NCBI GenBank assembly: GCA_964012805.1
Contig: CAXGUD010000006.1
Coordinates: 64,001-128,000 of the forward strand
Reading direction: 5' to 3'
Length of the DNA: 64,000 nucleotides
Source: an uncultured Bacteriovoracaceae bacterium
Lineage (GTDB): Bacteria; Bdellovibrionota; Bacteriovoracia; Bacteriovoracales; Bacteriovoracaceae
The position numbers and the translations under genes are program-made. The notes under the pieces were generated by a model, which was not told where the DNA came from, made no database searches, and worked only from the letters and a program-made list of their open reading frames with translations. Positions 1 to 64,000 of the stretch are shown here, in pieces; position 1 is the first letter of the stretch, and each line of letters opens with the position of its first letter.

Positions 1-946
1 TGAAAGTTCTAAAAAAAAGGGTCCTATAAGTAGGAAAAGGGAAAGGCAGGTTATAAAGATACTATAGATATCTTGCCAGTGAGGAAGTATTTTTTGTCTA
101 GAGGTTTCCATAAAAAAATTTATAGAAAATGTGATACTTAAAGGCTTTGAAAAAGCAGGTTTTGGTAAAAATTATAAGGAGAATCAACCTTAGGTCAATA
201 AATTCAGTTTATGGTTAGTTTTAAAAAATGAAGTCGATCTAGGAGATAAGGTTGAAATGGTCAACTTTCAAGTTTATAGCGCTTTGATCTTTCTAATATT
301 TTTCTGAATTTTAAGAAGCTTTTCGCTGTTTACAGACTTGAAGTAGGTTTGAAACTTCTATTTTTCTCTGTTTTCTTTGTTCTCTTATTTAACTTTCTTT
401 TACAATGAAATTTGTTATTATTAAGCCTTTTAAGCAAAAGAGAATATTTATGATTGCTTTCTTTTTTCTAGAGAATATTATTTAGCAACTGTTTTAAAAA
501 GTGTAAATCTACTAAAAAAAAGCTAATCAAATATTGAAAAAAAATTAATGTTATTACTCCTAGCTTCTTATCGTTTTCAACATCCGATTTTATTTAAAAA
601 AAATATAGCCCTCAAACTTTTGGTGAAGGAAAAGGTCTTAAGAATCACTTTTTTTTAAATTTTTTACTTATAAGAAAAATGAAGAACAAGATTAAAAAAA
701 TAAGTTAAAGTTTATAGTTTATTAAATACCGTTTGAAAGAATTAAAGAATAGGTTAGTATCGGTGTTCTTTATTTTTATCCTTAATAAATATTTTAACGG
801 CGTTTAATCTGAAGGTTTCAATTTTAAATTATTGGTTTTATATTAAACTTAAAAATTAAAAAATAAAAAATAGGATTAATTAAGTCTAGTCATGATTATT
901 CATTATATTTAAATAAGAATTACAGAAAATTTATTCAGGCGCTACT

Positions 947-1156
947 ATGAAAAATGACTTTAATCTGGATGAAGAAAGGAAAAAAAGTGACGCTAAATTA
1001 TCCAGATATGAAAACGAAGATAGGGCAGGAAAAAAATATGAATTAAAATTGAATCCTTTAGAAATAACAGCTATTCTAATTTTTATTCTAGCAGTTTCTT
1101 TTATTATTTACTCAGAGATAGGTCAAAGGATTAGTTTGGGCTTTGGGATTGGGTAG
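947..1156 (+). CDS. small hypothetical membrane protein (single TM helix)
   Basis: 69-aa ORF, charged N-terminus followed by one hydrophobic segment (ITAILIFILAVSFIIY). Confidence 0.5.
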   Translation: MKNDFNLDEERKKSDAKLSRYENEDRAGKKYELKLNPLEITAILIFILAVSFIIYSEIGQRISLGFGIG

Positions 1157-1275
1157 CCTTTTATGGGCTATGTTAAATTCGACGATTGACTTAAAATAAA
1201 ATCATTTAATTATAGGTATTGAATTCTAAACTAAAACTAACTAAAAAATGAAAAGTAATTAAGTCCAAAAAAAAG

Positions 1276-1598
1276 GCCTTTTTAATCATTGAGGTTATAT
1301 GAACAATTTTATTGATTTTCTGCTAGATGAAAAATTTAGCGTTTTGGTTGTGGGTCTTCCAGGCCATGGTCTTTCTAAAGGAAGGCTTGTATGGGTTGAA
1401 AATATTTTAAAACTTAAGCCAATAAATAAAAAAATTATTGTTTTTCAGGGTGACCAGGATGGTTTTCTTAATTGGGAAAACAACCGAGCTCATCTTAAAG
1501 AAAAATTTCCTCTTATAAAATTTCACCTTAAAAAAAATCCGAACACCAAATCTTTAATGAATCAGGACCAGTTAAAAAGAAATTTTTTTAGTTTATGA
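1276..1598 (+). pseudogene. degraded alpha/beta hydrolase (Hydrolase_4/lysophospholipase-like) remnant
   Basis: GLPGHGLSKG motif runs almost directly into a C-terminal-type VFQGDQD motif; the central GxSxG nucleophile region is missing; upstream in-frame GLFNH*GYM contains a stop. Confidence 0.55.
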
Positions 1599-1607
1599 TA
1601 TTCTTCA

Positions 1608-2510
1608 TTAGAAATTAAAAATATTTTTGGCCACTTTATAAGTATTAATATGAGCTTTTACGGTATGAGATATTGGCTTTGAATAGCCTCCCCCTAAAAC
1701 GAGGGCCAAGGGAATATTTCTTTCTCTTGCAAAAGAAAATATAAATCTGTCTCTTTCAATAATTCCTTGCGCTGTTAGAGATAAATTCCCTAAAGAATCT
1801 TCCTTTAGAACGTCAACACCTGCTTGGTAGAGTATCAAGTCAAAATTTTTATTTTTTAAAGGCCTTAGGCCCTGCTCCAGGCTATTCAGATAATCTTGGT
1901 CCCCAGTATTTTCTTCAAGAGAAATGCTATGGGGGGAGAGGATTTTTTTAAACGGATAGTTCTTTCTGGAGTGAATACAAAAAATAGTAATGTAAGGGTT
2001 GTCGTTAAGTAGACTGGCGTTTCCATTTCCCTGATGAACATCTAAGTCAATGATGAGTATATTTTTCGCCAATTTATCGTGGATTAGCTTTAAACAACAA
2101 ATCGCAAAGTCATTAAAAGCACAAAAACCTTCTCCTTCATCAAAGCCCGCATGATGAGTTCCTCCGGCCAAAAGTCCTGAAAAACCAAATTCTAGCGAGC
2201 TATAACAAGCTTGAAGACAGCCACCGATGCTGGCTAAAACTCTATCAACATACTGGGGGCTCCAAGTAATACCTATTTTCTTTAGCTTTTTTGGCTCTAA
2301 AGTACCTTTTAAAAAACCTTCAACATAATGCGGGGAGTGAGCGAGGTAAAGGTCTTTTTTATCTATTTTGTCAGCAGGTTTAAGGTGATCAATATTTACA
2401 ATATTATTTGAAACTAGACCTTGCCTGATTAGTGAATATTTTTCGACCGGAAACCTATGGCCATGCGGTAAGGGAAATATATAATGATCAGAGTAAAATA
2501 CTTCTACCAT
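1608..2510 (-). CDS. histone deacetylase family protein (HDAC11/class IV-like Zn-dependent amidohydrolase)
   Basis: HRFP, GGTHHA, GFC, DLDVHQGNG, YQAGVD and GGGY motifs. Confidence 0.93.
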   Translation of the reverse strand: MVEVFYSDHYIFPLPHGHRFPVEKYSLIRQGLVSNNIVNIDHLKPADKIDKKDLYLAHSPHYVEGFLKGTLEPKKLKKIGITWSPQYVDRVLASIGGCLQACYSSLEFGFSGLLAGGTHHAGFDEGEGFCAFNDFAICCLKLIHDKLAKNILIIDLDVHQGNGNASLLNDNPYITIFCIHSRKNYPFKKILSPHSISLEENTGDQDYLNSLEQGLRPLKNKNFDLILYQAGVDVLKEDSLGNLSLTAQGIIERDRFIFSFARERNIPLALVLGGGYSKPISHTVKAHINTYKVAKNIFNF

Positions 2511-2563
2511 CTTAAGCCTTAGTTAATAGAAGGAAGGTATAATAATTTTTAAAGAGGTAAAGT

Positions 2564-3343
2564 TCATTCTTTTAAAAGCTCCTGTGCCTTCTCAATATTT
2601 TTAATTATAACATTTGGTAGGTTGACTGAGTGATATTTAAGCTGATCGTCTAAGCGAGGTATAATGGACCTTGAAATAAGTTTACCTAAGATTTCTTCAC
2701 CTTCTGTTGTGTTGAAGGAAACATAACACCAAATTCTTGCCCAGAAGGTTGGATCTTTGCGAAGAGACTTAGCAATATCTCTTTTGTCTGAAATTAAGTC
2801 AAAAAGGTTAAAAAATGCAGCTATCTCACCTTTTTCGATTATGATCTTAACTGCTTCTGTAAAAAAAACACTGCCATTATCATTTATGAACTTTGGTTTA
2901 GCAAAAATAGAAGTCTTTTGAACCCCTTCATCTTCTATGTATGAAGTGATAGCAGGGTTTAAGACACCATCTAGAGCAGGTGGGATCAAAATTTTTGATT
3001 GGTCAGTATTTTCTTGAATTCTGATGAACTCTAAAAATAATTTCCTTTCCCAGATTTTACCAAAAAAAAGCAATAAATTAGGCGATGTATCTAGAGTATC
3101 TCCAAATAGCATACTGTCTTGGGAAATATTAAAATTATTAATAAAGGATTTTTCATTAATTTGAGGAATGCCGTTTATAAAATCTATTTCTCCAAAAACA
3201 GCATCTATAACTGTATCACCAAGGTCATCAAGGGCCATAATTATTTTTAGGGGTCCAAGCGAATCCAAAAGGTTTGAAAAACAATTAAAGTCATTTTCTC
3301 GGATTGAGGAGACTATAGCTTGTGAAAGGTCTTGTTCAACCAT
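2564..3343 (-). CDS. hypothetical protein
   Basis: 259-aa ORF, no recognised motif. Confidence 0.6.
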   Translation of the reverse strand: MVEQDLSQAIVSSIRENDFNCFSNLLDSLGPLKIIMALDDLGDTVIDAVFGEIDFINGIPQINEKSFINNFNISQDSMLFGDTLDTSPNLLLFFGKIWERKLFLEFIRIQENTDQSKILIPPALDGVLNPAITSYIEDEGVQKTSIFAKPKFINDNGSVFFTEAVKIIIEKGEIAAFFNLFDLISDKRDIAKSLRKDPTFWARIWCYVSFNTTEGEEILGKLISRSIIPRLDDQLKYHSVNLPNVIIKNIEKAQELLKE

Positions 3344-3526
3344 TGTTTGACCCTAGATTATTTTAAAAGGAACGAAAACGTTCTATTTTTTATATAACAA
3401 ATCTGCGAAAAGTTCTACACAAACCCCTCTTAAATACACGGAAATATTTATGAGTTCTGAAAAAAAACCATGCCTAGCGTACACTGTTTTAACATACCCA
3501 GGAAAAGAAAAAATAGGGAGAGGGCG

Positions 3527-4423
3527 GTGAAAAAGATTACTTTTACTGAAATAAAAATATTTATTATAGTGGGGTTTTTTGGTTGGGTAAAAAATATTAT
3601 GAGTGATGTTGATGATACAAAAATTAAGCCTAGAAAAACACCAGTAGAGTTAGTTCATGGAAAGAAAGTAAAGTCGACTAAAATGCTCTTTTTTAAGAGC
3701 AAGAGTGTCACAATAAAAATGTTGTTTAATAAAGATGACCTAACTAATGGACTTTATATTCTTAAAAAAGGAGAGATTGTTCCAAAACATTACAATGATT
3801 ATGATAAGGCCTTTTACGTTTACAAAGGCAAGGTAGACCTTTTTGTAAAAGGTGCAAAAAAGACTTTAGTTAAGGGTGATTCTGTTTATATTCCGAAAGG
3901 AAGTGTTACTGAGCTTTCTCAAAAGGGAAGCCAGGTATCCCAAGTTTACTTTTTCTATCCCGAAGGACCTCTTAAAAGTATTAAGCATTATGATGGAGGT
4001 TCTTTAACAAAGGCCAGTGACCGTGATGGAAATAATGTTCGGGTTATTTTTTCAAAAGATGTCCCTTGGGAAAATTGGGATGGGAAAATTAAAGATGGTA
4101 AGATTACACCTCTTGCATGGAAAACTCTTATAGAAAATAAGTCCATGATTTTAGGTATCACAAAAATAGACCCTGGCTATGATGTTGATAGCCATTATCA
4201 CCGTCAAACTCAAGTAGTTATTTTTGAACGAGGGCAGGGTGAAACACATATTAAAGATGGTCAATATGTGCCAGTTGGTGTGGAGAGTGTTATCTACCCT
4301 CCGACCTATTCTACACACCATACAAAAAATACTGGAAAAGAAGCCCTATGGGAAATTTATTTTTTTAATAGCGGGCCATTTTCTAGTATAAAGTATCATT
4401 TTGATAAAAAGAAAAAGCCTTAG
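3527..4423 (+). CDS. tandem (bi)cupin protein resembling DddK/DddW-type cupins; probable GTG start at 3527
   Basis: Two cupin repeats; the C-terminal one has HYH...G.G...VIY.P...H.TKNTG...F..I.Y; GGGAG/GAGG RBS precedes the in-frame GTG; N-terminus looks like a signal peptide. Confidence 0.75.
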   Translation: MKKITFTEIKIFIIVGFFGWVKNIMSDVDDTKIKPRKTPVELVHGKKVKSTKMLFFKSKSVTIKMLFNKDDLTNGLYILKKGEIVPKHYNDYDKAFYVYKGKVDLFVKGAKKTLVKGDSVYIPKGSVTELSQKGSQVSQVYFFYPEGPLKSIKHYDGGSLTKASDRDGNNVRVIFSKDVPWENWDGKIKDGKITPLAWKTLIENKSMILGITKIDPGYDVDSHYHRQTQVVIFERGQGETHIKDGQYVPVGVESVIYPPTYSTHHTKNTGKEALWEIYFFNSGPFSSIKYHFDKKKKP

Positions 4424-4434
4424 CAAAGATTATT

Positions 4435-4471
4435 TGAGCTCTCCTTATTTGTTATAACAAGGAGGGCCCAA
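4435..4471. terminator. hairpin between convergent genes, probable terminator
   Basis: GAGCTCTCCTT...AAGGAGGGCCC imperfect inverted repeat between the stops at 4423 and 4497. Confidence 0.45.
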
Positions 4472-4496
4472 ATTAAATAAATTCAAAAGTTCTATT

Positions 4497-5504
4497 TTAT
4501 TTCTTTTGGCAAATACTTTCTAAAGTGAATGGTTTTGGATCTTTGAGCTCTTTTTTTCTAATTTTTTCTGCTAAATAAAGATAAGAGAATGATTTTTTCT
4601 TAAATTTTGCATAAGACTTCTTAATTTTATTTAATTTTTCTAGTGACTCGCTATTACAGTATTTTTTCATATTTGGTTTGATTTTCTTCCAGAAGCTTGG
4701 TCGAAAATAGTTAGGGTTATAACTTTCATCCAATTCAGGTGTAATGAATGAGCTTATATCAATATAGGTTTTAATAACCCATTTGCCTTCTTCTTTTTTT
4801 AAATTTGGATACTTACCCTCACAAATTCCATAGAAAAGTCTGAGCCCCTGGTAGTTGGCTTCCATATCAGCATAAGAAAAAGTCCCTGCCGAAGAGAGGT
4901 TTAACCCTGTAATAGTCTGCTCTTGAAAAATACCGAAATTAATCGCTTTTTCGATGGCCTTTTTCCTTGCAGCCGTTATCGGAAGGTCTTTTTTGTACCT
5001 CTCAAAAAAGAAGTGGAAGGCTTTATAATAAGTAAAACCAATATAAGTGATATGTGAGATCTTATCACCACCAAGTCTTACTCCAGCAACATTAAAAGTA
5101 GGAGATAGATAGCGGTTATCTCCATTCCCGAAGTCGAATCTTCTTATACCGTAAAAAATAGAGTCTTCGTAAAAAAGCTCACGGTTAGAGTTATACCTTG
5201 GTATCTGATCCATGCCCGGATTATTTCTAAGAGGAACATCGAGAAGGATTGGCTTTCCAAAACTCACTTCTTTTCCAAAAAATTCAGTTAATTTATAGCA
5301 TGACATTTTTTTTGAATTGGCTTTCTTAACCGCTTTTTCAAGCTTAAGTTTAAGGATTTTGTTAATGATATGTTTTGAGTCCTTTATATCTTTACCTAGA
5401 GCAAGAAATTGATCGGTTTCTGATCCAAGTATCGATGGGATTTGTAAGGATAATGAACTCAAAATAAAGGCAATAAAGTATTTCTTGAAAGAGAAGGGGT
5501 TCAA
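4497..5504 (-). CDS. secreted conserved hypothetical protein
   Basis: Signal peptide; GGDKISH and FSYADMEANYQG motifs; TTG start with AGGAG RBS. Confidence 0.7.
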   Translation of the reverse strand: MNPFSFKKYFIAFILSSLSLQIPSILGSETDQFLALGKDIKDSKHIINKILKLKLEKAVKKANSKKMSCYKLTEFFGKEVSFGKPILLDVPLRNNPGMDQIPRYNSNRELFYEDSIFYGIRRFDFGNGDNRYLSPTFNVAGVRLGGDKISHITYIGFTYYKAFHFFFERYKKDLPITAARKKAIEKAINFGIFQEQTITGLNLSSAGTFSYADMEANYQGLRLFYGICEGKYPNLKKEEGKWVIKTYIDISSFITPELDESYNPNYFRPSFWKKIKPNMKKYCNSESLEKLNKIKKSYAKFKKKSFSYLYLAEKIRKKELKDPKPFTLESICQKK

Positions 5505-5743
5505 ATTTAATTCTCCTAGGCTTTTTGAATGTTTAAATGAAGATCTCTTTTAATTTAAAAAGCTTAAATAGGGAAGATGTTCTCATCTTTTTAAGCTTTC
5601 TTCTTTTTTGGGTGAAAAACTCTTTGCAATAAATTTTATTTATTTTCTTTCAGGCTCCGATCCTACTTTCAGAAATAATTAAATAAGTATTATTTAAAAT
5701 TAGAAGCCTATAGGGCAAAGGAAGCCAAAATCTTTTTTTGGTC

Positions 5744-5770
5744 TAAAAGTTGAGAGGTTTTCTCCGATAA
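5744..5770 (+). promoter_or_regulatory. sigma-28 (FliA)-like promoter
   Basis: TAAA-N15-TCCGATAA ending 48 bp upstream of the kinase ATG at 5819. Confidence 0.6.
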
Positions 5771-5818
5771 CGGGAGTGGTCAAAACCACATTTTTTGGGG
5801 CCTAAATAAAGAAAAAAT

Positions 5819-8575
5819 ATGGGTATTAATGATCATCTCACTAGGTTTAAGCAGAGTTTAACCCTTCCAATTTTTTTGGTTTTGCTCAGTTTACTTTTCA
5901 TTTTTGAAGCAAAGTCTAAACCTTCACTGTTAATTAAAGATGGAGTTTTAGATGCAGGTCGAATTTCTTTTGATAGTAACACCTCAGCATCTTTAAAAGG
6001 GAAGTGGTTTTTTTATTGGGATAATTGGGTTCCTGCTGATTCTTTTAGAAATGAGATACCCGAGAATCCATCCTTAATGAACGTTAGTAGTAATTGGCAT
6101 CATTTTAAAGATCCAAAAACGGGGAAAGATGTTGGGCCTTTTGGTAAAGCGACCTATGCATTAAAGGTAAAAGATATTTTAAAAGGAAGCTCTTTTTCTC
6201 TTTATATTAGAAGTCTTTCCAGTTCCTACAAATTGTATATTGTGGATAAGAATGGGGTTCGTTTATGGGAGAATGTAGGAGCTGCTGGAACAAAAAAAGG
6301 TTTATCTATTCCTTGGTGGGAGCCTAGAGTTTTTGACCTTGGAGAATTCGATTCTGACTTCACAATCGTTATTCACCTTTCTAATTTTCACTATCCAAAA
6401 GGAGGAATGTGGAATATTCCTGAATTAGGCTTAACAAAAAAGATAAGAAATGATTTTCAGTGGCGTCTTATGAGAGACTTTTTTTTAATGGGAATCATTT
6501 TTATCATGGGGCTTTATCACTTGATCCTTTTTTCTTTGAGGCCTAATGATAAGCCGAAACTATGGTTTGGACTTTTCTGTATGACAATGTTTTTGAGGTC
6601 CTTTAGCTCAGATCTTTATGTTTTTTATTTTTCCAAACAACCAAATATTTTGTTATTTTCATGGAGCGTAACTCTTGAACATTTAACTAATTACGCAAGT
6701 ATCCTTACTTTACTTGGATTTTTTCAATCAAGTTTTCCGAACCAATTTGGAAGACCCTACCGTCTATCGTTTTATATTCTAAATATAGGGATGATTGTCT
6801 ATATTCTTTTTTCTGACCCAGTATCTATTGGTAAGACTCTTCGGATGGCGCAAGTTTTTGTTTTTGGTTTTGGAACCTTTCTCATTGTTAAATTAATTTT
6901 GGCCGGTTTAAGGGGGATTGAGAATGCTTTTTCTTATTTAGGGGCCTTGAGTGTTATGTTGTGTGCCACGATTTATGATATGATGGCCATTTCTTATATT
7001 GTTCCAAAGCTTTTTGGACTTTCTTATTTATTACCTTATGGATTAGTACTCACTATTTTTATTCAAAGCTATATCATCGCAAAAAGTTCTGCAAAAGCCT
7101 ATAAAACAGCTGAAAAACTTGGTAAAGATTTAGAAAAGGAAGTTTTAAAGAAAACAGATCAAATTGAAAGTCAGTATAAAGATTTTAAGACTCTTCTTTT
7201 TAATCTTGAGCAGGGGTTTTTAGTTTTTGATAGAAATGGACTTGTTAAGGGTGAGTCTACAAAAATCACAAAAGATATTTTCCAAATAGATCCTAAAGAT
7301 AAAAAAATGGATGAAATTTTTAGATTAGAAGGAAAGGCAAAAGAGTCTTTCGACTCATGGCTATCCCATCTATTTAGAGGAATGATTCCTTTTAAAGATC
7401 TTCTTGGGCTGGCCCCAAAGGAATTTAGTAAAATAGAAGGAAAGGCCATTTCTCTTCACTTTAGACCAATTTATGAAGAGGGGTCTAACAAAAAAATTGA
7501 GCGGGTCGTTTGTATCGCTACAGATATTACTGCCCAAAAAGAGGTAGAAGAAAGGTCTGAGTTAGAACGAGATAAAGTCATTATGATTAATAACCTTTTG
7601 GAAAGACCTCTGGAGTTTTTGGATTTAATGACTGAGTCTCAGGAAACCTTTGAAGAGCTTTCAAGAGAAGCCTTTTTAAAAGGCCCAGAATCATTATTCC
7701 GGGCGGTTCATACTTTAAAGGCCCGTTTTGCCTCTTTTAAGATTAATGATGTTGTTAAGGGAATCCATAACCTTGAGACCAATTTAGATAATTACAAAAA
7801 AAGTGGCGCTTGGGATGAGACAATGGCAAGGGTCGTTTCCGGTTCAATCAATGATATTGATTTTCAATTTAAAAAGTTTTTAAAAGAAAACAGGAAGCTT
7901 GTTGAGGTTGCTAATAATGCTATTAACTCAAGTGAAGGGGCGGAAGATTTACAAAAAGCTAAAAATGAGCTTTTAAGTTTTTACAGTAGCATTTCAAAAA
8001 ACTTGATCTTAAAAAATGTAGCGGATTCTTTTAGGAAATTTGTAGAACCAACAAAAGAATTGGCCCAAACCCAGGATAAGGTTGTTAATATTTCAATTGA
8101 AGAAACAAATATTCATATTAATCCAGAAAAATACAAAAGCTTTTTTTCTGGCCTTCTCCATGTCTTTAGAAATGCCGTTGATCACGGAATTGAATCGAGG
8201 GAAGAGAGAGAAGATAAGGGAAAGGACATTGAAGCTTCCATTAAAATATCATTTAAGGAGGAGGGAATTTCTCGTTTTTCAATTTATATAGAAGATGATG
8301 GTGGTGGCATTGACCCTAAAAAGATAAGGGAAAAAGCTTTAAATCTACCTGACTTTAAAGAACATCCAATGGTTAAGGGAGATGATTCTGAGATCATACA
8401 ATGCATTTTTGAACCGGGCTTTTCTACAAGGGACGAAGTTTCTGAAGTAAGTGGTCGGGGCGTGGGAATGGATGTTGTTAAAAAGGAAGCTTTAAAAATT
8501 GATGGCCTTATAAAAGTAGAGTCGACTTTAGGTAAAGGAACAATTTTCAAAATTGAATTGCCTATTTTGAAATAA
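5819..8575 (+). CDS. 7TM-DISM sensor + PAS-like + Hpt + CheA-type HATPase (class III histidine kinase, no CheW domain)
   Basis: LKGKWFFYW extracellular domain, seven hydrophobic segments, Hpt FRAVHTLKA (H631), HVFRNAVDHGIE, DDGGG, IFEPGFST, SGRGVGM; protein ends right after the HATPase. Confidence 0.88.
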   Translation: MGINDHLTRFKQSLTLPIFLVLLSLLFIFEAKSKPSLLIKDGVLDAGRISFDSNTSASLKGKWFFYWDNWVPADSFRNEIPENPSLMNVSSNWHHFKDPKTGKDVGPFGKATYALKVKDILKGSSFSLYIRSLSSSYKLYIVDKNGVRLWENVGAAGTKKGLSIPWWEPRVFDLGEFDSDFTIVIHLSNFHYPKGGMWNIPELGLTKKIRNDFQWRLMRDFFLMGIIFIMGLYHLILFSLRPNDKPKLWFGLFCMTMFLRSFSSDLYVFYFSKQPNILLFSWSVTLEHLTNYASILTLLGFFQSSFPNQFGRPYRLSFYILNIGMIVYILFSDPVSIGKTLRMAQVFVFGFGTFLIVKLILAGLRGIENAFSYLGALSVMLCATIYDMMAISYIVPKLFGLSYLLPYGLVLTIFIQSYIIAKSSAKAYKTAEKLGKDLEKEVLKKTDQIESQYKDFKTLLFNLEQGFLVFDRNGLVKGESTKITKDIFQIDPKDKKMDEIFRLEGKAKESFDSWLSHLFRGMIPFKDLLGLAPKEFSKIEGKAISLHFRPIYEEGSNKKIERVVCIATDITAQKEVEERSELERDKVIMINNLLERPLEFLDLMTESQETFEELSREAFLKGPESLFRAVHTLKARFASFKINDVVKGIHNLETNLDNYKKSGAWDETMARVVSGSINDIDFQFKKFLKENRKLVEVANNAINSSEGAEDLQKAKNELLSFYSSISKNLILKNVADSFRKFVEPTKELAQTQDKVVNISIEETNIHINPEKYKSFFSGLLHVFRNAVDHGIESREEREDKGKDIEASIKISFKEEGISRFSIYIEDDGGGIDPKKIREKALNLPDFKEHPMVKGDDSEIIQCIFEPGFSTRDEVSEVSGRGVGMDVVKKEALKIDGLIKVESTLGKGTIFKIELPILK

Positions 8576-8812
8576 TTATTTTTCTTTAAAGTTATTTTGC
8601 GTTGTGGTGTGATTGAGCCCATAGTTTTACGATAAAAATTACCCTAGACCCATTGTTGTTTTTTCTGTTAAATATCAACCTATGACTTTTTTTAATTCAG
8701 AAAACCTTTCTCTTTTTTTTCTGCTTTTGTGCCCTCTTGCTGCACTGCTATTCTCTTTTTTACTTGCGCTAAAGAACTTTTAAACCTAGTTTGACCCAAA
8801 AACTGGTTCAAG

Positions 8813-10519
8813 TTGGTTTTTACAAAGGATAAAAAGGTGAGTAGGCATCATATTAAGTCACTCTTGGAGTTTTTTTGTTTTCGTATTGTCTTACTAACTT
8901 CCTTACTTTTTAGCTGTCAGACAGGTCGCCTAAGCAAACCTTTGGTCCAAAATGAAAATGCGACGAAGCCCAAAAACGTTATCCTTTTCATTGGTGATGG
9001 AATGGGCCCTCAACAACTAGGACTTCTGTTAGCTTATGCTCAAAAGGCTCCTGGGTCTTTTTACAAGGGGAGAAAAACTTCTTTTGAAAAAATAGCAGGC
9101 CACCCCTATGGAAGGATGGGGCTTATGACACATAACCCTTCTGGTGCTATTGTTATCGATTCTGCAAGTGCTGCATCTCAGATTGCAACGGGTGTTCCAA
9201 CTCTTAACGAAGTTGTGGGCCTTGATACAAAGTGGAGGCCAGTTGAAACTGTTTTAGAACAAGCTAAAAATAGTGGAAAGTCAACCGGTCTTGTTACTGA
9301 TACAAGGTTAACTCATGCAACTCCTGCTGCATTTGCTTCTCACGTTCCTCATCGAAGTCTTGAAAATGAAATTGCCAAGCAAATTGTAAACTCTAGAAAT
9401 GTCGACGTTTTATTGGGAGGTGGTTTAAGGCATTGGATTCCAAAAAGCGTAGGAAAAGACAATGAGGTTACAAAATCATTAAAGGATTTAATTGGACCTA
9501 ATAGTGAACATTTTAAACTCAAATCAAAGCGTAAAGATGAAGTGAACCTCTTGCTAAAGGCCCAAAAAGGTGGGCACGAACTGGTTTTTGATAGAGACCA
9601 ACTGGAAAAGTCTGAGGTTAAAAGCAATAAACTGTTAGGTCTTTTTTCCTATTCAGGAATGGAAAATGGCCTTTCTCATAGAATTAAAAAAAATAACCCT
9701 CAAAGAATTTTTCCAACTTTAAAAGACATGACTAAAAAGGCCTTGAATGTTTTAGAGCGAAATCCTAAAGGTTTTTTTCTTATGGTTGAAGCTGGTCAAA
9801 TTGATTGGGCCGGTCATCAAAACGATGCGGGCACAATGTTAAATGAAATGGTTAAATTTGATGAGGCCATCGCTGCTGTCTTGGAGTGGGTAAAAGGAAG
9901 AAAGGATACTGTTGTTATTGTTACGGCAGATCATGAAACAGGTTCCTTTGGCTTTAGTTATTCAAAAAGTAATGTGGTAGGCTCTAGAAAACTTCAAGAG
10001 GAGGAATATAAGAATAGCCCTTTTAAGCCAAATTTTAATTTTGGTCCCTTTTCTCTCCTCGATAGAATTTACCATCAGAAAAAGACTTTGGTTGAAATTA
10101 TAAAAGAATTTAAAGACTCTAAAAAAGGGTTGGATCACTTAATATGGCTTGTTGAGAAAAATACCTCTTTTAAAATAACCATGGAAGAGGCCCGAAAAAT
10201 TATGGAAGTTGAAGATAATAACTTCTGGGTTAAAAACCATAAATACCTAAGCAAAAAAAGAATACCAAAAGTTGAGGGTCCACTAAAGAGCTTCTACGTT
10301 TACCCAGGTGATGCCCATGCGAATAATTTAGGTCTTATGCTTTCAGAAAAGCAAAACACCGTTTGGGGGACTGGCACACATACAAACACACCTGTCCCTC
10401 TCCTATTCTTAGATACTTCAAATTCTCTCATCGGAAAAACCAAGCTTGGAAGTTTGGTATCTAATACTGACTTGGGAAAAATATTAAAAAACCTCGTTGG
10501 GAAAGAACTTAAACTTTAA
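8813..10519 (+). CDS. phoA: alkaline phosphatase (PhoA family, Vibrio-type), probable lipoprotein; start may be GTG 8837
   Basis: FIGDGMG, DSASAA (catalytic Ser), THATPA, EAGQIDWAGHQND, TADHETG, GTHT; lipobox LFSC. Confidence 0.92.
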   Translation: MVFTKDKKVSRHHIKSLLEFFCFRIVLLTSLLFSCQTGRLSKPLVQNENATKPKNVILFIGDGMGPQQLGLLLAYAQKAPGSFYKGRKTSFEKIAGHPYGRMGLMTHNPSGAIVIDSASAASQIATGVPTLNEVVGLDTKWRPVETVLEQAKNSGKSTGLVTDTRLTHATPAAFASHVPHRSLENEIAKQIVNSRNVDVLLGGGLRHWIPKSVGKDNEVTKSLKDLIGPNSEHFKLKSKRKDEVNLLLKAQKGGHELVFDRDQLEKSEVKSNKLLGLFSYSGMENGLSHRIKKNNPQRIFPTLKDMTKKALNVLERNPKGFFLMVEAGQIDWAGHQNDAGTMLNEMVKFDEAIAAVLEWVKGRKDTVVIVTADHETGSFGFSYSKSNVVGSRKLQEEEYKNSPFKPNFNFGPFSLLDRIYHQKKTLVEIIKEFKDSKKGLDHLIWLVEKNTSFKITMEEARKIMEVEDNNFWVKNHKYLSKKRIPKVEGPLKSFYVYPGDAHANNLGLMLSEKQNTVWGTGTHTNTPVPLLFLDTSNSLIGKTKLGSLVSNTDLGKILKNLVGKELKL

Positions 10520-10535
10520 AAATCAGCACCGAAAA
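10509..10535 (+). promoter_or_regulatory. possible sigma-28-like promoter
   Basis: TTAA-N15-ACCGAAAA upstream of the second kinase. Confidence 0.35.
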
Positions 10536-10577
10536 GAATAGAAGCCATTAATATCACAAAACTTTGAGGGTTTTTGA

Positions 10578-13500
10578 GTGAAGGCTTCTTTGCTTTTTTT
10601 TCAAATTTTTTTTGTAAAAAAGAAGGCCGCTTTTTTATGTGCCTTAATACTTTGTTTCTTTTTTCATGGTTCTGGCTTCGCTAATGATTTTTCTAAAAAA
10701 GAGAAAGAGTTTGAAAGAGGCATCCTCGACTTATCAAAAAGAAAGAATGATGGATTAAAAACAATTGACTTAAAGGGAGAATGGTCATTTTACTGGAATA
10801 AGTTTTTGGACCCAAAGTCTGTTCTTTCAGGTGCAATTCCCAAAGAAGACGGCTTTTTAAAAGTGCCAAGTTCCTGGAAAAAGAGTGAGTTTGGAAATGA
10901 ATTGATGGCACCAAAAGGTTTTGGCAGCTATCTTCTTCGTGTAAAAGGTGTCCCTCAAAAAATGGCCCTTTATTTTTATCCAGGGCGGGTTAAGCAAACA
11001 TCTAAAGTTTTTCTTATTCAAGGGGGGCGAGCGGACGTTATTTTTGAAGCTGGAATTCCTGGTAATAAAGTGGACAAAGAATTACCACAGCTTTTGTCAA
11101 CGAAGAAGCAAAAAGTCGTTTTAGAAAAAGGTGATTTCACTCTTTTGATTCACGCCTCGAACTTCGGATATAGAGATGGTGGGGTGGCGATAGCTCCAAG
11201 GTTTTACTCTAAATCCAATATTAAGATGGATTATTTTAAAATGTTCTCTTCAGGAATGCTTCTCATTATGGTGCTCTACCATTTTGGACTTTTCTTGAAA
11301 AGAAGAGGGGATAAGGCCGCTCTTTATTTTTCCTTGATCTGCCTTTTTATGTTTTTTAGGCATACGATTATAAATGACCACCAATACTTTTTTATGGCAC
11401 CTTCTTATTGGGCCCACCAAATATCAGTTAAGTTGGAGTTTTTGGGTCTTTCATTGACTCCTTTTCTTTTTGCAGGTTTTTTAAAAGAAATTTTTACGGG
11501 GAGTTTTCAAAAGTTTTTTAAAATTTCTTTTGTCTTTTCAATTCTTCTCTCTTTGATTGTTGTCGTTTTTCCCGCTTCTGTTTTTACTAAAATGCCTTTT
11601 CTTATTCCCATGCAAATAAATGCCTTAGGAACGATTTTATTTGGAATCATACGTTTTGTGATACTCCACTTTAAAAAAGATAAGTTTGCTGGTTATTGCT
11701 TAATTTCAATGGGGATTTGGTTTTTTACTGTATTAATGGATGTCTTAATCATTTTTAACGTAATTAATCTCGAAATTAAATTAACCCAATTTGGTTTTCT
11801 TTTTTGGATTTTATCCCAAAGTTATATCCTCTCGGTAAAGTTTTCAAATGCTTATGAAACAGCAGAGAGGCTTTCTAAAGATCTGCAAAAAGAAGTTAAA
11901 AAGCAGACCAAGCAAGCTCATGAAGCAAGAGAAAGAGCTGAAAAGTCTGAAAAAGAAGTCGCAGGCCTCATGGACAATATGAGGCAATCTGTTTTCTGTA
12001 TCGGTCGTGAGAAGGAGGTAATTGCACCTGTCTCTTTTTATTCTGAAACTCTTTTTGGTCAAAAAATTATAGGTAAGTCTATTTATGATGTTCTTTATAA
12101 GGGGATGGACCGAAGAAAAGAGTCCTTTGGTGGTCTTGAGATGGCCTTGTCGGTTATCTTTGGGGCTGACGACCTCCAATTTGACCTTTTAAAAGACCAA
12201 TTACCCACGAGGCTCATTGTAAATACAGAAAGTAAAAAAACAGAAAAGGGTGAAAATAAAGTTTTAAAGATTAGTAATAACCCGATTTTTGATAATGAGG
12301 GCAGCCTTTTAAAGCTTATGTATGTCGTAGAAGACATCTCGGATGTGGAGGCCCTTGAACAAAAAATGAAAGAACAGAAAGAGGAAGTTTCTAAAAAAGC
12401 CGGTGTAATTCAAGAACTCGCAGGAAATAAAAAAGAGGACCTTCAGAACTTTTTTGATGATAGTTACGAGCTTCTCCAACTCTCTATTGATGAATTAAAA
12501 AGAATGAGAAGCGAGCAACTTGAAGGAGAGTCAGGTCAAAAGTCTTTAGATATAATTTTTAGAAACTGCCATACTTTAAAAGGAAACTCTCGAATTTTTG
12601 GCCTTTCTCTTATTTCTAAAAAGTCCCACGAGGTAGAAGGTGTTTTAGAAGTTTTTCAAAAAGAAGAGGAGGTAAAAGATGTTTTAGAGAACTCCTTAAA
12701 ATCTCTTTATGATCTTAGGGGGCAGGTCTCCGAGTATTTTATGGTATCACGAGATCTTTTTGGAGTGGAATCTCAAGATGAAATACGCTTTAAAAATGAA
12801 ATACATGAACTTATGCTCGATTTTGAATATTGGATCGCTCAAATTTATTTCCAATCAAGAAATACTGGTTATGAACCTGAGGGGATAAAGGATTTATGGA
12901 AAAAGCTTGTTGACTTGGATGAAGATATAAGAGAGCAGATTCTTTCATCCTTAGTTAGAGTTTTACACGGTCTTAAAGGATTGAGTAGGGCCTTAAATTT
13001 AAAGTCTTTAAGTGAATCAATTCACCAATTGGAAGGTGTCATTTACGACTTTTCCCCAAGTATTGATAAAGAAGATGAGAGTACTCATGAACGATTGGAG
13101 TCAGCTTATAATGAGGTCATAAATTTGGCCAGGAACCTTTATTTAAAGTCAGTGGATTTTAAACCTCTCGTATTAGCCTCTGATCAGTGGACGGAGCTAA
13201 TTTCAGAATTTATTCAAATAGCTTCTTTATATTTTAATGGCAGATCTGAAGACCAAAAGTCCATAATAAATAGAATTTACCTTTTTAATACAAGGGCTTC
13301 CAACTTTAGATTTCATTTTTCCCCATCTATTATTAGGTCCGTGTATGATTTTTTTGGAGGGAGTTCAGACTCTGAAAAAAATAAGATAAAGAGGGCTTTT
13401 AATAGCATATGGCTTTATTTAAAGTGGATCATTCAAATTGATATTGAAAAAAGTGTAGATTTTCAATTAAGAGATACGCTTATCTCCTATTTTGATGAAG

Positions 13501-14639
13501 ATAAAGACCATTTGAAAAGAAGTGAGATCATAAAAAAGATCCGTTTGAGAAGCGATACTCAGAACGGTCCCATTCTTTTTACGATATTTGAAAAAATTAA
13601 TAATCAAGAAAATTTTCTTATGGAGGATTTTCTCCTTGTTTTAGAAAAATTAGAAGCCTCTGATGACAAAGACTTTAAAGGACGAGAATTGTTGGAAAGG
13701 TTAATACCAAAACAAGATTCGAAGTCGTCTTTAGGTGAACTTTTTCTTGGTCTAAAAAACCTTTTTAACTATGAAAACTTTGAGTTAATAACTTCCAACA
13801 ATCAAATTCAAGGAGAAAGCATAGAGACTTTAAAGGAAATCATTAATTCAAGACATTTAAATATTTTTCCTTATCTTCAAAGTTTAGATTTTATGAGAGT
13901 TTTAAGAAGTTATGTTTATTTGGATGAGGATAGTGAACAGAGTAGAAAACCAAATACAGTAGATGTTTTAATGGAGAATTTTGAAGGACTCAAATCTCAT
14001 CTAAAAGATAGATGGGATGATGGGGAGATACCTAACTGGGACGAAATGGATAAATTCTTAAAACATCTTGAAGACATACCAGTTAAGTATTCTTTAAGAA
14101 AGCTTGGTTCAATGGCAACAGAAATGGGTAAAGGTTTAGGTAAAAAGGTTAAGTTCGTTATGAAAGGTGATCAAGCTTCCCTACCTAAAGAAAAGTTAAC
14201 AATTTTAAAGGATGGAATTATACATTTGGTGAGAAACTCTATTGATCATGGTATTGAAGCACCAGAGATTCGAAAAAGTTTAGGTAAGGATGTTTTTGGA
14301 AAACTCGAGGTAACACTATCAAAAGAGAAATCAGGGGGGCTTTCATTAAGCATATCTGATGATGGTGGCGGTATCAAATTTGATAAAGTCTTAGATAAAG
14401 CCATTGAGCGCGGTATTATAAAGAACGCTGAAAAAGCAAGTTTAAGTTACCAAGACAAAGTCAATCTTATCTTTGAACCTCGACTAAGCACAAAAGAAAA
14501 ATTGACAGATATATCGGGAAGAGGAATTGGAATGGACGTCGTCAAGAAAAATATTAAAAGCCTTGGAGGTTCAATCGAGGTTATCACTGAGCTTAATAAA
14601 GGTACAAACTTTATTATACGTCTTGAAAAAATTGAATAA
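10578..14639 (+). CDS. 7TM-DISM sensor + PAS-like + two Hpt + CheA-type HATPase (class III histidine kinase)
   Basis: LKGEWSFYW, 7TM region, Hpt1 FRNCHTLKG (H665), Hpt2 RVLHGLKG (H797), HLVRNSIDHGIE, DDGGG, SGRGIGM; no CheW domain. Confidence 0.88.
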   Translation: MKASLLFFQIFFVKKKAAFLCALILCFFFHGSGFANDFSKKEKEFERGILDLSKRKNDGLKTIDLKGEWSFYWNKFLDPKSVLSGAIPKEDGFLKVPSSWKKSEFGNELMAPKGFGSYLLRVKGVPQKMALYFYPGRVKQTSKVFLIQGGRADVIFEAGIPGNKVDKELPQLLSTKKQKVVLEKGDFTLLIHASNFGYRDGGVAIAPRFYSKSNIKMDYFKMFSSGMLLIMVLYHFGLFLKRRGDKAALYFSLICLFMFFRHTIINDHQYFFMAPSYWAHQISVKLEFLGLSLTPFLFAGFLKEIFTGSFQKFFKISFVFSILLSLIVVVFPASVFTKMPFLIPMQINALGTILFGIIRFVILHFKKDKFAGYCLISMGIWFFTVLMDVLIIFNVINLEIKLTQFGFLFWILSQSYILSVKFSNAYETAERLSKDLQKEVKKQTKQAHEARERAEKSEKEVAGLMDNMRQSVFCIGREKEVIAPVSFYSETLFGQKIIGKSIYDVLYKGMDRRKESFGGLEMALSVIFGADDLQFDLLKDQLPTRLIVNTESKKTEKGENKVLKISNNPIFDNEGSLLKLMYVVEDISDVEALEQKMKEQKEEVSKKAGVIQELAGNKKEDLQNFFDDSYELLQLSIDELKRMRSEQLEGESGQKSLDIIFRNCHTLKGNSRIFGLSLISKKSHEVEGVLEVFQKEEEVKDVLENSLKSLYDLRGQVSEYFMVSRDLFGVESQDEIRFKNEIHELMLDFEYWIAQIYFQSRNTGYEPEGIKDLWKKLVDLDEDIREQILSSLVRVLHGLKGLSRALNLKSLSESIHQLEGVIYDFSPSIDKEDESTHERLESAYNEVINLARNLYLKSVDFKPLVLASDQWTELISEFIQIASLYFNGRSEDQKSIINRIYLFNTRASNFRFHFSPSIIRSVYDFFGGSSDSEKNKIKRAFNSIWLYLKWIIQIDIEKSVDFQLRDTLISYFDEDKDHLKRSEIIKKIRLRSDTQNGPILFTIFEKINNQENFLMEDFLLVLEKLEASDDKDFKGRELLERLIPKQDSKSSLGELFLGLKNLFNYENFELITSNNQIQGESIETLKEIINSRHLNIFPYLQSLDFMRVLRSYVYLDEDSEQSRKPNTVDVLMENFEGLKSHLKDRWDDGEIPNWDEMDKFLKHLEDIPVKYSLRKLGSMATEMGKGLGKKVKFVMKGDQASLPKEKLTILKDGIIHLVRNSIDHGIEAPEIRKSLGKDVFGKLEVTLSKEKSGGLSLSISDDGGGIKFDKVLDKAIERGIIKNAEKASLSYQDKVNLIFEPRLSTKEKLTDISGRGIGMDVVKKNIKSLGGSIEVITELNKGTNFIIRLEKIE

Positions 14640-14692
14640 TCAATCATCACTGCTTTTTTTCTTGCTATATTTTTTTCTTAAAGTTTAAACTC

Positions 14693-15967
14693 TTGTTAAA
14701 AAACAGGAGTAAGCTTATGAGAAGACTTTTTTTAAAAAAAATATTTTTTATATTAGGATTCACTTTTTTGGTTTTTCCTTTTTGGGGGTCTTCAACTCTT
14801 CCTCTTGTAAAAAAAGGTGAAGGTCATTTCCCAACAAGCCTCCTTCTAAGAGCAGACCTACATAAAGGTTTTCAGTTTCCAAACATGTCAACCATGAGGA
14901 ACTCTCACACTGCCCAAAATGATTCTGGAGATTATGCTTTTTCTTTTATGACTTTTATAAAAGGAAAGTGGCTTTCAGCTTTGTGGTACAAGGGAAGTGA
15001 TCAGAAGAAAGGAATGATTCTCTATACCGCTACAGAGGATACGATCCTAAGTGATCCCTCTATAAATCAAAAAGGTGACGTGGTTTTTAGTGAGTTTGGC
15101 CTGTCTGGAACAAAGAATGTCTTTGTCTATAGTAAGAAAACCAAGTCCCTCTCACGACCGTTAAAAAATTATGTGGACATTATTCAAAGAGGTTCTCATT
15201 TTCAAATCAACGATGAAGGATTCATCCTCTTTAGGAGCAATAAGTCAAATGATGGCCAATCAATTTATTGCTTAGGAGAAGACCATTTAATCGAAAAGCT
15301 TTCTCAGAGAAAAGAACAAGGTCTAAGCTATCTTTTTGGCCCAAAGCTTGTTGGAGTAAAAGGCTTCTTAGTTAAGGTGAGAGAAGGTGGGCCAGGAGAG
15401 TGGGAAGAAAAGCGTCCGGACTCTCTCCGCTTTTACTCTTTTGAAGGAATTGATAAAGGACCTCTTGTCCTCCACAAGGATACTGACATCGATTCAGCCT
15501 CCCTTTTTAAGCGGTTTGATAACTCAATGGCCGCTTCTTCTGATGGACAATGGATGGCCTTTATTGCTTATTTAAAAGATGGAAAAAGGGCGCTTGTAAG
15601 GCAAAAGTTTGAAGGGACTTTCACTATTATTTCAAAAGAGGGGGCCCATGGAGTTAAGAAAATTGAGTTTTTCTCTCCGAGTATAAATGACTTGGGGCAC
15701 GTCGTTTTTAGGGGGATTGGTGATAACGGTAAGCGCCATATTTACCTTGCGGGGACCAATTCAATGAGGATCCTTCTGTCTGAAAATCAGAAAATCTCTT
15801 TGGATCAAGGGGAGGGAGTTATCTTTGCTCCCGAAGGACCGAGTTTTGGTGGGCAAGCAACTCTTAATAACAAAAATCAAGTCCTTGTAAGGGGAAGAGT
15901 CTTTAAAATCAAAGGGCAAGTTGACCTGGGCCAGGCCCTTTTCCGAGTTCAAGGACCTAAGGATTAA
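14693..15967 (+). CDS. secreted beta-propeller-like protein with NxxGxxxF repeats
   Basis: Signal peptide (likely start ATG 14717); repeats INQKGDVVF, INDEGFILF, INDLGHVVF, LNNKNQVLV. Confidence 0.7.
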   Translation: MLKNRSKLMRRLFLKKIFFILGFTFLVFPFWGSSTLPLVKKGEGHFPTSLLLRADLHKGFQFPNMSTMRNSHTAQNDSGDYAFSFMTFIKGKWLSALWYKGSDQKKGMILYTATEDTILSDPSINQKGDVVFSEFGLSGTKNVFVYSKKTKSLSRPLKNYVDIIQRGSHFQINDEGFILFRSNKSNDGQSIYCLGEDHLIEKLSQRKEQGLSYLFGPKLVGVKGFLVKVREGGPGEWEEKRPDSLRFYSFEGIDKGPLVLHKDTDIDSASLFKRFDNSMAASSDGQWMAFIAYLKDGKRALVRQKFEGTFTIISKEGAHGVKKIEFFSPSINDLGHVVFRGIGDNGKRHIYLAGTNSMRILLSENQKISLDQGEGVIFAPEGPSFGGQATLNNKNQVLVRGRVFKIKGQVDLGQALFRVQGPKD

Positions 15968-16033
15968 TTTCATAATTGATAAAAAAATTTTGTGAGATAA
16001 ACCTCCTGTTTTGTGTAAATTATATAAAAGAAT

Positions 16034-16063
16034 AAAAAAAGGGAGCTGTCGCTCCCTTTTTTT
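16034..16063. terminator. bidirectional intrinsic terminator
   Basis: A7-GGGAGC-TGTC-GCTCCC-T7 between convergent genes, just downstream of the rhodopsin gene. Confidence 0.85.
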
Positions 16064-16091
16064 CATGGTCATTTTTAATAAATTGCTATCT

Positions 16092-16790
16092 TTAATTCTT
16101 ACTATCAGTCACAGCAGCAGCGTAAATGGCCATACCAAAGGCAATCTTGTTAACAAAGTCCGCTAGGTTATATACCAAATTCATTGTTCCAGCATCGGCC
16201 CCACTTCCTAGGTAACCGATGGCATAACCTATGGGATAGATTGCCCAACCAATAGTTACGATAAGCCTTAATGTATTAAATGCTTTTTGGCTAGAAGCAT
16301 TTCCGCTAGCGGCATTAACCTTACTAGCCTCTCCAGCGAAGATTTCGTAAATAATGTAAAGCCACCCTGCCATTCCTATGACAAAAGCAAGAGTTACATT
16401 CATTGCTTGGGTTTCTCCTAAATAACCCGCTACAAGCATTACTGTTGAGGAGACCAGCAGTCTCCAGAAAAGGCCTGATGCTACGGTCGTTACTGCAGCT
16501 AAGATCACATAAAATTCTACAATTTGAAGGGGGACAGTTATAAACCAATCGACATATCTAATTTCTGTTGGGGATTGTCCGCCAGTAAGCATCCATGCTT
16601 CTCTCATATAAAAATAATGCCAAGCTGCTATACCTGTTATCAAGCCTGCAATGGTCAGAGAAGTTTTCCACTTTTCTGAGACTCTGTCTCTTTCTAGAAA
16701 GAAGAAAGCTGTCGCCGCTACCATGGCCATGGAAATGACCCAAAAGGAAATAGCTACATGATCTCCTGATTTAAGAAGTAATTCTTTCAT
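16092..16790 (-). CDS. proteorhodopsin, DTE proton pump, Gln (blue-type) tuning residue
   Basis: 7 TM; WHY (H58); RYVDWFITVPLQIVEF (D81, T85, Q89, E92); NLADFVNK (D211, retinal K215). Confidence 0.97.
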   Translation of the reverse strand: MKELLLKSGDHVAISFWVISMAMVAATAFFFLERDRVSEKWKTSLTIAGLITGIAAWHYFYMREAWMLTGGQSPTEIRYVDWFITVPLQIVEFYVILAAVTTVASGLFWRLLVSSTVMLVAGYLGETQAMNVTLAFVIGMAGWLYIIYEIFAGEASKVNAASGNASSQKAFNTLRLIVTIGWAIYPIGYAIGYLGSGADAGTMNLVYNLADFVNKIAFGMAIYAAAVTDSKN

Positions 16791-17155
16791 AACTTCAAGT
16801 CTCCTTGGTAAAGATGTGTGTTTATGGATATTTTTTTACCTAGTATTTTAACAGAAAAAGGGTTTCAGATTTTTATATTAGAAAAAAACCTACAGAAAAA
16901 AATTGGAAAGTTAAGTATCATTAAAGGAAATACTTATTGTAAAATCTTGCTAATTATTTGTTTTTTTTAATTTTTTCATTGATAAAACTTAGTAAACCTT
17001 TATTGTATAGAAAATGATAAATGTTTACGAATAACAAAATTGGTAAAGGAAATTATCTCGGATTTGTTTAAACTTAAAAATCCTTTTATCGGGGATTTTT
17101 AATGAAATTGAAGCGAATAAACGTTTGAATGAAACTTTGTATGAGGAATACTTCC

Positions 17156-17785
17156 TTACTCTTTTTTAAAAAGGCTTAGATATTCCTTAAGGCCTTCTTT
17201 TTCAAGGTCTTCTACTGGAATAAAGCGAAGAGATGCTGAGTTGATGCAATAGCGCTGCCCTGTTGGTTGAGGGCCATCGTTAAATAGGTGTCCAAGGTGG
17301 CTGTCGGCATGCTTTGAACGGACTTCTGTCCTTTTCATAAAAAGGCTATTGTCTTCTTTCAGCTTTAGGTTTTCTTTTTCTAGAGGAGCACTAAATGAAG
17401 GCCAACCTGTTCCGCTATCGTATTTATCTAGAGAACTAAAGAGGGGTTCCCCAGAAACAACGTCAACGTAAACTCCTGCCTTTTTATTATCCCAATATTT
17501 ATTTGAGAAAGGTCTTTCAGTTCCGTCTTCTTGAGTGACTTTGTATTCTAAATCCGTCAGTTTTTCTTTGAGCTCTTTTTTAGACATTGTTTTAAACCTT
17601 TTCCAGTGGCCAGGGGTTTTTGGGCCTTGATTTTTACTTTTATTGACAGAAGCAAGTGACCTGCTGTTTTCAGAAGGGCCATCCATCTCTGTTTGGTCAA
17701 ATTGGGCGAGTACGACTGTAAGCGTTAGTAGTCCTAAGCTGAGTTTTATAGTATAGAGTGTTCTTTTTTTGACCGGGTCTTTCAT
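17156..17785 (-). CDS. msrB: peptide-methionine (R)-S-oxide reductase with N-terminal export/anchor segment
   Basis: [35 protein letters not shown]; zinc-free type (no CxxC); hydrophobic N-terminus. Confidence 0.95.
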
Positions 17786-17847
17786 ATCTTCTCTTATGGT
17801 GCAGGATCTTTTTTACTCTTTATTTTACCATAAGGCGATTTTTTTCC

Positions 17848-18369
17848 CTATAAAACTCCCGGCTTAATGGGATAGGTTTTATCATTAATTTCAAGGATAT
17901 AGACGCCATCTTTTTCAAAGATAAAGTTAGTGATTTCAATATAGCATTTTCTTGAAAACCTGCCCTTAACTTTTCCCTTCAGCGCCATAAAATAAAGAAT
18001 ATTATTTGTGTCAATGCTAAGTGTTTTGGGGTTGAGGATCTCTTTAATACCTCCCCTAAAAATCAGTGTAACTGAGAGAATTTTACCTTCCTTACTTTTT
18101 ATAATATCCAACGAAGTGGTAACGAGAGGTGTATCAAGGCATGTGACGAAATTCTTTTCTCCCTGGCAGTAGACGACATATTGAGGGAGAGTTTTACCTT
18201 CAATTAGGGGAAAAGCATCTGAGTCATTTTCATCTACAGGTTTTAAATGGCGCAAAAAAAAGCTTATAGTCTTCTCATCTAAAAGAGGCCTTCCTTCAAA
18301 AAGGAGCTCTCCCTCTTCATTTATTTCGTAGTGGTAAACTCTTTTTGAAGGAGGTTTTTTTCTTTTCAT
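17848..18369 (-). CDS. DUF4505/DUF1285-like (UPF0598-like) hypothetical protein
   Basis: YHYEINEEG...FFLRHL...CQGEKNFVTCLDTPLV pattern recalled from the UPF0598 family. Confidence 0.5.
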   Translation of the reverse strand: MKRKKPPSKRVYHYEINEEGELLFEGRPLLDEKTISFFLRHLKPVDENDSDAFPLIEGKTLPQYVVYCQGEKNFVTCLDTPLVTTSLDIIKSKEGKILSVTLIFRGGIKEILNPKTLSIDTNNILYFMALKGKVKGRFSRKCYIEITNFIFEKDGVYILEINDKTYPIKPGVL

Positions 18370-18480
18370 TTAATTAGAATACCTTATCTTTAGGGGACTT
18401 GAAAGTTACGATTATGATTTGGATTTTGGGTCATCAAAATTTTGTTATACTTAATTTTTAATTGATTAAAAAAAGTAAAC

Positions 18481-19458
18481 TCAACTTTTTTTATAAGAGT
18501 TTATAAACTTCTCTATCCCTTCCATTGTGTTGACTTTTGGTTGATAGCCTAGGATTTTTTTTGCCTTTTTAATATTTAAAGTTTGGGATTTTGCAAAGAG
18601 ATTACAAGTGTACCTCGTTAGGACTGGCTCTTTGTTGTTAAGAAAAAATTTGTGTACAATTTCACTTAAAAAGCAATAAGCATAAACAAAGTGGTAAGAT
18701 ATGAGCTTAGGGTCTCTTTTAAGACCCAATTGATTGAAAACGTGATCAATAATATACCAAAGTTTTTGTGGATTACCATCTGAAATATTAAAAATCTGTC
18801 CATTGGCAATGTCTTTTGAGAAAAGTGCACACCTAATGGCCTCAACGGCGTTATCTATATAAGTAAGGTCAGTTAGGTTGTTACCTTTTCCAATAGTCCT
18901 CAATCGTCCTTTATTATTGGCCCTTATTAACCTTGGGAAAATGGCCTCATCTCCGGGGCCAATAATGGCCCTAGGCCTTAGAATAATGGCGTTGGGAAAG
19001 TTTTCTAAAACACTTTTTTCGGCTTTAATTTTTGATTCAATATAATCATTGAGTGGTCTAGTGGTAATGGGGTCACTTTCCTTGATATCCAATAAATCTT
19101 TTGAGCTATGGTAAACACTAGGGCTAGAAATCAAAATAAACTTTTTAATTTTGTATTTTTGGGCCAATTGGGCGAGGTTTGAAGACGCTTTATAATTAAC
19201 CTCTAAAAAATCTTTTCTTTTTCCCCAAGGAGAAGATAAACCACCGCAATGAACAATATGGTCAAAGCCATTCACAATACTTTCCATTTTTTTATAATCA
19301 GTTAAATCGGCTTTTAAAAAGTGGACGCCTTTATTTAAAAGTTCCCTTCCTTTTTTTTCATTCCTTCCTAGGCCACTTAAATGATTAAAGTCTTTTTTTA
19401 AAATTTCACAGGTTCTCTGTCCTAAAAAACCAGTCGCTCCAGTAACTAAAACTTTCAT
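18481..19458 (-). CDS. extended SDR, 3-beta-HSD/OleD-like NAD(P)-dependent reductase
   Basis: TGATGFLG, HCGGLSSPWG, SSPSVY, YIESK (YxxxK), LRPRAIIGPGD. Confidence 0.9.
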   Translation of the reverse strand: MKVLVTGATGFLGQRTCEILKKDFNHLSGLGRNEKKGRELLNKGVHFLKADLTDYKKMESIVNGFDHIVHCGGLSSPWGKRKDFLEVNYKASSNLAQLAQKYKIKKFILISSPSVYHSSKDLLDIKESDPITTRPLNDYIESKIKAEKSVLENFPNAIILRPRAIIGPGDEAIFPRLIRANNKGRLRTIGKGNNLTDLTYIDNAVEAIRCALFSKDIANGQIFNISDGNPQKLWYIIDHVFNQLGLKRDPKLISYHFVYAYCFLSEIVHKFFLNNKEPVLTRYTCNLFAKSQTLNIKKAKKILGYQPKVNTMEGIEKFINSYKKS

Positions 19459-19476
19459 TATTTATTCCTTAAAAAG

Positions 19477-21249
19477 TTAATTCTTTTTAATAAGAAAATT
19501 ATCAATAACCAAGTAGTCTAAATCCGTAGTAAGAAACGTTGTTAAGGCATCTTCTATAGAGTGAATAATAGGCCGTCCCATAACGTTAAGACTCGTGTTT
19601 ACCAAAATAGGTACTTTTGTTATTTGATAAAAATCTGAAATCAATTGGTGGTAAAGGGGATTTAACTCTTTATGCACAGATTGAAGCCTTCCACTTCCAT
19701 CTTTATGGACAACAGCTGGTACCAGTGACCTAACACTTTCTTTAAAGAAAAGGGCCTTTTCCATATAGGGGGTTTTAACATAATTTTTAAAATAATCTTG
19801 CCCAAATTCATGAAGAATCGAGGGGGCTATAGGCCTATAAAACTCTCTTCCTTTAATTCGTGAGTTAATTTTTTCCTTCATTTCTTTCTTTCTAGGATCC
19901 GCCAGTATGGAACGGTTTCCAAGGGCCCTTGGCCCAAATTCCGCCCTTCCCTGAACCCATCCTAAAATTTTTCCATTGGCCAAAAGGGTGGCCACCTTTT
20001 TAGTGAGTAAGTTTTTATTATCAAATTCTTGAAAATTAACTCCTCTGTAGTCTAAAATTTTTTTAAGGTAATCTATGTCTGGTTCGGACCCTAAATAGGG
20101 CGAGGAACCAAGAACTGGCCACTTTAAAGACCTTTTCATTTTATTAATATGATACTTTTGGTATAAAAGGGCACCCAAAGAGTTTCCATCATCACCTGGG
20201 GCAGAAGGTATGTGAATTTGATCAAACCCAGCCTCTTCCAAGATTCTTCCATTTGTTAAAGAATTAAGTGCGCAACCGCCTCCATAGGCTAGGTTCTTTT
20301 CACCAGTTTTCACTTGTAATTGGTTGGCCAATTCGATCACAGTATCTGAGAAGGCCTTTTGAAAGTTATAAGCAAGATCAGCGGATTTCAAAACGTCCTT
20401 ATCCGCCGGTTTTCTAAATCCGCCTACTATTTTATTGAGTTTTGCTTTGTCTCTAGGGCCAAAATTTGTTCTAAGTTTAATTCCCTTAACTTTCATTTTT
20501 TCTTTAAAAAAATAATAAATTTCTTGATTGAATTTTCCATAAGCACTGAGCCCCATAACTTTCCACTCTTCTCCATGCAGGCAGGAAAAACCGCAGCATT
20601 CTGTGACGGCCGCATAAAGATAACCCAAACTTGCCCTGCTTTTATAAATGAGTTTGAAGTTATTATTTTTAAAATGATAAAAAGAACAGGATATTTCTTC
20701 TCCTGCTCCATCGAGTATCATGACGGCACATTGATTAAAGGTGGATGTATAAACGGCATTGGCAGCATGGGTAAGGTGATGGGTTGTTTTTTTGTGAGAA
20801 ACTTTATGAAGATAATCCCCCCATAAAAACTTTCTTAATTGAAAAAGAACGACCGGTAAACCTTTTAAATACCAAGTTTGAGAATATCTTGCTAGGGCCG
20901 TAAATGACTGGCAATCATCAAATAAAAAAGGTCTTTTTTTATTAAAAAAGGCAACTCTTCTATAAATTGAGTTAAAAATTTTGGCAAGGCCTCTTATATA
21001 GAAGGGAGGTTTCCAGGTAGTTCTTAAGGTAAGTTCAACTGGATTTTCAATAGGAATTCCTCTTTCTTTTAAAGTTTTTTTTAGCCCTTTTAATGAATGG
21101 AGGTCTCCTACAGAAAAAAGAGACCGCTTATTTTGGGAAAGCCTTTCAAGTCCTTCAGCATAGATTTTATCTTTGTAGCAAACCGCTAAAGATGGGTCAT
21201 GAAAAGTATTGCTATGACCTATAATTACCTTATTAATTTCATATTTCAT
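19477..21249 (-). CDS. carbamoyltransferase (NodU/CmcH/TobZ family)
   Basis: FHDPS, HHLTHA, DGAGE, KVMGLSAYG, GGCALN, GDDG, EFGPRALGNRS, HKDGSGRLQ, NTSLN. Confidence 0.93.
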   Translation of the reverse strand: MKYEINKVIIGHSNTFHDPSLAVCYKDKIYAEGLERLSQNKRSLFSVGDLHSLKGLKKTLKERGIPIENPVELTLRTTWKPPFYIRGLAKIFNSIYRRVAFFNKKRPFLFDDCQSFTALARYSQTWYLKGLPVVLFQLRKFLWGDYLHKVSHKKTTHHLTHAANAVYTSTFNQCAVMILDGAGEEISCSFYHFKNNNFKLIYKSRASLGYLYAAVTECCGFSCLHGEEWKVMGLSAYGKFNQEIYYFFKEKMKVKGIKLRTNFGPRDKAKLNKIVGGFRKPADKDVLKSADLAYNFQKAFSDTVIELANQLQVKTGEKNLAYGGGCALNSLTNGRILEEAGFDQIHIPSAPGDDGNSLGALLYQKYHINKMKRSLKWPVLGSSPYLGSEPDIDYLKKILDYRGVNFQEFDNKNLLTKKVATLLANGKILGWVQGRAEFGPRALGNRSILADPRKKEMKEKINSRIKGREFYRPIAPSILHEFGQDYFKNYVKTPYMEKALFFKESVRSLVPAVVHKDGSGRLQSVHKELNPLYHQLISDFYQITKVPILVNTSLNVMGRPIIHSIEDALTTFLTTDLDYLVIDNFLIKKN

Positions 21250-21338
21250 AAAATGGAGTCCCTTTAAAATTTTAAGATTTATCGGTAAGATTAAATTTTT
21301 AATCTTTGAAAAGAAGAATTTAAAAAAGGAATGGAAAA

Positions 21339-21596
21339 ATGGTGATTATCGGAAAAATATTCCTGTCAATCTTATGGGCAGTTTCTTTTACTTTTGTTTT
21401 AACCAATCTTTCAATTAATTTTTCTCCTTTTTTAAATGAAAACCTTGCTTCTTTACTTGTCATTTTTTTTATTATTCACCTAATTCAGTACTTTATTTTC
21501 GTTAAAAAACTAAGAAGGGAGCCTTTTAGGGGATACCATTTCTTTCAAATCTTATTTTTTGGAATGGTTCACGTAAGAGGATATAAAAAAGAATAG
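21339..21596 (+). CDS. small membrane protein (DUF1145-like)
   Basis: GKIFLSILW...IHLIQ...QILFFG pattern; 2-3 TM segments. Confidence 0.55.
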   Translation: MVIIGKIFLSILWAVSFTFVLTNLSINFSPFLNENLASLLVIFFIIHLIQYFIFVKKLRREPFRGYHFFQILFFGMVHVRGYKKE

Positions 21597-21707
21597 ATAT
21601 CAAAACCTACTAGAATTTTTTGCCTCTAATCTTTTATTTTTATCAATTAAAAAAAGTTAAAACTATTTTTTGCCGACCCTTTTCTAAATAGCAATCAAAG
21701 GAAAGTT

Positions 21708-22754
21708 ATGAAAATCGAAGCTGTGGCTTTGTCACTTCCTGAGCGGCAAATCTCTAATGATGATATCCTAGATTATATAAGAGAAAAAAGTAAAAACTCT
21801 TATAAGGGAGATTTAGAAAAATCTCTTCGGGAGGTAAAGTTTTTTCTTGGTCTTTGTGGTGCCCAAAATAGAAGGTGGGCGGCTCCCGGAGAAAACACGT
21901 TTAAAAAGCATACCGAAAAAGCCATTTTAGAGGTTTTAGAAAAGAGCAATACTCATCCGGAAGAAATTGATCTTCTGATTTATTCAAGTGTTGATAGGAA
22001 AGTTGCAGAGCCAAACGAAAGCTATCTACTAGCAAAAGCTTTAGGTTTGAAGAAAACCGAATGTTTTGACATTTTAGAAGCCTGTAATAGTTGGTCCAGG
22101 GCCACTCAAATTTCTCAAAGTTTATTAAAATCACCAGATTATAGAAAAGTCTTAGTTGTGACTGCTGAATACATGATTCATGAAGGAATGTGGGGACAGA
22201 ATGCCTTTCACGTAAAGTCTCCAGAAGAATTTGAATGGAAGTTCCCATCATATACATTAGGGGAAGGATCAACAGCCACTCTTCTCTCAAATGAAGGTGA
22301 AGATTGGAATTATAAATTCTTGGGAATGCCTGAGCATGCTGATTTGTGTATATGCCCTCTCGAAAATTTTAATGAACAAGAAACAAATATGAATGGTGTA
22401 AGTGTTGCTATGAATGGGAAAGGGGTATTTACTTCTTTTGGTAGAAAAATGGAGGTCCCAGGTAAAAAGGCCCTCATTGATATTTTAGATTCTTCAGCTG
22501 TTCCCCTCAAAGATATTGATATAATTTTCCCTCATTCTCACGCTAAAAAGGTTTGGAGTGATATTTCAAAGGAAGAAGAGTTAAATCTTCCGTTGTATTT
22601 TATTTTTCCAGAAACAGGAAACCTTGTGACAGGTTCAATTCCTGGAGCCATGAGTATGGCAATTGAGGAAAATGCGTTGAAAAGAAAAGACCTTGTAGCA
22701 GGCTGGATGGCCGCTGCCGGTATGTCCTTCTCTATGTACACTTTTAATTATTAA
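21708..22754 (+). CDS. 3-oxoacyl-ACP synthase III / OleA-like condensing enzyme
   Basis: Catalytic C126 (EACNS), H276 (FPHS), N305 (TGNL); SVDRKVAEP carries E101 at an OleA-like position; YTLGEG. Confidence 0.88.
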   Translation: MKIEAVALSLPERQISNDDILDYIREKSKNSYKGDLEKSLREVKFFLGLCGAQNRRWAAPGENTFKKHTEKAILEVLEKSNTHPEEIDLLIYSSVDRKVAEPNESYLLAKALGLKKTECFDILEACNSWSRATQISQSLLKSPDYRKVLVVTAEYMIHEGMWGQNAFHVKSPEEFEWKFPSYTLGEGSTATLLSNEGEDWNYKFLGMPEHADLCICPLENFNEQETNMNGVSVAMNGKGVFTSFGRKMEVPGKKALIDILDSSAVPLKDIDIIFPHSHAKKVWSDISKEEELNLPLYFIFPETGNLVTGSIPGAMSMAIEENALKRKDLVAGWMAAAGMSFSMYTFNY

Positions 22755-22770
22755 CGATTAAGGGCTTGAA

Positions 22771-24117
22771 TTGGAAAATATAAACCTTGTAAAAATAAGA
22801 CCCTTTTGGAAAACAAGATCATCTATAAATGATCCTTTGTCTTTTTTTGAGGAAATTGATAAAAAAGGCGAGTTTTGTCATTATAAAGGGTTCCTCTCTT
22901 TTACCTATGTGGGTAATCCAAAATTAGTTAAACAGGTGCTGGATAAAACGGGAACTAATTATAATAAAGAAAACCCTCTTTATGACAGATTTAGATTCAT
23001 ACTAGGTCAGGGGATGCTAACGAGTGAGGGGAAAAATTGGAGGGATCAGAAAAAGTCTTTTTCTCCTTTCTTTTCCAAAAATAATATTAGTAAATTTCTT
23101 CCTATAATTTTTAGAAATATGTCCCAAACATTAGATATTTGGAACAAATATGCAGAAAAAGAGGTTGCTCTTAACCTTTCTGAAGAGTTCTTTAACCTAA
23201 CACTTAAAATTATAGGTGAAATTATTTTAAGCGATGACTTAAAAGAACATCTTCTGGAAATAAGAAAGATAACAAAAGTTTTTAATGAGTATGTTGCCTC
23301 TCCTCCCATTCCTATTTTTTCTTCATCAAAAATCCCAACTCCCCTTAATTTGAAAGTTAAAAAAGCGAGGGACGGTTTTATAGATATTTTAAAAAAAATT
23401 ATTGAAAAAAGAATGTCAACTAAACAGAAAAGAGAAGACCTCTTACAAATAATACTTGATAAGAACCCAGATAAAATTACTCCTTTAATTCTTGATCAAA
23501 TACTAAGCCTTATTATTGCTGGTCATGAAACGACTTCAAATGCACTTGTTTGGACTTTTTTTCACCTCTCCAAAAACACCTCTGAAAAAGATAAAATTCA
23601 AAAACTTTTAGATAGAGAGATTAAAGGTCTTTTTCCTTCTTTTAAAGAATTAGAACTCTTAGATTACTTAAGGCAAATTATAAATGAGTCTCTTAGACTA
23701 TCACCGCCCGTATGGCTTATAACGAGAAAGTCGATAAAAGAAAATATTTTAGGTGGACACAAAATTAAGCCTGGTCAAATGATTGTTTTTTCGCCCTACT
23801 TTATTCACAGAAATGAAAAGTATTGGAAAAATGCTGCTGATTTTAGACCTGATCGTTTTGATAAAAATAAAAAAATAGAAAAAGATGCTTTCTTGCCTTT
23901 TGGCTTAGGCCCACACACTTGTATAGGCTCAAATCTTTCTATGATGCAAATGAGTCTTTTTTTAAGTGTCTTATTAAAGTCATTTGACTGGTCTTGTATA
24001 GGATCTTTCCCAAAACCCTTTCTATCCTTCACAATGGGTGTGAAAGATGGACCTATGGTTATTTTAAAAAAGAGAAAAAGAGTAAAAAGTGTTTTTCCTG
24101 AAAAAATAACAATTTAA
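22771..24117 (+). CDS. cytochrome P450
   Basis: AGHETT, ESLR (ExxR), FRPDRF, FGLGPHTCIG (heme C384). Confidence 0.96.
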   Translation: MENINLVKIRPFWKTRSSINDPLSFFEEIDKKGEFCHYKGFLSFTYVGNPKLVKQVLDKTGTNYNKENPLYDRFRFILGQGMLTSEGKNWRDQKKSFSPFFSKNNISKFLPIIFRNMSQTLDIWNKYAEKEVALNLSEEFFNLTLKIIGEIILSDDLKEHLLEIRKITKVFNEYVASPPIPIFSSSKIPTPLNLKVKKARDGFIDILKKIIEKRMSTKQKREDLLQIILDKNPDKITPLILDQILSLIIAGHETTSNALVWTFFHLSKNTSEKDKIQKLLDREIKGLFPSFKELELLDYLRQIINESLRLSPPVWLITRKSIKENILGGHKIKPGQMIVFSPYFIHRNEKYWKNAADFRPDRFDKNKKIEKDAFLPFGLGPHTCIGSNLSMMQMSLFLSVLLKSFDWSCIGSFPKPFLSFTMGVKDGPMVILKKRKRVKSVFPEKITI

Positions 24118-24133
24118 CGGAGCTATAAGTTAA

Positions 24134-25270
24134 ATGAAAAAAGACTTGATTAAAAATACCTGGAATCTTTTTTTAATTTTAATGAACCCTAAAAGATTAT
24201 CTTTTAATGGAATGCCAACGGCGTATCCTAAAACAAGTAAATGGAACCTTTTTCAATGGTGGGCCTGCTTTTTAACAAGGCATTATTTTGGTAAAAATTT
24301 GTTAATTAAAACTCAGAAAAAAGTTGAAAACAAAATCCTTAAGGATTATAAAAAGCATGGTAAACCAAAAGGGTATATTACACCACCTCGTTTTAAAGCA
24401 AGCGAAATTGATTCAGAAAAATTCAAAGAGATTGCCATTAAGACAAATTCACCAGTTATTATTGAGGGTTTTGCAAAAGATTGGGATTGTACAAAAAAAT
24501 GGTCACCTCAGTTTTTAAAGGAAAACTATAAAGATGAAGTCGTCCCTGTTAGGCGTGAAAGTGACAGACTAGATTCTGAAGGCTATATTTATGTTAATAG
24601 GACTTTAAGTGAGCTAGTTGACAACATTGAAAGTGGAGGTGTTCTTCAGGGGACTCTCTTAGAAAATATTTTCAATAATAATCCTGAACTTAGAGAAGAT
24701 CTTAATATCCCTAAGATTGAAGAGTATTGTTGTCTTACAAAAAGACAAGAGCTTCAATCAACTCAATTATTTATTACTGGTAAAAATGGTAGAACTGGTC
24801 TCCATTGTGCTTCAGGAATCAACTTTTTTATTAATGTTTATGGCCATAAAAAGTGGACCTTTGTTCACCCTCACCATACGATAGGGTGTTATCCAGACGT
24901 TAGAGAAGATATGTTTTATTCAAATAGCGCACTTGATTATTGGAAGTCTGACGAAGAACTGGAAAAGGAGGGATATACCCTTTGGCCTTATATTCCAAAA
25001 TATAAATTTACGCTTTCCCCAGGCGACGTTGTCCTGTCACCACAGTGGTGGTGGCATGCTGTCGACAATGAAGACACAACCATAGCTGTTGCCAACAGAA
25101 CTTTTAATAAACTATTAATGGGTAATAAAATTTTTGCTTTTTTAAACTTTTTCTCACCGACCTCTTTAAGATGTTATTATCGTTTTTTAAAAACTGGGTG
25201 GGGATCTGATGATTCAATAATTGAAGTTTGTGAACATAATGGAAGAGAAGCAGTAGGAAAAGGAAAATAA
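24134..25270 (+). CDS. JmjC/cupin_8 Fe(II)/2-oxoglutarate enzyme with H-x-A iron motif
   Basis: PVIIEG...DW...KWS; TGLHCASGINFF (H224, A226, N230), GHKKW (K239), LSPGD..LSPQWWWHAV (H308). Confidence 0.88.
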   Translation: MKKDLIKNTWNLFLILMNPKRLSFNGMPTAYPKTSKWNLFQWWACFLTRHYFGKNLLIKTQKKVENKILKDYKKHGKPKGYITPPRFKASEIDSEKFKEIAIKTNSPVIIEGFAKDWDCTKKWSPQFLKENYKDEVVPVRRESDRLDSEGYIYVNRTLSELVDNIESGGVLQGTLLENIFNNNPELREDLNIPKIEEYCCLTKRQELQSTQLFITGKNGRTGLHCASGINFFINVYGHKKWTFVHPHHTIGCYPDVREDMFYSNSALDYWKSDEELEKEGYTLWPYIPKYKFTLSPGDVVLSPQWWWHAVDNEDTTIAVANRTFNKLLMGNKIFAFLNFFSPTSLRCYYRFLKTGWGSDDSIIEVCEHNGREAVGKGK

Positions 25271-25301
25271 ATAGGAATTACTAATCAACAAGGAAGTCTA
25301 C

Positions 25302-26114
25302 ATGGTATTAAAAAATTTAATGAAGGTGTCTCTATTAAGTTTTACATTAACCTCAAGTCTTTATGGGGCTATGAGTGACTTTAAAAATAAGTCAGGAAAA
25401 CAGATCGCTGAAATGTTAGAGAAAAAAAACCTAGTTTATAAAACAGAAACTTATGATTTAGAATTGAAATATTATCACGATGATAATAATCCTTTTAAAA
25501 TAGTAAAAGGAAAGGCCATTACACAAGAAACTGCCGGTGGAAAAGGTCAAGGAAAGGCCATGGTTACTTTAAATGACAAAACGAAAGTTTATGTTGAAAC
25601 TAGAAACGGTAAAGAAGATATTCACATGATTAAATTTCCGGGATCAAAAAGAAGTGTTTCTTTTTCTTGGAAAAATAGTAATTTTAGTAAATCTTCTAAA
25701 TTCTTAGGAAGTGAAGCGAGTGTTGAAGATCTTACTTGTCATATCCTATCAAATTATAAACACAAATTTAGAAAGTTTTCTCAGGGTGGAAAAGTGGCGA
25801 TCCTGGAATTTACTCCAAAAAGGAAAAGCTACTACACATCAAAAGTTTACTACATTGATACAGACAAGTTTGTTCCTATTGAAATTATTTACTATAAAGG
25901 AAGTACAAAGCTTAAATCAATGGCCGTAAAGGAATACAAAAAATATAAAGTTCCAGGAAGTAGTAAAACGGTATACCGCCCTCATAGATTAGAAATGAAA
26001 AATAATGAGTATCTAAGGAAAAACAAAAAAACACTAGAAACCCATATGGTTATTTCTAATAGAGTACTTAATGGAAAAGTGAACTCTTCAGACCTAAACC
26101 CTAATAAAATGTAA
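25302..26114 (+). CDS. outer-membrane lipoprotein-sorting protein (LolA-like)
   Basis: Signal peptide, FLGSEASVEDL motif, position directly before an MMPL gene (typical pairing). Confidence 0.75.
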   Translation: MVLKNLMKVSLLSFTLTSSLYGAMSDFKNKSGKQIAEMLEKKNLVYKTETYDLELKYYHDDNNPFKIVKGKAITQETAGGKGQGKAMVTLNDKTKVYVETRNGKEDIHMIKFPGSKRSVSFSWKNSNFSKSSKFLGSEASVEDLTCHILSNYKHKFRKFSQGGKVAILEFTPKRKSYYTSKVYYIDTDKFVPIEIIYYKGSTKLKSMAVKEYKKYKVPGSSKTVYRPHRLEMKNNEYLRKNKKTLETHMVISNRVLNGKVNSSDLNPNKM

Positions 26115-26123
26115 AAAGATTAA

Positions 26124-28427
26124 ATGGTAAAGTGGGGAGTATGGATGAAGAATTTCAATATCTTTAAAATACTCCCTACCTTTCTTATAAAATCAAATAA
26201 AATTTTATTTACTTTTTCCCTCCTAACCGTTTTTATTTTCAGTTTAGGGGTTTTTTCATTAAAAAAAGACATTTCTCATCGTATCTGGTTTAAAAAGGGA
26301 GACCCCTTTTTAAATAAATATGACTCCTTTATTGAAAATTATGGAAATGATGACCTCTTAGTTATTATTTTAGAAAATGAAAAAGGTCTTTTTACACCAA
26401 GTTATGCTAAAGAATTGTATCTTCTTACAAAAAAATTAGAAAATGTCCCTCTTGTTCTAAGAGCGGAGTCAATGGCCAACGTTTTGTTTTCCACCCATAG
26501 ACCTCTAGATCATTCTAATTATAAATCCTCTCATATTCATTTTGATCATTTCTTTCCAGACCTAAAGTCTTTAGACAGCGCCTTTTTGGAAGAACGTAAA
26601 AAGAAACTAAATATTGTTAAAAATTTCAGGGACTTTTATTTAAGCTCAAACTTTAAAACCTCCATCATTTATTTATATTTAAAGAAGGTTAACCCTCCCG
26701 ATTACCAACTGACATTAAAAAAAACAAAGGAAATTCTTAAAGCGACTCTATCGAAAGAAACACGTTTTTTTATGACGGGAAATTCTGTTTTGGCCGAAGC
26801 TTATAAAAAAGCTCCCGTTGATGATATGAAACTAATTATGCCTCTCGGCCTTTTTATCCTTATTACTTTACTTTTTTTTATATTTAGAAATTTCCTCGGC
26901 GTTTTCATACCGCTAGGCCACTTATTTCTTTTAATTTTTGCCCTTTTAGGAATTCAGGGGCATTTAAAAATGACTATGAACAGTGTGACTTCCATGGCCC
27001 CACTTATTTTGATGGCCATAGGTTTGCTTGATTCTATTCATCTCTTAACCACTTATTACAAATCAAGGATGAAAAAAAGTCGTCTTTGGGCCCTTTTGTG
27101 CGCTATTAAAATTAATATTTTCCCAACTTTTTTAACGTCATTTACTACCGCCATAGGTTTTTTTGCTCTTTCAACATCTAAAATAGCGCCTATATCAAAT
27201 TTGGGAACAATATGTGGCATAGGAGTTTTATTGGCGTGGCCTTTAACTTATTTTTTTATTCCTTTTGTTTTACTTAAATTCTCAAAAAAATCTAAACCAA
27301 AAAACATTATTCCTTTTAAGGCCAAGCTTTTCCTTCATTTAATTAAAAACAAGAAAAAAATTTTTTTATCGAGTTCTTTCATTCTTATCCTTTTGGGGGG
27401 GGGCTTTGCTTTTCAAAATGAAGTTAATTCGGATTTTGAAAATTATTTCCCAGAGAAAACCCCTTTTAGAGTGGCCAATCAAAAATTGGAAAAAAACATT
27501 GGTGGATCTTCAACAATCCATCTTCTTATTCAAAACGAAGATGTTAGAAATCCTAAATTTTTAAAAAAAATTGAAGATTTAACTTTAAAATTAGAAGATT
27601 TGAAAGGGGTAACAAAAGTTTTTTCACTTCTAGATATAATCAAAAATTCAAGACAACTTCTTTTTGAAAATGACGAAAAATATAACTCCCTTCCACCTGA
27701 TAAAGAGCAAATTAAGGAATCCCTCTTTTTTTATCAATTATATGAAATGGAAGGCAAAGAACTATACCGGTATGCTAAAAGAGATTTTAGTGAGATGAAA
27801 ATCACTCTCTTTTGGAAAGGTTTCAGCTCCAAAGAAATTAAAAGAGGGGTGAGAGAAATAGAGAAATTATTAAAATATTATAATTTAAAAGGGAGTCTTA
27901 ATGGTAAGGTCCTTTTTATGAAAGGCTTGGATTCTTATATATTAAAAACGTTTCTTATGTCCCTTATTTTAACTATAACTTGCCTTACCCTCTTAATGAT
28001 GATCCTTTTTAAATCATTTAGAATAGGTCTTTTTGCCATGGTTCCAAATGTCATTCCATTAACCTTAGGTGTGGCGGCTTTGGGTCTTTTTGGAAAAGGG
28101 CTTGATGTTTCTGCCGTTTTAATAGGCTCTATTAGCTTAGGTATTTCCGTGGATGACACCATCTTTTTCATGTCCCATTATTATAGAAAAACCAAAAAGT
28201 TCGAAAACCATTTGAAGGCGATCGAAGAAACGATTAAGGAAACAGGACACACGCTTTATATTACAACAATTACTTTAGCCTCTATAATTGGCCTTTTCAC
28301 TTTGGGTTCTTTTGGCCCCAATAAAGTCTTTGGTTTTATGACCTCCTTTATCCTTATTTGCGCCTTTCTTTTTGACTTAACACTACTTCCAATTCTTTTA
28401 TTAAAAAAAAGGGATTATCAGACGTAA
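26124..28427 (+). CDS. MMPL/RND family lipid exporter
   Basis: Two repeats of TM1, periplasmic domain and five TMs; AIGLLDSIH, TSFTTAIGF, GISVDDTIFF. Confidence 0.9.
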   Translation: MVKWGVWMKNFNIFKILPTFLIKSNKILFTFSLLTVFIFSLGVFSLKKDISHRIWFKKGDPFLNKYDSFIENYGNDDLLVIILENEKGLFTPSYAKELYLLTKKLENVPLVLRAESMANVLFSTHRPLDHSNYKSSHIHFDHFFPDLKSLDSAFLEERKKKLNIVKNFRDFYLSSNFKTSIIYLYLKKVNPPDYQLTLKKTKEILKATLSKETRFFMTGNSVLAEAYKKAPVDDMKLIMPLGLFILITLLFFIFRNFLGVFIPLGHLFLLIFALLGIQGHLKMTMNSVTSMAPLILMAIGLLDSIHLLTTYYKSRMKKSRLWALLCAIKINIFPTFLTSFTTAIGFFALSTSKIAPISNLGTICGIGVLLAWPLTYFFIPFVLLKFSKKSKPKNIIPFKAKLFLHLIKNKKKIFLSSSFILILLGGGFAFQNEVNSDFENYFPEKTPFRVANQKLEKNIGGSSTIHLLIQNEDVRNPKFLKKIEDLTLKLEDLKGVTKVFSLLDIIKNSRQLLFENDEKYNSLPPDKEQIKESLFFYQLYEMEGKELYRYAKRDFSEMKITLFWKGFSSKEIKRGVREIEKLLKYYNLKGSLNGKVLFMKGLDSYILKTFLMSLILTITCLTLLMMILFKSFRIGLFAMVPNVIPLTLGVAALGLFGKGLDVSAVLIGSISLGISVDDTIFFMSHYYRKTKKFENHLKAIEETIKETGHTLYITTITLASIIGLFTLGSFGPNKVFGFMTSFILICAFLFDLTLLPILLLKKRDYQT

Positions 28428-28803
28428 GATAATGTAAGGGAAAACATCTTAATGAGAAATGATTTTAACTTCTTGTTTAAGTTATCTAAAAATTTTTTGA
28501 TATTCAATTAATTGAAGAAAGGTTTACAAATTTAAATGAATCATTTGCAATTGGTTATAGGTGGATTGATTTTTCAAATACCTATAAGAAATCAAAGCTT
28601 TTAACTTCGCTCCATATATTTAATACAAACCCAAATATTTTTTGGACTATTTTAAACCAAAAAGCCGACTATATTAAGCTTTTAGCGTATGCAAATGGAT
28701 CCTACCGCTCTGTGAGAAAAGCCGAGAAAGTCGATGGTTAAAGAAAAAAAAGAATACAAAAATTTATTATTCAATTCAAAAAAAAAGTCTAGATTTTTAT
28801 ATA

Positions 28804-29184
28804 CTAGTCTAAAGCGTATTCTATTTTAAGTATGGCGTATTCTTTACCTTCAGCTTTGAGATTAGAACTTGAGGAGGTTATATTTTTTTTTGTAGGATCA
28901 AAGTTTTTGTTATCGTATTCATACATTGGCTTTTTATCCAAATCAAGGAATGAAACCTTTTTTATCCAGCATTTTTTATCTTTATCACAATTAGATTTAA
29001 AAATAGCTGATACACCATTTTTTAATTGATCTATATCTTCTGAATATAATGCGGTTCCTAATGAAGGTGTGTAACTTTCATTAACTGTTTCAATTAAGGC
29101 CTTTCTCTGCATTTTAATATTAGGGTCAGTAGAGTTGCAGCTTAAGCTTAAGATAAGGATCATTAGTAATGACCAAAGTTTCAT
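28804..29184 (-). CDS. hypothetical lipoprotein
   Basis: Lipobox LSLSC after a hydrophobic N-terminus. Confidence 0.65.
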   Translation of the reverse strand: MKLWSLLMILILSLSCNSTDPNIKMQRKALIETVNESYTPSLGTALYSEDIDQLKNGVSAIFKSNCDKDKKCWIKKVSFLDLDKKPMYEYDNKNFDPTKKNITSSSSNLKAEGKEYAILKIEYALD

Positions 29185-29406
29185 TTACTTTCCCTTCTCA
29201 AAAAATAATTCCTTAATTACTATAGAGGTTTGAGTTTATGAATTCAACAATTTTGATAAAATTCGTGGGTTATGAAAACTTACAACACTCCCTAGAAATA
29301 AATCTAGTTTTTTTTATTTTCCTTTAAATTAAAGATTTCTATTCCTAGACAATATGCCTTGAAATTAGAGAAGCTATTATAAAAAGAAATATTTGGGGAG
29401 GGGTAA

Positions 29407-30402
29407 ATGGAATATAGATATTTAGGGAAGTCGGGTTTAAAAGTAAGTTCCCTTTCTTTTGGCTCTTGGGTTACTTTTTCCAACCAAGTTCAAACAGAAA
29501 GTGCCGTTGAAATGATGGCCATGAGCTATGATGCCGGAATTAACTTTTTTGATAACGCTGAAGTTTATGCTGATGGTGAATCAGAAGTAATCATGGGCGA
29601 TGCCCTTCAAAAGCTAGGCTGGGCGAGGGACACTTATTGTGTTTCAAGTAAGGTTTTTTGGGGAGGTCCGAAACCAACTCAAAGAGGCCTTTCTAGAAAG
29701 CATGTGAAAGAAGCATGCCATCAAGCTTTAAAAAGGCTCAAGGTTGATTACCTAGACCTCTACTTTTGTCATAGGCCGGATCAGGATACACCGATTGAAG
29801 AAACGGTTAGGGCCATGGACCAATTAATCCAAGAAGGAAAGGTTCTCTATTGGGGAACTTCAGAGTGGTCGGCAACAGAAATTCAAAAAGCTTATGGTGT
29901 TGCCAGAGAATACAACCTGACTCCTCCTACCATGGAGCAACCCCAGTACAATTTATTTCACAGGGAAAAAGTTGAAAAAGATTTTTTACCACTTTATGAA
30001 GAGGTTGGCCTTGGAACAACGATCTGGTCTCCTTTAGCGAGTGGAATTCTCACAGGTAAGTACTCTAATGGCATTCCTGATGGGAGCCGGGCCAGCTTAA
30101 GTGGTTTTGAGTGGATCAAGGATCAAATTTTATCTCCCAAGGGGCAAGATAAGGTAAAAAAGGCAAAACAATTGGAAGTAATCGCAAAAGAATTAGGTTG
30201 TAGTTTAACTCAGCTTTCTGTTGCCTGGTGTCTTAAAAGTCCTTTTGTTAGCACTGTTATTTTAGGAGCAAGCAAGGCCAGTCAGCTTTCAGAAACGATT
30301 GAGGCCTTAGAATTTCTTCCCAAATTAACGGATGATATTATGGAAAAAATAGAAGGGATTGTAGAGTCTAAGCCTAAACCAGTTATTGACTGGAAAGGTT
30401 AG
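29407..30402 (+). CDS. aldo/keto reductase (Kv beta-subunit-like)
   Basis: YRYLGKSGLKVS, FDNAEVY, DLYFCHRPD, YWGTSEWS, WSPLASG. Confidence 0.95.
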   Translation: MEYRYLGKSGLKVSSLSFGSWVTFSNQVQTESAVEMMAMSYDAGINFFDNAEVYADGESEVIMGDALQKLGWARDTYCVSSKVFWGGPKPTQRGLSRKHVKEACHQALKRLKVDYLDLYFCHRPDQDTPIEETVRAMDQLIQEGKVLYWGTSEWSATEIQKAYGVAREYNLTPPTMEQPQYNLFHREKVEKDFLPLYEEVGLGTTIWSPLASGILTGKYSNGIPDGSRASLSGFEWIKDQILSPKGQDKVKKAKQLEVIAKELGCSLTQLSVAWCLKSPFVSTVILGASKASQLSETIEALEFLPKLTDDIMEKIEGIVESKPKPVIDWKG

Positions 30403-30755
30403 TTTAAGGCATTCATGATATCTGAGTAAAGTGAATTTAGCTTGTCAATGCCGACGAGGCAAAAACCCATGGTCTTTGAAAACTCAAAGTCCTCAGGGGT
30501 TCCTTTTCGGCAAACAATGACAAGTCTGGTTTCATTTTTATCTGCCTCATCAAGGTATTGATCCAAGGTCTGTCCACCAGATTGAAGAAAATCCGTTGTG
30601 TTTGTCTTAGGAAGGCATACAATACCGTACTTTTTCCCTTCGAATGTTGTCTCAAAGTCCCATGTGGAGTTTTTTAGCCTTTGGTTTACGTCGTGATTAA
30701 ACTGTTTAAAAATTAGTGAGCATCTGGCAAGGAACTCTTTTTCTTTATCTGCCAT
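30399..30755 (-). CDS. hypothetical protein
   Basis: 118-aa ORF with GGAG RBS; 4-bp convergent overlap with the AKR gene. Confidence 0.6.
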   Translation of the reverse strand: MADKEKEFLARCSLIFKQFNHDVNQRLKNSTWDFETTFEGKKYGIVCLPKTNTTDFLQSGGQTLDQYLDEADKNETRLVIVCRKGTPEDFEFSKTMGFCLVGIDKLNSLYSDIMNALN

Positions 30756-30904
30756 AATAAATTCACTCCGGGTGTATTGTTATTTATGAAAATATCAAAA
30801 AATACTGCTTTTATAAAAGGGAGGAAGCTTTTGACTTCCTTTTTTTGATCATTTCTTTGAAAAAGTCTAATATTGAGGCATCTTTTTGTTGGAAAGGAGG
30901 AAAT

Positions 30905-31801
30905 GTGTCTTCAGATTCTATCTTAGAAGTTAAAGCGTTAAAAAAATATTTTGGCCAGGTTAAAGCAGTTGATGGAATTAGTTTAAAAATCAAAAAGGGT
31001 TTGTGCTTCGGGCTTTTAGGCCCAAATGGGGCAGGTAAGACGACGACAGTTGAAGTCATGGAAGGAGTAACTGGGCCAACGTCTGGTGTTATTTTATATA
31101 AAGGAAGCCCTCTATCTGACCATTACCGAGAAGAAATTGGAATCCAATTCCAAAAAACCTCCCTCCAAGATTACTTAAAGGTTAAGGAGGTTTTGGAGCT
31201 TTTTTCTAGTTTCTACGAAAAAACTCTTCCCTTAGAGCAAATTATAGAAGAATGCTCGTTAGGAGAACTCCTTCAAAGGGACCACCGGAAGCTTTCAGGC
31301 GGTCAGGCCCAAAGACTTCTTTTGGGACTCGCTCTTGTTAATGATCCGGAAGTTTTATTTTTAGATGAACCAACCACGGGGTTAGACCCTCAAGCGAGGA
31401 GAAATTTTTGGGACCTCATAAACCAAATTAAAAAGAGGAACAAAACAATTGTTCTCACGACCCACTATATGGAAGAAGCCTACGCCCTTTGCGATGAAAT
31501 TGCTATTATGGACAAGGGGAAGATATTACTGGAGGGGCCACCTATAAAGCTTCTCAAAGAACATTTTAATTCCATGGTCATTTCACTTCCAGAAAAGGAT
31601 TGTCCCAGCGAGTTACAGGGAGAGAAAAACCATCTTGTGGAGGGACCAATGGGTAATATGCTAGAAATTTTAACGGCTGACCCCAATGAAACATTTTCTC
31701 ATCTTTTGAAGTCTGGAGTTAACCTGCAAAACGTTCACCTAAGGCAAAAAAATCTGGAAGATCTTTTTCTTGAGATTACCGGAAGCGATTTAAGGGGATA
31801 A
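30905..31801 (+). CDS. ABC-2 exporter ATP-binding protein (probable GTG start 30905)
   Basis: GPNGAGKT, LSGGQ, LDEPTTGLD, TTHYMEEA; AGGAGG RBS before the GTG. Confidence 0.95.
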   Translation: MSSDSILEVKALKKYFGQVKAVDGISLKIKKGLCFGLLGPNGAGKTTTVEVMEGVTGPTSGVILYKGSPLSDHYREEIGIQFQKTSLQDYLKVKEVLELFSSFYEKTLPLEQIIEECSLGELLQRDHRKLSGGQAQRLLLGLALVNDPEVLFLDEPTTGLDPQARRNFWDLINQIKKRNKTIVLTTHYMEEAYALCDEIAIMDKGKILLEGPPIKLLKEHFNSMVISLPEKDCPSELQGEKNHLVEGPMGNMLEILTADPNETFSHLLKSGVNLQNVHLRQKNLEDLFLEITGSDLRG

Positions 31802-31804
31802 AAA

Positions 31805-32824
31805 ATGAAAAAAATTTGGGCCGTGATGATTGCGAGGCAAAAAGAATTCTATAGAGACCGTTCTTCGATGGGCTGGAATTTGGCCTTTCCCTTCTTTGTT
31901 GTTTTGGGCTTTGCCTTTGCCTTCTCAAATGGAGATCAAAAGCTCTATAAGGTTGGTTTAATGGGGGATTTTAAAAGCGAAAGAGTAAAAAAAATTTCTT
32001 TTTTTAAAACGAAATATGTGGAGTTTGTTGAAACTGAAAAAGGTGAAAAATCAGTTAAAAAGCTTAAGCATCATAAATTCGACCTTCTTCTATTAAATGA
32101 GGGTGGTGAGCTTTCTTATTGGACTAATAAAAGTTCTCCTAAAGGCTATTTTTTGGAGAAGATTCTTCTCAGTGACCTCAAAGATACCAAAATACCTTTT
32201 TTACGTCAGGAAGTTCAAGGAGAGGAGATTCGTTATGTTGATTGGCTAATACCCGGAATTTTATCAATGAATATGATGTTTAGTTCTCTCTTTGGAGTGG
32301 GGTATGTCATTGTAAGGTATAGAAAAAATGGGGTTTTAAGGAGGCTAAAGGCGACGCCTTTAAAAGCCTATGAGTTTTTGATGGCCCAAGTCTTGGCACG
32401 TTTAGTTATTTTGATGGTCATTTTCAATATTGTCCTTTTAGGCTGTTCCTTAATGGTCGATTTTAAAATAGAGGGTAGTTACCTCGATCTATTAATCGTT
32501 TTTTTCCTCGGCGGACTATGTTTAACATCATTTGGCCTTTTTATTGCGGCGAGGGTTCAAAGTGAGGAGTTTGCTGGTGGGCTTTTAAACCTCATTACTT
32601 GGCCTATGATGTTTCTATCAGGGGTTTGGTTCTCTCTTGAGGGAGCCCATCCTTTTATTCTCAAACTTTCCAAAATATTTCCTCTAACTCATATGAATGA
32701 GGCAGCAAGGGCCATTATAAATGAAGGAATGGGGCTTGGAGAGTTGACGACCCAGATGACCGCACTTCTCATCATGACTTTTATTTTTATTATCGGAGGG
32801 GCCCGTTTTTTTAAATGGGATTAA
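31805..32824 (+). CDS. ABC-2 exporter permease
   Basis: RYVDWLIPG, RRLKATP, PMMFLSG, FPLTH; six TM segments. Confidence 0.92.
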   Translation: MKKIWAVMIARQKEFYRDRSSMGWNLAFPFFVVLGFAFAFSNGDQKLYKVGLMGDFKSERVKKISFFKTKYVEFVETEKGEKSVKKLKHHKFDLLLLNEGGELSYWTNKSSPKGYFLEKILLSDLKDTKIPFLRQEVQGEEIRYVDWLIPGILSMNMMFSSLFGVGYVIVRYRKNGVLRRLKATPLKAYEFLMAQVLARLVILMVIFNIVLLGCSLMVDFKIEGSYLDLLIVFFLGGLCLTSFGLFIAARVQSEEFAGGLLNLITWPMMFLSGVWFSLEGAHPFILKLSKIFPLTHMNEAARAIINEGMGLGELTTQMTALLIMTFIFIIGGARFFKWD

Positions 32825-32837
32825 AGACTAGGAGGGC

Positions 32838-33224
32838 CTAGGCGGCCCTCAGGAATTTCTTTTCTTGTCTTTCGAGTTCTTCTTGTGCTTCAAGAGAGAG
32901 CCTTACCCAAGGCTGTTTTTCAAGTCTTTTTGTTTCAATAGGTTCGCCTGTCTCCTCACATATTCCATATCCGCCTTTTTCTATTTTTTCCAAGGCAATT
33001 TCAATATCATGAAGGGTTTTAATAGAAGACTTTTGCAAACTAAAGGATACATTCTGGTTGGTGTATATCTGAGCTTGGTCGCCATCTTCAATAGTGTCTT
33101 CTGTCTGAGCAATGACTTCAGTTTGGTAGTTTTCTTTCATCGTATTCATGACTCTCATTTTGTGCTTCAGAAGTTTCTCTTTTTGCCCCATGAGAAAGTC
33201 TTTAGAAAAAGCCATAGGCTCCAC
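32838..33224 (-). CDS. DksA/TraR family transcription factor, one-cysteine (zinc-independent type)
   Basis: Coiled-coil tip EDGDQA; IEIALEKIEKGGYGICEETGEPIETKRLEKQPWVRLSLEAQ. Confidence 0.88.
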   Translation of the reverse strand: MEPMAFSKDFLMGQKEKLLKHKMRVMNTMKENYQTEVIAQTEDTIEDGDQAQIYTNQNVSFSLQKSSIKTLHDIEIALEKIEKGGYGICEETGEPIETKRLEKQPWVRLSLEAQEELERQEKKFLRAA

Positions 33225-33473
33225 CCTTCTTTTCGTTATTAAAATTGAGTTGTTAAAAACTCACCTCATCATAATAATACAAAATAGTAATGTTTTGCAT
33301 AAAAAAGGGCGTCAACAATTTTGCTTTTAAGATGCTCTTAAATGTTGGTGGGAGGAACCTTTTACTTTCTTAAGTTTGTCTTTTGAATCAATTCAATAAA
33401 ATTAGTTTTCCCAAATTTTAAGTTTTTGATTTAATGAGATATTCTTTTGACCGAGTAAAAGAAAGTCATTGAT

Positions 33474-33827
33474 TTGTTAAGGAGGAAAGAGATGATTCAA
33501 AAACTAATCGTAATATTTACTTTATTCGTGATGAACCAATCTGTTGGGGCCCACGTGAACCCTGAGTATGCAAGAAAAAAGATTGGGTCAAATAAAGCAC
33601 TTAAAATTGCCACTTTGGAAATTAAAAGACTTGTGAGGGAGCAAAGAATTGGAACTTCTTGGTTAAGGGCGACTCATTTAAAAAGTGGGGTTAAGGAGTT
33701 TGGAGCTGAGAAGGAATGGGTTGTAACCTTTCAAAATAAAAATATTGAGGATAAAAAGAAGAAAAAGCTTTATGTATTTATCAATATTTTCGGTGACTTT
33801 GTTGCCGCAAATTTTACTGGCCGTTAG
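33474..33827 (+). CDS. DUF6488-like secreted protein
   Basis: Signal peptide ending AH; EWVVTFQN...LYVFINIFGDFVAANFTG. Confidence 0.65.
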   Translation: MLRRKEMIQKLIVIFTLFVMNQSVGAHVNPEYARKKIGSNKALKIATLEIKRLVREQRIGTSWLRATHLKSGVKEFGAEKEWVVTFQNKNIEDKKKKKLYVFINIFGDFVAANFTGR

Positions 33828-34714
33828 GGGAAAAGAATCTCAAGTCCTTTTTCTCCCTTTTTTGAAGCCGCCTCTTTAGGGTTGAGTCCCTGGTTATTTT
33901 TGGCCAGAGGATCAGCTCCTTTCTTGAGGAGGTATTTAATATTTTCGTATCTTTTTCCATAAACTGCGTAGTGAAGGGCCGAGTTTCCTTTTGCATCCTT
34001 GTAATTAATATTGAGCCCTTTTCCTAAAAGGTAACGGAGGGTTTCTACTGTGGCCCTCTTGGCAGCACTTAAAAGAGATCCATCTTTAATTTCTGGGACT
34101 TTATGGGGAAAGACTGATTTGTATAGCGGATCCTTTTTTACGCGCGTATCTTTTATTTGGCTTTCTAAAATTGATTTTACAGTAGCTCCTTTTTTTAGTT
34201 CTGGCGGTAATTCCTTCAGTTCAAAAGGAGAAGGGCCTTGAGAGACAATCATATCTTTCAAATCATCTGGTGTATCAATTTCAAATTTACTATTTTCGCC
34301 AGAGTTTTCATTTTCAAGGTCTTGCAGGAGTTCTTCATCAGTTGCTTCTCCTTCAATATCAGCGAGTGTCTCTTCTTTTTTATCTTCGGCTTTTTCAGGG
34401 GCTTCTTCTGTAAGGGCCTTAAACTCAGCTTCTTCATCATCTTCTTCAACTTCCTCTAAAAAACTTTCAGCTGACTCGACAGAAGCTGGGCCACGGCCTC
34501 TTTTCTCACCAGTTTTTTGGATTCTTTCTTGGTATTTAAGAAGAAGAGCAGAGGAAGAGTGAAGTTCAGGGGCTGACTTTGAGTCAAGAGAGGTGACCTC
34601 ATCTCTAAACTGTCCACTATCGCCCTTTTTAATTTTTGAAGGAGTCGAACATCCACCGATAAATATAGTCAAGCTTATGATACTTAAAAAGGATGGTCTC
34701 AATTTAATTTTCAT
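33824..34714 (-). CDS. lipoprotein with acidic linker and C-terminal ankyrin repeats
   Basis: Lipobox IGGC; E/D-rich linker; GLNINYKDAKGNSALHYA, GADPLAKN. Confidence 0.8.
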   Translation of the reverse strand: MKIKLRPSFLSIISLTIFIGGCSTPSKIKKGDSGQFRDEVTSLDSKSAPELHSSSALLLKYQERIQKTGEKRGRGPASVESAESFLEEVEEDDEEAEFKALTEEAPEKAEDKKEETLADIEGEATDEELLQDLENENSGENSKFEIDTPDDLKDMIVSQGPSPFELKELPPELKKGATVKSILESQIKDTRVKKDPLYKSVFPHKVPEIKDGSLLSAAKRATVETLRYLLGKGLNINYKDAKGNSALHYAVYGKRYENIKYLLKKGADPLAKNNQGLNPKEAASKKGEKGLEILFP

Positions 34715-34721
34715 GATGAAC

Positions 34722-34748
34722 CTGTCGGGGGGCCCTAAAAAAACTTGA
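34722..34748 (-). promoter_or_regulatory. sigma-28-like promoter
   Basis: Minus strand TCAAGTTT-N11-CCCGACAG immediately before the ATG at 34714. Confidence 0.55.
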
Positions 34749-34818
34749 GCTTTTTAGATCTAATCTAATTGAAAGGCGAAATTGAAGAGTCTACAATGTT
34801 AGCCTGGAGGTTAGGCAA

Positions 34819-36306
34819 TTGATAAAAAAACTCTGGATTTTTTCACCATTTCTCCTTTTATTTCTCTTACATCTTTGGACTGCTTCGGTGGTCAAGGCCC
34901 AAACGAAACCTGTTCCCCTAGGTCAAAAAAGCCTCACTTTACCTCTCAAAGTTAAATTAACTCTTAAGGATGCCATTGGCTTAGGGCTTAAGTATAGCTT
35001 CGAAGTTAAAGAGCAAAAGAATGGGGATCAAGTCAGAGAGCTAAACTATAAGGCAAAAAAGAGAAGTTTGTCTTTACCTCAAATTAACATTTATGCCCAA
35101 AATACTTTATCGCATAGCCTTTTAAGAACCAAAAGCAGTGATGGAACGACAGGCCTCAAATTTCCTGATGAAGAAACAGATGTTAGGAGTGAGATGGCCA
35201 ATATTGGTGGAATAGGACTTGAAATTAGTGAATTCACCCTCTTCGATTTTGGTAAAGATGATGACCTTTTAAAAGGAGCAGGTTTCGATTTAAAAAAGGG
35301 TCAATTAAAATCTAAGACTTTTTATATGAATTATAAGTTTCGAATTTCTAGGGAGTATTTCCGCCTTCAAAACTCTTTTGAAGATATTGGATTGGCCCAG
35401 AAAGAGATAGAGTTAACCAAAGAAGTTTATGAGCTGACCAAGAAAAAAAAGGGAGGTGGCCAAGCGGGGGGACTCGAGTACCTTTTTGCAAAAAGTGAAT
35501 TCATAGAAGCTAAGAGAAAAAAGAAGGACGCTAGAAGGCTTTATTACAGAAAGCTTTTTCTTTTTAACTTCTTGTTGGGGCAACCGCTTCAACAGGACTA
35601 TAAATTGGCCTCAAAAGTTGAATACAGACCTCTTAAAGTAACCCTGAAGGAACTTTTAAAATGGATAGAGGTGGCACCTTCCCTCACTGAAGCCAAGATC
35701 AATTTAAACCACTCTAAACTTAATCTGAGAACAACTTGGAAGGAGCTGATGCCTTTCCCTAAGGTTAGCTTGAGTGGGTTGCGTTATGGTCATGGTTATG
35801 GGACGGATGGAGCTGGAACTGTTTCTCAATTTATTGGTTCCAGCTCACCTAGCAATTTTGATCTTCGTGTTGCTCTAAACCTTACAGTACCTCTAGTTGG
35901 TGAAAAGGGATTTTTTAATAGGTTCGGTGTTCAAAGCGCTGAACTAGAGGTCAAAAGTGCAGAAAATCAAGTTAAAATGGCAAGGATGAAGGCCCAAGGA
36001 GAAGTTATTGGGAAATATAACGATATTATCGCCCATGAAGATGCTATTGAGGGCTTTAAGGAAGCGATTGATAACTCTTCTCTGTTGTTAGATGAAGCTT
36101 TTAAGGCCTTCCGCAAGGGGAGGGTCAAAGTGTCACAAATGAGAGAGGCCCTAAATCGAAAGACCTCTTCCCTTAAGGATTATAAGGAAGCTATTTTAAA
36201 CCACTTGGAAGGAAAAATGGCTTTAGCCACAGCTATCGGGATGGAGAATCCATTTGGTGAAAATGGTTCGGAAAATGATAAAAAGGGAGGAGCTAATGAG
36301 GATTAA
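34819..36306 (+). CDS. TolC family outer membrane efflux protein
   Basis: Signal peptide, LTLKDAI, LPQI, two OEP-like repeats with long helices. Confidence 0.8.
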   Translation: MIKKLWIFSPFLLLFLLHLWTASVVKAQTKPVPLGQKSLTLPLKVKLTLKDAIGLGLKYSFEVKEQKNGDQVRELNYKAKKRSLSLPQINIYAQNTLSHSLLRTKSSDGTTGLKFPDEETDVRSEMANIGGIGLEISEFTLFDFGKDDDLLKGAGFDLKKGQLKSKTFYMNYKFRISREYFRLQNSFEDIGLAQKEIELTKEVYELTKKKKGGGQAGGLEYLFAKSEFIEAKRKKKDARRLYYRKLFLFNFLLGQPLQQDYKLASKVEYRPLKVTLKELLKWIEVAPSLTEAKINLNHSKLNLRTTWKELMPFPKVSLSGLRYGHGYGTDGAGTVSQFIGSSSPSNFDLRVALNLTVPLVGEKGFFNRFGVQSAELEVKSAENQVKMARMKAQGEVIGKYNDIIAHEDAIEGFKEAIDNSSLLLDEAFKAFRKGRVKVSQMREALNRKTSSLKDYKEAILNHLEGKMALATAIGMENPFGENGSENDKKGGANED

Positions 36307-37114
36307 AGGAGGAAACACCTTATTTATTTGTATCTTTTTGATGGCCTTTTTCTTTTCAAGCTTTGGTTTTACCCAAACTTTAAAAGAAGAAAAAGAGGTA
36401 GAAAATAGTGAGAGTAAGTGGTTTATGGCACCCTTTAAAACTCACCGGTACTCTTTGGAACCTTCTTTAGTGAGCGAAGTGGGAAGTGTTGATGCTGCTG
36501 GCGCGATTATTGGAGTTGGGGCCAAGTTACGCTCTCTTTATAGCTATCGATCCTACTTTGGCGGTCTTGAATACTCTTTTTTACCACTGAATGTAGGTGG
36601 ATCTAACTCAAACACCAATTTTAAAAAGAAGTCGGGTCATACAGGTTCTAGGGATACCCTTAGTGCTCTTTTTGGACTGTTTTTAAGAAACGGAAACCTT
36701 CGCCTTCACGGTGCTTTTCATATCCTTAATAGAATGAAATTATCCTCTGTTTCTTATGATGCTTCTGTTAAATATCAATTTTATAAAGATGACTTAACAG
36801 TTTCATCAAGCGATGAATTGGCCAATAAGTCTTACACAGAAGACACTGTGTTTGCGGGATCTGGATATGAAATGGGGCTATCTTTTAATCTTCTTAAAAG
36901 GGTAGCGTTAAATGTGTCTTTGGCACGTTATAATTATAAAAGAGAAATGGCGGTTACAAAGGAAAAAGCTTGGTTTGAGGCCAATTTAAATAATGATAAG
37001 TATAAGTCAGGAACCTTAGAGAGAGTGAATAATTTGCCAAAGGAGCTCAATGTGACGAGTTTAAGCGTTGGTATCAGTGTTCCGCTTTATTTTACTTTCC
37101 TTAATGTCAATTGA
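36254..37114 (+). CDS. probable outer-membrane beta-barrel protein (start likely ATG 36296)
   Basis: Signal peptide; amphipathic beta strands; SLSVGISVPL near the C-terminus. Confidence 0.6.
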   Translation: MVKMVRKMIKREELMRIKGGNTLFICIFLMAFFFSSFGFTQTLKEEKEVENSESKWFMAPFKTHRYSLEPSLVSEVGSVDAAGAIIGVGAKLRSLYSYRSYFGGLEYSFLPLNVGGSNSNTNFKKKSGHTGSRDTLSALFGLFLRNGNLRLHGAFHILNRMKLSSVSYDASVKYQFYKDDLTVSSSDELANKSYTEDTVFAGSGYEMGLSFNLLKRVALNVSLARYNYKREMAVTKEKAWFEANLNNDKYKSGTLERVNNLPKELNVTSLSVGISVPLYFTFLNVN

Positions 37115-37561
37115 GTCCATCATATTGTTAAAAGAGGTTGCCATCTCGCTAAACTCTTCGCTTTCTTTAAATAAAAGTCGGACTTCTTTATCACCTTTTC
37201 TGACCTTTTCCATTGCATTTTTCATTTTGCAAATAGGCCCAGCAACTCGGTGAGAAAGGAAGATTCCAAAAAAGAAGATAAGGATAAGAAAAAGGAGGCT
37301 AAAAGCAACAAACTGAATCCTAAATTGATCGAGTTCAAGCCAGAGATGACTTTTAACGGCATCATCCATAGGAGAAGAAGTGACTAGGATTTCGTAATTT
37401 TCTTTCATTTGTCCATCTATCAAAAGGCCATAGATTGTCACCATTATAATCCCTGGCAGAAGAGAAAATGAGGCGATCTTTAACTGAAAAGTCGGATTAA
37501 TAAGAAAACTGGAAAGGCTTTTCTTTGATTGTTTTTGATTCATGAGGTAGGACCTTTGCAA
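37061..37561 (-). CDS. two-TM HAMP-domain membrane protein
   Basis: FLINPTFQLK, SHRVAGP, DKEVRLLF..EEFSEMATSFNNM. Confidence 0.75.
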   Translation of the reverse strand: MQRSYLMNQKQSKKSLSSFLINPTFQLKIASFSLLPGIIMVTIYGLLIDGQMKENYEILVTSSPMDDAVKSHLWLELDQFRIQFVAFSLLFLILIFFFGIFLSHRVAGPICKMKNAMEKVRKGDKEVRLLFKESEEFSEMATSFNNMMDSIDIKESKIKRNTDTNA

Positions 37562-37875
37562 CTTTTTCGATGCAGCTTTTCTTTTAAAGATTTTTTTCTC
37601 AAATTAAGAGTTTTTGACCTTACTTGGATAACCTCAAGGTTTGAGGAAATCTTAAGTTTTGCCTTGAAATCACTTTTATATTTATAAAAAAGGGATTCGT
37701 TTTCTTTTTTTAGCTTTTTAAGCCTTTCGAGCTTTTTAGTAATGACTTGAAACTCTTTTTTTTGCGCTATGCATTCTTTTTTTGTGATCGAAGCTTGAAC
37801 TGGAACTTTTGCTTCGGAAAAAATGACGAAGATGATCGGAGCAAGGGCCATTAATAAGCTTGGAAAGAATTTCAT
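37540..37875 (-). CDS. hypothetical secreted coiled-coil protein
   Basis: Signal peptide, Lys-rich helix flanked by two Cys. Confidence 0.55.
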   Translation of the reverse strand: MKFFPSLLMALAPIIFVIFSEAKVPVQASITKKECIAQKKEFQVITKKLERLKKLKKENESLFYKYKSDFKAKLKISSNLEVIQVRSKTLNLRKKSLKEKLHRKSCKGPTS

Positions 37876-37956
37876 TCGTTTATTGTAAAAGTCTTTTAAA
37901 AAGAGGTTTAGTCGGCAAGAGATGTGCTTTTTTGTGTGGCGCGTTTTTATTGAGGT

Positions 37957-38496
37957 TTGAAAAAGGGCGAGGCCTTTGATAAGAGAGGCGCTATGCTAAG
38001 TGAACAGGATTATCAAACAGTTAAACGTCAACTCGGTCGCGCTCCTAGAGGGGCCAAGCGAGTGGTTTGTTATGGGAAAGCAAAAGGCGAGCCTCAGGTG
38101 ATTGAGGTCCATCCTCTTGTTGAGGGGAAGCCCTTTCCATCACTTTTTTGGTTAACCTGCCCTAGGCTGCATAAGGCCATCGCGAAAATTGAACAGACGG
38201 CTTGGATTAAGCACCTTGAAAACAAATTAATTCCTGAGGATCCGAATTTAAAAGAGCAGCTTAAGAAGGATCATTTGCGATACCAAGAGTTGAGGTGGAC
38301 AAAACTAACCGAGGATGAAAAAAACTCATTGAGTAATGTCCCTTACTTGGAAAGCCTCAGAAACACTGGCATTGGCGGAGTTCGAGACTTTTCAAGAGTC
38401 CGTTGCCTCCATATGCACTACGCCCATCACCTTGCCGAGAAAAATGTTATTGGGGAGCTTATGGATCAGGAGTTTCAAACATACCTTTACCTTTAA
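37957..38496 (+). CDS. DUF501 family protein (start likely ATG 37993)
   Basis: QLGRAPRG, PFPSLFWLTCP, GIGG, RCLHMHYAH. Confidence 0.9.
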   Translation: MKKGEAFDKRGAMLSEQDYQTVKRQLGRAPRGAKRVVCYGKAKGEPQVIEVHPLVEGKPFPSLFWLTCPRLHKAIAKIEQTAWIKHLENKLIPEDPNLKEQLKKDHLRYQELRWTKLTEDEKNSLSNVPYLESLRNTGIGGVRDFSRVRCLHMHYAHHLAEKNVIGELMDQEFQTYLYL

Positions 38497-38506
38497 AGAG
38501 GTATTG

Positions 38507-39061
38507 TTAGTCTTCTATAGGTTTATTCTTTAAAAATTTGTCTCTTTCATTTTTGGAATAGGCTTTTCGAATGGTTGTATCGTCGTAAAGGGGAACCCTT
38601 ATTGTATTTTTAGGCTCGCCCATAATTCTAAAAACAATATTTTGAGCAATTTCAAACTTTTTTAAGACGAGGTAATTTAAGTTTGTAATAAAAATGCCGT
38701 AGATAACTGGGTCCTTTTCAAAGACTTCCTGAAGAACCTTATAGGGAACTTCCAGGACCTTTGTATTTTCCTGGACAGTTAACATCTCTGTTTTTTCCAT
38801 TTCTGAGAAGAGAAAATGTTCTCCGTAAAACCCACCTTTTCCTAGAACTTGGATATCTTTTAAACCTTCTGGTGTATCTCTTGTGATTGTTATTTTCCCT
38901 TCTAGGACTGTAAAAAGGTAATTAATATTATCGGCTTCTCCATAAATAGTTTCCCCTTTGTGGTACTCGCTGACCCGGCAGTGCATGAAGTGTTTTTCCA
39001 TTTCTTCTTGATGAATATCATAAAAGAGTGGGCAAGTACTCAAGGTCTTCCAAAGAGACAT
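38507..39061 (-). CDS. cyclic nucleotide-binding domain protein
   Basis: CPLF, GETIYGE, LEGKITI, LGKGGFYGE. Confidence 0.8.
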   Translation of the reverse strand: MSLWKTLSTCPLFYDIHQEEMEKHFMHCRVSEYHKGETIYGEADNINYLFTVLEGKITITRDTPEGLKDIQVLGKGGFYGEHFLFSEMEKTEMLTVQENTKVLEVPYKVLQEVFEKDPVIYGIFITNLNYLVLKKFEIAQNIVFRIMGEPKNTIRVPLYDDTTIRKAYSKNERDKFLKNKPIED

Positions 39062-39131
39062 GGTGATTCCTCTATTAAGTCAAAACTAAAAAATTTATTA
39101 TAGCATTAGTTGGGTTAGTCTGCTTGGTCGA

Positions 39132-39908
39132 CTAAATTAGGTTCCAAACAAGCATCATTGAAGCCCCATCGTTAATATTTTTACCATTAACGTACTCTGC
39201 TGCTCTATTTCTGTCCTGAACAATCCACGACCTATTAACTTCTGCTCTAATGATTCCATTCCAAGGGAGGTGAGGAATAACTATTGAAACAGAAGCACTC
39301 CTATAAGCTTCACCGGAAACCCCTGAAGGCCCGTAGATATATTGGTTGGCCTGTTTGTCACCGATCCCCATTTTTAGGTGGAGCCCAGTGTAGGGGAGAA
39401 GGGGGAGACCCGCTTCCAATTCACTGAAATGTCCATAATGGTATTTAATCTCTTTATAGATTGAAAAACCAAGATAAAATGAATTTCTAAAGCCAAATTT
39501 ATAGCGGAATTTAGTAGAGGCTTCTACTGTGCTTTTTCGTTGATTTCTATAATCTTCTTTGTGGTCACTAGTATCAGGCCAGGGTTCCCCATCATCAAAG
39601 TACGAAACGCCAGCAGTCAAGAGAAAGGAAGAGGTTCTTGGAAAGTGGCTGTAAAAAAGACCTGGTCCCCTAAGAAGCCATTTATCAAAAAAGATAAGGC
39701 TTGGTCCCACAAAATAGCTCGGCTCAGGCCAAGTTTCAGCTCCTCGAAAAACGCTTTTATTTTTATAAAAAGAAGAAAGAGACACCCGAATTGGTTTTGT
39801 TTCCGTTAAAGTGGTCTCTTCTTGAGCTTTTAAGCTGATGGAAAAGGTAAAGAAGAAAAGTCCTGCGGCACCTACAAAGCGCATTAAAGTACGAGTTAAA
39901 AAGGTCAA
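39132..39908 (-). CDS. MipA/OmpV-like outer membrane protein
   Basis: Signal peptide, beta-strand pattern, RKSTVEA and ANQYIYG segments as in MipA-like proteins. Confidence 0.6.
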   Translation of the reverse strand: MTFLTRTLMRFVGAAGLFFFTFSISLKAQEETTLTETKPIRVSLSSFYKNKSVFRGAETWPEPSYFVGPSLIFFDKWLLRGPGLFYSHFPRTSSFLLTAGVSYFDDGEPWPDTSDHKEDYRNQRKSTVEASTKFRYKFGFRNSFYLGFSIYKEIKYHYGHFSELEAGLPLLPYTGLHLKMGIGDKQANQYIYGPSGVSGEAYRSASVSIVIPHLPWNGIIRAEVNRSWIVQDRNRAAEYVNGKNINDGASMMLVWNLI

Positions 39909-39973
39909 GAGTCCTCCTTTTTCTTTAAGTTTTAAGAGTAAAGAAAAAGGAGTCTCCTGACAAAACTTTTCCT

Positions 39974-41569
39974 CTAGTGTCCGCTGGCACCATAGTTTGG
40001 TAGGGCCCTGGCGCTTGGGTCAGTGACGTTACAATTGCTCCAAGAGTTGTTGGGCATCCAGAAGTCTTTAATGAGAGAGGCCTTTCCTTCATAGAATTCT
40101 TCAAAATGGTTTCGGTAAAGTAATGATTCTTTCGTGAAGGGAGGACAATAGCTAAATTCTTCTTTGGCCATTTGAACATCTTGGTCTGTGTAGAGGCCCT
40201 CTGCGTGCAGTTTTAAAAAGTCAACCAGGCTATGTCCAACAGCATCGCTAAAGGCAGCTTTTTCTCTATAAAGAATACTTTTTGGAAGGTAGCCGCCTTT
40301 TTCAAAGGCCTTTCTCAGAAGGTGTTTCCCAACTCCTGTTGTATTCATTTTTAGTTGAGGTCTAATGGCCATGACATATTCGACAAATTCTTTATCTCCA
40401 AAGGGAACTCTTGCTTCGATTGAATGGGCACTTAAGCAGCGGTCTGCCCTTAAAACGTCATACATATAAATTTCATCAATTCTCTTTTTTGCCTCCTTTT
40501 GAAACTCTTCTTCCGAGGGAGCAAAATCAGTGTATTTATAGCCAAAAAGCTCATCACTTACCTCTCCTGTAAGAAGGACTTTAATGTTTGTCTTCTCTCG
40601 AATGTATTTACAAACAAGATACATACCAATAGATGCCCTAATGGTTGTGATGTCCCAGGTTTCAAGGTGGTAAATAACGCTCTTTAAGGCATTCAAAGCG
40701 TCCTGCTTTGATATAACAACTTCCGTATGATCGGCCCCCAAAAAGTCAGAAACTTCCTTGGCATATTTTAAGTCTATCGCATCACTTTCCATACCAATGG
40801 CAAAGGTACGGATAGGAGTTTTTTGAAGCCTGGAGGCAATGGCACAAACAAGGCTTGAATCTAACCCACCACTCAAAAGGAAGCCTAGGGGAGCATCAGA
40901 GCGGAGCCTTTTTTCAACGGCTTTAGTTAAAAGGGAGTTAATAGAAGAGAGTGTTTTGTCTAGGCAAGGCCCATGAAATCTTTTAGGGGATGTTCCTTCC
41001 CAATACCTTTTAAAATCAGATCCATCGAAATAATGACCTGGAGGAAAAGGCGATACTTTCGAGCAAATATCTAAAAGTGCTTTTGCTTCAGAGGCGAAGG
41101 CCATCTTTCCATCTTTTAAAAAACCATAAAAAAGTGGTCTAATTCCAATAGGGTCTCTGGCGGCCATCAACTTCTTTTTTTCCTGATCATAAAGGACGAA
41201 AGCAAATTCCCCATCGATCATAGAAATCATTTCTTTTAAACCATGCTCCCTGTAAAGAGGAAGAATTATTTCGCAGTCAGATTTTGAGGTGTATGGATAT
41301 TGAGTGACGGATCTTAAGGTGGGTTCGTTATAAATTTCACCATTACAAACAAGGTGGAGGAGTTTTGTGTGATCTTTAAAGGGCTGGTTTCCACTAGGGT
41401 TTAGGTCTACAACTGCTAAACGGCTAAAAAACATAGAGACTTCCAAATTAGTATCAGTACTTCTATAAGCATCAGGTCCTCGATGGTTTAATATTTTGGA
41501 AATTTCTTTGATATTCTTTTTTGAAGAGGTTTCTACCTGACTGTTTTCAACAACTAAAAAACCACACAT
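39974..41569 (-). CDS. asnB: asparagine synthetase B (glutamine-hydrolysing)
   Basis: MCG N-terminus, HRGPD, NGEIYN, RDPIGIRPL, LSGGLDSS, TTIRAS, GEVSDE, EARVPF. Confidence 0.96.
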   Translation of the reverse strand: MCGFLVVENSQVETSSKKNIKEISKILNHRGPDAYRSTDTNLEVSMFFSRLAVVDLNPSGNQPFKDHTKLLHLVCNGEIYNEPTLRSVTQYPYTSKSDCEIILPLYREHGLKEMISMIDGEFAFVLYDQEKKKLMAARDPIGIRPLFYGFLKDGKMAFASEAKALLDICSKVSPFPPGHYFDGSDFKRYWEGTSPKRFHGPCLDKTLSSINSLLTKAVEKRLRSDAPLGFLLSGGLDSSLVCAIASRLQKTPIRTFAIGMESDAIDLKYAKEVSDFLGADHTEVVISKQDALNALKSVIYHLETWDITTIRASIGMYLVCKYIREKTNIKVLLTGEVSDELFGYKYTDFAPSEEEFQKEAKKRIDEIYMYDVLRADRCLSAHSIEARVPFGDKEFVEYVMAIRPQLKMNTTGVGKHLLRKAFEKGGYLPKSILYREKAAFSDAVGHSLVDFLKLHAEGLYTDQDVQMAKEEFSYCPPFTKESLLYRNHFEEFYEGKASLIKDFWMPNNSWSNCNVTDPSARALPNYGASGH

Positions 41570-41795
41570 AACGACGTTCCTTTGGTTAGGTTATGCAAGA
41601 ATGTTAAATAAAATACGGCATAAATAAAGAATTAATAAGTTATTAACTTTATTTTTATTATATTAATAATTAATGGGCTTTTATTTTAGTTAAAATTAAT
41701 TATTGATGCTTTATTGGACATCTCTTTTGAGAGTTTCATAATAGGTGAGTGGCCTTAAATGTTTCTAAACTAGAAAAAGTTTTTTAAGGTCCACT

Positions 41796-42935
41796 ATGGA
41801 GTTTTTTATGAGAGATCAGTTTGTTTTTTTTAAAAACTTTTTAAATATGGCCTTTTGGCTGGGTCCTCTTTCTTCTGATGAAAAAAAACCTGGCGGTTTT
41901 AAGAGAAAAGAGCTTGTTATACCTGTAAAAGACCGGTCCATTAAGGCATGGCTTTATATCCCCAATGGAAAAATTCAAGGCGTGTTTTTAATGGCACCAG
42001 GGTTTCACTTTCTAGGACCAGCAGATGAGCGTTTTGTCCGCTTTAACTCTATTTTAGCAAGCTCTGGTTTTATGCTCCTTTGTCCTTTTATAGAGGATTA
42101 CCTAGATATGAAAGTGCTTCCAAGAACGGAGGATGACTTTAAAGCTTGCTTCGATGTCCTTGAGTCTTTACCAGAAAAACCCCGTAAAATGAAACCTGGT
42201 GTTTTTAGCATTAGTTTTGGGTCACTCCTGGCAGTTCGATTGGCCGGACACAAAAATTATAAGGACCGGGTTGGAGGTCTCTCTATTTTTGGAGGCTATG
42301 CTAATTGGGATGAGACCCTAAGATATTTTTTAAGTGGAGACGCTGAGGGAGAGTTTGTTCAAAATAGAGATCCTCTTTGCAGGCCAGCTGTTTTTTTAAA
42401 TTTGTTAGATAGTATAGAGCCAAAACCTGAAGACCCGGAAGCTTTGAGAGAGGCTTGGGTTGAGTATATAAAAAAAACCTGGCCTGATCCTCTGTATTTA
42501 GAAAATGACAGATACAAGGATTGTGCTAGGGAAATGAGTAAGAGCTTGGAAGAGTCCAAAAGGGATTTATTTTTAAAGGGTTGTCTTCCTGGTCGTGAAG
42601 GACTTGACACTGCTTTAAACGCCCTCGATAAAATGAAAGAAAAGTGGGATTATTTAGATCCACTTGCCTACGCAAAAGATATACATTGTCCCGTGACAAT
42701 TATTCATGGAAAAGATGATGGTGTTATTCCTGTAAATCAGGTATACCGCTTTAAACAGGCCCTGAGACATAATAAGAATGTAACGACTTGTGTAACGGGA
42801 CTATTTTCTCATAGCCAAAATGAAGGCCAGGAGAACTTGGCTACAAAGGTGACGATTTTAGGCAAAGAGCTTATAATGATGGTAAGAATTTTAAAAAGCT
42901 TCTTCCTTATGGGAGGGGATAAAGGAGAGTCGTAA
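41796..42935 (+). CDS. alpha/beta fold hydrolase
   Basis: PGFH oxyanion region, SISFG nucleophile elbow, HGKDDGVIP, C-terminal FSH. Confidence 0.8.
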   Translation: MEFFMRDQFVFFKNFLNMAFWLGPLSSDEKKPGGFKRKELVIPVKDRSIKAWLYIPNGKIQGVFLMAPGFHFLGPADERFVRFNSILASSGFMLLCPFIEDYLDMKVLPRTEDDFKACFDVLESLPEKPRKMKPGVFSISFGSLLAVRLAGHKNYKDRVGGLSIFGGYANWDETLRYFLSGDAEGEFVQNRDPLCRPAVFLNLLDSIEPKPEDPEALREAWVEYIKKTWPDPLYLENDRYKDCAREMSKSLEESKRDLFLKGCLPGREGLDTALNALDKMKEKWDYLDPLAYAKDIHCPVTIIHGKDDGVIPVNQVYRFKQALRHNKNVTTCVTGLFSHSQNEGQENLATKVTILGKELIMMVRILKSFFLMGGDKGES

Positions 42936-42936
42936 C

Positions 42937-43422
42937 ATGGCCAAAAATATATATGATTTCAAAGTAAAAAATATAAAGGGAGAAGATAAGAGCCTCAAAG
43001 ATTATGAGGGTAAAGTTCTTTTAATTGTAAATGTCGCAAGTAAATGCGGTTTTACACCTCAATATAAAGAGCTCGAAGAAATGCATAAAGAGCTTTCTGA
43101 AAAAGGTCTTTGCATTTTAGGCTTTCCTTGCAATCAATTCGGCGCTCAAGAACCTGGGAGCGAAGAGGACATTCAAAGTTTTTGTTCAACAAACTATGGA
43201 GTCACTTTTGATATGTTTTCAAAAGTAGAGGTTAACGGCCCTAATGAAGTCCCTCTTTATAGTTATTTAAAAGAAGCTTGCCCGGGGATTCTCAATACAA
43301 CTGGTATTAAGTGGAATTTTACAAAATTTTTAATTGATAAAGAGGGAAAGGCCGTGAAGAGGTTCGCTCCTAACGATAAACCTTTTTCAATTGTTGAACA
43401 CATAGAAAAGCTACTTCCTTAA
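42937..43422 (+). CDS. glutathione peroxidase (Cys type, BtuE/Gpx)
   Basis: VNVASKCG, GFPCNQF, IKWNFTKFL. Confidence 0.96.
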   Translation: MAKNIYDFKVKNIKGEDKSLKDYEGKVLLIVNVASKCGFTPQYKELEEMHKELSEKGLCILGFPCNQFGAQEPGSEEDIQSFCSTNYGVTFDMFSKVEVNGPNEVPLYSYLKEACPGILNTTGIKWNFTKFLIDKEGKAVKRFAPNDKPFSIVEHIEKLLP

Positions 43423-43447
43423 AGCTTTATGAGATGAAAAACCAAAT

Positions 43448-43759
43448 TCATTGATTTATGATAAGGTAGAAGTATTTTCCGTTGGATTCATAATGAGTAG
43501 AAAACCCATATTCGAGAAGGTGCTCTCTAACTTTTTTTATGGCCTTCTCTTGTTCATGTAAATTTCCGTTTAAGTTTTTCCAGATCATTTCACTGTTATT
43601 CATTTCAAGGAGTAATTGTAACATATTAGAAGTTGAAAGAACTTGACCATCTTTACCAGCAAAAATGTAATCAAGTTTTTTGTCCTGGACAAATTTCAAC
43701 ATTTTTCTTGAAAAAGCACATGAGCTTTTATTCATATAAATTAATTTATACAAGGCCAT
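43448..43759 (-). CDS. hypothetical protein, possibly the 3' remnant of a degraded gene
   Basis: 103-aa ORF; upstream 43760-43885 reads as coding-like sequence in another frame with an internal stop. Confidence 0.35.
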   Translation of the reverse strand: MALYKLIYMNKSSCAFSRKMLKFVQDKKLDYIFAGKDGQVLSTSNMLQLLLEMNNSEMIWKNLNGNLHEQEKAIKKVREHLLEYGFSTHYESNGKYFYLIINQ

Positions 43760-44009
43760 AATTTTATGGTTCTTTGATTGGGGATAACGATTTTAAATGC
43801 TTTTTCTTTACCTGATCCGTGAAACTCACCCTCTTTTTTTTCTTAAATATAAAGAAGGCCTTCTTTTTCAATCCCATGAGCCACAGTTAATTTTTAGATT
43901 CCAAATATTAACTCATAAATCGATTTAATAGGATGCTTTACTTTGATTTAGTAAAAAGAGGGTCATAGTGTCATCTGGGCCCAAAGTAGAGAGGACCTGT
44001 TTAATAGTT

Positions 44010-44753
44010 TTAATAAGCAGTATATCTATCCATCATATATTTAACCCCTTTAACTGGTTTTGTAAGAAGTTTTAGGATTTCTTGTTTAGAAATAAATTGA
44101 TAAGTCTCATTCCAACTTTTTTCAATTTCAATTAACTGTTTTTCGTCATAGGACTTAAGGAAACTTTTTATCTCCCATTTAGGAGATGTGCTTAACTCTT
44201 CTTTTCTATGCATAAACAAGTTCTTTTTGAAGAAAAATTTTGACTCTAAAACGAGGCCTTTTGGTTTTTTAAAATAAATATCTTTTCTAGAAATAGAACC
44301 TTTCCTAAAAAAGTCAGGTTTTTGGTAAGGACGCATAACGCCTAAAAAACCTAGCTTTGTTGAGTAAAGTCGTTTTTCTGAATATTGAGGGCCTTCGTTA
44401 TTGTAAGGGGCATCGCTAGGTTTGATTCCTTGGCACTCTTCTTTTGGAATTTGTTCATAAGTTCTTTCCCTAAAGGTTTGGACTAAATTACCTCTCATCC
44501 CCAAAATAGTTTCTTTTTCTGTAACAATAACCTGGCATTTTGTGTTTTTAGAGTTTTTATTTGGGTATGTTTCTTTAATAACCCTTTGCATTCCAGGGGC
44601 CATTTCATTTTTTGCAAATTTTCCAAGAGCAGCGTTGTAATGGACCGCCCATTCACCATAATTGACTTTTTCAATGCTTTTTTGTGAGCATGAAAAAGTA
44701 AGGGTCAGAGAGACCAAGACAGTAATAAAGCCTTTAACTTTGACATGACTCAT
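44010..44753 (-). CDS. hypothetical lipoprotein
   Basis: Lipobox TFSC, GGAG RBS. Confidence 0.7.
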   Translation of the reverse strand: MSHVKVKGFITVLVSLTLTFSCSQKSIEKVNYGEWAVHYNAALGKFAKNEMAPGMQRVIKETYPNKNSKNTKCQVIVTEKETILGMRGNLVQTFRERTYEQIPKEECQGIKPSDAPYNNEGPQYSEKRLYSTKLGFLGVMRPYQKPDFFRKGSISRKDIYFKKPKGLVLESKFFFKKNLFMHRKEELSTSPKWEIKSFLKSYDEKQLIEIEKSWNETYQFISKQEILKLLTKPVKGVKYMMDRYTAY

Positions 44754-44961
44754 TTTTTCTCTCCAAGTCTAGATTTTTTGAAGCAAAGTACCAAGAATTT
44801 TTACACTTTTATAGACCCAATTTAAAGGGCAATAATGAATTTTTCAAACGATTTGGAGGTCTGCTTTCTAAGGCCGGTGGCTGCCACTATACTGGAAAAT
44901 TTTGGTACACCGTTTCTTTTGCGTTTAGTCGTTTTAAGTAGGAAGTAATAATCCAGCTTTT

Positions 44962-45453
44962 TTACTCTTTTGGAATTTTTTTGTTAATCGAGTCAGTAAT
45001 AACCCAAAGAAGTATTGTGATTAAAAAGTATGATCCAGTAGAAAGCCATGCCAAGCTAATTTCATTGAGGCCACAAGCGATTCCGCAAACGATGCTAAAG
45101 AGGACGTTTGAGTTTGACATATTTAAAGCGAGTTTTACTCGAAACCTAATAAGAGCAATGGCCGCACCAATGGCAAAGGCCCTGGCCAAGTTATTATTGA
45201 CAAGGATCATGACTGAAGTCATTCCCATGCAAAGATATAAAATATTAACGGTTCCTAAAATAAGTTCGATCTTCTCTTCACTAGGTCCATCTGGATCTTT
45301 TAGAAGGTTTCTGTTTGTGAGGTAAGTAATGATGCAAAGAAGAGTGGCAATTAAAAAGGAATTCCCTAAAATGAAAAGAAGGTCATTAAGGCTATAGCCG
45401 ATAACAATGTTTTGGGTAGAAGCGAGACTTCTTGAAATCAAATTTTGCCCCAT
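44962..45453 (-). CDS. DUF4956 family membrane protein
   Basis: VNNNLARAFAIGAAIALIRFR, GIACG. Confidence 0.85.
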   Translation of the reverse strand: MGQNLISRSLASTQNIVIGYSLNDLLFILGNSFLIATLLCIITYLTNRNLLKDPDGPSEEKIELILGTVNILYLCMGMTSVMILVNNNLARAFAIGAAIALIRFRVKLALNMSNSNVLFSIVCGIACGLNEISLAWLSTGSYFLITILLWVITDSINKKIPKE

Positions 45454-45492
45454 TATTTTCCTATTTTTATTCTTAAAAATAACCTATTGAAC

Positions 45493-45520
45493 ATGTCGGT
45501 AATTTGCTCAAAAAACTTCA
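45493..45520 (-). promoter_or_regulatory. possible sigma-28-like promoter
   Basis: Minus strand TGAAGTTT-N12-ACCGACAT about 40 bp upstream of the DUF4956 gene. Confidence 0.4.
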
Positions 45521-45737
45521 GTGAAAAAAATAAATTTTATTCATTTCATTTAAATTTCTAGCAAAAATCGCTTTTTGGATGAACTTTTCTTACTTTTATA
45601 TTTCAAAATGTTGATTTTCGTCTTCTAAGGGGAGCCATGAGGAGGTCAACTCTTGATGATCAAATCTTGACCAATTGATGCTAAGCCAAAAAAAAATTAA
45701 AATCTAGTTAATAAAAATATACGACTTGAGGTAGCAA

Positions 45738-47570
45738 ATGTTAAAAGGAACATCTTTTATTTCAAAATTAATTATTACTTTATTTATTTTTATAAGTTCA
45801 AAGGTTTATTCATTTGATGAAGCGGAAGACAGGTTAAAAAAGCTTATACCAAAAAATAACGTCATTTTAAAAGATGCCGGTTTGATGACTAACGACCTTG
45901 GGTTTTATTTTGTTTCTGATAATCAATTTAATAACTTTCTTGGTGACCCTCAGCTAATGAGGACAAAAATTGCTGATAGAATTGTGGTAGTTGCCATAAG
46001 GCCACCTAGGCTTGACCTTTTCGCTCCAGACATCTTAGAGCATACTATAAGGAAGCAAGGACCAGACAATTATATCATCCACCTTGGAGATGCTACCAAC
46101 ATCGCTTGCTGGAACGAATGGGATAAATTTACATACAGAATGCAACCTGAAATTTTAGGAAAGAAAATGCACAAAGGCTGGGTTATGGTTCCTGGTAACC
46201 ATGACTTTTTCTTTCTTGGAAACACGGCCGGCAGCCATTTCAGAAAATCGAGCGGTATTAAACAAACCTGGGCGGCAGCTTGTAATGACAAGGATTACCC
46301 CAATCAAAAACCTAAAAGACTTAAAAGCAGAATTTTAACGAAAGGGAACTTCATCACAGCTTATTTGGCTGAGCTTTCTAAGCAAAGTTCTTATTTCCCT
46401 CGTCTTAAAAAAGATTTCACTTTTAAATTAAAGGATGCCAAATGCCGTAAAACTAAAAAAGCAACCAGAATGGGATTAACTGAGCCAAAAACACACTTTG
46501 ACATTTGTGACTGGGAGTCCAAAAATCCTAAAAGCTTTCTTCAAAAGGTTCATTGGATGAAGCCTCTAAAAGATGACGTAAGGGTTGAGTATAGGGCACT
46601 TATGGTTCAAGAAGTCGCTTTAAACCCCCCAGGAACGAAGCCTTTCCACTATAGAGGAATTCTTCTTGATACACAGGATTACTATATAAATCCAAACCTC
46701 TACTTTAATAGAATCTTTGGTCGGTTCGCTAAATGGATTGGTAAAGTAAACCCAGGCGATCATGGAGCTGTTCAAAAGGGTCAGCAAGAACTTGTTAAGG
46801 GCTGGTTAAAAGAAAATAACAAAAAGCATGACCCTAATTCAACAGTTTATGTTTTTATGGGTCACCATCCTTTTGATACAATTCTTCCGTTGGGGCGTTT
46901 AAGAATGGGTGATATGTTTAATGATATTAAATATTATACTTACGTCTCAAGCCATACTCATTATGGCTATGTTAAAGAGCATAAGTATTTGCAGAAAAAC
47001 ATTCTAAGTGAACTTAATGTTGGGTCTGTTACAGACTGGGGAACCAAAGGAAGTCAGGTTGTTTACCCTAATCAAGCGATTAGAAATGGTGATAAAATTA
47101 CTATGCCAGTTTTCTTTAAAACAAACCATATGAAAAAACAACCGAAGGACATACAAGCTTTTTGTAAACCAGAATGGGATGCGAGAAATGATAAGAATGA
47201 AAAGCACGGTTATCTCGCTTATAACAAAGCTGGTTGGCTTCCTTCAGCTGCCCATGATAGGACTTTAGACCTTCTTATTAAGGCCTATGATGATATGTAC
47301 GCTAGGCTTGACCTCTCAAAATATGGACCAAAAACTCAAAAAGATATTAAAGAGGATTTGAGGCTTAGAAAAAAATATGATGCCGATTTTAAAAAGTCTT
47401 GTGGGATGTATAGAAAAAAATGCCGAAGACAAAAATTTCTTATGGCCCAAAGGTATTGGCTTACAGATCAGCAACATTATAAAAGGGATAAGGTTTACCA
47501 TGAAGACCGCATGAAATATGGAGTTTGCCAGGCAATATGGGCGAGTATGCAGGAAAATGAAACCTGGTAA
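45738..47570 (+). CDS. secreted calcineurin-like metallophosphoesterase
   Basis: Signal peptide; VSDNQ, HLGDATN, PGNHD, MGHHP, SSHTH. Confidence 0.85.
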   Translation: MLKGTSFISKLIITLFIFISSKVYSFDEAEDRLKKLIPKNNVILKDAGLMTNDLGFYFVSDNQFNNFLGDPQLMRTKIADRIVVVAIRPPRLDLFAPDILEHTIRKQGPDNYIIHLGDATNIACWNEWDKFTYRMQPEILGKKMHKGWVMVPGNHDFFFLGNTAGSHFRKSSGIKQTWAAACNDKDYPNQKPKRLKSRILTKGNFITAYLAELSKQSSYFPRLKKDFTFKLKDAKCRKTKKATRMGLTEPKTHFDICDWESKNPKSFLQKVHWMKPLKDDVRVEYRALMVQEVALNPPGTKPFHYRGILLDTQDYYINPNLYFNRIFGRFAKWIGKVNPGDHGAVQKGQQELVKGWLKENNKKHDPNSTVYVFMGHHPFDTILPLGRLRMGDMFNDIKYYTYVSSHTHYGYVKEHKYLQKNILSELNVGSVTDWGTKGSQVVYPNQAIRNGDKITMPVFFKTNHMKKQPKDIQAFCKPEWDARNDKNEKHGYLAYNKAGWLPSAAHDRTLDLLIKAYDDMYARLDLSKYGPKTQKDIKEDLRLRKKYDADFKKSCGMYRKKCRRQKFLMAQRYWLTDQQHYKRDKVYHEDRMKYGVCQAIWASMQENETW

Positions 47571-47634
47571 GACTTTTAATAAATGGTCTAACTTTGAACA
47601 ATTAAAGTAATTTTAACTTGAATATAATAAGTAT

Positions 47635-47669
47635 AAAAAAAGGGAATCAAATTGTGGTTCCCTTTTTTT
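47635..47669. terminator. bidirectional intrinsic terminator
   Basis: A7-GGGAATCA...TGGTTCCC-T7 between convergent genes. Confidence 0.75.
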
Positions 47670-47711
47670 ATTTAAGTAAATGAACCTTTGAAATAATTTA
47701 CTTATAACTTT

Positions 47712-49376
47712 TTAATTACACTTGGAAGTGTCTGGACCTAGTTTACATTTCTCGCAGCTTTTATAAAGGTCTATGGTGTTTCTCAGTCCTAAGGCCTTTC
47801 CCACCATTTCATAAAATTCCCACTCAGGAGTTTCGGTCATCCCATAAGTTCTCACAGGGCGCTTTTTAGATTTTGTTGTTTTTTGAAACCATTCTTCAAC
47901 TGTCATCTTTTTATTAATTTTTGAAAAAGCCTTTTTAAACTGACTTATGCCGTGGAACTTTTCTTCTGCTTGATGTTTAAACCATCCATTGGCAACGGCC
48001 TTGGCACCTTTATACATGACCCAATTGCCATTTTCATAATATTCCATAAAGTTATTCGCCAGATCGATTTGCTCTGCAACCATACTTGGTGAAATAAATA
48101 GGTCACCCGGTCTTTCTTTTAGAGGTGTCATCCAAGATGAGCCTATATAATTACCCTTTCCCTTACCTTCAATTAAAATATAGTTATAGTATTTAACGTT
48201 AAAGACCGAAGATGTATCTCTATAATAAGTTTCTTCTTGATACTTCATTTTAGAGTGAACCAAATAAACCTTAATACCTTTTTTAAGCTTTAAATTTTTA
48301 CCAAAGGCCCTTTTGAGGGTTTCTTTTTTTACTCGTGCCATGGCCTGAAGGAAAGATTTAGTGTCTTTAAAGGTCGTTTTTTTTACAATTTTTTTTAAAG
48401 CTTCATTGATATATTTAGGTTCACCCTTTCTAAGGGCCTTGATGCTTATGTCTGGATTGTTATAAACCTTTTCGAAGTAATACTGCTCAATTCTTTTAAT
48501 AAGCCTTAAGTCTTTATCACCTCTTTTTGCTTTAAGAATGGTAAAAGATTTCTCTCTATTACCTTCTATACTTTTAAATCCCGAAATAAGGCGGAAGGTC
48601 TCAACTTCATTTCTCGTGTGCTTAACTTGCCCTTCTCCAAGGTTGATATGATCCTGGCCTGCTTTGACTTTAAATTCCCCTTTAGCAATATCTTTTTCTG
48701 TTAATCGTTTTATATTTGATTCAATTGATATTACAGGCTGATTCCATACTTCAGGGCCTGAGTCCACATTGAGGACGACTCCAACCTTTTCTTTTTTCCA
48801 GACTTTTTCGTCCATATAATGGTGGAGTTTTTCATGAAGGATGTGGGCAGGAAAGTTTGACCTATTTAACTGGTCTTTGGCGAAGTAATATGCATTTTCT
48901 CTTTCTTCCAAAGGAGTGTAGTCTCTTTCCCCAGCATAATCTATATCCCAGCTTTTATAAAAGGCCGTGAAGAGTTCTTGCAGATCACCTTTAGTAAGTA
49001 TAACTCCACCCTTGCATTTTAATTTTTCGGCGCTAAGAAGGTAATTCTTTATAATCATATCATTATTTGAAGCACTCCACTGGTCGCACAGACCTTGCCA
49101 GCTCTCAGCTTCTTTTTTGTAAATATAATCTTTTAAAAACCCTTCAAGCTGAGTTTTGCTTTTACCATAGTTGATAGTAGCTAGGTCGAGCCGTTTGGCG
49201 GTCGTTGATTTCTTTTTTTCGCCCTTATTTTTATTTTTTTCTTGCGTGAGGGGACCATCAGAAAAGGGGAGGTAGCTTCCTGAATACCATCCAGGAGGAC
49301 CTTCATTTTTTATTGTGACTGAAAAGGCGTTCATACTCAAAATCAAAGTTAAAATAATAAGAAATTCCTTTTTCAT
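47712..49376 (-). CDS. secreted protein with transglutaminase-elicitor (GP42)-like motifs
   Basis: Signal peptide; WYSGSYLP, SWQGLCDQWSA, GDLQEL, PAHILH, EVWNQPV, Y.YIL, W...RPG. Confidence 0.65.
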   Translation of the reverse strand: MKKEFLIILTLILSMNAFSVTIKNEGPPGWYSGSYLPFSDGPLTQEKNKNKGEKKKSTTAKRLDLATINYGKSKTQLEGFLKDYIYKKEAESWQGLCDQWSASNNDMIIKNYLLSAEKLKCKGGVILTKGDLQELFTAFYKSWDIDYAGERDYTPLEERENAYYFAKDQLNRSNFPAHILHEKLHHYMDEKVWKKEKVGVVLNVDSGPEVWNQPVISIESNIKRLTEKDIAKGEFKVKAGQDHINLGEGQVKHTRNEVETFRLISGFKSIEGNREKSFTILKAKRGDKDLRLIKRIEQYYFEKVYNNPDISIKALRKGEPKYINEALKKIVKKTTFKDTKSFLQAMARVKKETLKRAFGKNLKLKKGIKVYLVHSKMKYQEETYYRDTSSVFNVKYYNYILIEGKGKGNYIGSSWMTPLKERPGDLFISPSMVAEQIDLANNFMEYYENGNWVMYKGAKAVANGWFKHQAEEKFHGISQFKKAFSKINKKMTVEEWFQKTTKSKKRPVRTYGMTETPEWEFYEMVGKALGLRNTIDLYKSCEKCKLGPDTSKCN

Positions 49377-49395
49377 TTATATCTCCATAAATTCT

Positions 49396-49920
49396 TTATT
49401 TATAATTTTTTAAATATTTTTGAACTTCAGTATCAAAGCTTAAATCAAAGGCGGTTTGTCCATATTTATTTTTAATATTTCTATCTGCCTTTCCTTTTAA
49501 AAGGATCTTGACTACATCAATTTGATTATTTTTGGCTGCAATTATAAGAGCCGTATTTCCCTTATTGTCTTTTTGATTGATGTTCGCACCCGAATTTAAA
49601 AATAAGTTTACTGCTTCAAAATAACCGATCCTACTTGCCGCCATTAAGGGCGTTTCTCCTAGAGGGGATTTATGATTTATGTCAGCTCCATTTTTGATAA
49701 GTCCTTGAAGGGTCCTCAATGCTTTTTTTCTTTGAATTCTTGTAGACCGCCTCTGAATTTTGACTTTAGGCATACCCACAAGGTTTATTCGGGTCTCCCC
49801 TTTAGAAGCGATGTAAAATAAATCGCGGGTTAAAGGTGAGTTTGTAATTTTTTTTTGAGCATGGGTGTTGAAACAAAAGGTGCAAAAGAGAAAAACAAGA
49901 AGAACCGGTTTCATAGGCAT
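49396..49920 (-). CDS. exported ankyrin-repeat protein
   Basis: Signal peptide; GETPLMAA, GNTALIIAA, GQTAFD repeats. Confidence 0.9.
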   Translation of the reverse strand: MPMKPVLLVFLFCTFCFNTHAQKKITNSPLTRDLFYIASKGETRINLVGMPKVKIQRRSTRIQRKKALRTLQGLIKNGADINHKSPLGETPLMAASRIGYFEAVNLFLNSGANINQKDNKGNTALIIAAKNNQIDVVKILLKGKADRNIKNKYGQTAFDLSFDTEVQKYLKNYK

Positions 49921-49962
49921 TTCCTTTTTTTATTTTCATTTAATAGACTTTAACTGAATATA

Positions 49963-50946
49963 TTATTTAATTTTGATAAGCTTTTTTAAAGTTAAAATTG
50001 GTATAGAAATGCCTAAGAATGGAGTTAGGATATGCCTTATGATAGTTGCCAATATATTTTCATTCAAGTCGATAATTATTAAAAAATTTTTAAGAAGGAG
50101 CCTGATTGAGAAGAAAAGTATAAGGACAGAGAAAAAAAGGATTATCCTGTTTCTATAGGGGCCTGATTCTAACTTTTCAATTACATTAAAGTCTTTCATA
50201 GTAAATAGAAGTGTGTTGATTCCTAGAAAATAACACGAAATAAAGATGTCTGTAGTTGATAAAATAAAAAGGGTGGCAAAAGGAAACAAGAACAAGTAAA
50301 TCATTGAAAAATTTAAAAGAGGAGGGCGGAAGAGGAAAATCCATTTTACAATTTTTTGTTTAAAAATAAAAAGAGTTACAAGGCCTAGGATATAACCTCC
50401 AATAATATCTCCAATAAAATGGACGCCTAGATAAACTCTAGAAAAGGGAACTCCTATAATCATAAAAAGAGAAAGTAGTTTAATAATCCGATTGTCTTTA
50501 TAGGATATGTATAGGAACCCCCAAAAGCAGAGGCTCAAGGATGTATGCCCTGAAGGAAAACCATATTTGGGGTCCTTTAATTTCCTAAACTCATCAAGAA
50601 TATTTTCAGGAATAAGAGCAAAAAAGCTTTGTTGTTCGAATTCTTGAATTAGAGGAAACTTACTTTTTAAAAGGAAGGGGTCCAGTAATTGAACCGATCC
50701 ATCTAAGTAAAAAGGCCTTGGGTAAGAGAAAAAATCTTTTAAGAGGAAAGTTAAAAGGGCCCCAAAAAGTGTTAGATGTAAAATTTCCCAACCTTTCTTA
50801 TAATCGATACAGAAAAAAAGAATAAGAATAAAGACAATATAAAAAGTGGGATAGCCAATATAGGAAAGTGCTTGCATGACAATTGTCAGAGCAGGGGTTG
50901 AGAAGTCCTGAAGCCAGGTTATGGGAGTTGTCTGAAACATCTTCAT
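49963..50946 (-). CDS. PAP2 family membrane phosphatase
   Basis: KDFFSYPRP, FPSGH, SRVYLGVHFIGD; multiple TM segments. Confidence 0.92.
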   Translation of the reverse strand: MKMFQTTPITWLQDFSTPALTIVMQALSYIGYPTFYIVFILILFFCIDYKKGWEILHLTLFGALLTFLLKDFFSYPRPFYLDGSVQLLDPFLLKSKFPLIQEFEQQSFFALIPENILDEFRKLKDPKYGFPSGHTSLSLCFWGFLYISYKDNRIIKLLSLFMIIGVPFSRVYLGVHFIGDIIGGYILGLVTLFIFKQKIVKWIFLFRPPLLNFSMIYLFLFPFATLFILSTTDIFISCYFLGINTLLFTMKDFNVIEKLESGPYRNRIILFFSVLILFFSIRLLLKNFLIIIDLNENILATIIRHILTPFLGISIPILTLKKLIKIK

Positions 50947-51188
50947 TCCTAATAAAAAAGTAAAAACACTTCGTTTATGTTACTTTAATATTATTTTGAT
51001 TGAGAAACCTTTTTAGGAAATAAATATTTATTAAAATTTAAGAAATGCTTTGGTTCTTTTTAGATATTGTTTTAAAATAAAATTTTAACCGTCTTTATTA
51101 AATTTAAGGAAATTTTGTTGATAGTTTTTGTTTGACGTTGAAAGAGGATTAATTCCCCATCAAATACGCTCAGAGAAGGGCATTTTAA

Positions 51189-51458
51189 ATGACGAATGAA
51201 GAGTATTTTTCGGAAGTTTTAAGAGTCTGTAAGATCGTTGCTGCTCAGGATAACCTAGATGATTTTCTTAACTTTTTGGAAGTTTTGGATCGTAATTTAA
51301 AAAAAATGGATGAAGAAGAGGTGCAAAATCAAATTTCTATCGTGGTTGGATATTTGGCGCGGATTAGAAAAGAAAGGCTTGAATCTTTTGGTGTGCAAGA
51401 TAACTTTGGCCAAGGTAACAAAAAATTTTTGAAGTTTTTAAAAGAGTATAAGGAATAA
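51189..51458 (+). CDS. hypothetical protein
   Basis: 89-aa helical ORF followed by a terminator. Confidence 0.6.
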   Translation: MTNEEYFSEVLRVCKIVAAQDNLDDFLNFLEVLDRNLKKMDEEEVQNQISIVVGYLARIRKERLESFGVQDNFGQGNKKFLKFLKEYKE

Positions 51459-51467
51459 TGACTGATT

Positions 51468-51499
51468 AAAAAAAGGGAGGAGAATATCCTCCCTTTTTT
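51468..51499. terminator. bidirectional intrinsic terminator
   Basis: A7-GGGAGGA-GAATA-TCCTCCC-T6. Confidence 0.85.
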
Positions 51500-51517
51500 A
51501 ATTTTGTTTACACTTTT

Positions 51518-52336
51518 TTAGTTATTAAAAATCATATTGTTAACAACAGCTTTCATGCCTTCTGGAGAAACATTATTGTGAGCAGCGGCTTTTTCAATGA
51601 GGTTGTCAAAGCTTTTAACATCACCTTCAGCTAAAGAAGTGAAGGCTTCTTTTGCTGAAGTGTAGTCTGAGCCAAGAATCATGTTTGAAAAAGCATTCAT
51701 ATCTTTTTCTGTAAGGTTTCTTGATTTTTGGATTCTTTTAAAAGTAGAAAATGTTTTTGCAATTTTTTGTCCTCTTTCTTCGGAGAAACCGTAGTTGTTT
51801 ACAAGAACATCACCTAGAGCTTTTGAACTTTTGTTTTCAATAAGAGCGCCCATTGATTCAAGGTCTTTACCGAAGTTTGATTGCTCAGAAAATGTATATT
51901 CTGTGTCATTAATCTCTGTTAAGTAAGTATCAGTCACTGGATTGTATTCAATTTCCGTAAAAATCACAACTTCAGTATCATCCATATCCTGGTATTCATC
52001 TAAGTCATAATCAATTTCCTCAGAATTGAAAGTAACTCCAAAAGGCCTGGCATCCCATACTCTGTTTATATAAGTTTCCCAAGACCTCATAGGGTTATAA
52101 AGAGAGAGGTTAAAAACGCCTGCCTCAGATTCGATATCTTCAAGTTCACTTTCAACTTCTTTCCACTTTAGGGCAACATATGTTTGGCCATCATCTCCAA
52201 CAAAAGTGTCAATGACTTCAACATCATGATAACCGTCTTGGCGGTCTAATGAGTTAGCAAAAAGTTCTTCTTTGGAGACAGGATTGTTACAACCCACTAA
52301 CGCGAAGAGAAGGGAAAGTATTAGAATCATTTTCAT
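51518..52336 (-). CDS. acidic hypothetical lipoprotein (start ATG 52336)
   Basis: AGGAG RBS before MKMILILS; lipobox LVGC; KDLESMGA and YGFSEERG motifs. Confidence 0.75.
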   Translation of the reverse strand: MKMILILSLLFALVGCNNPVSKEELFANSLDRQDGYHDVEVIDTFVGDDGQTYVALKWKEVESELEDIESEAGVFNLSLYNPMRSWETYINRVWDARPFGVTFNSEEIDYDLDEYQDMDDTEVVIFTEIEYNPVTDTYLTEINDTEYTFSEQSNFGKDLESMGALIENKSSKALGDVLVNNYGFSEERGQKIAKTFSTFKRIQKSRNLTEKDMNAFSNMILGSDYTSAKEAFTSLAEGDVKSFDNLIEKAAAHNNVSPEGMKAVVNNMIFNN

Positions 52337-52538
52337 AAAGTTTCTCCTGATCAAAATTTTTAAGGATTTATCTTTATAAAAAAGGTTGTTTATTATCAAC
52401 AGAAAAGGAGCAAAAGCTTATTACAATGGACGTTAAAAGAATTTAATAGTAAAAGTTTAATCAAAAGATAACTTTACTTTATTTTATTCAATTCAAACTT
52501 TTTTTACGTTTGCGTTAAAGTTTTCAATAAGTTTTTTT

Positions 52539-54233
52539 TTATTTCTCGAAGTCCCTTGGTGAGCGGGGATTATCTTGCTCTCCGTTAACAAAAAGAAGAG
52601 TTGTTCCCGTTACCAAATTTGTGTTTTCTATGTCTCCGACCAGCTCTGGATAACTGATGATGTCAAAGTTTGAAAAGGGCCCTAAAAACGCCTTGTTATT
52701 ACCTGGCATATCGGAGTAGTAAGCAGGAAGTCCTGTTAAAATTGTTTCAAGGTTTTTACTCCCTCCCTTGGCCTTAAAATACTTTTTATTATAGTAGGAA
52801 TAAGTACTGCACCCATTAAAGAAGATAATTTGGTAATTCTTTTTAAATTGAAGTTTAGGTACATTCACCTCCTTCAATCTTATATTCATGCCGTCTAAGT
52901 CAAGGTTTGCTCCAAGCCCTGAATGGCCATTATAACTAATAACTTCGTATTCCTCGATGGACTTTTTCCAAAAGAGAGGGAAAGTCGCATCGGGAGAAGC
53001 AATGTCGGTATCTGTAATCAGCATATCTAAGATGGCAACCTTATTTCCTTTAAGCTTCTTTTCATAACGGGCAAAATTATTGAGACCTGGAAGGTTCTTT
53101 TTCTTTTTAATTTTGTGATAGCCCAAAGAGAACCATTTCCTCTCCTCAATTTTCTTAAAGTTGAGTTCCTTTAAAACGTCTTGCATTTCATCCCAATTTT
53201 CCATTCCCACATCAAGGGTTGGCCTTTTCCCTTCATCCTCATTATTTTTTAAAAACTGATTAATTTTCATATCGCTATTTTTTGATGAAATGAGAGTCTT
53301 AAGAGTTTCGAGCTTTTCTTTAATAGAGCTAGAGGTTATTTTTCCAGAAGCATTTTTCCAGTTCATATGGTTATTATAACCAATAAGGACAATCATTTTA
53401 ATTTGGTTGTCTTTATAGAGTTTGTTAAAGTCTGGATAGTGTGAAATGCTCTTCTCGTAATGTTTGGGTTTTCTAAACTTAACATCAACCTCTACTGTTC
53501 TTCTTTTTTGGTTCATCCATTCATAACAACCTTCTTTATAGGGGTCATAAAAGTACCAATAGTCACCAAAGCCTGAATAGTGATCATCAGTGCACCCTTT
53601 GTGATAAATCTTACTTTCTTTTGTGGTGGATGGAAGATGAGTTGTGATAATGGTTTCCTGAATTCCCCTTCTTTTGGAAGAGTTCTTTAGGATATCTTTT
53701 GAGATAAGGGCCTTGGTGAAATAGTACTTATAGCCGACTATTAATTTTTTACTTTCTACGCCCTTTATTGTAATTCCTCCTACAATATGATTTTCTCCTA
53801 AAACTCCAGCGGCGCCTTTTTTTACATCAAGGGCCTCGGAATAACCAGGGGATTGTAAAATGCCGTAGAGGTAGCTGGTTTGTTCGATAATTTGACCCCT
53901 AATAAATGCTCTTAGCTTTTGGGCCTTCTTTTTTCCTTTAAATTGAATTTTAATTTTATTCCTAGAAAGTAACTTCATTCCTTTTTTCAACTTAATTTTT
54001 TCCTTACCTAATAGAAAGTTTACCTTCTTTAGGTCTAGGTAAACATCAATCTCACCATTTTCAATTCTTAAAATAACCTCTTCGGCATGAGTTAATTTAA
54101 GGAGGTCGGCATCGTTGTTTCCAATAGGACTTTTTTTATCCGGCCCTGTTGTCACCGAAGCTGGAAGGCGGAATGCCCAGAGAGAATGAATATTGAAAAG
54201 GACAAAAAGGACTACCAAGATTACGTTTTTCAA
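52539..54233 (-). CDS. secreted protein with a C-terminal putative clan CD (caspase/gingipain-like) His-Cys domain
   Basis: Signal peptide; VISYNGHSGLG and YQIIFFNGCSTY motifs; YWYFYDP...GC. Confidence 0.6.
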   Translation of the reverse strand: MKNVILVVLFVLFNIHSLWAFRLPASVTTGPDKKSPIGNNDADLLKLTHAEEVILRIENGEIDVYLDLKKVNFLLGKEKIKLKKGMKLLSRNKIKIQFKGKKKAQKLRAFIRGQIIEQTSYLYGILQSPGYSEALDVKKGAAGVLGENHIVGGITIKGVESKKLIVGYKYYFTKALISKDILKNSSKRRGIQETIITTHLPSTTKESKIYHKGCTDDHYSGFGDYWYFYDPYKEGCYEWMNQKRRTVEVDVKFRKPKHYEKSISHYPDFNKLYKDNQIKMIVLIGYNNHMNWKNASGKITSSSIKEKLETLKTLISSKNSDMKINQFLKNNEDEGKRPTLDVGMENWDEMQDVLKELNFKKIEERKWFSLGYHKIKKKKNLPGLNNFARYEKKLKGNKVAILDMLITDTDIASPDATFPLFWKKSIEEYEVISYNGHSGLGANLDLDGMNIRLKEVNVPKLQFKKNYQIIFFNGCSTYSYYNKKYFKAKGGSKNLETILTGLPAYYSDMPGNNKAFLGPFSNFDIISYPELVGDIENTNLVTGTTLLFVNGEQDNPRSPRDFEK

Positions 54234-54273
54234 AGAAACCTTCCTTCATAAAAAAATAAAACATTAGTTGATC

Positions 54274-54300
54274 TAATCGGTTTGTTTTTCTTTTGGTTTA
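54274..54300 (-). promoter_or_regulatory. sigma-28-like promoter
   Basis: Minus strand TAAA-N15-ACCGATTA about 40 bp upstream of the 54233 start. Confidence 0.6.
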
Positions 54301-54516
54301 ACGAAAAAAGAGCTTCTCTTTAGGGCCTTCTTGTTAGGGGCGTTTATTAAATCTTCTTTATTTAAAGTCATTTTTAGCTTTTTTGTCTTGGTGCGCAAGC
54401 AACTAAAATGAGGAGGGTATAACGCTTCATGTTTCGATTTAGTGACACTGGTATCACTTTATTGGTCATTTTTTGGCACCAAACCCTCTCTTTTAGTCAT
54501 ATTAAACACATTTTTT

Positions 54517-54533
54517 TTGGCATTAGTTTTGCT
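54517..54533 (+). promoter_or_regulatory. sigma-54 (-24/-12) promoter
   Basis: TTGGCATTAGTTTTGCT, exact GG-N10-GC spacing, ending 46 bp before the ATG at 54580. Confidence 0.75.
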
Positions 54534-54579
54534 TAAAGAATAAGCACAAAACAAAAAATCTAGAAAGGAGTTTGAAATT

Positions 54580-55203
54580 ATGAAAAAAATACTATCTCTC
54601 GTCTTTGCATTATTGATGGTTGGAAGTGTTGAAGCGGCACGGTCTATTGAAGCCGGGCCTATCTGGTCAAATGACCATGCCCAAAGAGTATGTCCACGGG
54701 TTTGTGACAGAAATGATATGGACTGGCAAGGCCAGTGGTGGACAACAAGGCAAGGACAAATGTCTGTGTGTCAGTGTGAAGATCGTTATAATACTCCAAG
54801 AAGACCTCATAGACCAAGACCCGGTTACGGAAATGACGTAAGACGTTTTGAATTAGATTTTAATCAACATAGAGTTTTCAGAGGAGAGAACACTATTGGC
54901 CTAAGAAGAATGTTAAGAGACCAGTACGGAATTAATAGCAAGCGTTTTAACCTTAAAAAAGTTGTTTTAGTTGCTAAATCAGCTCGTGGTAGAGGACTCG
55001 CTTACTTAACTGTTGGTGACTTTTCTTCTTTCGAAGAAACTATAAATGGAAACAGATATGACTTTGATTCAAGAGGTGGTTTTGACAGAGTTCGTTTTAG
55101 AAGCCCAAAAAGAAACTCTCGTGGACCATGGCAACTACACCTTCGTGGTAAAATCAAAATCAAAAAGATTATTCTTAAGCTAGAAAGAAGAAATCGTAGA
55201 TAA
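54580..55203 (+). CDS. secreted protein: MVL-type mannan-binding lectin domain + basic beta-sandwich domain
   Basis: Signal peptide; IEAGPIWSNDHAQRVCPRVC...WQGQWWTT...MSVCQC. Confidence 0.85.
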   Translation: MKKILSLVFALLMVGSVEAARSIEAGPIWSNDHAQRVCPRVCDRNDMDWQGQWWTTRQGQMSVCQCEDRYNTPRRPHRPRPGYGNDVRRFELDFNQHRVFRGENTIGLRRMLRDQYGINSKRFNLKKVVLVAKSARGRGLAYLTVGDFSSFEETINGNRYDFDSRGGFDRVRFRSPKRNSRGPWQLHLRGKIKIKKIILKLERRNRR

Positions 55204-55227
55204 TTTTTTAAAAAAAGATATGATGAG

Positions 55228-55254
55228 AAAAGGGGCCTTAAGGCCCCTTTTTTT
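55228..55254 (+). terminator. intrinsic terminator
   Basis: AAAAGGGGCC-TTAA-GGCCCC-T7. Confidence 0.88.
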
Positions 55255-55427
55255 ATTAAAACAAATTAAGACCATCCTTATTAAATAAAAACTCTTTTAT
55301 ACCTATTAATTAATGATTGCTTCCATCGGCTTCTTAGGAAAATGACTTTGGTACTTTGTCATTGTGAACTCTTCATAAGTTTAATTTTTTGGTTAATGAC
55401 ATATTTTGTTTAGACATATTTAAAAAG

Positions 55428-55471
55428 AAGAAAAGAATAAGAAAAGAATAAGAAAAGAATAAGAAAAGGAT
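55428..55471. repeat. 11-bp tandem repeat (AAGAAAAGAAT) x4
   Basis: Three perfect copies plus one copy with a single mismatch, upstream of the RDD gene. Confidence 0.9.
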
Positions 55472-55511
55472 GAGATAATAGGTTCACAGTAATAAACTTT
55501 GTTGGAGGTTT

Positions 55512-56117
55512 TTGATGGGCTTAAAAAAATTGGATGACCAAATTGAAAACGAAGAAAATGTTCAATCAGAAATCCCAAAAGGAGAGCCTGTAGGTCTTTT
55601 TCGAAGAGGTCTTGTGTATATTGTAGATGGGCTTCTTATTTCTATACCATTAGCTTGTGTTATTTTCATTTTAGCAGGCTCTGTTATAACAGGTTTAGAA
55701 GAGCTTAAATTGATAACGGCCCCCCCTGAAGGTAAAACAGACTCTACACATTAAATGGTTTCAGAAATTATAAGTGCAGTCTTTGTGATAGGTTTTGGTA
55801 CACTTTGGTATGGATGGTTTAATAAAAATAAAGGAGGGTCTCCTGGAAAAATTTTGGCAAAGATGCAACTTATTAACACAAAAACTGGAGAAAACCTAAC
55901 TTATGCTCAAACCTTTATGAGAGATGTCCTCTTCAAAGTTGTTTTTGCAATGGCTTTTACAGAGCTTTTAACTTTTTTAGTATCGGAGCAAGAGGCCCAA
56001 AGACTAGGAGGGGTTTATTACTTTATTATTGCGATCTTTATAGCCGTTAGGAAAGACAAAAAAGGCCTCCATGATATTCTGTGCAATACACAGGTTATCA
56101 GAAGGCCAAAAAAATAA
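55512..56117 (+). pseudogene. RDD family protein interrupted by an in-frame TAA (55752-55754)
   Basis: First ORF holds FRRGLVYIVD; second holds GGSPGK...R...GLHDILCNTQV; same frame, TAA immediately followed by ATG. Confidence 0.75.
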
Positions 56118-56131
56118 GTTAAAAAAGTGAC

Positions 56132-56737
56132 CTAAAGAAGAGTCGCTTTTTTAATGATAATTGGATTAACAGGAACATTAGCATGGTAGCCTGAGTTGCC
56201 AGTTTTAACCTTTTTCATTCTGTTAACAATACTCATTCCCTTAATGACTTTACCAAAAACAGCATAACCATAACCCGCTTGATTTTTGGCCTTGTGGTTT
56301 AAAAAAGTATTGTTACTTACATTAATAAAAAACTGGTTCGTGGCGCTATGAGGATCAGAAGTCCTTGCCATGGCAACAGTTCCTGATTCATTTAAAAGTC
56401 CATTGTCAGCTTCGTTTTTAATGGGCTTCATATTTGCTTTTGGCTTAAGGTCTTTATCTAGGCCTCCACCTTGAACCATAAAATTATCGATAACTCTATG
56501 AAAGACAGTTCCTTCATAAGTTCCTTTTTTAACGTAGGCCAAAAAGTTTTTTACTGTAATAGGGGCTTTTTTAGAGTCAAGCTCTAAAGTGATATCACCC
56601 ATTGTTGTTTTCAAAAGAACTTTTGGGTTACCTTTTGACGTTTTGGCCAAAAGATTTCCGTTAAGTCCAAGAATAAGAATTCCAAGAAAAAGGCCCTTTT
56701 TTAATGAGCGTAGAAATGCTGTCATGAATCCTCCCAT
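56132..56737 (-). CDS. ppiA: periplasmic cyclophilin-type peptidyl-prolyl isomerase
   Basis: APITVKNF, FHRVIDNFMVQGGG, AMART, ATNQFFIN, YAVFGKV; signal peptide. Confidence 0.93.
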   Translation of the reverse strand: MGGFMTAFLRSLKKGLFLGILILGLNGNLLAKTSKGNPKVLLKTTMGDITLELDSKKAPITVKNFLAYVKKGTYEGTVFHRVIDNFMVQGGGLDKDLKPKANMKPIKNEADNGLLNESGTVAMARTSDPHSATNQFFINVSNNTFLNHKAKNQAGYGYAVFGKVIKGMSIVNRMKKVKTGNSGYHANVPVNPIIIKKATLL

Positions 56738-56795
56738 GAATAGATAATTTCTTTAAAAGATAATGGGATAGATTATGCCATTATAAAGATATTTT

Positions 56796-57626
56796 TTATA
56801 GAGAAAATGTGGCCGTTACGGCGCGGTGGTCTGAAGGCCATGGGTTTCCCCCTACAGGGCCATCGTGGACGCTTGATGTCAAAATGTCTAGGGGACCTTT
56901 GAAGAAAATATAATCAATCCTATCTGAGGTTTCTTTGCTTGGCCTAAAGGGATTAGGAGTCCAGGTGTACCCCGGATGCGAAATAGCATTTGGAAACAAA
57001 GTCCTGTATGCATCTTTAAAGCCTTCTGTTTCAAGCATTTTTGTAACCGGTAGCTTTGTAGAGTGGAGCGTTCCTTTCCAGTCTATATGGGAAACAGTGT
57101 TAAGGTCACCGACCAGAAAAACGGGTGTCTCATCAAAATTAAACTTCTTTGATGAGATCTTTTTCATGACTTTTTTGAGCTCCCTTAAGCGGTGCCTTTC
57201 AAAAGGCTTTTTGCCATCTCTAACAAGGTAAGGGGTGTAGGGGTAAGGAGGTAAGTGAACATTAAAAAAACCTATTATTTCCTTTTCTTTCCCACTCACT
57301 TCTTTTGGTATTTGAATAAGGACTCCGTCTCTTTTTTTAAGCCCTCTTTTTTTAATTTTTTCTACAATCGGAAACTTTGAAAGGACACTGCTTAGCTGAT
57401 CAAAATGATAATCAAGTTGAATGGCGATTTTTTTTAAGGAAAAATCGGCTTCTTGAATACCCACAATGTCAGGGTTTTCTCTTTTAATAAATTCAATGAC
57501 TGCTGGTAGTCGGCCCAGACCACCGCGTTTGATATTGAAGCTCATGACTTTAAGCTCATAAGCACAAAGCTCTCCTGTTCTAAGAATAAATCCTAGAAGG
57601 ATGCCAAAAACTAAAAATTTTTTCAT
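56796..57626 (-). CDS. secreted endonuclease/exonuclease/phosphatase (EEP) family protein
   Basis: MSFNI, GIQE, NVHL, GDLN, DRIDYIF, PSDH; signal peptide. Confidence 0.9.
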   Translation of the reverse strand: MKKFLVFGILLGFILRTGELCAYELKVMSFNIKRGGLGRLPAVIEFIKRENPDIVGIQEADFSLKKIAIQLDYHFDQLSSVLSKFPIVEKIKKRGLKKRDGVLIQIPKEVSGKEKEIIGFFNVHLPPYPYTPYLVRDGKKPFERHRLRELKKVMKKISSKKFNFDETPVFLVGDLNTVSHIDWKGTLHSTKLPVTKMLETEGFKDAYRTLFPNAISHPGYTWTPNPFRPSKETSDRIDYIFFKGPLDILTSSVHDGPVGGNPWPSDHRAVTATFSL

Positions 57627-57680
57627 GGGCGGAATTTAAAGCTTCATAAGATAAATGTCAAAATAAACCTAACAAAAAGT

Positions 57681-60149
57681 TTAATGCTCCCTTTCCCTTT
57701 TTCTTTCTAAAGCGTCAGCGGCCCTTCCCAGTCTTCTTTTCATTTTTTGAAGATCGATATCGTGAGGAGGCGGATTTATCACCTCTTCTTGTTTTTTTCT
57801 AACGGTTTCAATTTCTGGGACAACAATTTCACCCTCCCTTAAGTTTTTAAGAAGGCTTTTTGTAGAAGCATGACTTGTGTTTGTTTCCACCAGCCATTTC
57901 TCAAGGTCTTCATCTTGAACCCCTGGAGGTAACGGGGGGACGCAAGAGGGGCAACCCCATTTGCAAGGACAAGCTTCAATAATTTTATGACATAGCTCTA
58001 AGGCCTCGGTAAAAAGGTCATAAATTTTTTCACTATACCCAACGCCCCCTTCATGGGCATCAAAAAGGTAAAGAGCGCAGTCCCAATCGTCTTTGTTTTT
58101 AGTGAGGGAAACATCAGTTTGGATATCTTCTTTACTTCCCATACAAAACCCTGGAGCTGTCCTTCTTAGAAGATAGCTAAGTCCGTAGAGGGCCCCTGTT
58201 TTAAGTCTTTTGTCGGCGTTATCTAATTGTTTTTGCCACTCCCTATTGGGAAGAAGGCAAAGTCCTGTCGTTTCATATTCAAAGGGAGCGAGAGTAATAG
58301 GGCCATAGCCAATATTTTCGTAAGTCCTCTCCCTTATTTTTTTAAATAGCTTTGGTTGGCGGTTTGTGTAGATGTCTCCAAACTGGAGGTCAGATCCAAG
58401 AAGGTTTTTCTTTTCCAGGATGTCATGCATTTCAACTCTGCTTTCCCAGACTGCTTCTGTGTAATAATCGACATCAACTCTTTCAACCTCGCAAAGCTTT
58501 TTTTCAAGGTCTAGGTTAAGGGACATAAACCGTTCACCTAAGTGTTGGTAAATGGCGTCCTTATAAAGAGTTCCTCTCGCACCAATAGGGTCGATTTCTC
58601 CAATGACCACGCCCTTGTGAAAAATCTCAATATTATAATCAGTCATTCCCCTTAAGTTGACGCCTCTTGAAGGAAAGTGAACACCATCATAGCGGAGGTC
58701 ACCTTCGACTTCTTTTAAAGTACCTTTTTTGAGGAGGACTTTTTTGGCCTCTTCTAAAAGAGTTGGGTCACAATGTTTTTCATACTCCCTTAAAGGGTAC
58801 TCCTGGGCCATACAAGGAAGGTGCTGGAGAAAGATATAGGGGTTATCAGCATTAAGCCAGGCCTGTTCAATAGGTGCCTTTGTCATAAAGTCAGGGTTAT
58901 TCACAATATACTGATCAACGGGAGCGTTCCTCCCAACAAAAACCACAGCAGCTCTTTTTCCCTTACGGCCTACCCTTCCTGCTTGCTGCCAAAAGCTCGC
59001 AACGGTTCCAGGGTGACCATTGATAATACAAAGCTCAAGGTCACCAATATCAATGCCTAGCTCTAAAGCGTTGGTGGTTATAATCGTTGTGATTTTGCCA
59101 TCAAAAAGGTCCCTTTCTAGTTTCCTTCTTTCGTTAGGAAGAAGGCCCCCCCTATAAGGCTTTACTTTATCTTTTAATTGATAGTGGCCATCAGTGACGG
59201 CGCGGTAGAGCCTTTCAACTTGTTGACGGGCCTTACAAAAGCAAATTGTCCTGACCCCTTCCATAGTTGCTTTTCTTATAAGAGGGATTGCAACACTCGC
59301 TGGCCCTTTCCTAAAATAGGTGTCGCCGTGACCTTTGACTAAAGGTGGATTTGTAAAATAAAGGTCTCTTTCAGGTTTAGGGGCCCCATCAAGGCCAACA
59401 ACACTGAAGGGTTGTTGGAAAAGGGCCTCAACATGTTCTTTTGGGTTTCCAACGGTTGCTGAAGAGCATACAAATTGAGGTTTACTGCCATGAAGTTCAG
59501 CAACTCTTTGAAGCCGCCTCATAACGTTTGCCGTGTGGGAGCCATAAACTCCTCTATAAGTGTGAACTTCATCGACGACGATATATTTAAGCCTTGAAAG
59601 AAAATAACGCCATCTTCTATTATGGTTAGGAAGAATACCAGCGTGAAGCATATCTGGGTTTGTTAAAATGAAGTCGGCACTTCTTTGAAGAAGTGACCTT
59701 TCTTCTCTTGGAGTGTCCCCGTCAAAAGTTCCAAGTTTTCGCTCCCTCACGATACCACTCATTAGTTGGTAAAGAGTACTTTCCTGATCCCTTGAGAGGG
59801 CCTTCGTTGGGTAAAGGAGGAGGACGCTAAATGGAGCCTTTGATTTCAGGTATTCATCAAGTATGGGGAGCCAAAAAGAAAGTGTCTTTCCGCTAGCTGT
59901 TTGACTTACGATAACTGTGTTATCTCCCTTTTTAATTTTTTGAAAAGCATCGGCTTGATGAGAGTAAAGTGATTCAATGCCTGTGTCTTTTAAGATGCCT
60001 TGAATTCCCTCATGCATATTGTCTGGGAAAGGCGCAAAAGAGCCTTTGGTAGAGGGAAGAGTTTGTTGGGCGCTAATTTCAGGAAAAAACTTTTGCTCAA
60101 AAAATTGAAGAGTTTTTTCTAAGGGGTTTAAGGAGACATTGCCAAGCAT
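57681..60149 (-). CDS. DEAD/DEAH-box helicase with DUF1998 zinc domain (MrfA/SftH/Hrq1 family)
   Basis: LYSHQ, TASGKT, YPTKAL, DEVH, SAT, QQAGRVGR, C-terminal CPCKWGCPSC. Confidence 0.92.
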   Translation of the reverse strand: MLGNVSLNPLEKTLQFFEQKFFPEISAQQTLPSTKGSFAPFPDNMHEGIQGILKDTGIESLYSHQADAFQKIKKGDNTVIVSQTASGKTLSFWLPILDEYLKSKAPFSVLLLYPTKALSRDQESTLYQLMSGIVRERKLGTFDGDTPREERSLLQRSADFILTNPDMLHAGILPNHNRRWRYFLSRLKYIVVDEVHTYRGVYGSHTANVMRRLQRVAELHGSKPQFVCSSATVGNPKEHVEALFQQPFSVVGLDGAPKPERDLYFTNPPLVKGHGDTYFRKGPASVAIPLIRKATMEGVRTICFCKARQQVERLYRAVTDGHYQLKDKVKPYRGGLLPNERRKLERDLFDGKITTIITTNALELGIDIGDLELCIINGHPGTVASFWQQAGRVGRKGKRAAVVFVGRNAPVDQYIVNNPDFMTKAPIEQAWLNADNPYIFLQHLPCMAQEYPLREYEKHCDPTLLEEAKKVLLKKGTLKEVEGDLRYDGVHFPSRGVNLRGMTDYNIEIFHKGVVIGEIDPIGARGTLYKDAIYQHLGERFMSLNLDLEKKLCEVERVDVDYYTEAVWESRVEMHDILEKKNLLGSDLQFGDIYTNRQPKLFKKIRERTYENIGYGPITLAPFEYETTGLCLLPNREWQKQLDNADKRLKTGALYGLSYLLRRTAPGFCMGSKEDIQTDVSLTKNKDDWDCALYLFDAHEGGVGYSEKIYDLFTEALELCHKIIEACPCKWGCPSCVPPLPPGVQDEDLEKWLVETNTSHASTKSLLKNLREGEIVVPEIETVRKKQEEVINPPPHDIDLQKMKRRLGRAADALERKREREH

Positions 60150-60243
60150 AATAAAAACCTTGTTTGAGACAAAGAGTTCCTACCACTTTTTTAAAAAGAC
60201 GCCAAATGAATGAGCGGCAAATTAATTTTAAGAAGAAATAAAG

Positions 60244-61224
60244 CTACTCTACTGCCGTAACTTTCCAGAGAAGGTTGGAGGTTGGAGATGAAGAAGATGA
60301 CCATGTGACGCCATCGCTTGATTTATAAATGATGCCATTACTACCAACTGCAACAAAAAGGGAGTCTCCATAGGTAACACCACGAAAGTCCTCCCCAGAA
60401 CCGATCGATCGGTCTGTCCAATCTGTGCCGTTTGTTGAATAGATTATGGTTGTTGATCTTCCTACGGAGAGAAGTTTTCCGCCACCGTAGACAATATCCG
60501 TGAGGTTTGTGCTTACACCAGTAGTTAGTTGAGTCCAGTTAAAAAAATCACTGGACTTTATAACAAGACCACTGTCGCCAACGGCATAAAGGTTTGAACC
60601 GTCGTTTGTGATGCCTAGTAAAGACTTGTTTTGACTAAAATTTGTTCCCGAAAAGTCCCATGAACTCCCATTTGTAGAGTTTCCGATAGAGTTTCCTGTC
60701 ACATTTGTGCCACAACAAGCGACTGCCACATACCTGCTATTAAAATAGGTTGAATCTGAAAGCTCTCTTTGTGTTGAGGTTGCGATTTTGTTCCAAGTGC
60801 TACCATCTGATGAAGTTAGGATAATCGAGCTACCACCCGTTGTTTCGTTTCCTGCTACGATAACAAATAAGCCGTTGCCATAAAAAATACCAATAAGATT
60901 GGCACTTGTTCCAGTCGAAATGCTTTCCCAAGACTCACCGTCGGTTGATTTGAGGAGTAAACCGCTTCTTCCGACAGCATAGAAATTGCTGTTTATATAT
61001 TTTACATCAAAAAGCTCTGTAGAGGTTCCCGAAGTCTGCGTTTCCCAACTAGAGCCATCAGTAGAGGTTATAATAGTTCCTTGCTGGCCTACTGCTACAA
61101 ACTTGATTGAAGCTGGAGTATCGTTATTCTCTGTTCCGCTACTGCTACCACCTGAAGATGACCCCCCACAATTAAGAAATAGAAGGTGGCTTATTAAGAG
61201 AATAACTAGTGAGCTCAATTTCAT
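60244..61224 (-). CDS. Ser/Thr-rich lipoprotein with BNR/YVTN-like beta-propeller repeats
   Basis: Lipobox-like FLNC followed by GGSSSGG; repeated FVAVG..G.I..S.DG..W units. Confidence 0.85.
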   Translation of the reverse strand: MKLSSLVILLISHLLFLNCGGSSSGGSSSGTENNDTPASIKFVAVGQQGTIITSTDGSSWETQTSGTSTELFDVKYINSNFYAVGRSGLLLKSTDGESWESISTGTSANLIGIFYGNGLFVIVAGNETTGGSSIILTSSDGSTWNKIATSTQRELSDSTYFNSRYVAVACCGTNVTGNSIGNSTNGSSWDFSGTNFSQNKSLLGITNDGSNLYAVGDSGLVIKSSDFFNWTQLTTGVSTNLTDIVYGGGKLLSVGRSTTIIYSTNGTDWTDRSIGSGEDFRGVTYGDSLFVAVGSNGIIYKSSDGVTWSSSSSPTSNLLWKVTAVE

Positions 61225-61452
61225 AAAACTCTCTTAAGATTAATAGATTTCTAACTACTGTAAGCTTTTTTATAACATGATAAGAGAAATAATTTTGACA
61301 ATTTTTTGGGTGCAAGCCAATAAAAAATTCTGTTTACATCGTTTTGAATTGATCATCTAGCGTGAATTATTATCTAGATAAATAACTTATTTTAAAAAAT
61401 GATATAATATGAGGTTATACCAAAGTATCAGCAGAGAAATTATTGTATGTTT

Positions 61453-63075
61453 TCATATGCTCAAGTTATTTTTAAATTTTTCTTTTAGGGCCTTTTCCTT
61501 TTTGTGGAAAGGAAGGTTTAAAGTGACTTCTGTATATTTTCCCTCTTCAGATTGAAGTTCAATGGAACCACCAACTTTTTCGATCATTTTTTTTGTAATG
61601 AAGAGACCTATACCAGAACTTGCTGTATCGTTTGTTTGGAATGGCTTGTCAAATATATCCTTAAGCTTATTTTGCTGAATGCCCGAACCAAAATCGATGA
61701 CTTTTATTTCAACTCTAAAGTGTTTTTTTTCTTTAATTACGATAATAATCTTTTTTTCAAGGTGATCCTCTTTTTGATAGGAGTTATATGAATTGTTAAA
61801 CAAATTCAGAAAAACCTGAAAAAAATTATTTGCATGATCTGCAACGAAGTATTCAGAGTCTATATCACCTTTTAATTCTAAGGAAACTTTATCCTTAAGT
61901 GGAAGATGGAATATTTCATTGGCAAATTTAATGGTTTCTATCAAGTTACTCCTAACTTTTGTTGATTGAAGATTCTTAGTAAAAGACTTAAGCCTTTCAA
62001 TTAAAGTTTTTATGGCATTACTCGCTTCTAATGACTTTGAAGTAAGTTCAGTATTTTCCAAAAAGGCTTTATCTTCTCCATATTTTTGTTTTAAATTTTC
62101 GTTATTTTCTTCAATAAGATCTAGATTTAAAATAATAGAGGAAAGGGGGTTAAAAATATCATGGGCGCAACCAGCAGCTGAAAGACCTAGGTGGACTAGT
62201 TTCTCTTTCTGGGCAACTTCTTTTTCTTTAAGTATAGATTCAGTTGTGTCTAAAAAGCTTAAAAAATACATACGAAGTGCTGGGCTATACCAAGTATGGA
62301 TTTGAAAGATTGAGTTTTTATCTTTTTTTAAGAAATAATTAGGAACTTTAACAGCGTTTTTTATAAGAAAGTAATTCGTTTTTTTCTTAAGCTGCCTAAA
62401 CTCCACTTTACTTTCAAAAAGAAAAGGGACTATGAGTTTACAATCTTTTCCCAAGCTTAAAAAATCCTTGAAGGTATTTTTCCATTCTGGGTTAATATCA
62501 AGTATTTCTCCTTTTTCACTAATAAGAGCGCGGGCAACACCTCCATAGTCATAAACTTCTCTATATTGATGCTCCATTTTAATTAACTTCTTGTAGGTTT
62601 GTTTCTTTTCAAACTGAAGGTAAGTCCAGGTTTTTAAGGTTTTATGGCCATGGTAATGATTCAGGATAAAAATGTTAATTAGAAGGAAAAAAATAAATAA
62701 TTCCTGATAGAAAATATGAGGGGCTACATTTTGATTTAAAAATATATAAAGACCCATTTGGAGGACTGTTAAGAGTGTTAGCTGGTTGATTTTAAATGGA
62801 AGAAAGCCTGCTACTAAAAGGTAAGGACAAAAAATAACTGCTCTATAAATAACATCAAACGATTTTGGATGATTTAAAAGATTGTCTAAGTATAAATTTA
62901 TAAAAAAAATGATCCAAAAAATGCTTAAAAATGGTCTTTGGGCCACTGGTTTAAATTTGATGGCGGTTAAAATTATTGGTAGAACACCTAGGCAAAACAG
63001 ACTGAGTATCGAAAAATCCATTGGTAATTGTAGATAGAAATAAACCATTAATAAATATATTGGTGTAGCGAGCAT
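61453..63075 (-). CDS. membrane sensor histidine kinase (HisKA + HATPase)
   Basis: About five TMs, PAS-like segment, AHDIFNPL, QVFLNLFNNS, DFGSGI, GIGL; frame stays open about 40 codons upstream of the called ATG. Confidence 0.88.
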   Translation of the reverse strand: MLATPIYLLMVYFYLQLPMDFSILSLFCLGVLPIILTAIKFKPVAQRPFLSIFWIIFFINLYLDNLLNHPKSFDVIYRAVIFCPYLLVAGFLPFKINQLTLLTVLQMGLYIFLNQNVAPHIFYQELFIFFLLINIFILNHYHGHKTLKTWTYLQFEKKQTYKKLIKMEHQYREVYDYGGVARALISEKGEILDINPEWKNTFKDFLSLGKDCKLIVPFLFESKVEFRQLKKKTNYFLIKNAVKVPNYFLKKDKNSIFQIHTWYSPALRMYFLSFLDTTESILKEKEVAQKEKLVHLGLSAAGCAHDIFNPLSSIILNLDLIEENNENLKQKYGEDKAFLENTELTSKSLEASNAIKTLIERLKSFTKNLQSTKVRSNLIETIKFANEIFHLPLKDKVSLELKGDIDSEYFVADHANNFFQVFLNLFNNSYNSYQKEDHLEKKIIIVIKEKKHFRVEIKVIDFGSGIQQNKLKDIFDKPFQTNDTASSGIGLFITKKMIEKVGGSIELQSEEGKYTEVTLNLPFHKKEKALKEKFKNNLSI

Positions 63076-63313
63076 TGAAAAGTAGGATAATATTCTTAAT
63101 CTGCTTTCTAAAAGAAACTTAACGTTGGATTCGTAGTTTTCACTCCAAGGATTTCTTGTGTTTTTATTTATAATTTTGTGTCCCGTTTTATGGTCAAAAC
63201 CTTACTTCCTCAGTTTATCAATCTGTTTGTCGTCCAGTAAACATTTTTTGCGGTTTTGACCTTAATTGATGATGGCCTTTCGATTTTTTTTATGGGGGGG
63301 AAGGTCCTTCTTT

Positions 63314-64000
63314 TTAAAGGTTATAAGTTAAGCCTACCCCCATGATATGTTTTGTATAAGAGGAAGATGAGTCTTTGGAAACCTTCTTTGTATAAGCATA
63401 ATTGATATTGGTGCTTAAGTTTTTCCAGGGCTTGGTTATTGTTAAACTAGGGTCGTGTGAGCTTTCAATGCCTTTTGTGGAATCGAAGACGTTGTTTGTT
63501 ATTGAAAAAGAATAACTTGGGGCAAGACTGAGTCCCCAAAAGGACTTTTTGGTAAAAGTTGGGGCAAAACTAAGCTTATATTCATCAGTATCACTACTTG
63601 GTGCCTCTTTATAAACATTAAAATCAGCATTAAAAGTGACGGCCAGGTTTAATGTTTTTCCTAATTTTAAGTTTTGATTGAGATTGATTGTCATTGCATT
63701 ACTATCAAGACTTGTTGAGTAGGCTTCCTTTTTTTTAAACTTAAATTTGAAAGCTGTACTGCCTGTTGAAAATAGTTGAAACTCATGGCCAATTGAAAGA
63801 AGGAGGTGTTTTGAATAATAAACTAACTTTTTTGTTGAGTTGGGGTCTTGCAATGTGTGGTTGTATTCTAAATCCACCATTGTTTTAGACATTTTGTTAA
63901 AAGTAGTTTGTTCCCAGATAAAAGAAAAAGCAGAATCAACAGAAAGGTTATCATTTTGGTAAATACTTGGATTGTCCCTTTGGATGTGTTGTTTTGTTGA
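63314..64000 (-). CDS. outer-membrane beta-barrel protein, 5' end outside the window
   Basis: Frame open to the window edge; amphipathic strands; C-terminal GVGLTYNL beta-signal. Confidence 0.7.
   Translation of the reverse strand, partial: STKQHIQRDNPSIYQNDNLSVDSAFSFIWEQTTFNKMSKTMVDLEYNHTLQDPNSTKKLVYYSKHLLLSIGHEFQLFSTGSTAFKFKFKKKEAYSTSLDSNAMTINLNQNLKLGKTLNLAVTFNADFNVYKEAPSSDTDEYKLSFAPTFTKKSFWGLSLAPSYSFSITNNVFDSTKGIESSHDPSLTITKPWKNLSTNINYAYTKKVSKDSSSSYTKHIMGVGLTYNL

Follow-up and report, generated by a model that had tools for sequence, protein, structure and literature searches.

Organization of the gene cluster

The window analysed here is a stretch of 64,000 nucleotides from an uncultured member of the Bacteriovoracaceae, and the locus of interest lies at positions 18481–28427. 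It comprises eight genes, all real and intact, which are listed below after a neighbouring gene whose membership is uncertain.

17848..18369, minus strand: DUF4505 protein, 173 aa, 111 bp downstream of the SDR gene
18481..19458, minus strand: extended SDR, 325 aa; predicted beta-keto reductase, related to OleD, in the subfamily known from PRK07204-KAS III/F390-synthetase clusters
19477..21249, minus strand: O-carbamoyltransferase (CT) of the CmcH/NodU/TobZ family, 590 aa; subfamily known from natural-product clusters
21339..21596, plus strand: small membrane protein, 85 aa; two predicted helices, DUF1145-like
21708..22754, plus strand: stand-alone ketosynthase (KS), 348 aa; NocG/PpyS clade by sequence, with E101, C126, H276 and N305
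22771..24117, plus strand: cytochrome P450, 448 aa, TTG start; heme Cys, I-helix and ExxR motifs intact
24134..25270, plus strand: JmjC/Cupin_8 Fe/2-oxoglutarate enzyme, 378 aa; H224-C225-A226...H308, OocP-related, predicted radical halogenase
25302..26114, plus strand: LolA_like (PF17131) periplasmic protein, 270 aa; N-terminus resembling a signal peptide
26124..28427, plus strand: MMPL/HAE3 RND transporter, 767 aa; about 11 helices by a crude scan

An ORF check of the window reproduced the ORFs, strands and gaps of the two divergent arms described in the original prediction. The CT and SDR genes of the left arm are 18 bp apart, and the gaps of the right arm, from the KS through the P450, JmjC and LolA-like genes to the MMPL gene, measure 16, 16, 31 and 9 bp. 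The 85-aa ORF starts 89 bp from the start of the CT gene, and 111 bp separate its end from the KS. Pfam domains above their cut-offs are Epimerase/3Beta_HSD, Carbam_trans_N and C, ACP_syn_III_C, p450, Cupin_8/JmjC, LolA_like and MMPL. The DUF4505 gene is present in a single one of 160 KS loci (L096) and has no match in the genomes G001, of the same genus, and G002.

Foreign origin is not indicated by composition, the GC content of the cluster (32.9%, genome 35.3%) falling at the 14th percentile of 725 10-kb windows, within the normal range of the genome. In a promoter and terminator scan, sites were no commoner than in shuffled sequences (39 vs 37.4; 6 vs 8.7), and the scan is therefore not used as evidence of operon structure.

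Ketosynthase and reductase

The KS carries the OleA-type Glu-Cys-His-Asn catalytic set, its residues E101, C126, H276 and N305 being invariant in 42 homologues. The corresponding residues are E117, C143, H285 and N315 in OleA, and E100, C125, H275 and N304 in NocG (PMC9486936); four cyanobacterial KSs from a noc context carry the NocG set exactly.

The enzyme had been labelled OleA-like, but sequence comparison places it in the NocG/PpyS clade, an assignment made through the noc-context KSs, with PpyS itself outside the KS tree. Identity to a KS in a FAAL/NocF/acyl-dehydrogenase context is 37% over 350 aa, whereas the match to the OleA of the same genome reaches 29% over only 156 aa. The cluster KS is as far from noc-type enzymes (37/58%) as PpyS is from NocG (36/57%; PMC9486936). 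Identity to the Xanthomonas OleA structures is about 19%, and the KS scores 75.5 bits against the NF006720/PRK09258 model (cut-off 285), which we take to be OleA-type. OleA, FabH and PqsD were not separated by the fold search with the KS. The accompanying claim that acyl-CoAs are condensed without an ACP is doubtful, because NocG gave no detectable product from two acyl-CoAs (PMC9486936).

The closest KSs with known context come from clusters that lack oleB and carry OleC- and OleD-like genes, most together with the same small membrane gene as here and some with an MMPL gene. An OleC-like gene occurs in 12 of 157 KS loci, all of them among the nearest KS matches, and no OleB homologue was found in any of the 12, an arrangement that corresponds to the oleACD pattern of beta-lactone producers (PMC7064751); one (L098) carries KS, OleC, OleD, P450 and MMPL genes. 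Four tree representatives of these loci group with the cluster KS (FastTree support 0.84); in IQ-TREE the node receives 50.5, and a node with two more sequences 99.6. Homologues of the 85-aa gene were found in 11 of the 12 loci, and a profile built from eight such small genes matched this ORF alone in the six frames of the genome (E 2.2e-6).

The SDR has the NAD-binding GxxGxxG motif at position 7 and YxxxK at 139. Of the OleD-like label it was given, the relationship to OleD stands and the subfamily does not: the protein scores 189.7 bits against the OleD model, below the cut-off of 580, and in a 10-sequence tree it groups with an F390-cluster SDR (0.992), sister to OleD. Its identity is 28–30% to the OleD proteins of the sister clusters vs 44–59% to F390-type SDRs; judged by these sequence relationships, it is not orthologous to the former. 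No AMP-binding (OleC-type) gene is present in 18481–28427 and no oleB in the cluster. A separate oleABCD set lies on contig C5 of the genome, where the OleC and OleB matches are found.

Carbamoyltransferase and HCA cupin

The call of a carbamoyltransferase holds. Both domains of the CmcH/NodU/TobZ family (PF02543 and PF16861) are above cut-off, and the motif stretches, which we presume to bind metal and substrate, are present. NovN (E 3e-68), TobZ and GdmN are the best solved relatives, other relatives sit in polyketide clusters, and the protein is predicted to be a natural-product-type O-carbamoyltransferase.

The HxA motif reported for the JmjC protein is likewise present, as H224-C225-A226...H308. 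In this cupin fold the usual 2His-1Asp/Glu set is replaced by the 2His-1Ala/Gly pattern, and HxA...H occurs in 138 of 151 sequences (the 150 best representatives and the cluster cupin). H224, A226 and H308 align with H-Q-D in JMJD5 and H-Q-G in OocP. By profile, the halogenase OocP is the best solved relative (8a82, E 7.7e-44, HQG motif); the structural model (pLDDT 83) also gave fold matches, and OocP has the highest query TM-score among those listed (0.68).

In every reported radical halogenase, Ala or Gly has replaced the Asp/Glu ligand (PMC13489965). PF13621 proteins, among them a 389-aa Serratia plymuthica entry and seven rows from Bdellovibrionota, form cluster 2 of a published atlas of radical-halogenase predictions (PMC13489965, supplement file 8). 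The cluster cupin is accordingly described here as a relative of OocP and a predicted radical halogenase; halogenation had been predicted for its family before. Of the ten closest cupins in the tree, eight have neither Ala nor Gly at the third position, seven carrying H-C-T and one H-C-S. OocP itself pairs with OocQ in a heterodimer that acts while the PKS chain is elongated (PMC11260071); no match to an ACP was found on contig C6. HCA JmjC cupins comprise several hundred sequence clusters.

Distribution and conservation

The full gene set was found only in this lineage, across 160 KS loci, 237 genomes of the family and 401 genomes of the phylum. A near-identical set on a second metagenome contig (L096), which may share a sample with this genome, shows 99–100% protein identity, and the linkage of the left and right arms rests on these two sequences. 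The KS occurs in 1 of the 237 family genomes, the CT at E<=1e-95 in 1 of the 401 phylum genomes, and the CT, JmjC and LolA-like genes each in 2 of the 160 KS loci.

A second lineage (L097) holds the right arm only. Synonymous and non-synonymous codon differences between the two number 88:12 for the KS, 93:17 for the JmjC gene, 63:11 for the LolA-like gene and 103:74 for the P450, the fastest-diverging right-arm gene in this comparison; judging from these counts, the four genes are under selection in the second lineage.

Co-occurrence in other genomes is borne out in part: the seven-gene set is absent outside this lineage, while subsets recur independently. In four of the eight other family genomes that have an SDR of this subfamily (two genera), the SDR lies with a KAS III and a cupin of HCA or HSA type, and at least 1 of 20 cupin loci from the phylum has KAS III, SDR and MMPL genes within 10 kb. 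A sterol cluster on a Planktothrix plasmid combines an HCA cupin (30% identity) with a carbamoyltransferase (43%), the latter having the top bit score among the best 20 of 472 plasmid records. Neither a KS nor a CT was present in 14 cupin loci of two other groups, and the cupin has no match in three OleC- or noc-type genomes, a comparison that left L097 and L098 aside.

The KS was not found in G001 (72% complete), whose contig ends inside the MMPL gene, or in G002 (68% complete). At the same site in G001, the C-terminal 171 aa of the MMPL protein are 94% identical. An HNG cupin beside this MMPL gene was considered as a cluster member and rejected, since it belongs to a different clade and a similar gene in G002 lies away from such clusters.

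Proposed pathway and alternatives

The preferred reading, put forward tentatively with a probability of about 0.42, is that the genes encode one pathway of head-to-head acyl joining, likely reduction and O-carbamoylation, probable chlorination and oxidation of the chains, and export by the MMPL and LolA-like proteins. The KS would condense two acyl thioesters by a non-decarboxylative Claisen reaction to a 2-alkyl-3-oxo acid, as its clade and intact catalytic residues suggest. The substrates may be housekeeping acyl-ACP or acyl-CoA, since the cluster has no ACP or ligase. The SDR could then produce a 2-alkyl-3-hydroxy acid, or a dialkyl carbinol from the ketone formed after loss of CO2. Because no OleC is encoded in the cluster, the hydroxyl would not be closed to a beta-lactone, although the OleC on C5 could act in trans; the CT would cap this hydroxyl, or one made by the P450, as a carbamate. 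Before or after this step, the HCA cupin would move chloride onto an unactivated C–H, and the P450 would oxidise the product chains. Finally, the MMPL protein is predicted to flip the product out and the LolA-like protein to take it to the outer membrane or beyond; the two genes are adjacent, as in aryl-polyene-type delivery, the direction of transport being a prediction.

The assignment to a lipid natural-product cluster is supported at the sequence level by the non-decarboxylative KS, the CT, the likely halogenase and the export genes, but not by the OleA and OleD labels or by conservation of seven genes. Set against the preferred reading are the non-orthology of the SDR, the HCT/HCS neighbours of the cupin, the OocP–OocQ/PKS setting as opposed to a contig with no ACP, and the rarity of the full set. 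A bolder version is speculative and rather unlikely: the product would be a chlorinated, O-carbamoylated, mycolate-like outer-membrane lipid of a marine bacterium, and HCA JmjC cupins would be PKS-independent lipid and steroid chlorinases travelling with one CT subfamily, which would also explain the halogen chemistry of the orphan Planktothrix sterol cluster.

The pathway and the carbamoylated branched lipid could be retained with a cupin that hydroxylates or desaturates, so that no halogen enters the product. The HCT and HCS neighbours, the HxD clades within the wider cupin family, the lack of an ACP on the contig and the residue C225, invariant in the 19 closest sequences where OocP has Gln, all point this way. 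Even so, such a cupin is unlikely, given that the exchange of Asp/Glu for Ala/Gly is the mark of the reported radical halogenases (PMC13489965), that OocP is the closest solved relative and that a P450 is already available for hydroxylation. Doubt of another kind concerns the KS, which might act like PpyS and join a beta-ketoacyl and an acyl thioester to an alpha-pyrone, which the P450, the cupin and the CT would decorate to give a signal or an antibiotic. PpyS shares the four catalytic residues and belongs to the sister clade of NocG (PMC9486936), and a signalling context is suggested by the sensor-kinase/response-regulator family gene in 38 of 157 KS loci. This is nevertheless quite unlikely: the cluster KS groups with OleC/OleD-associated rather than kinase-associated enzymes, no kinase gene adjoins it, and a pyrone requires no reductase.

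It is quite unlikely, too, that the arms have different jobs, or that an outside lipophile, such as a sterol from prey or particles, is imported and modified instead of a product being exported. The arms are oriented divergently and differ in ancestry, the direction of the MMPL protein is unreadable from sequence, the best solved relative of the SDR is sterol-4-carboxylate 3-dehydrogenase, and the cupin and CT pair recurs in a sterol cluster. Yet a condensing KS heads the right arm, the reductase of the sister clusters is supplied here only by the left arm, the SDR groups with OleD-like partners of KAS III and not with the sterol SdmB type, and no outer-membrane receptor gene is present in the cluster.

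Comparison with known systems

Each enzyme type is known, and it is the combination that appears undescribed. In agreement with the original prediction, no cluster of this combination was returned by the literature searched, a body outside which most subscription journals and MIBiG lie; nothing useful was found there on enacyloxin as a precedent for chlorine plus carbamate.

The nocuolin A system shares with the cluster the KS clade, the four catalytic residues and a predicted non-decarboxylative head-to-head condensation (PMC9486936). The NocH (FAAL-ACP) and NocF (kinase-aminotransferase) neighbours of NocG proper are absent beside the cluster KS, as are genes for N–N chemistry; the SDR, CT, P450, HCA cupin, LolA-like and MMPL genes are found instead. 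The photopyrone synthase PpyS, from a sister clade of KSs, has identical catalytic residues, but a reductase is part of the context here, and the nearest KSs accompany OleC and OleD.

The oleACD pattern is typical of beta-lactone producers of the lipstatin and nocardiolactone type (PMC7064751). These clusters and their NocG-clade versions (L016, L017, L019–L025, L098) resemble the present one in having a condensing KS, an OleD-related SDR and no OleB; the NocG-clade versions also share the small membrane gene and, in some loci, an MMPL or P450 gene. Unlike them, the cluster has no OleC, an SDR of another subfamily, and an additional carbamoyltransferase and cupin. The olefin pathway encoded by oleABCD would be alike in the reaction type of steps one and two, whereas the KS and SDR are about 29–31% identical to the genome's own enzymes and below the PRK09258 and OleD cut-offs.

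OocP, the oocydin halogenase (8a82; PMC11260071), has the same Cupin_8 fold and two His without an acidic ligand. It differs in its HQG motif (HCA here), in a structural-alignment identity of about 18%, and in its setting, no trans-AT PKS or ACP being near the present gene. In aryl polyene clusters (ApeL/ApeM), a LolA-like gene likewise adjoins an RND/MMPL gene in a lipid cluster, and the pair is proposed to carry the product to the outer membrane (PMC8253772). The present cluster has no type II PKS, ACPs or acyltransferases, its periplasmic protein belongs to PF17131, and no LolB-like gene was recognised in it.

If the preferred reading is true, carbamate capping would be a further fate of head-to-head condensation products, beside olefins, beta-lactones and nocuolin, and the cluster, compact at 10 kb, would allow a test of a large cupin family for which halogenation is so far a prediction, the PKS-bound OocP excepted. 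A further implication would be that a marine lineage with little-studied metabolites carries halogenated surface lipids, and an enzyme able to halogenate free or ACP-bound alkyl chains would be useful in biocatalysis. These prospects concern a rare cluster from an uncultivated source, with each step inferred from homology.

Occurrence in other data sets

The sources containing the KS include Tara. The longest contig is 464,764 both for P0031 (KS) and for P0056 (HCA cupin), which hints that a second genome may carry the two genes. Two of four RNA-library runs had no match to the cluster, and a third (X3) gave short pieces outside the biosynthetic genes, save for an intergenic stretch near 21260. 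In the remaining run (X1), contigs cover the 3' part of the cupin gene and most of the LolA-like gene, with 1–8 differences each from the cluster; as contigs they may derive from DNA, and they are not counted as evidence.

Integrity and Distribution of the Cluster

The coordinates, strands and gaps of the original prediction were confirmed by an ORF check, and its domain labels were borne out by domain and family model searches. The window lies at G000:C6:64001-128000 in the assembly. The cluster genes are intact, with their catalytic motifs present, and are arranged as follows (window positions 18481–28427):

Left arm, reverse strand: SDR and O-carbamoyltransferase (CT)
Between the arms: 85-aa membrane ORF
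Right arm, forward strand: ketosynthase (KS), P450, JmjC/Cupin_8 enzyme (cupin), LolA-like and MMPL

The complete gene set was found only in this genome (G000) and in L096, a near-identical metagenome contig, and linkage of both arms is seen only in this lineage. Co-occurrence in other genomes, raised in the original prediction, holds for subsets (the right arm in L097, cupin–CT, and cupin–KAS III–SDR) but not for the full set. L097, a second lineage, carries four cluster genes at 84–96% protein identity; relative to the window, synonymous change far exceeds non-synonymous change in three of them, with a smaller excess in the P450. CT was found at 2 of 160 KS loci (the second one 29% identical), and JmjC and LolA-like each at two (L096 and L097). 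The KS occurs in one of 237 family genomes; for CT at E ≤ 1e-95 the count is one among 401 phylum genomes, where no more than three candidates were scored for each. A CT paralogue at 44% is present in the same-genus genome G001 and one at 39% in G000. Short contigs yield KS proteins at 87% and CT proteins at 83%; G001 retains a 94% identical MMPL 3´ end at a contig end, adjoined by the same downstream genes. Because of this distribution of the full set, single genes and close homologues, the cluster is regarded as a lineage-restricted mosaic, retained in at least two lineages.

The Ketosynthase and Its Relatives

A KS protein search gave 48 matches, 46 of them at ≥32% identity, before a fall to about 24%. 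Residues E101, C126, H276 and N305 are invariant in the KS alignment (n = 42); the published catalytic residues of NocG are E100, C125, H275 and N304 (PMC9486936). The same paper shows that NocG joins two acyl-ACP thioesters without decarboxylation, that a pair of acyl-CoAs yielded nothing detectable, and that PpyS (36/57%) forms the sister clade of NocG (PMC9486936). A 347-aa KS with exactly NocG's residues is present at four cyanobacterial loci; the annotated one, L043, has FAAL, kinase-aminotransferase and acyl-dehydrogenase neighbours. The NocG-like residues, the 37/58% match to the L043 KS and the weak match to OleA of the genome's own oleABCD on contig C5 (29%, over 156 residues only) place the window KS, by sequence, in the NocG/PpyS clade, yet it is predicted to act like OleA. 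The label "OleA-like KAS III" fits its predicted working and not its family.

The comparison of KS loci drew on 80 of the 160 loci confirmed in genomes and 80 of the 418 confirmed in metagenomes, many of them short. A full-length KS is present at 157; of these, NocF-like genes were counted at 52, FAAL at 45, a gene of the sensor-kinase family at 38, OleD-like SDRs at 15 and OleC-like ligases at 12. The OleC-like proteins score highest against PRK09274 and olefin beta-lactone synthetase models, below the cut-offs of the latter, and no OleB homologue was found next to the OleC-like genes at these loci. In trees of 65–66 sequences picked at 72% identity, the window KS clusters with OleC/OleD loci (FastTree 0.84; IQ-TREE 50.5), the next node, which takes in two loci without OleC, receiving 99.6 in IQ-TREE. 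The 85-aa membrane gene has a homologous small gene in 11 OleC/OleD loci, and a profile of those genes matches this ORF alone in the genome. The nearest KS with context (L098, 45%) accompanies OleC, OleD, reductase, acyltransferase, P450 and MMPL genes. The window cluster shares the KS group and the small membrane gene with oleB-less OleC/OleD clusters but lacks OleC; it looks like a derivative of that type. Clusters with oleACD but without oleB are taken as beta-lactone makers (PMC7064751).

An apparently uncharacterised oleB-less type (L016, L017, L019–L025, L098–L100; Thalassolituus, Pseudomonadales and Aquabacterium-like genomes) combines a NocG-clade KS, a 345-aa protein without Pfam match, the small membrane gene, OleC-like and OleD-like proteins and a second SDR, and is a candidate beta-lactone producer. 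At several Burkholderiales and metagenome loci (L116:10001-13640, L088:8874-13571, L072, L075, L141), a NocG/PpyS-clade KS, at times duplicated, immediately precedes a membrane sensor kinase, resembling a signal synthase/receptor pair. In Endozoicomonas (L081:7874-11062) the KS is preceded by E1 alpha and beta genes of the thiamine-dependent kind, an acyloin-type arrangement.

The SDR

The best model for the SDR is OleD, as the "OleD-like" label had it, but membership is not supported: the score is far below the cut-off, and identity is 28–31% to OleD-type enzymes against 44–59% to SDRs of PRK07204–KAS III clusters, most of which carry ATP-grasp, metallo-beta-lactamase or F390-synthetase genes. 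The subfamily occurs in 9 of 237 family genomes, G000 included. Four of the other eight have an HCA or HSA cupin with KAS III (G314, G399 and G522, of one genus, and G428), spread over two short contigs in G399 and joined by MMPL in G314; no cupin was found within the stretch examined in the remaining four. Such PRK07204-type KAS III and SDR clusters (L210:9466-19086, L271:8980-17877, L274, L275, L276), a type present in eight family genomes, include in some cases an HxA cupin, Coq4-like, formyltransferase, Rieske, desaturase or MMPL gene.

Carbamoyltransferase and Cupin

Both CT domains are complete, with NovN, TobZ and GdmN as solved relatives; close homologues, among them myxobacterial and deltaproteobacterial entries, share 43–61% identity. 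The annotated plasmid relatives examined have three settings: a polyketide cluster of trans-AT type, a neighbourhood of type I PKS genes, and a Planktothrix sterol cluster. The last of these contains, in addition, the cupin's best plasmid match, which has HCA. Because of these contexts, the CT subfamily probably tailors lipophilic natural products, and the cupin–CT pair has been assembled at least twice.

L226:3145-24536 and L227:16557-19165: sterol-type cluster, Planktothrix agardhii No.2A plasmid p2 (NZ_LR882940.1)

This cluster encodes a probable squalene epoxidase, squalene synthase, oxidosqualene cyclase (DCTAE), four P450 ORFs, an SdmB-like SDR, three Rieske proteins, an emopamil-binding protein, the HCA cupin and the carbamoyltransferase. 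It is a candidate source of the cyanobufalins, which reportedly carry chlorine. These are cardiotonic steroids of Planktothrix-dominated blooms (PMC7024214); no published link between them and a gene cluster was found in the literature searched.

The window cupin carries H224-C225-A226 and H308. A profile search recovered 428 representatives at E ≤ 1e-30; when the top 150 are taken together with the window cupin, 138 have HxA...H and 114 HCA. The closest solved structure in the profile comparison is 8a82, titled "Fe(II)/aKG-dependent halogenase OocPQ". This entry likewise has the top query TM-score among the fold matches listed for the predicted model, JMJD5 being first by E-value. OocP forms a heterodimer with OocQ and carries out its chlorination while the chain is being elongated (PMC11260071). 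The halogenase atlas describes all reported radical halogenases as 2His-1Gly/Ala and groups PF13621 proteins in one cluster, including Serratia, Dickeya and Bdellovibrionota entries; OocP is not named in the main text covered (PMC13489965). However, in a 53-sequence tree the third motif position is Thr or Ser in 8 of the 10 nearest cupins and HxD clades are present, both of which count against halogenation. The family occurs in 27 of 401 phylum genomes, mostly in contexts other than the window's.

The closest cupins with context (HCT, 39–40%; L243:5779-19280 with L245:1-1472, and L246:9381-16668) belong to a cluster common to two genomes, one of Pseudomonadales and one from the cyanobacterial phylum sample, with ThiF, beta-eliminating lyase, MAPEG and GST-like genes; L243 adds FeeM-like N-acyl amino acid synthase, LolA_like, DUF1302 and MMPL, and L246 a heme-oxygenase-like gene. 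An HxD clade of this cupin family (L209, L212, L214–L217) adjoins a B12-binding radical SAM gene in L209, L212, L214, L216 and L217, in most of them together with glycosyltransferase and YdjC genes. Two divergent cupins (HTA, HME; L222:7447-11304, L224:8456-12294) adjoin a CLC chloride channel gene, which is suggestive of a halogenase.

Proposed Pathway

Starting from gene content, motifs, clade placement, selection and partner recurrence, all observed, a single pathway is tentatively proposed, with a probability of about 0.4. Two acyl thioesters from primary metabolism would be condensed (all six ACP-like matches are on contigs other than C6), the product reduced and a free hydroxyl carbamoylated, before P450 oxidation, putative chlorination and export. 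The same pathway ending in a halogen-free product, for which the Thr/Ser motifs and HxD clades speak and the HCA site and OocPQ match do not, is considered unlikely. Arms separate in function, or import, are somewhat less probable. A LolA-like and RND pair is proposed to carry aryl polyene lipids to the outer membrane (PMC8253772); the similar pair in the window would act in export. A pyrone from this NocG/PpyS-clade KS, which is accompanied by an SDR, is slightly less likely still.

A literature search for any three of carbamoyltransferase, OleA, PpyS, NocG, halogenase and MMPL surfaced only the nocuolin paper (PMC9486936), and further searches gave no cluster of this type, in agreement with the earlier view that the combination is unfamiliar from characterised pathways. 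Every enzyme type is already known and the cupin family already predicted to halogenate; the combination is what appears new.

Neighbouring Genes

After MMPL, G001 has a 360-aa HNG cupin, where the window (28428–29400) has a 126-aa ORF without Pfam match; about 200 bp beside this swap are still 77% identical. Just left of the cluster, 16092–16790 encodes a microbial rhodopsin and 17156–17785 an MsrB that looks secreted; upstream, at 5819–8575 and 10578–14639, are two large sensor proteins of the membrane whose ends resemble CheA. The 118-aa protein at 30399–30755 has Atlas look-alikes that include restriction-nuclease-type families, at the level of a lead.

Follow-up and report, generated by a model that had tools for sequence, protein, structure and literature searches.

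A putative Fe(II)/2OG-dependent radical halogenase of the Cupin_8/JmjC fold, distantly related to OocP, in a lipid-type operon of an uncultured Bacteriovoracaceae bacterium

A window of 64,000 nucleotides (the whole stretch of DNA analysed here) from an uncultured Bacteriovoracaceae bacterium encodes a Cupin_8/JmjC protein, hereafter the window protein, that combines two His with an Ala where Asp or Glu is expected, i.e. the halogenase-type iron motif. It is probably a Fe(II)/2OG radical halogenase (chlorinase) of the wider OocP family, and we consider the chances about even that it acts as such on a carrier-free lipid predicted from its operon; action on the cluster product is deduced from operon position only. 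Halogenation chemistry in the JmjC fold is already known from OocP, and what differs here is the lipid-operon context. The first-pass annotation of this DNA had proposed a JmjC halogenase as a novelty. The halogenase reading was strengthened by the finding that the nearest solved relative, OocP, is a characterised halogenase, whereas the novelty was lost because OocP is itself a Cupin_8/JmjC protein. The features discussed are compiled in Table 1.

Table 1. Features of the window, with positions counted from its first nucleotide
Feature	Position	Strand	Basis or remark
Cupin_8/JmjC protein, HxA family, putative Fe(II)/2OG radical halogenase	24134..25270	+	378 aa; distant OocP relative
H224-C225-A226: proximal His, Ala replacing Asp ligand	24803..24811	+	alignment
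T221, N230, K239: match JMJD5 2OG-binding positions	24794..24850	+	alignment to JMJD5
H308, distal iron ligand (predicted)	25055..25057	+	present in 230/230 family rows
R322, family-specific Arg common to OocP; Trp in JMJD5	25097..25099	+	alignment
KSIII/thiolase-fold condensing enzyme, OleA-like	21708..22754	+	Glu101-Pro102, Cys126, His276, Asn305 invariant in 39 homologues
Cytochrome P450	22771..24117	+	Pfam
LolA-like (PF17131) periplasmic protein	25302..26114	+	Pfam
MMPL/HAE3-type RND transporter	26124..28427	+	Pfam, NCBIfam
NodU/CmcH-type carbamoyltransferase	19477..21249	-	divergent from operon
3-beta-HSD/OleD-like reductase	18481..19458	-	best NCBIfam OleD, E 8e-56, far below cut-off
Decayed 3' remnant of second Cupin_8 gene	28493..28735	+	5' part deleted, distal His lost

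Fold and active-site residues of the window protein

Pfam analysis of the window protein gave matches to Cupin_8 (E 4e-25) and JmjC (E 4e-6); NCBIfam has no model for it or for four homologues. In agreement, a double-stranded beta-helix fold is present in the AlphaFold model (pLDDT 91), which matches JMJD5, OocP and FIH. The canonical HxD/E...H facial triad of JmjC/Cupin_8 hydroxylases is absent, and H224-C-A226...H308 is found instead, with HCA aligned to H-Q-D of JMJD5 (phmmer). The residues H224-C-A226, N230, K239 and H308 were found as placed by the first-pass annotation, with codons starting at 24803 (H224, CAT), 24806 (C225, TGT), 24809 (A226, GCT), 24821 (N230), 24848 (K239) and 25055 (H308). 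By equivalence to the JMJD5 residues, T221, N230 and K239 presumably function in 2OG binding. The family Tyr position, which we take to be a 2OG ligand in JMJD5, corresponds to Leu171/Gln172 in the window protein (Tyr in 196 of 230 rows of this column); the earlier statement that the 2OG-binding residues are intact thus holds for T221, N230 and K239 but not for the Tyr. By alignment, Q211, F213, A320 and R322 neighbour the open site, and none of them provides a carboxylate.

The H-C-A gene is single-copy in the genome, the other full-length JmjC match being distant. The A226 codon was covered with no differences by contigs from two other marine runs (X5, 23643-26017; X6, 24476-25376), neither of them flagged as a possible source of the stretch, and a sequencing error was ruled out by these independent contigs. 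Comparison with a 96%-identical metagenome copy yielded a dN/dS of 0.034 for the cupin gene, and of 0.026, 0.033 and 0.138 for the neighbouring KSIII, LolA-like and P450 genes, respectively. This value shows purifying selection on the cupin gene, which presumably has a function, though not necessarily a catalytic one. Contigs of an RNA run covering 24779-26088 come from a slightly different strain and are no proof of transcription.

Conservation of the motif and kinship with OocP

All 18 homologues from the first search carried H-C-A/T/S, as did the closest set of 19 rows including the query, which contained no Asp or Glu at the ligand position. In an alignment of 169 proteins, composed of the query, 18 homologues and, out of 1890 representatives, the best 150, position 226 was Ala in 142, Thr in 8, Gly in 5, Glu in 5, Asp in 4, Ser in 2 and Asn in 1, with gaps in 2. 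Conservation of HxA in the homologues, which the first-pass annotation had named as a check, was thereby confirmed (Asp/Glu in 9 of 169), and a lone mutation was ruled out. The motif was also found in 59 of 61 matches from 52 genome loci, with Asp/Glu in none. For a family set of 230 rows, fragments and nine HxD outgroup rows were left out, and some near-duplicate rows are included; both His and K239 were invariant in this set, N230 and R322 were each present in 220 rows, and position 226 was Ala/Gly in 193. None of the nine HxD outgroup rows had Arg at the R322 position, five of them being gapped there.

A search of the PDB with the family profile gave 8A82, titled 'Fe(II)/aKG-dependent halogenase OocPQ', as best match (E 2e-54, 188 bits, versus 154 bits for JMJD5); the profile alignment placed its HQG on HCA and its Arg on R322. 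With a single query, JMJD5 (67 bits) ranked above 8A82 (59 bits), and the window protein is 25.6% identical to OocP (246 aa aligned), a value that some HxD cupins exceed. Foldseek with the AlphaFold model listed 8A82 20th by E-value, with the highest query TM-score (0.68) among the rows listed. In VIA-align, 8A82 was the top row (Z 28.9, rmsd 2.9, 318 residues over 24-356; JMJD5: Z 27.9, rmsd 1.8, 232 residues), a marginal lead of 1 Z unit, with the extra aligned length of OocP made up by a helical extension. Both this N-terminal extension and an Arg at the position of JMJD5 Trp414 are OocP-family features present in the window protein. OocP (UniProt K7WEY7) is a Cupin_8/JmjC protein (PF13621) and the only characterised family member found; the earlier assertion that no JmjC halogenase had been characterised is thus incorrect, and the window protein cannot be the first.

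OocP is described as a trans-acting Fe(II)/aKG halogenase that chlorinates in vivo during chain elongation as a heterodimer with OocQ (PMC11260071); it contains a cupin-like domain, and its deletion is reported to abolish bioactivity (PMC4552970). The 2026 atlas of putative radical halogenases by Kipouros and Chang lists 946 proteins with 105 PF13621 rows (PMC13489965). Its cluster 2 comprises about 93 Cupin_8 entries including oocP (K7WEY7, PDB 8A82), as estimated from rows 1-18, 89-93 and several between in the source data of Fig. 1c, where the 94th row opens another cluster (PMC13489965). The terms 'JmjC' and 'OocP' are absent from the main text of the atlas (PMC13489965), and the place of the window protein in cluster 2 is deduced via OocP. 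Since OocP is a characterised Cupin_8/JmjC protein and is grouped in this atlas, HxA JmjC proteins have already been predicted as halogenases. A literature search, outside of which most subscription journals lay, retrieved no paper on an HCA-type or carrier-free family member.

Four OocP orthologues were recovered from 401 enterobacterial genomes, one differing from 8A82 at 8 of 389 residues and another flanked by an ACP gene, oocQ and two PKS-sized ORFs. In a FastTree phylogeny of 239 rows, OocP grouped with an HCA clade of trans-AT PKS clusters (0.987), and the window protein fell into a 36-row clade (1.0) with Flavobacteriaceae HCA proteins and a Thr (HCT/HAT) sub-clade. IQ-TREE analysis of 64 of these rows, rooted on eight HxD cupins, united OocP with the window protein in a clade of 46 rows (SH-aLRT 97) that excluded the eight HxD Cupin_8 proteins; this is a quick tree with the simple LG+G4 model and long outgroup branches. 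A constraint placing OocP with the HxD rows was rejected at p-AU 0.027, again under a simple model with long outgroup branches. The window protein and OocP thus share a common descent apart from the HxD cupins, within an HxA/G family in the wide sense. As OocP is nested in this family, the motif of the window protein has no origin separate from that of OocP. A 30%-identity single-linkage network, tried as a membership test, joined the window protein to OocP in two steps and was set aside because it also pulled in 2-5 of the nine HxD outgroup rows. A tblastn search with one OocQ query, which could miss a diverged partner, retrieved nothing up to an E of 1 from the genome (4.47 Mb), and no PKS or ACP was found beside the cupin gene in 17-29.5 kb. 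The window protein is therefore not an OocP orthologue; it works, if anything, like OocP without being one.

Operon context, proposed reaction and alternative readings

The cupin gene sits between the P450 and the LolA-like/MMPL export genes in an operon of five genes (KSIII-P450-cupin-LolA-like-MMPL) with intergenic gaps of 16, 16, 31 and 9 bp. Promoter and terminator scans remained at shuffle level (31 versus 29.2 and 4 versus 5.7, respectively). The carbamoyltransferase and the 3-beta-HSD/OleD-like reductase genes are divergent from the operon; the closest congener copy of the reductase (58%) adjoins a different KSIII, so its tie to the operon is positional only. The KSIII residues given in Table 1 were present in every one of the 39 rows aligned, out of 48 matches, and the Glu-Pro aligns with the EP of the other OleA-like gene of the genome. 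Glu-Pro is described as the OleA signature (general-base motif), and beta-lactones are given as the likely products of oleACD clusters that include P450 and glycosyltransferase genes (PMC7064751). No NCBIfam model reached its cut-off for the KSIII; in JGI, 3 of the 48 homologues are named acyl-CoA:acyl-CoA alkyltransferase.

Further genes of the window and the genome are of note as separate observations. The cupin remnant (28430-28750) matches, with 69% over 81 aa, an intact H-N-G cupin gene that follows the MMPL orthologue of congener G001; the remnant lacks about 830 bp of the 5' part, and the locus formerly had two carboxylate-less cupins. A hydrophobic 85-aa ORF between the divergent operons (21339-21593, +) had no Pfam match and was not an ACP by scan. 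A microbial rhodopsin gene (16092-16790, -; Pfam Bac_rhodopsin, E 9e-48) is in keeping with a surface-ocean organism. Elsewhere in the genome (G000 C5:105457-110236), KSIII, alpha/beta-hydrolase, AMP-ligase and reductase genes form a separate cluster that is read, from gene order and similarity, as a putative oleABCD and might provide the ligase that the window's cluster lacks. Four further carbamoyltransferase matches are present in the genome.

Radical halogenase chemistry of the SyrB2/BesD/OocP type is established and forms the basis of the steps proposed here. H224, H308 and 2OG would bind Fe(II), and chloride, which should be plentiful because the stretch was found in marine metagenomes, would occupy the site opened by A226. 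Reaction with O2 would give a Cl-Fe(IV)=O species that may abstract H from an unactivated C-H bond, and the chlorine would then be passed to the substrate radical. R322 may serve as a second-sphere residue that either steers the halide/oxo or anchors a substrate carboxylate. Judged from the context, the OleA-like enzyme would join two acyl-CoAs head to head, and reductase, P450 and carbamoyltransferase would tailor the condensation product; the window cupin would chlorinate the chain of this OleA-type lipid before MMPL and the LolA-like protein carry it out. As the operon contains neither OleC nor an ACP, the lipid substrate is a guess.

The main rival to this reading, in our view rather unlikely, is a two-His, non-halogenating 2OG oxygenase (hydroxylase, desaturase or epoxidase), with the iron coordination completed by water or by a carboxylate of the substrate that R322 would hold in place. 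AspH, with two protein ligands, is described as hydroxylating without halogenase activity, and FIH D201G as catalytically viable (both PMC6817910); according to the peer-review file of the atlas, its authors had taken out two-His hydroxylases of a known class, regarded as false positives (PMC13489965). Within the family, Thr/Ser variants are found among the closest relatives of the window protein, including a 23-row clade with Thr at position 226, which is no halogenase signature; HxD/E members keeping the Arg also occur (8 of 18 D/E rows), with HTD in 5 of 34 rows, and the family has a very wide distribution, with members in 44 of the 238 genomes of the class. On the other side, its sole characterised member found is a halogenase, Ala/Gly is kept in the large majority of rows, and the P450 of the operon is already available for hydroxylation. 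It also appears improbable that the window protein halogenates another substrate, be it an acyl chain that comes from fatty-acid synthesis and is still tethered to ACP or CoA ahead of condensation, or a lipid (a sterol, for instance) taken from host or prey. The window's cluster lacks an ACP gene, a Planktothrix triterpene-cyclase query had no match in the genome, and the cupin gene is embedded between P450 and exporter. In favour of this alternative, free ACPs accompany OocP and the trans-AT PKS clade (an ACP query matched 10 of the 52 genome loci), and in Planktothrix sterol-type genes surround an HCA cupin, among them a carbamoyltransferase that shares 43% identity with the one in the window.

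The first-pass annotation had also considered a pseudo-enzyme and Cys225 ligation, both of which were weakened. Loss of both the Asp ligand and the family Tyr speaks for a non-catalytic or weakly active cupin that binds lipid or 2OG as carrier or scaffold; this is very improbable given that conservation of the two His, of Lys239, Asn230 and Arg322 ranges from 220 to all 230 rows and that dN/dS is low, even if selection indicates function rather than catalysis. A role of Cys225 as third iron ligand instead of Asp is scarcely credible: Cys is invariant in the 19 closest rows and found in 166 of 230 family rows, but 64 rows lack it, and OocP has Gln there. Moreover, residue 225 lies in the middle of strand E220-226 and by beta-strand alternation would face away from His224/Ala226. 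The preferred reading is thus still the radical halogenase of the wider OocP family.

Loci of relatives and comparison with known systems

Of the 238 genomes of the class, one contained the KSIII type of the window; one class relative of the cupin (in G503) is an orphan without biosynthetic neighbours. Among 80 metagenome loci with a related KSIII, many of them on short contigs, the cupin was present only in two near-copies of the window cluster, which makes it an optional tailoring gene; AMP-ligase and reductase genes occurred in three. Flavobacteriaceae M23B6Z8 independently links KSIII (35%), P450, AMP-ligase, 3-beta-HSD, HCA cupin (33%) and glycosyltransferase. Of the 52 genome loci, 16 match the ketosynthase query, 8 carry MMPL, and genes of ThiF, PLP-lyase or heme-oxygenase-like type are present in 8-10, in most cases alongside the Thr variant. 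Acyl or lipid substrates appear to be a common theme of these loci. The cupin had no match in a phage collection, and one relative was found in viral contigs.

Several types of cluster recur among the relatives. Cupins with Thr at the Asp position (HCT/HAT; L001-L017, e.g. L005, L007, L009) accompany genes for a FeeM-like acyltransferase, ThiF, PLP beta-lyase, heme-oxygenase-like oxidase, GST, MAPEG, dienelactone hydrolase and MMPL/LolA/DUF1302 in Pseudomonas, Nostoc, Microcystis, Massilia, planctomycetes and myxobacteria. An HCANELN clade (L022-L026, L028, L031, L032, L035, L051) resides in trans-AT PKS clusters, usually beside a free ACP, of Xenorhabdus, Photorhabdus, Aquimarina, Ketobacter and others; as it is sister to OocP, further halogenation modules are likely. 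Literature searches for FeeM/ThiF clusters and trans-AT cupin halogenases found nothing relevant. A Planktothrix agardhii plasmid (L140, NZ_LR882940.1, 3145-25711) carries an HCA cupin in a sterol/triterpene-type cluster with triterpene cyclase, squalene synthase, several P450s, Rieske, ERG4/24, EBP and the carbamoyltransferase mentioned above, and is a candidate source of a chlorinated, carbamoylated steroid in a cyanobacterium. In a Phormidesmis MAG (L021, 3-11557), an HCA cupin gene is followed by a sulfotransferase gene, with divergent PUFA-synthase-like PKS genes, an arrangement that, speculatively, fits a chlorosulfolipid-type product. Some loci (L040, L043, L047, L048, L049, L050) have two or three HxA cupin genes arranged in tandem or at short distance, separated in L048 by a fatty-acid hydroxylase/desaturase gene, which suggests that one lipid is modified several times. 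In the window's class, HTD members keeping the Arg (L168, L175-L177, L180) and HME members (L185, L190, L193) are possible reversions to a carboxylate ligand and would be natural controls.

A wider reading is tentative and on the doubtful side: the HCA branch of the JmjC fold may be a large family of carrier-free lipid halogenases. As one joint proposal of the same doubtful standing, the window protein would place chlorine on the long alkyl chain of a carbamoylated lipid of OleA type that leaves through the MMPL system, sister enzymes from sterol-type, PUFA-synthase/sulfotransferase and N-acyl-amino-acid clusters would do the same to free sterols and fatty lipids, and OocP would be a PKS-recruited offshoot of the branch. 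Such a family would provide candidate enzymes for chlorolipids and chlorosteroids, for whose biosynthesis we know of no explanation. If the window protein is a halogenase, OocP-type chemistry would extend from one PKS-bound polyketide to free lipids, a chlorinated carbamoyl-lipid would be expected from an abundant marine bacterium, and a single-chain biocatalyst for long-chain C-H chlorination may be at hand, with no OocQ-type partner in sight. Because the family is broad, with mixed Ala/Gly/Thr/Ser/Asp/Glu at one ligand position and a shared Arg, it is a natural test set for the question of what, besides loss of the carboxylate, decides between halogenation and hydroxylation.

Among known systems, OocP from the oocydin trans-AT PKS of Serratia plymuthica shares with the window protein the Cupin_8/JmjC fold, the N-terminal helical extension, two His unaccompanied by a carboxylate ligand, a Lys corresponding to K239, an Arg corresponding to R322, and the same wider clade. 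The two differ in motif (HQG versus HCA, at about 25% identity) and in setting, as OocP acts on a PKS-bound chain with its partner OocQ, whereas the window protein is encoded in an OleA-like lipid operon without PKS, ACP or OocQ. The listed entries of atlas cluster 2 resemble the window protein in family (PF13621), length (about 300-450 aa) and 2His-1Ala/Gly site, and include 355-aa Photorhabdus proteins of the size found in L035; they were predicted from AlphaFold models, and the enzymes tested in the same paper, AspX and BtnX, belong to another cluster (PMC13489965). SyrB2, CurA-Hal, WelO5, BesD, AspX and BtnX have the same 2His-1Ala/Gly iron site and the predicted chemistry but stem from other cupin branches, and the family profile, which matched 47 PDB sequences, retrieved none of them. 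The core barrels of JMJD5/KDM8 and FIH superpose on the window protein with matching His, Asn, Lys and Ser/Thr positions; these enzymes differ by HxD, by a Trp at the R322 position and in having no N- and C-terminal helices. At the level of gene clusters, the oleACD beta-lactone clusters, such as OleA-GT-OleC-P450-OleD of Actinoplanes atraurantiacus, likewise have no oleB as described and share with the window an OleA-like Glu-Pro condensing enzyme, a 3-beta-HSD reductase and a P450 (PMC7064751), whereas the window cluster does without OleC and adds a carbamoyltransferase, the HxA cupin and the MMPL/LolA-like export pair.
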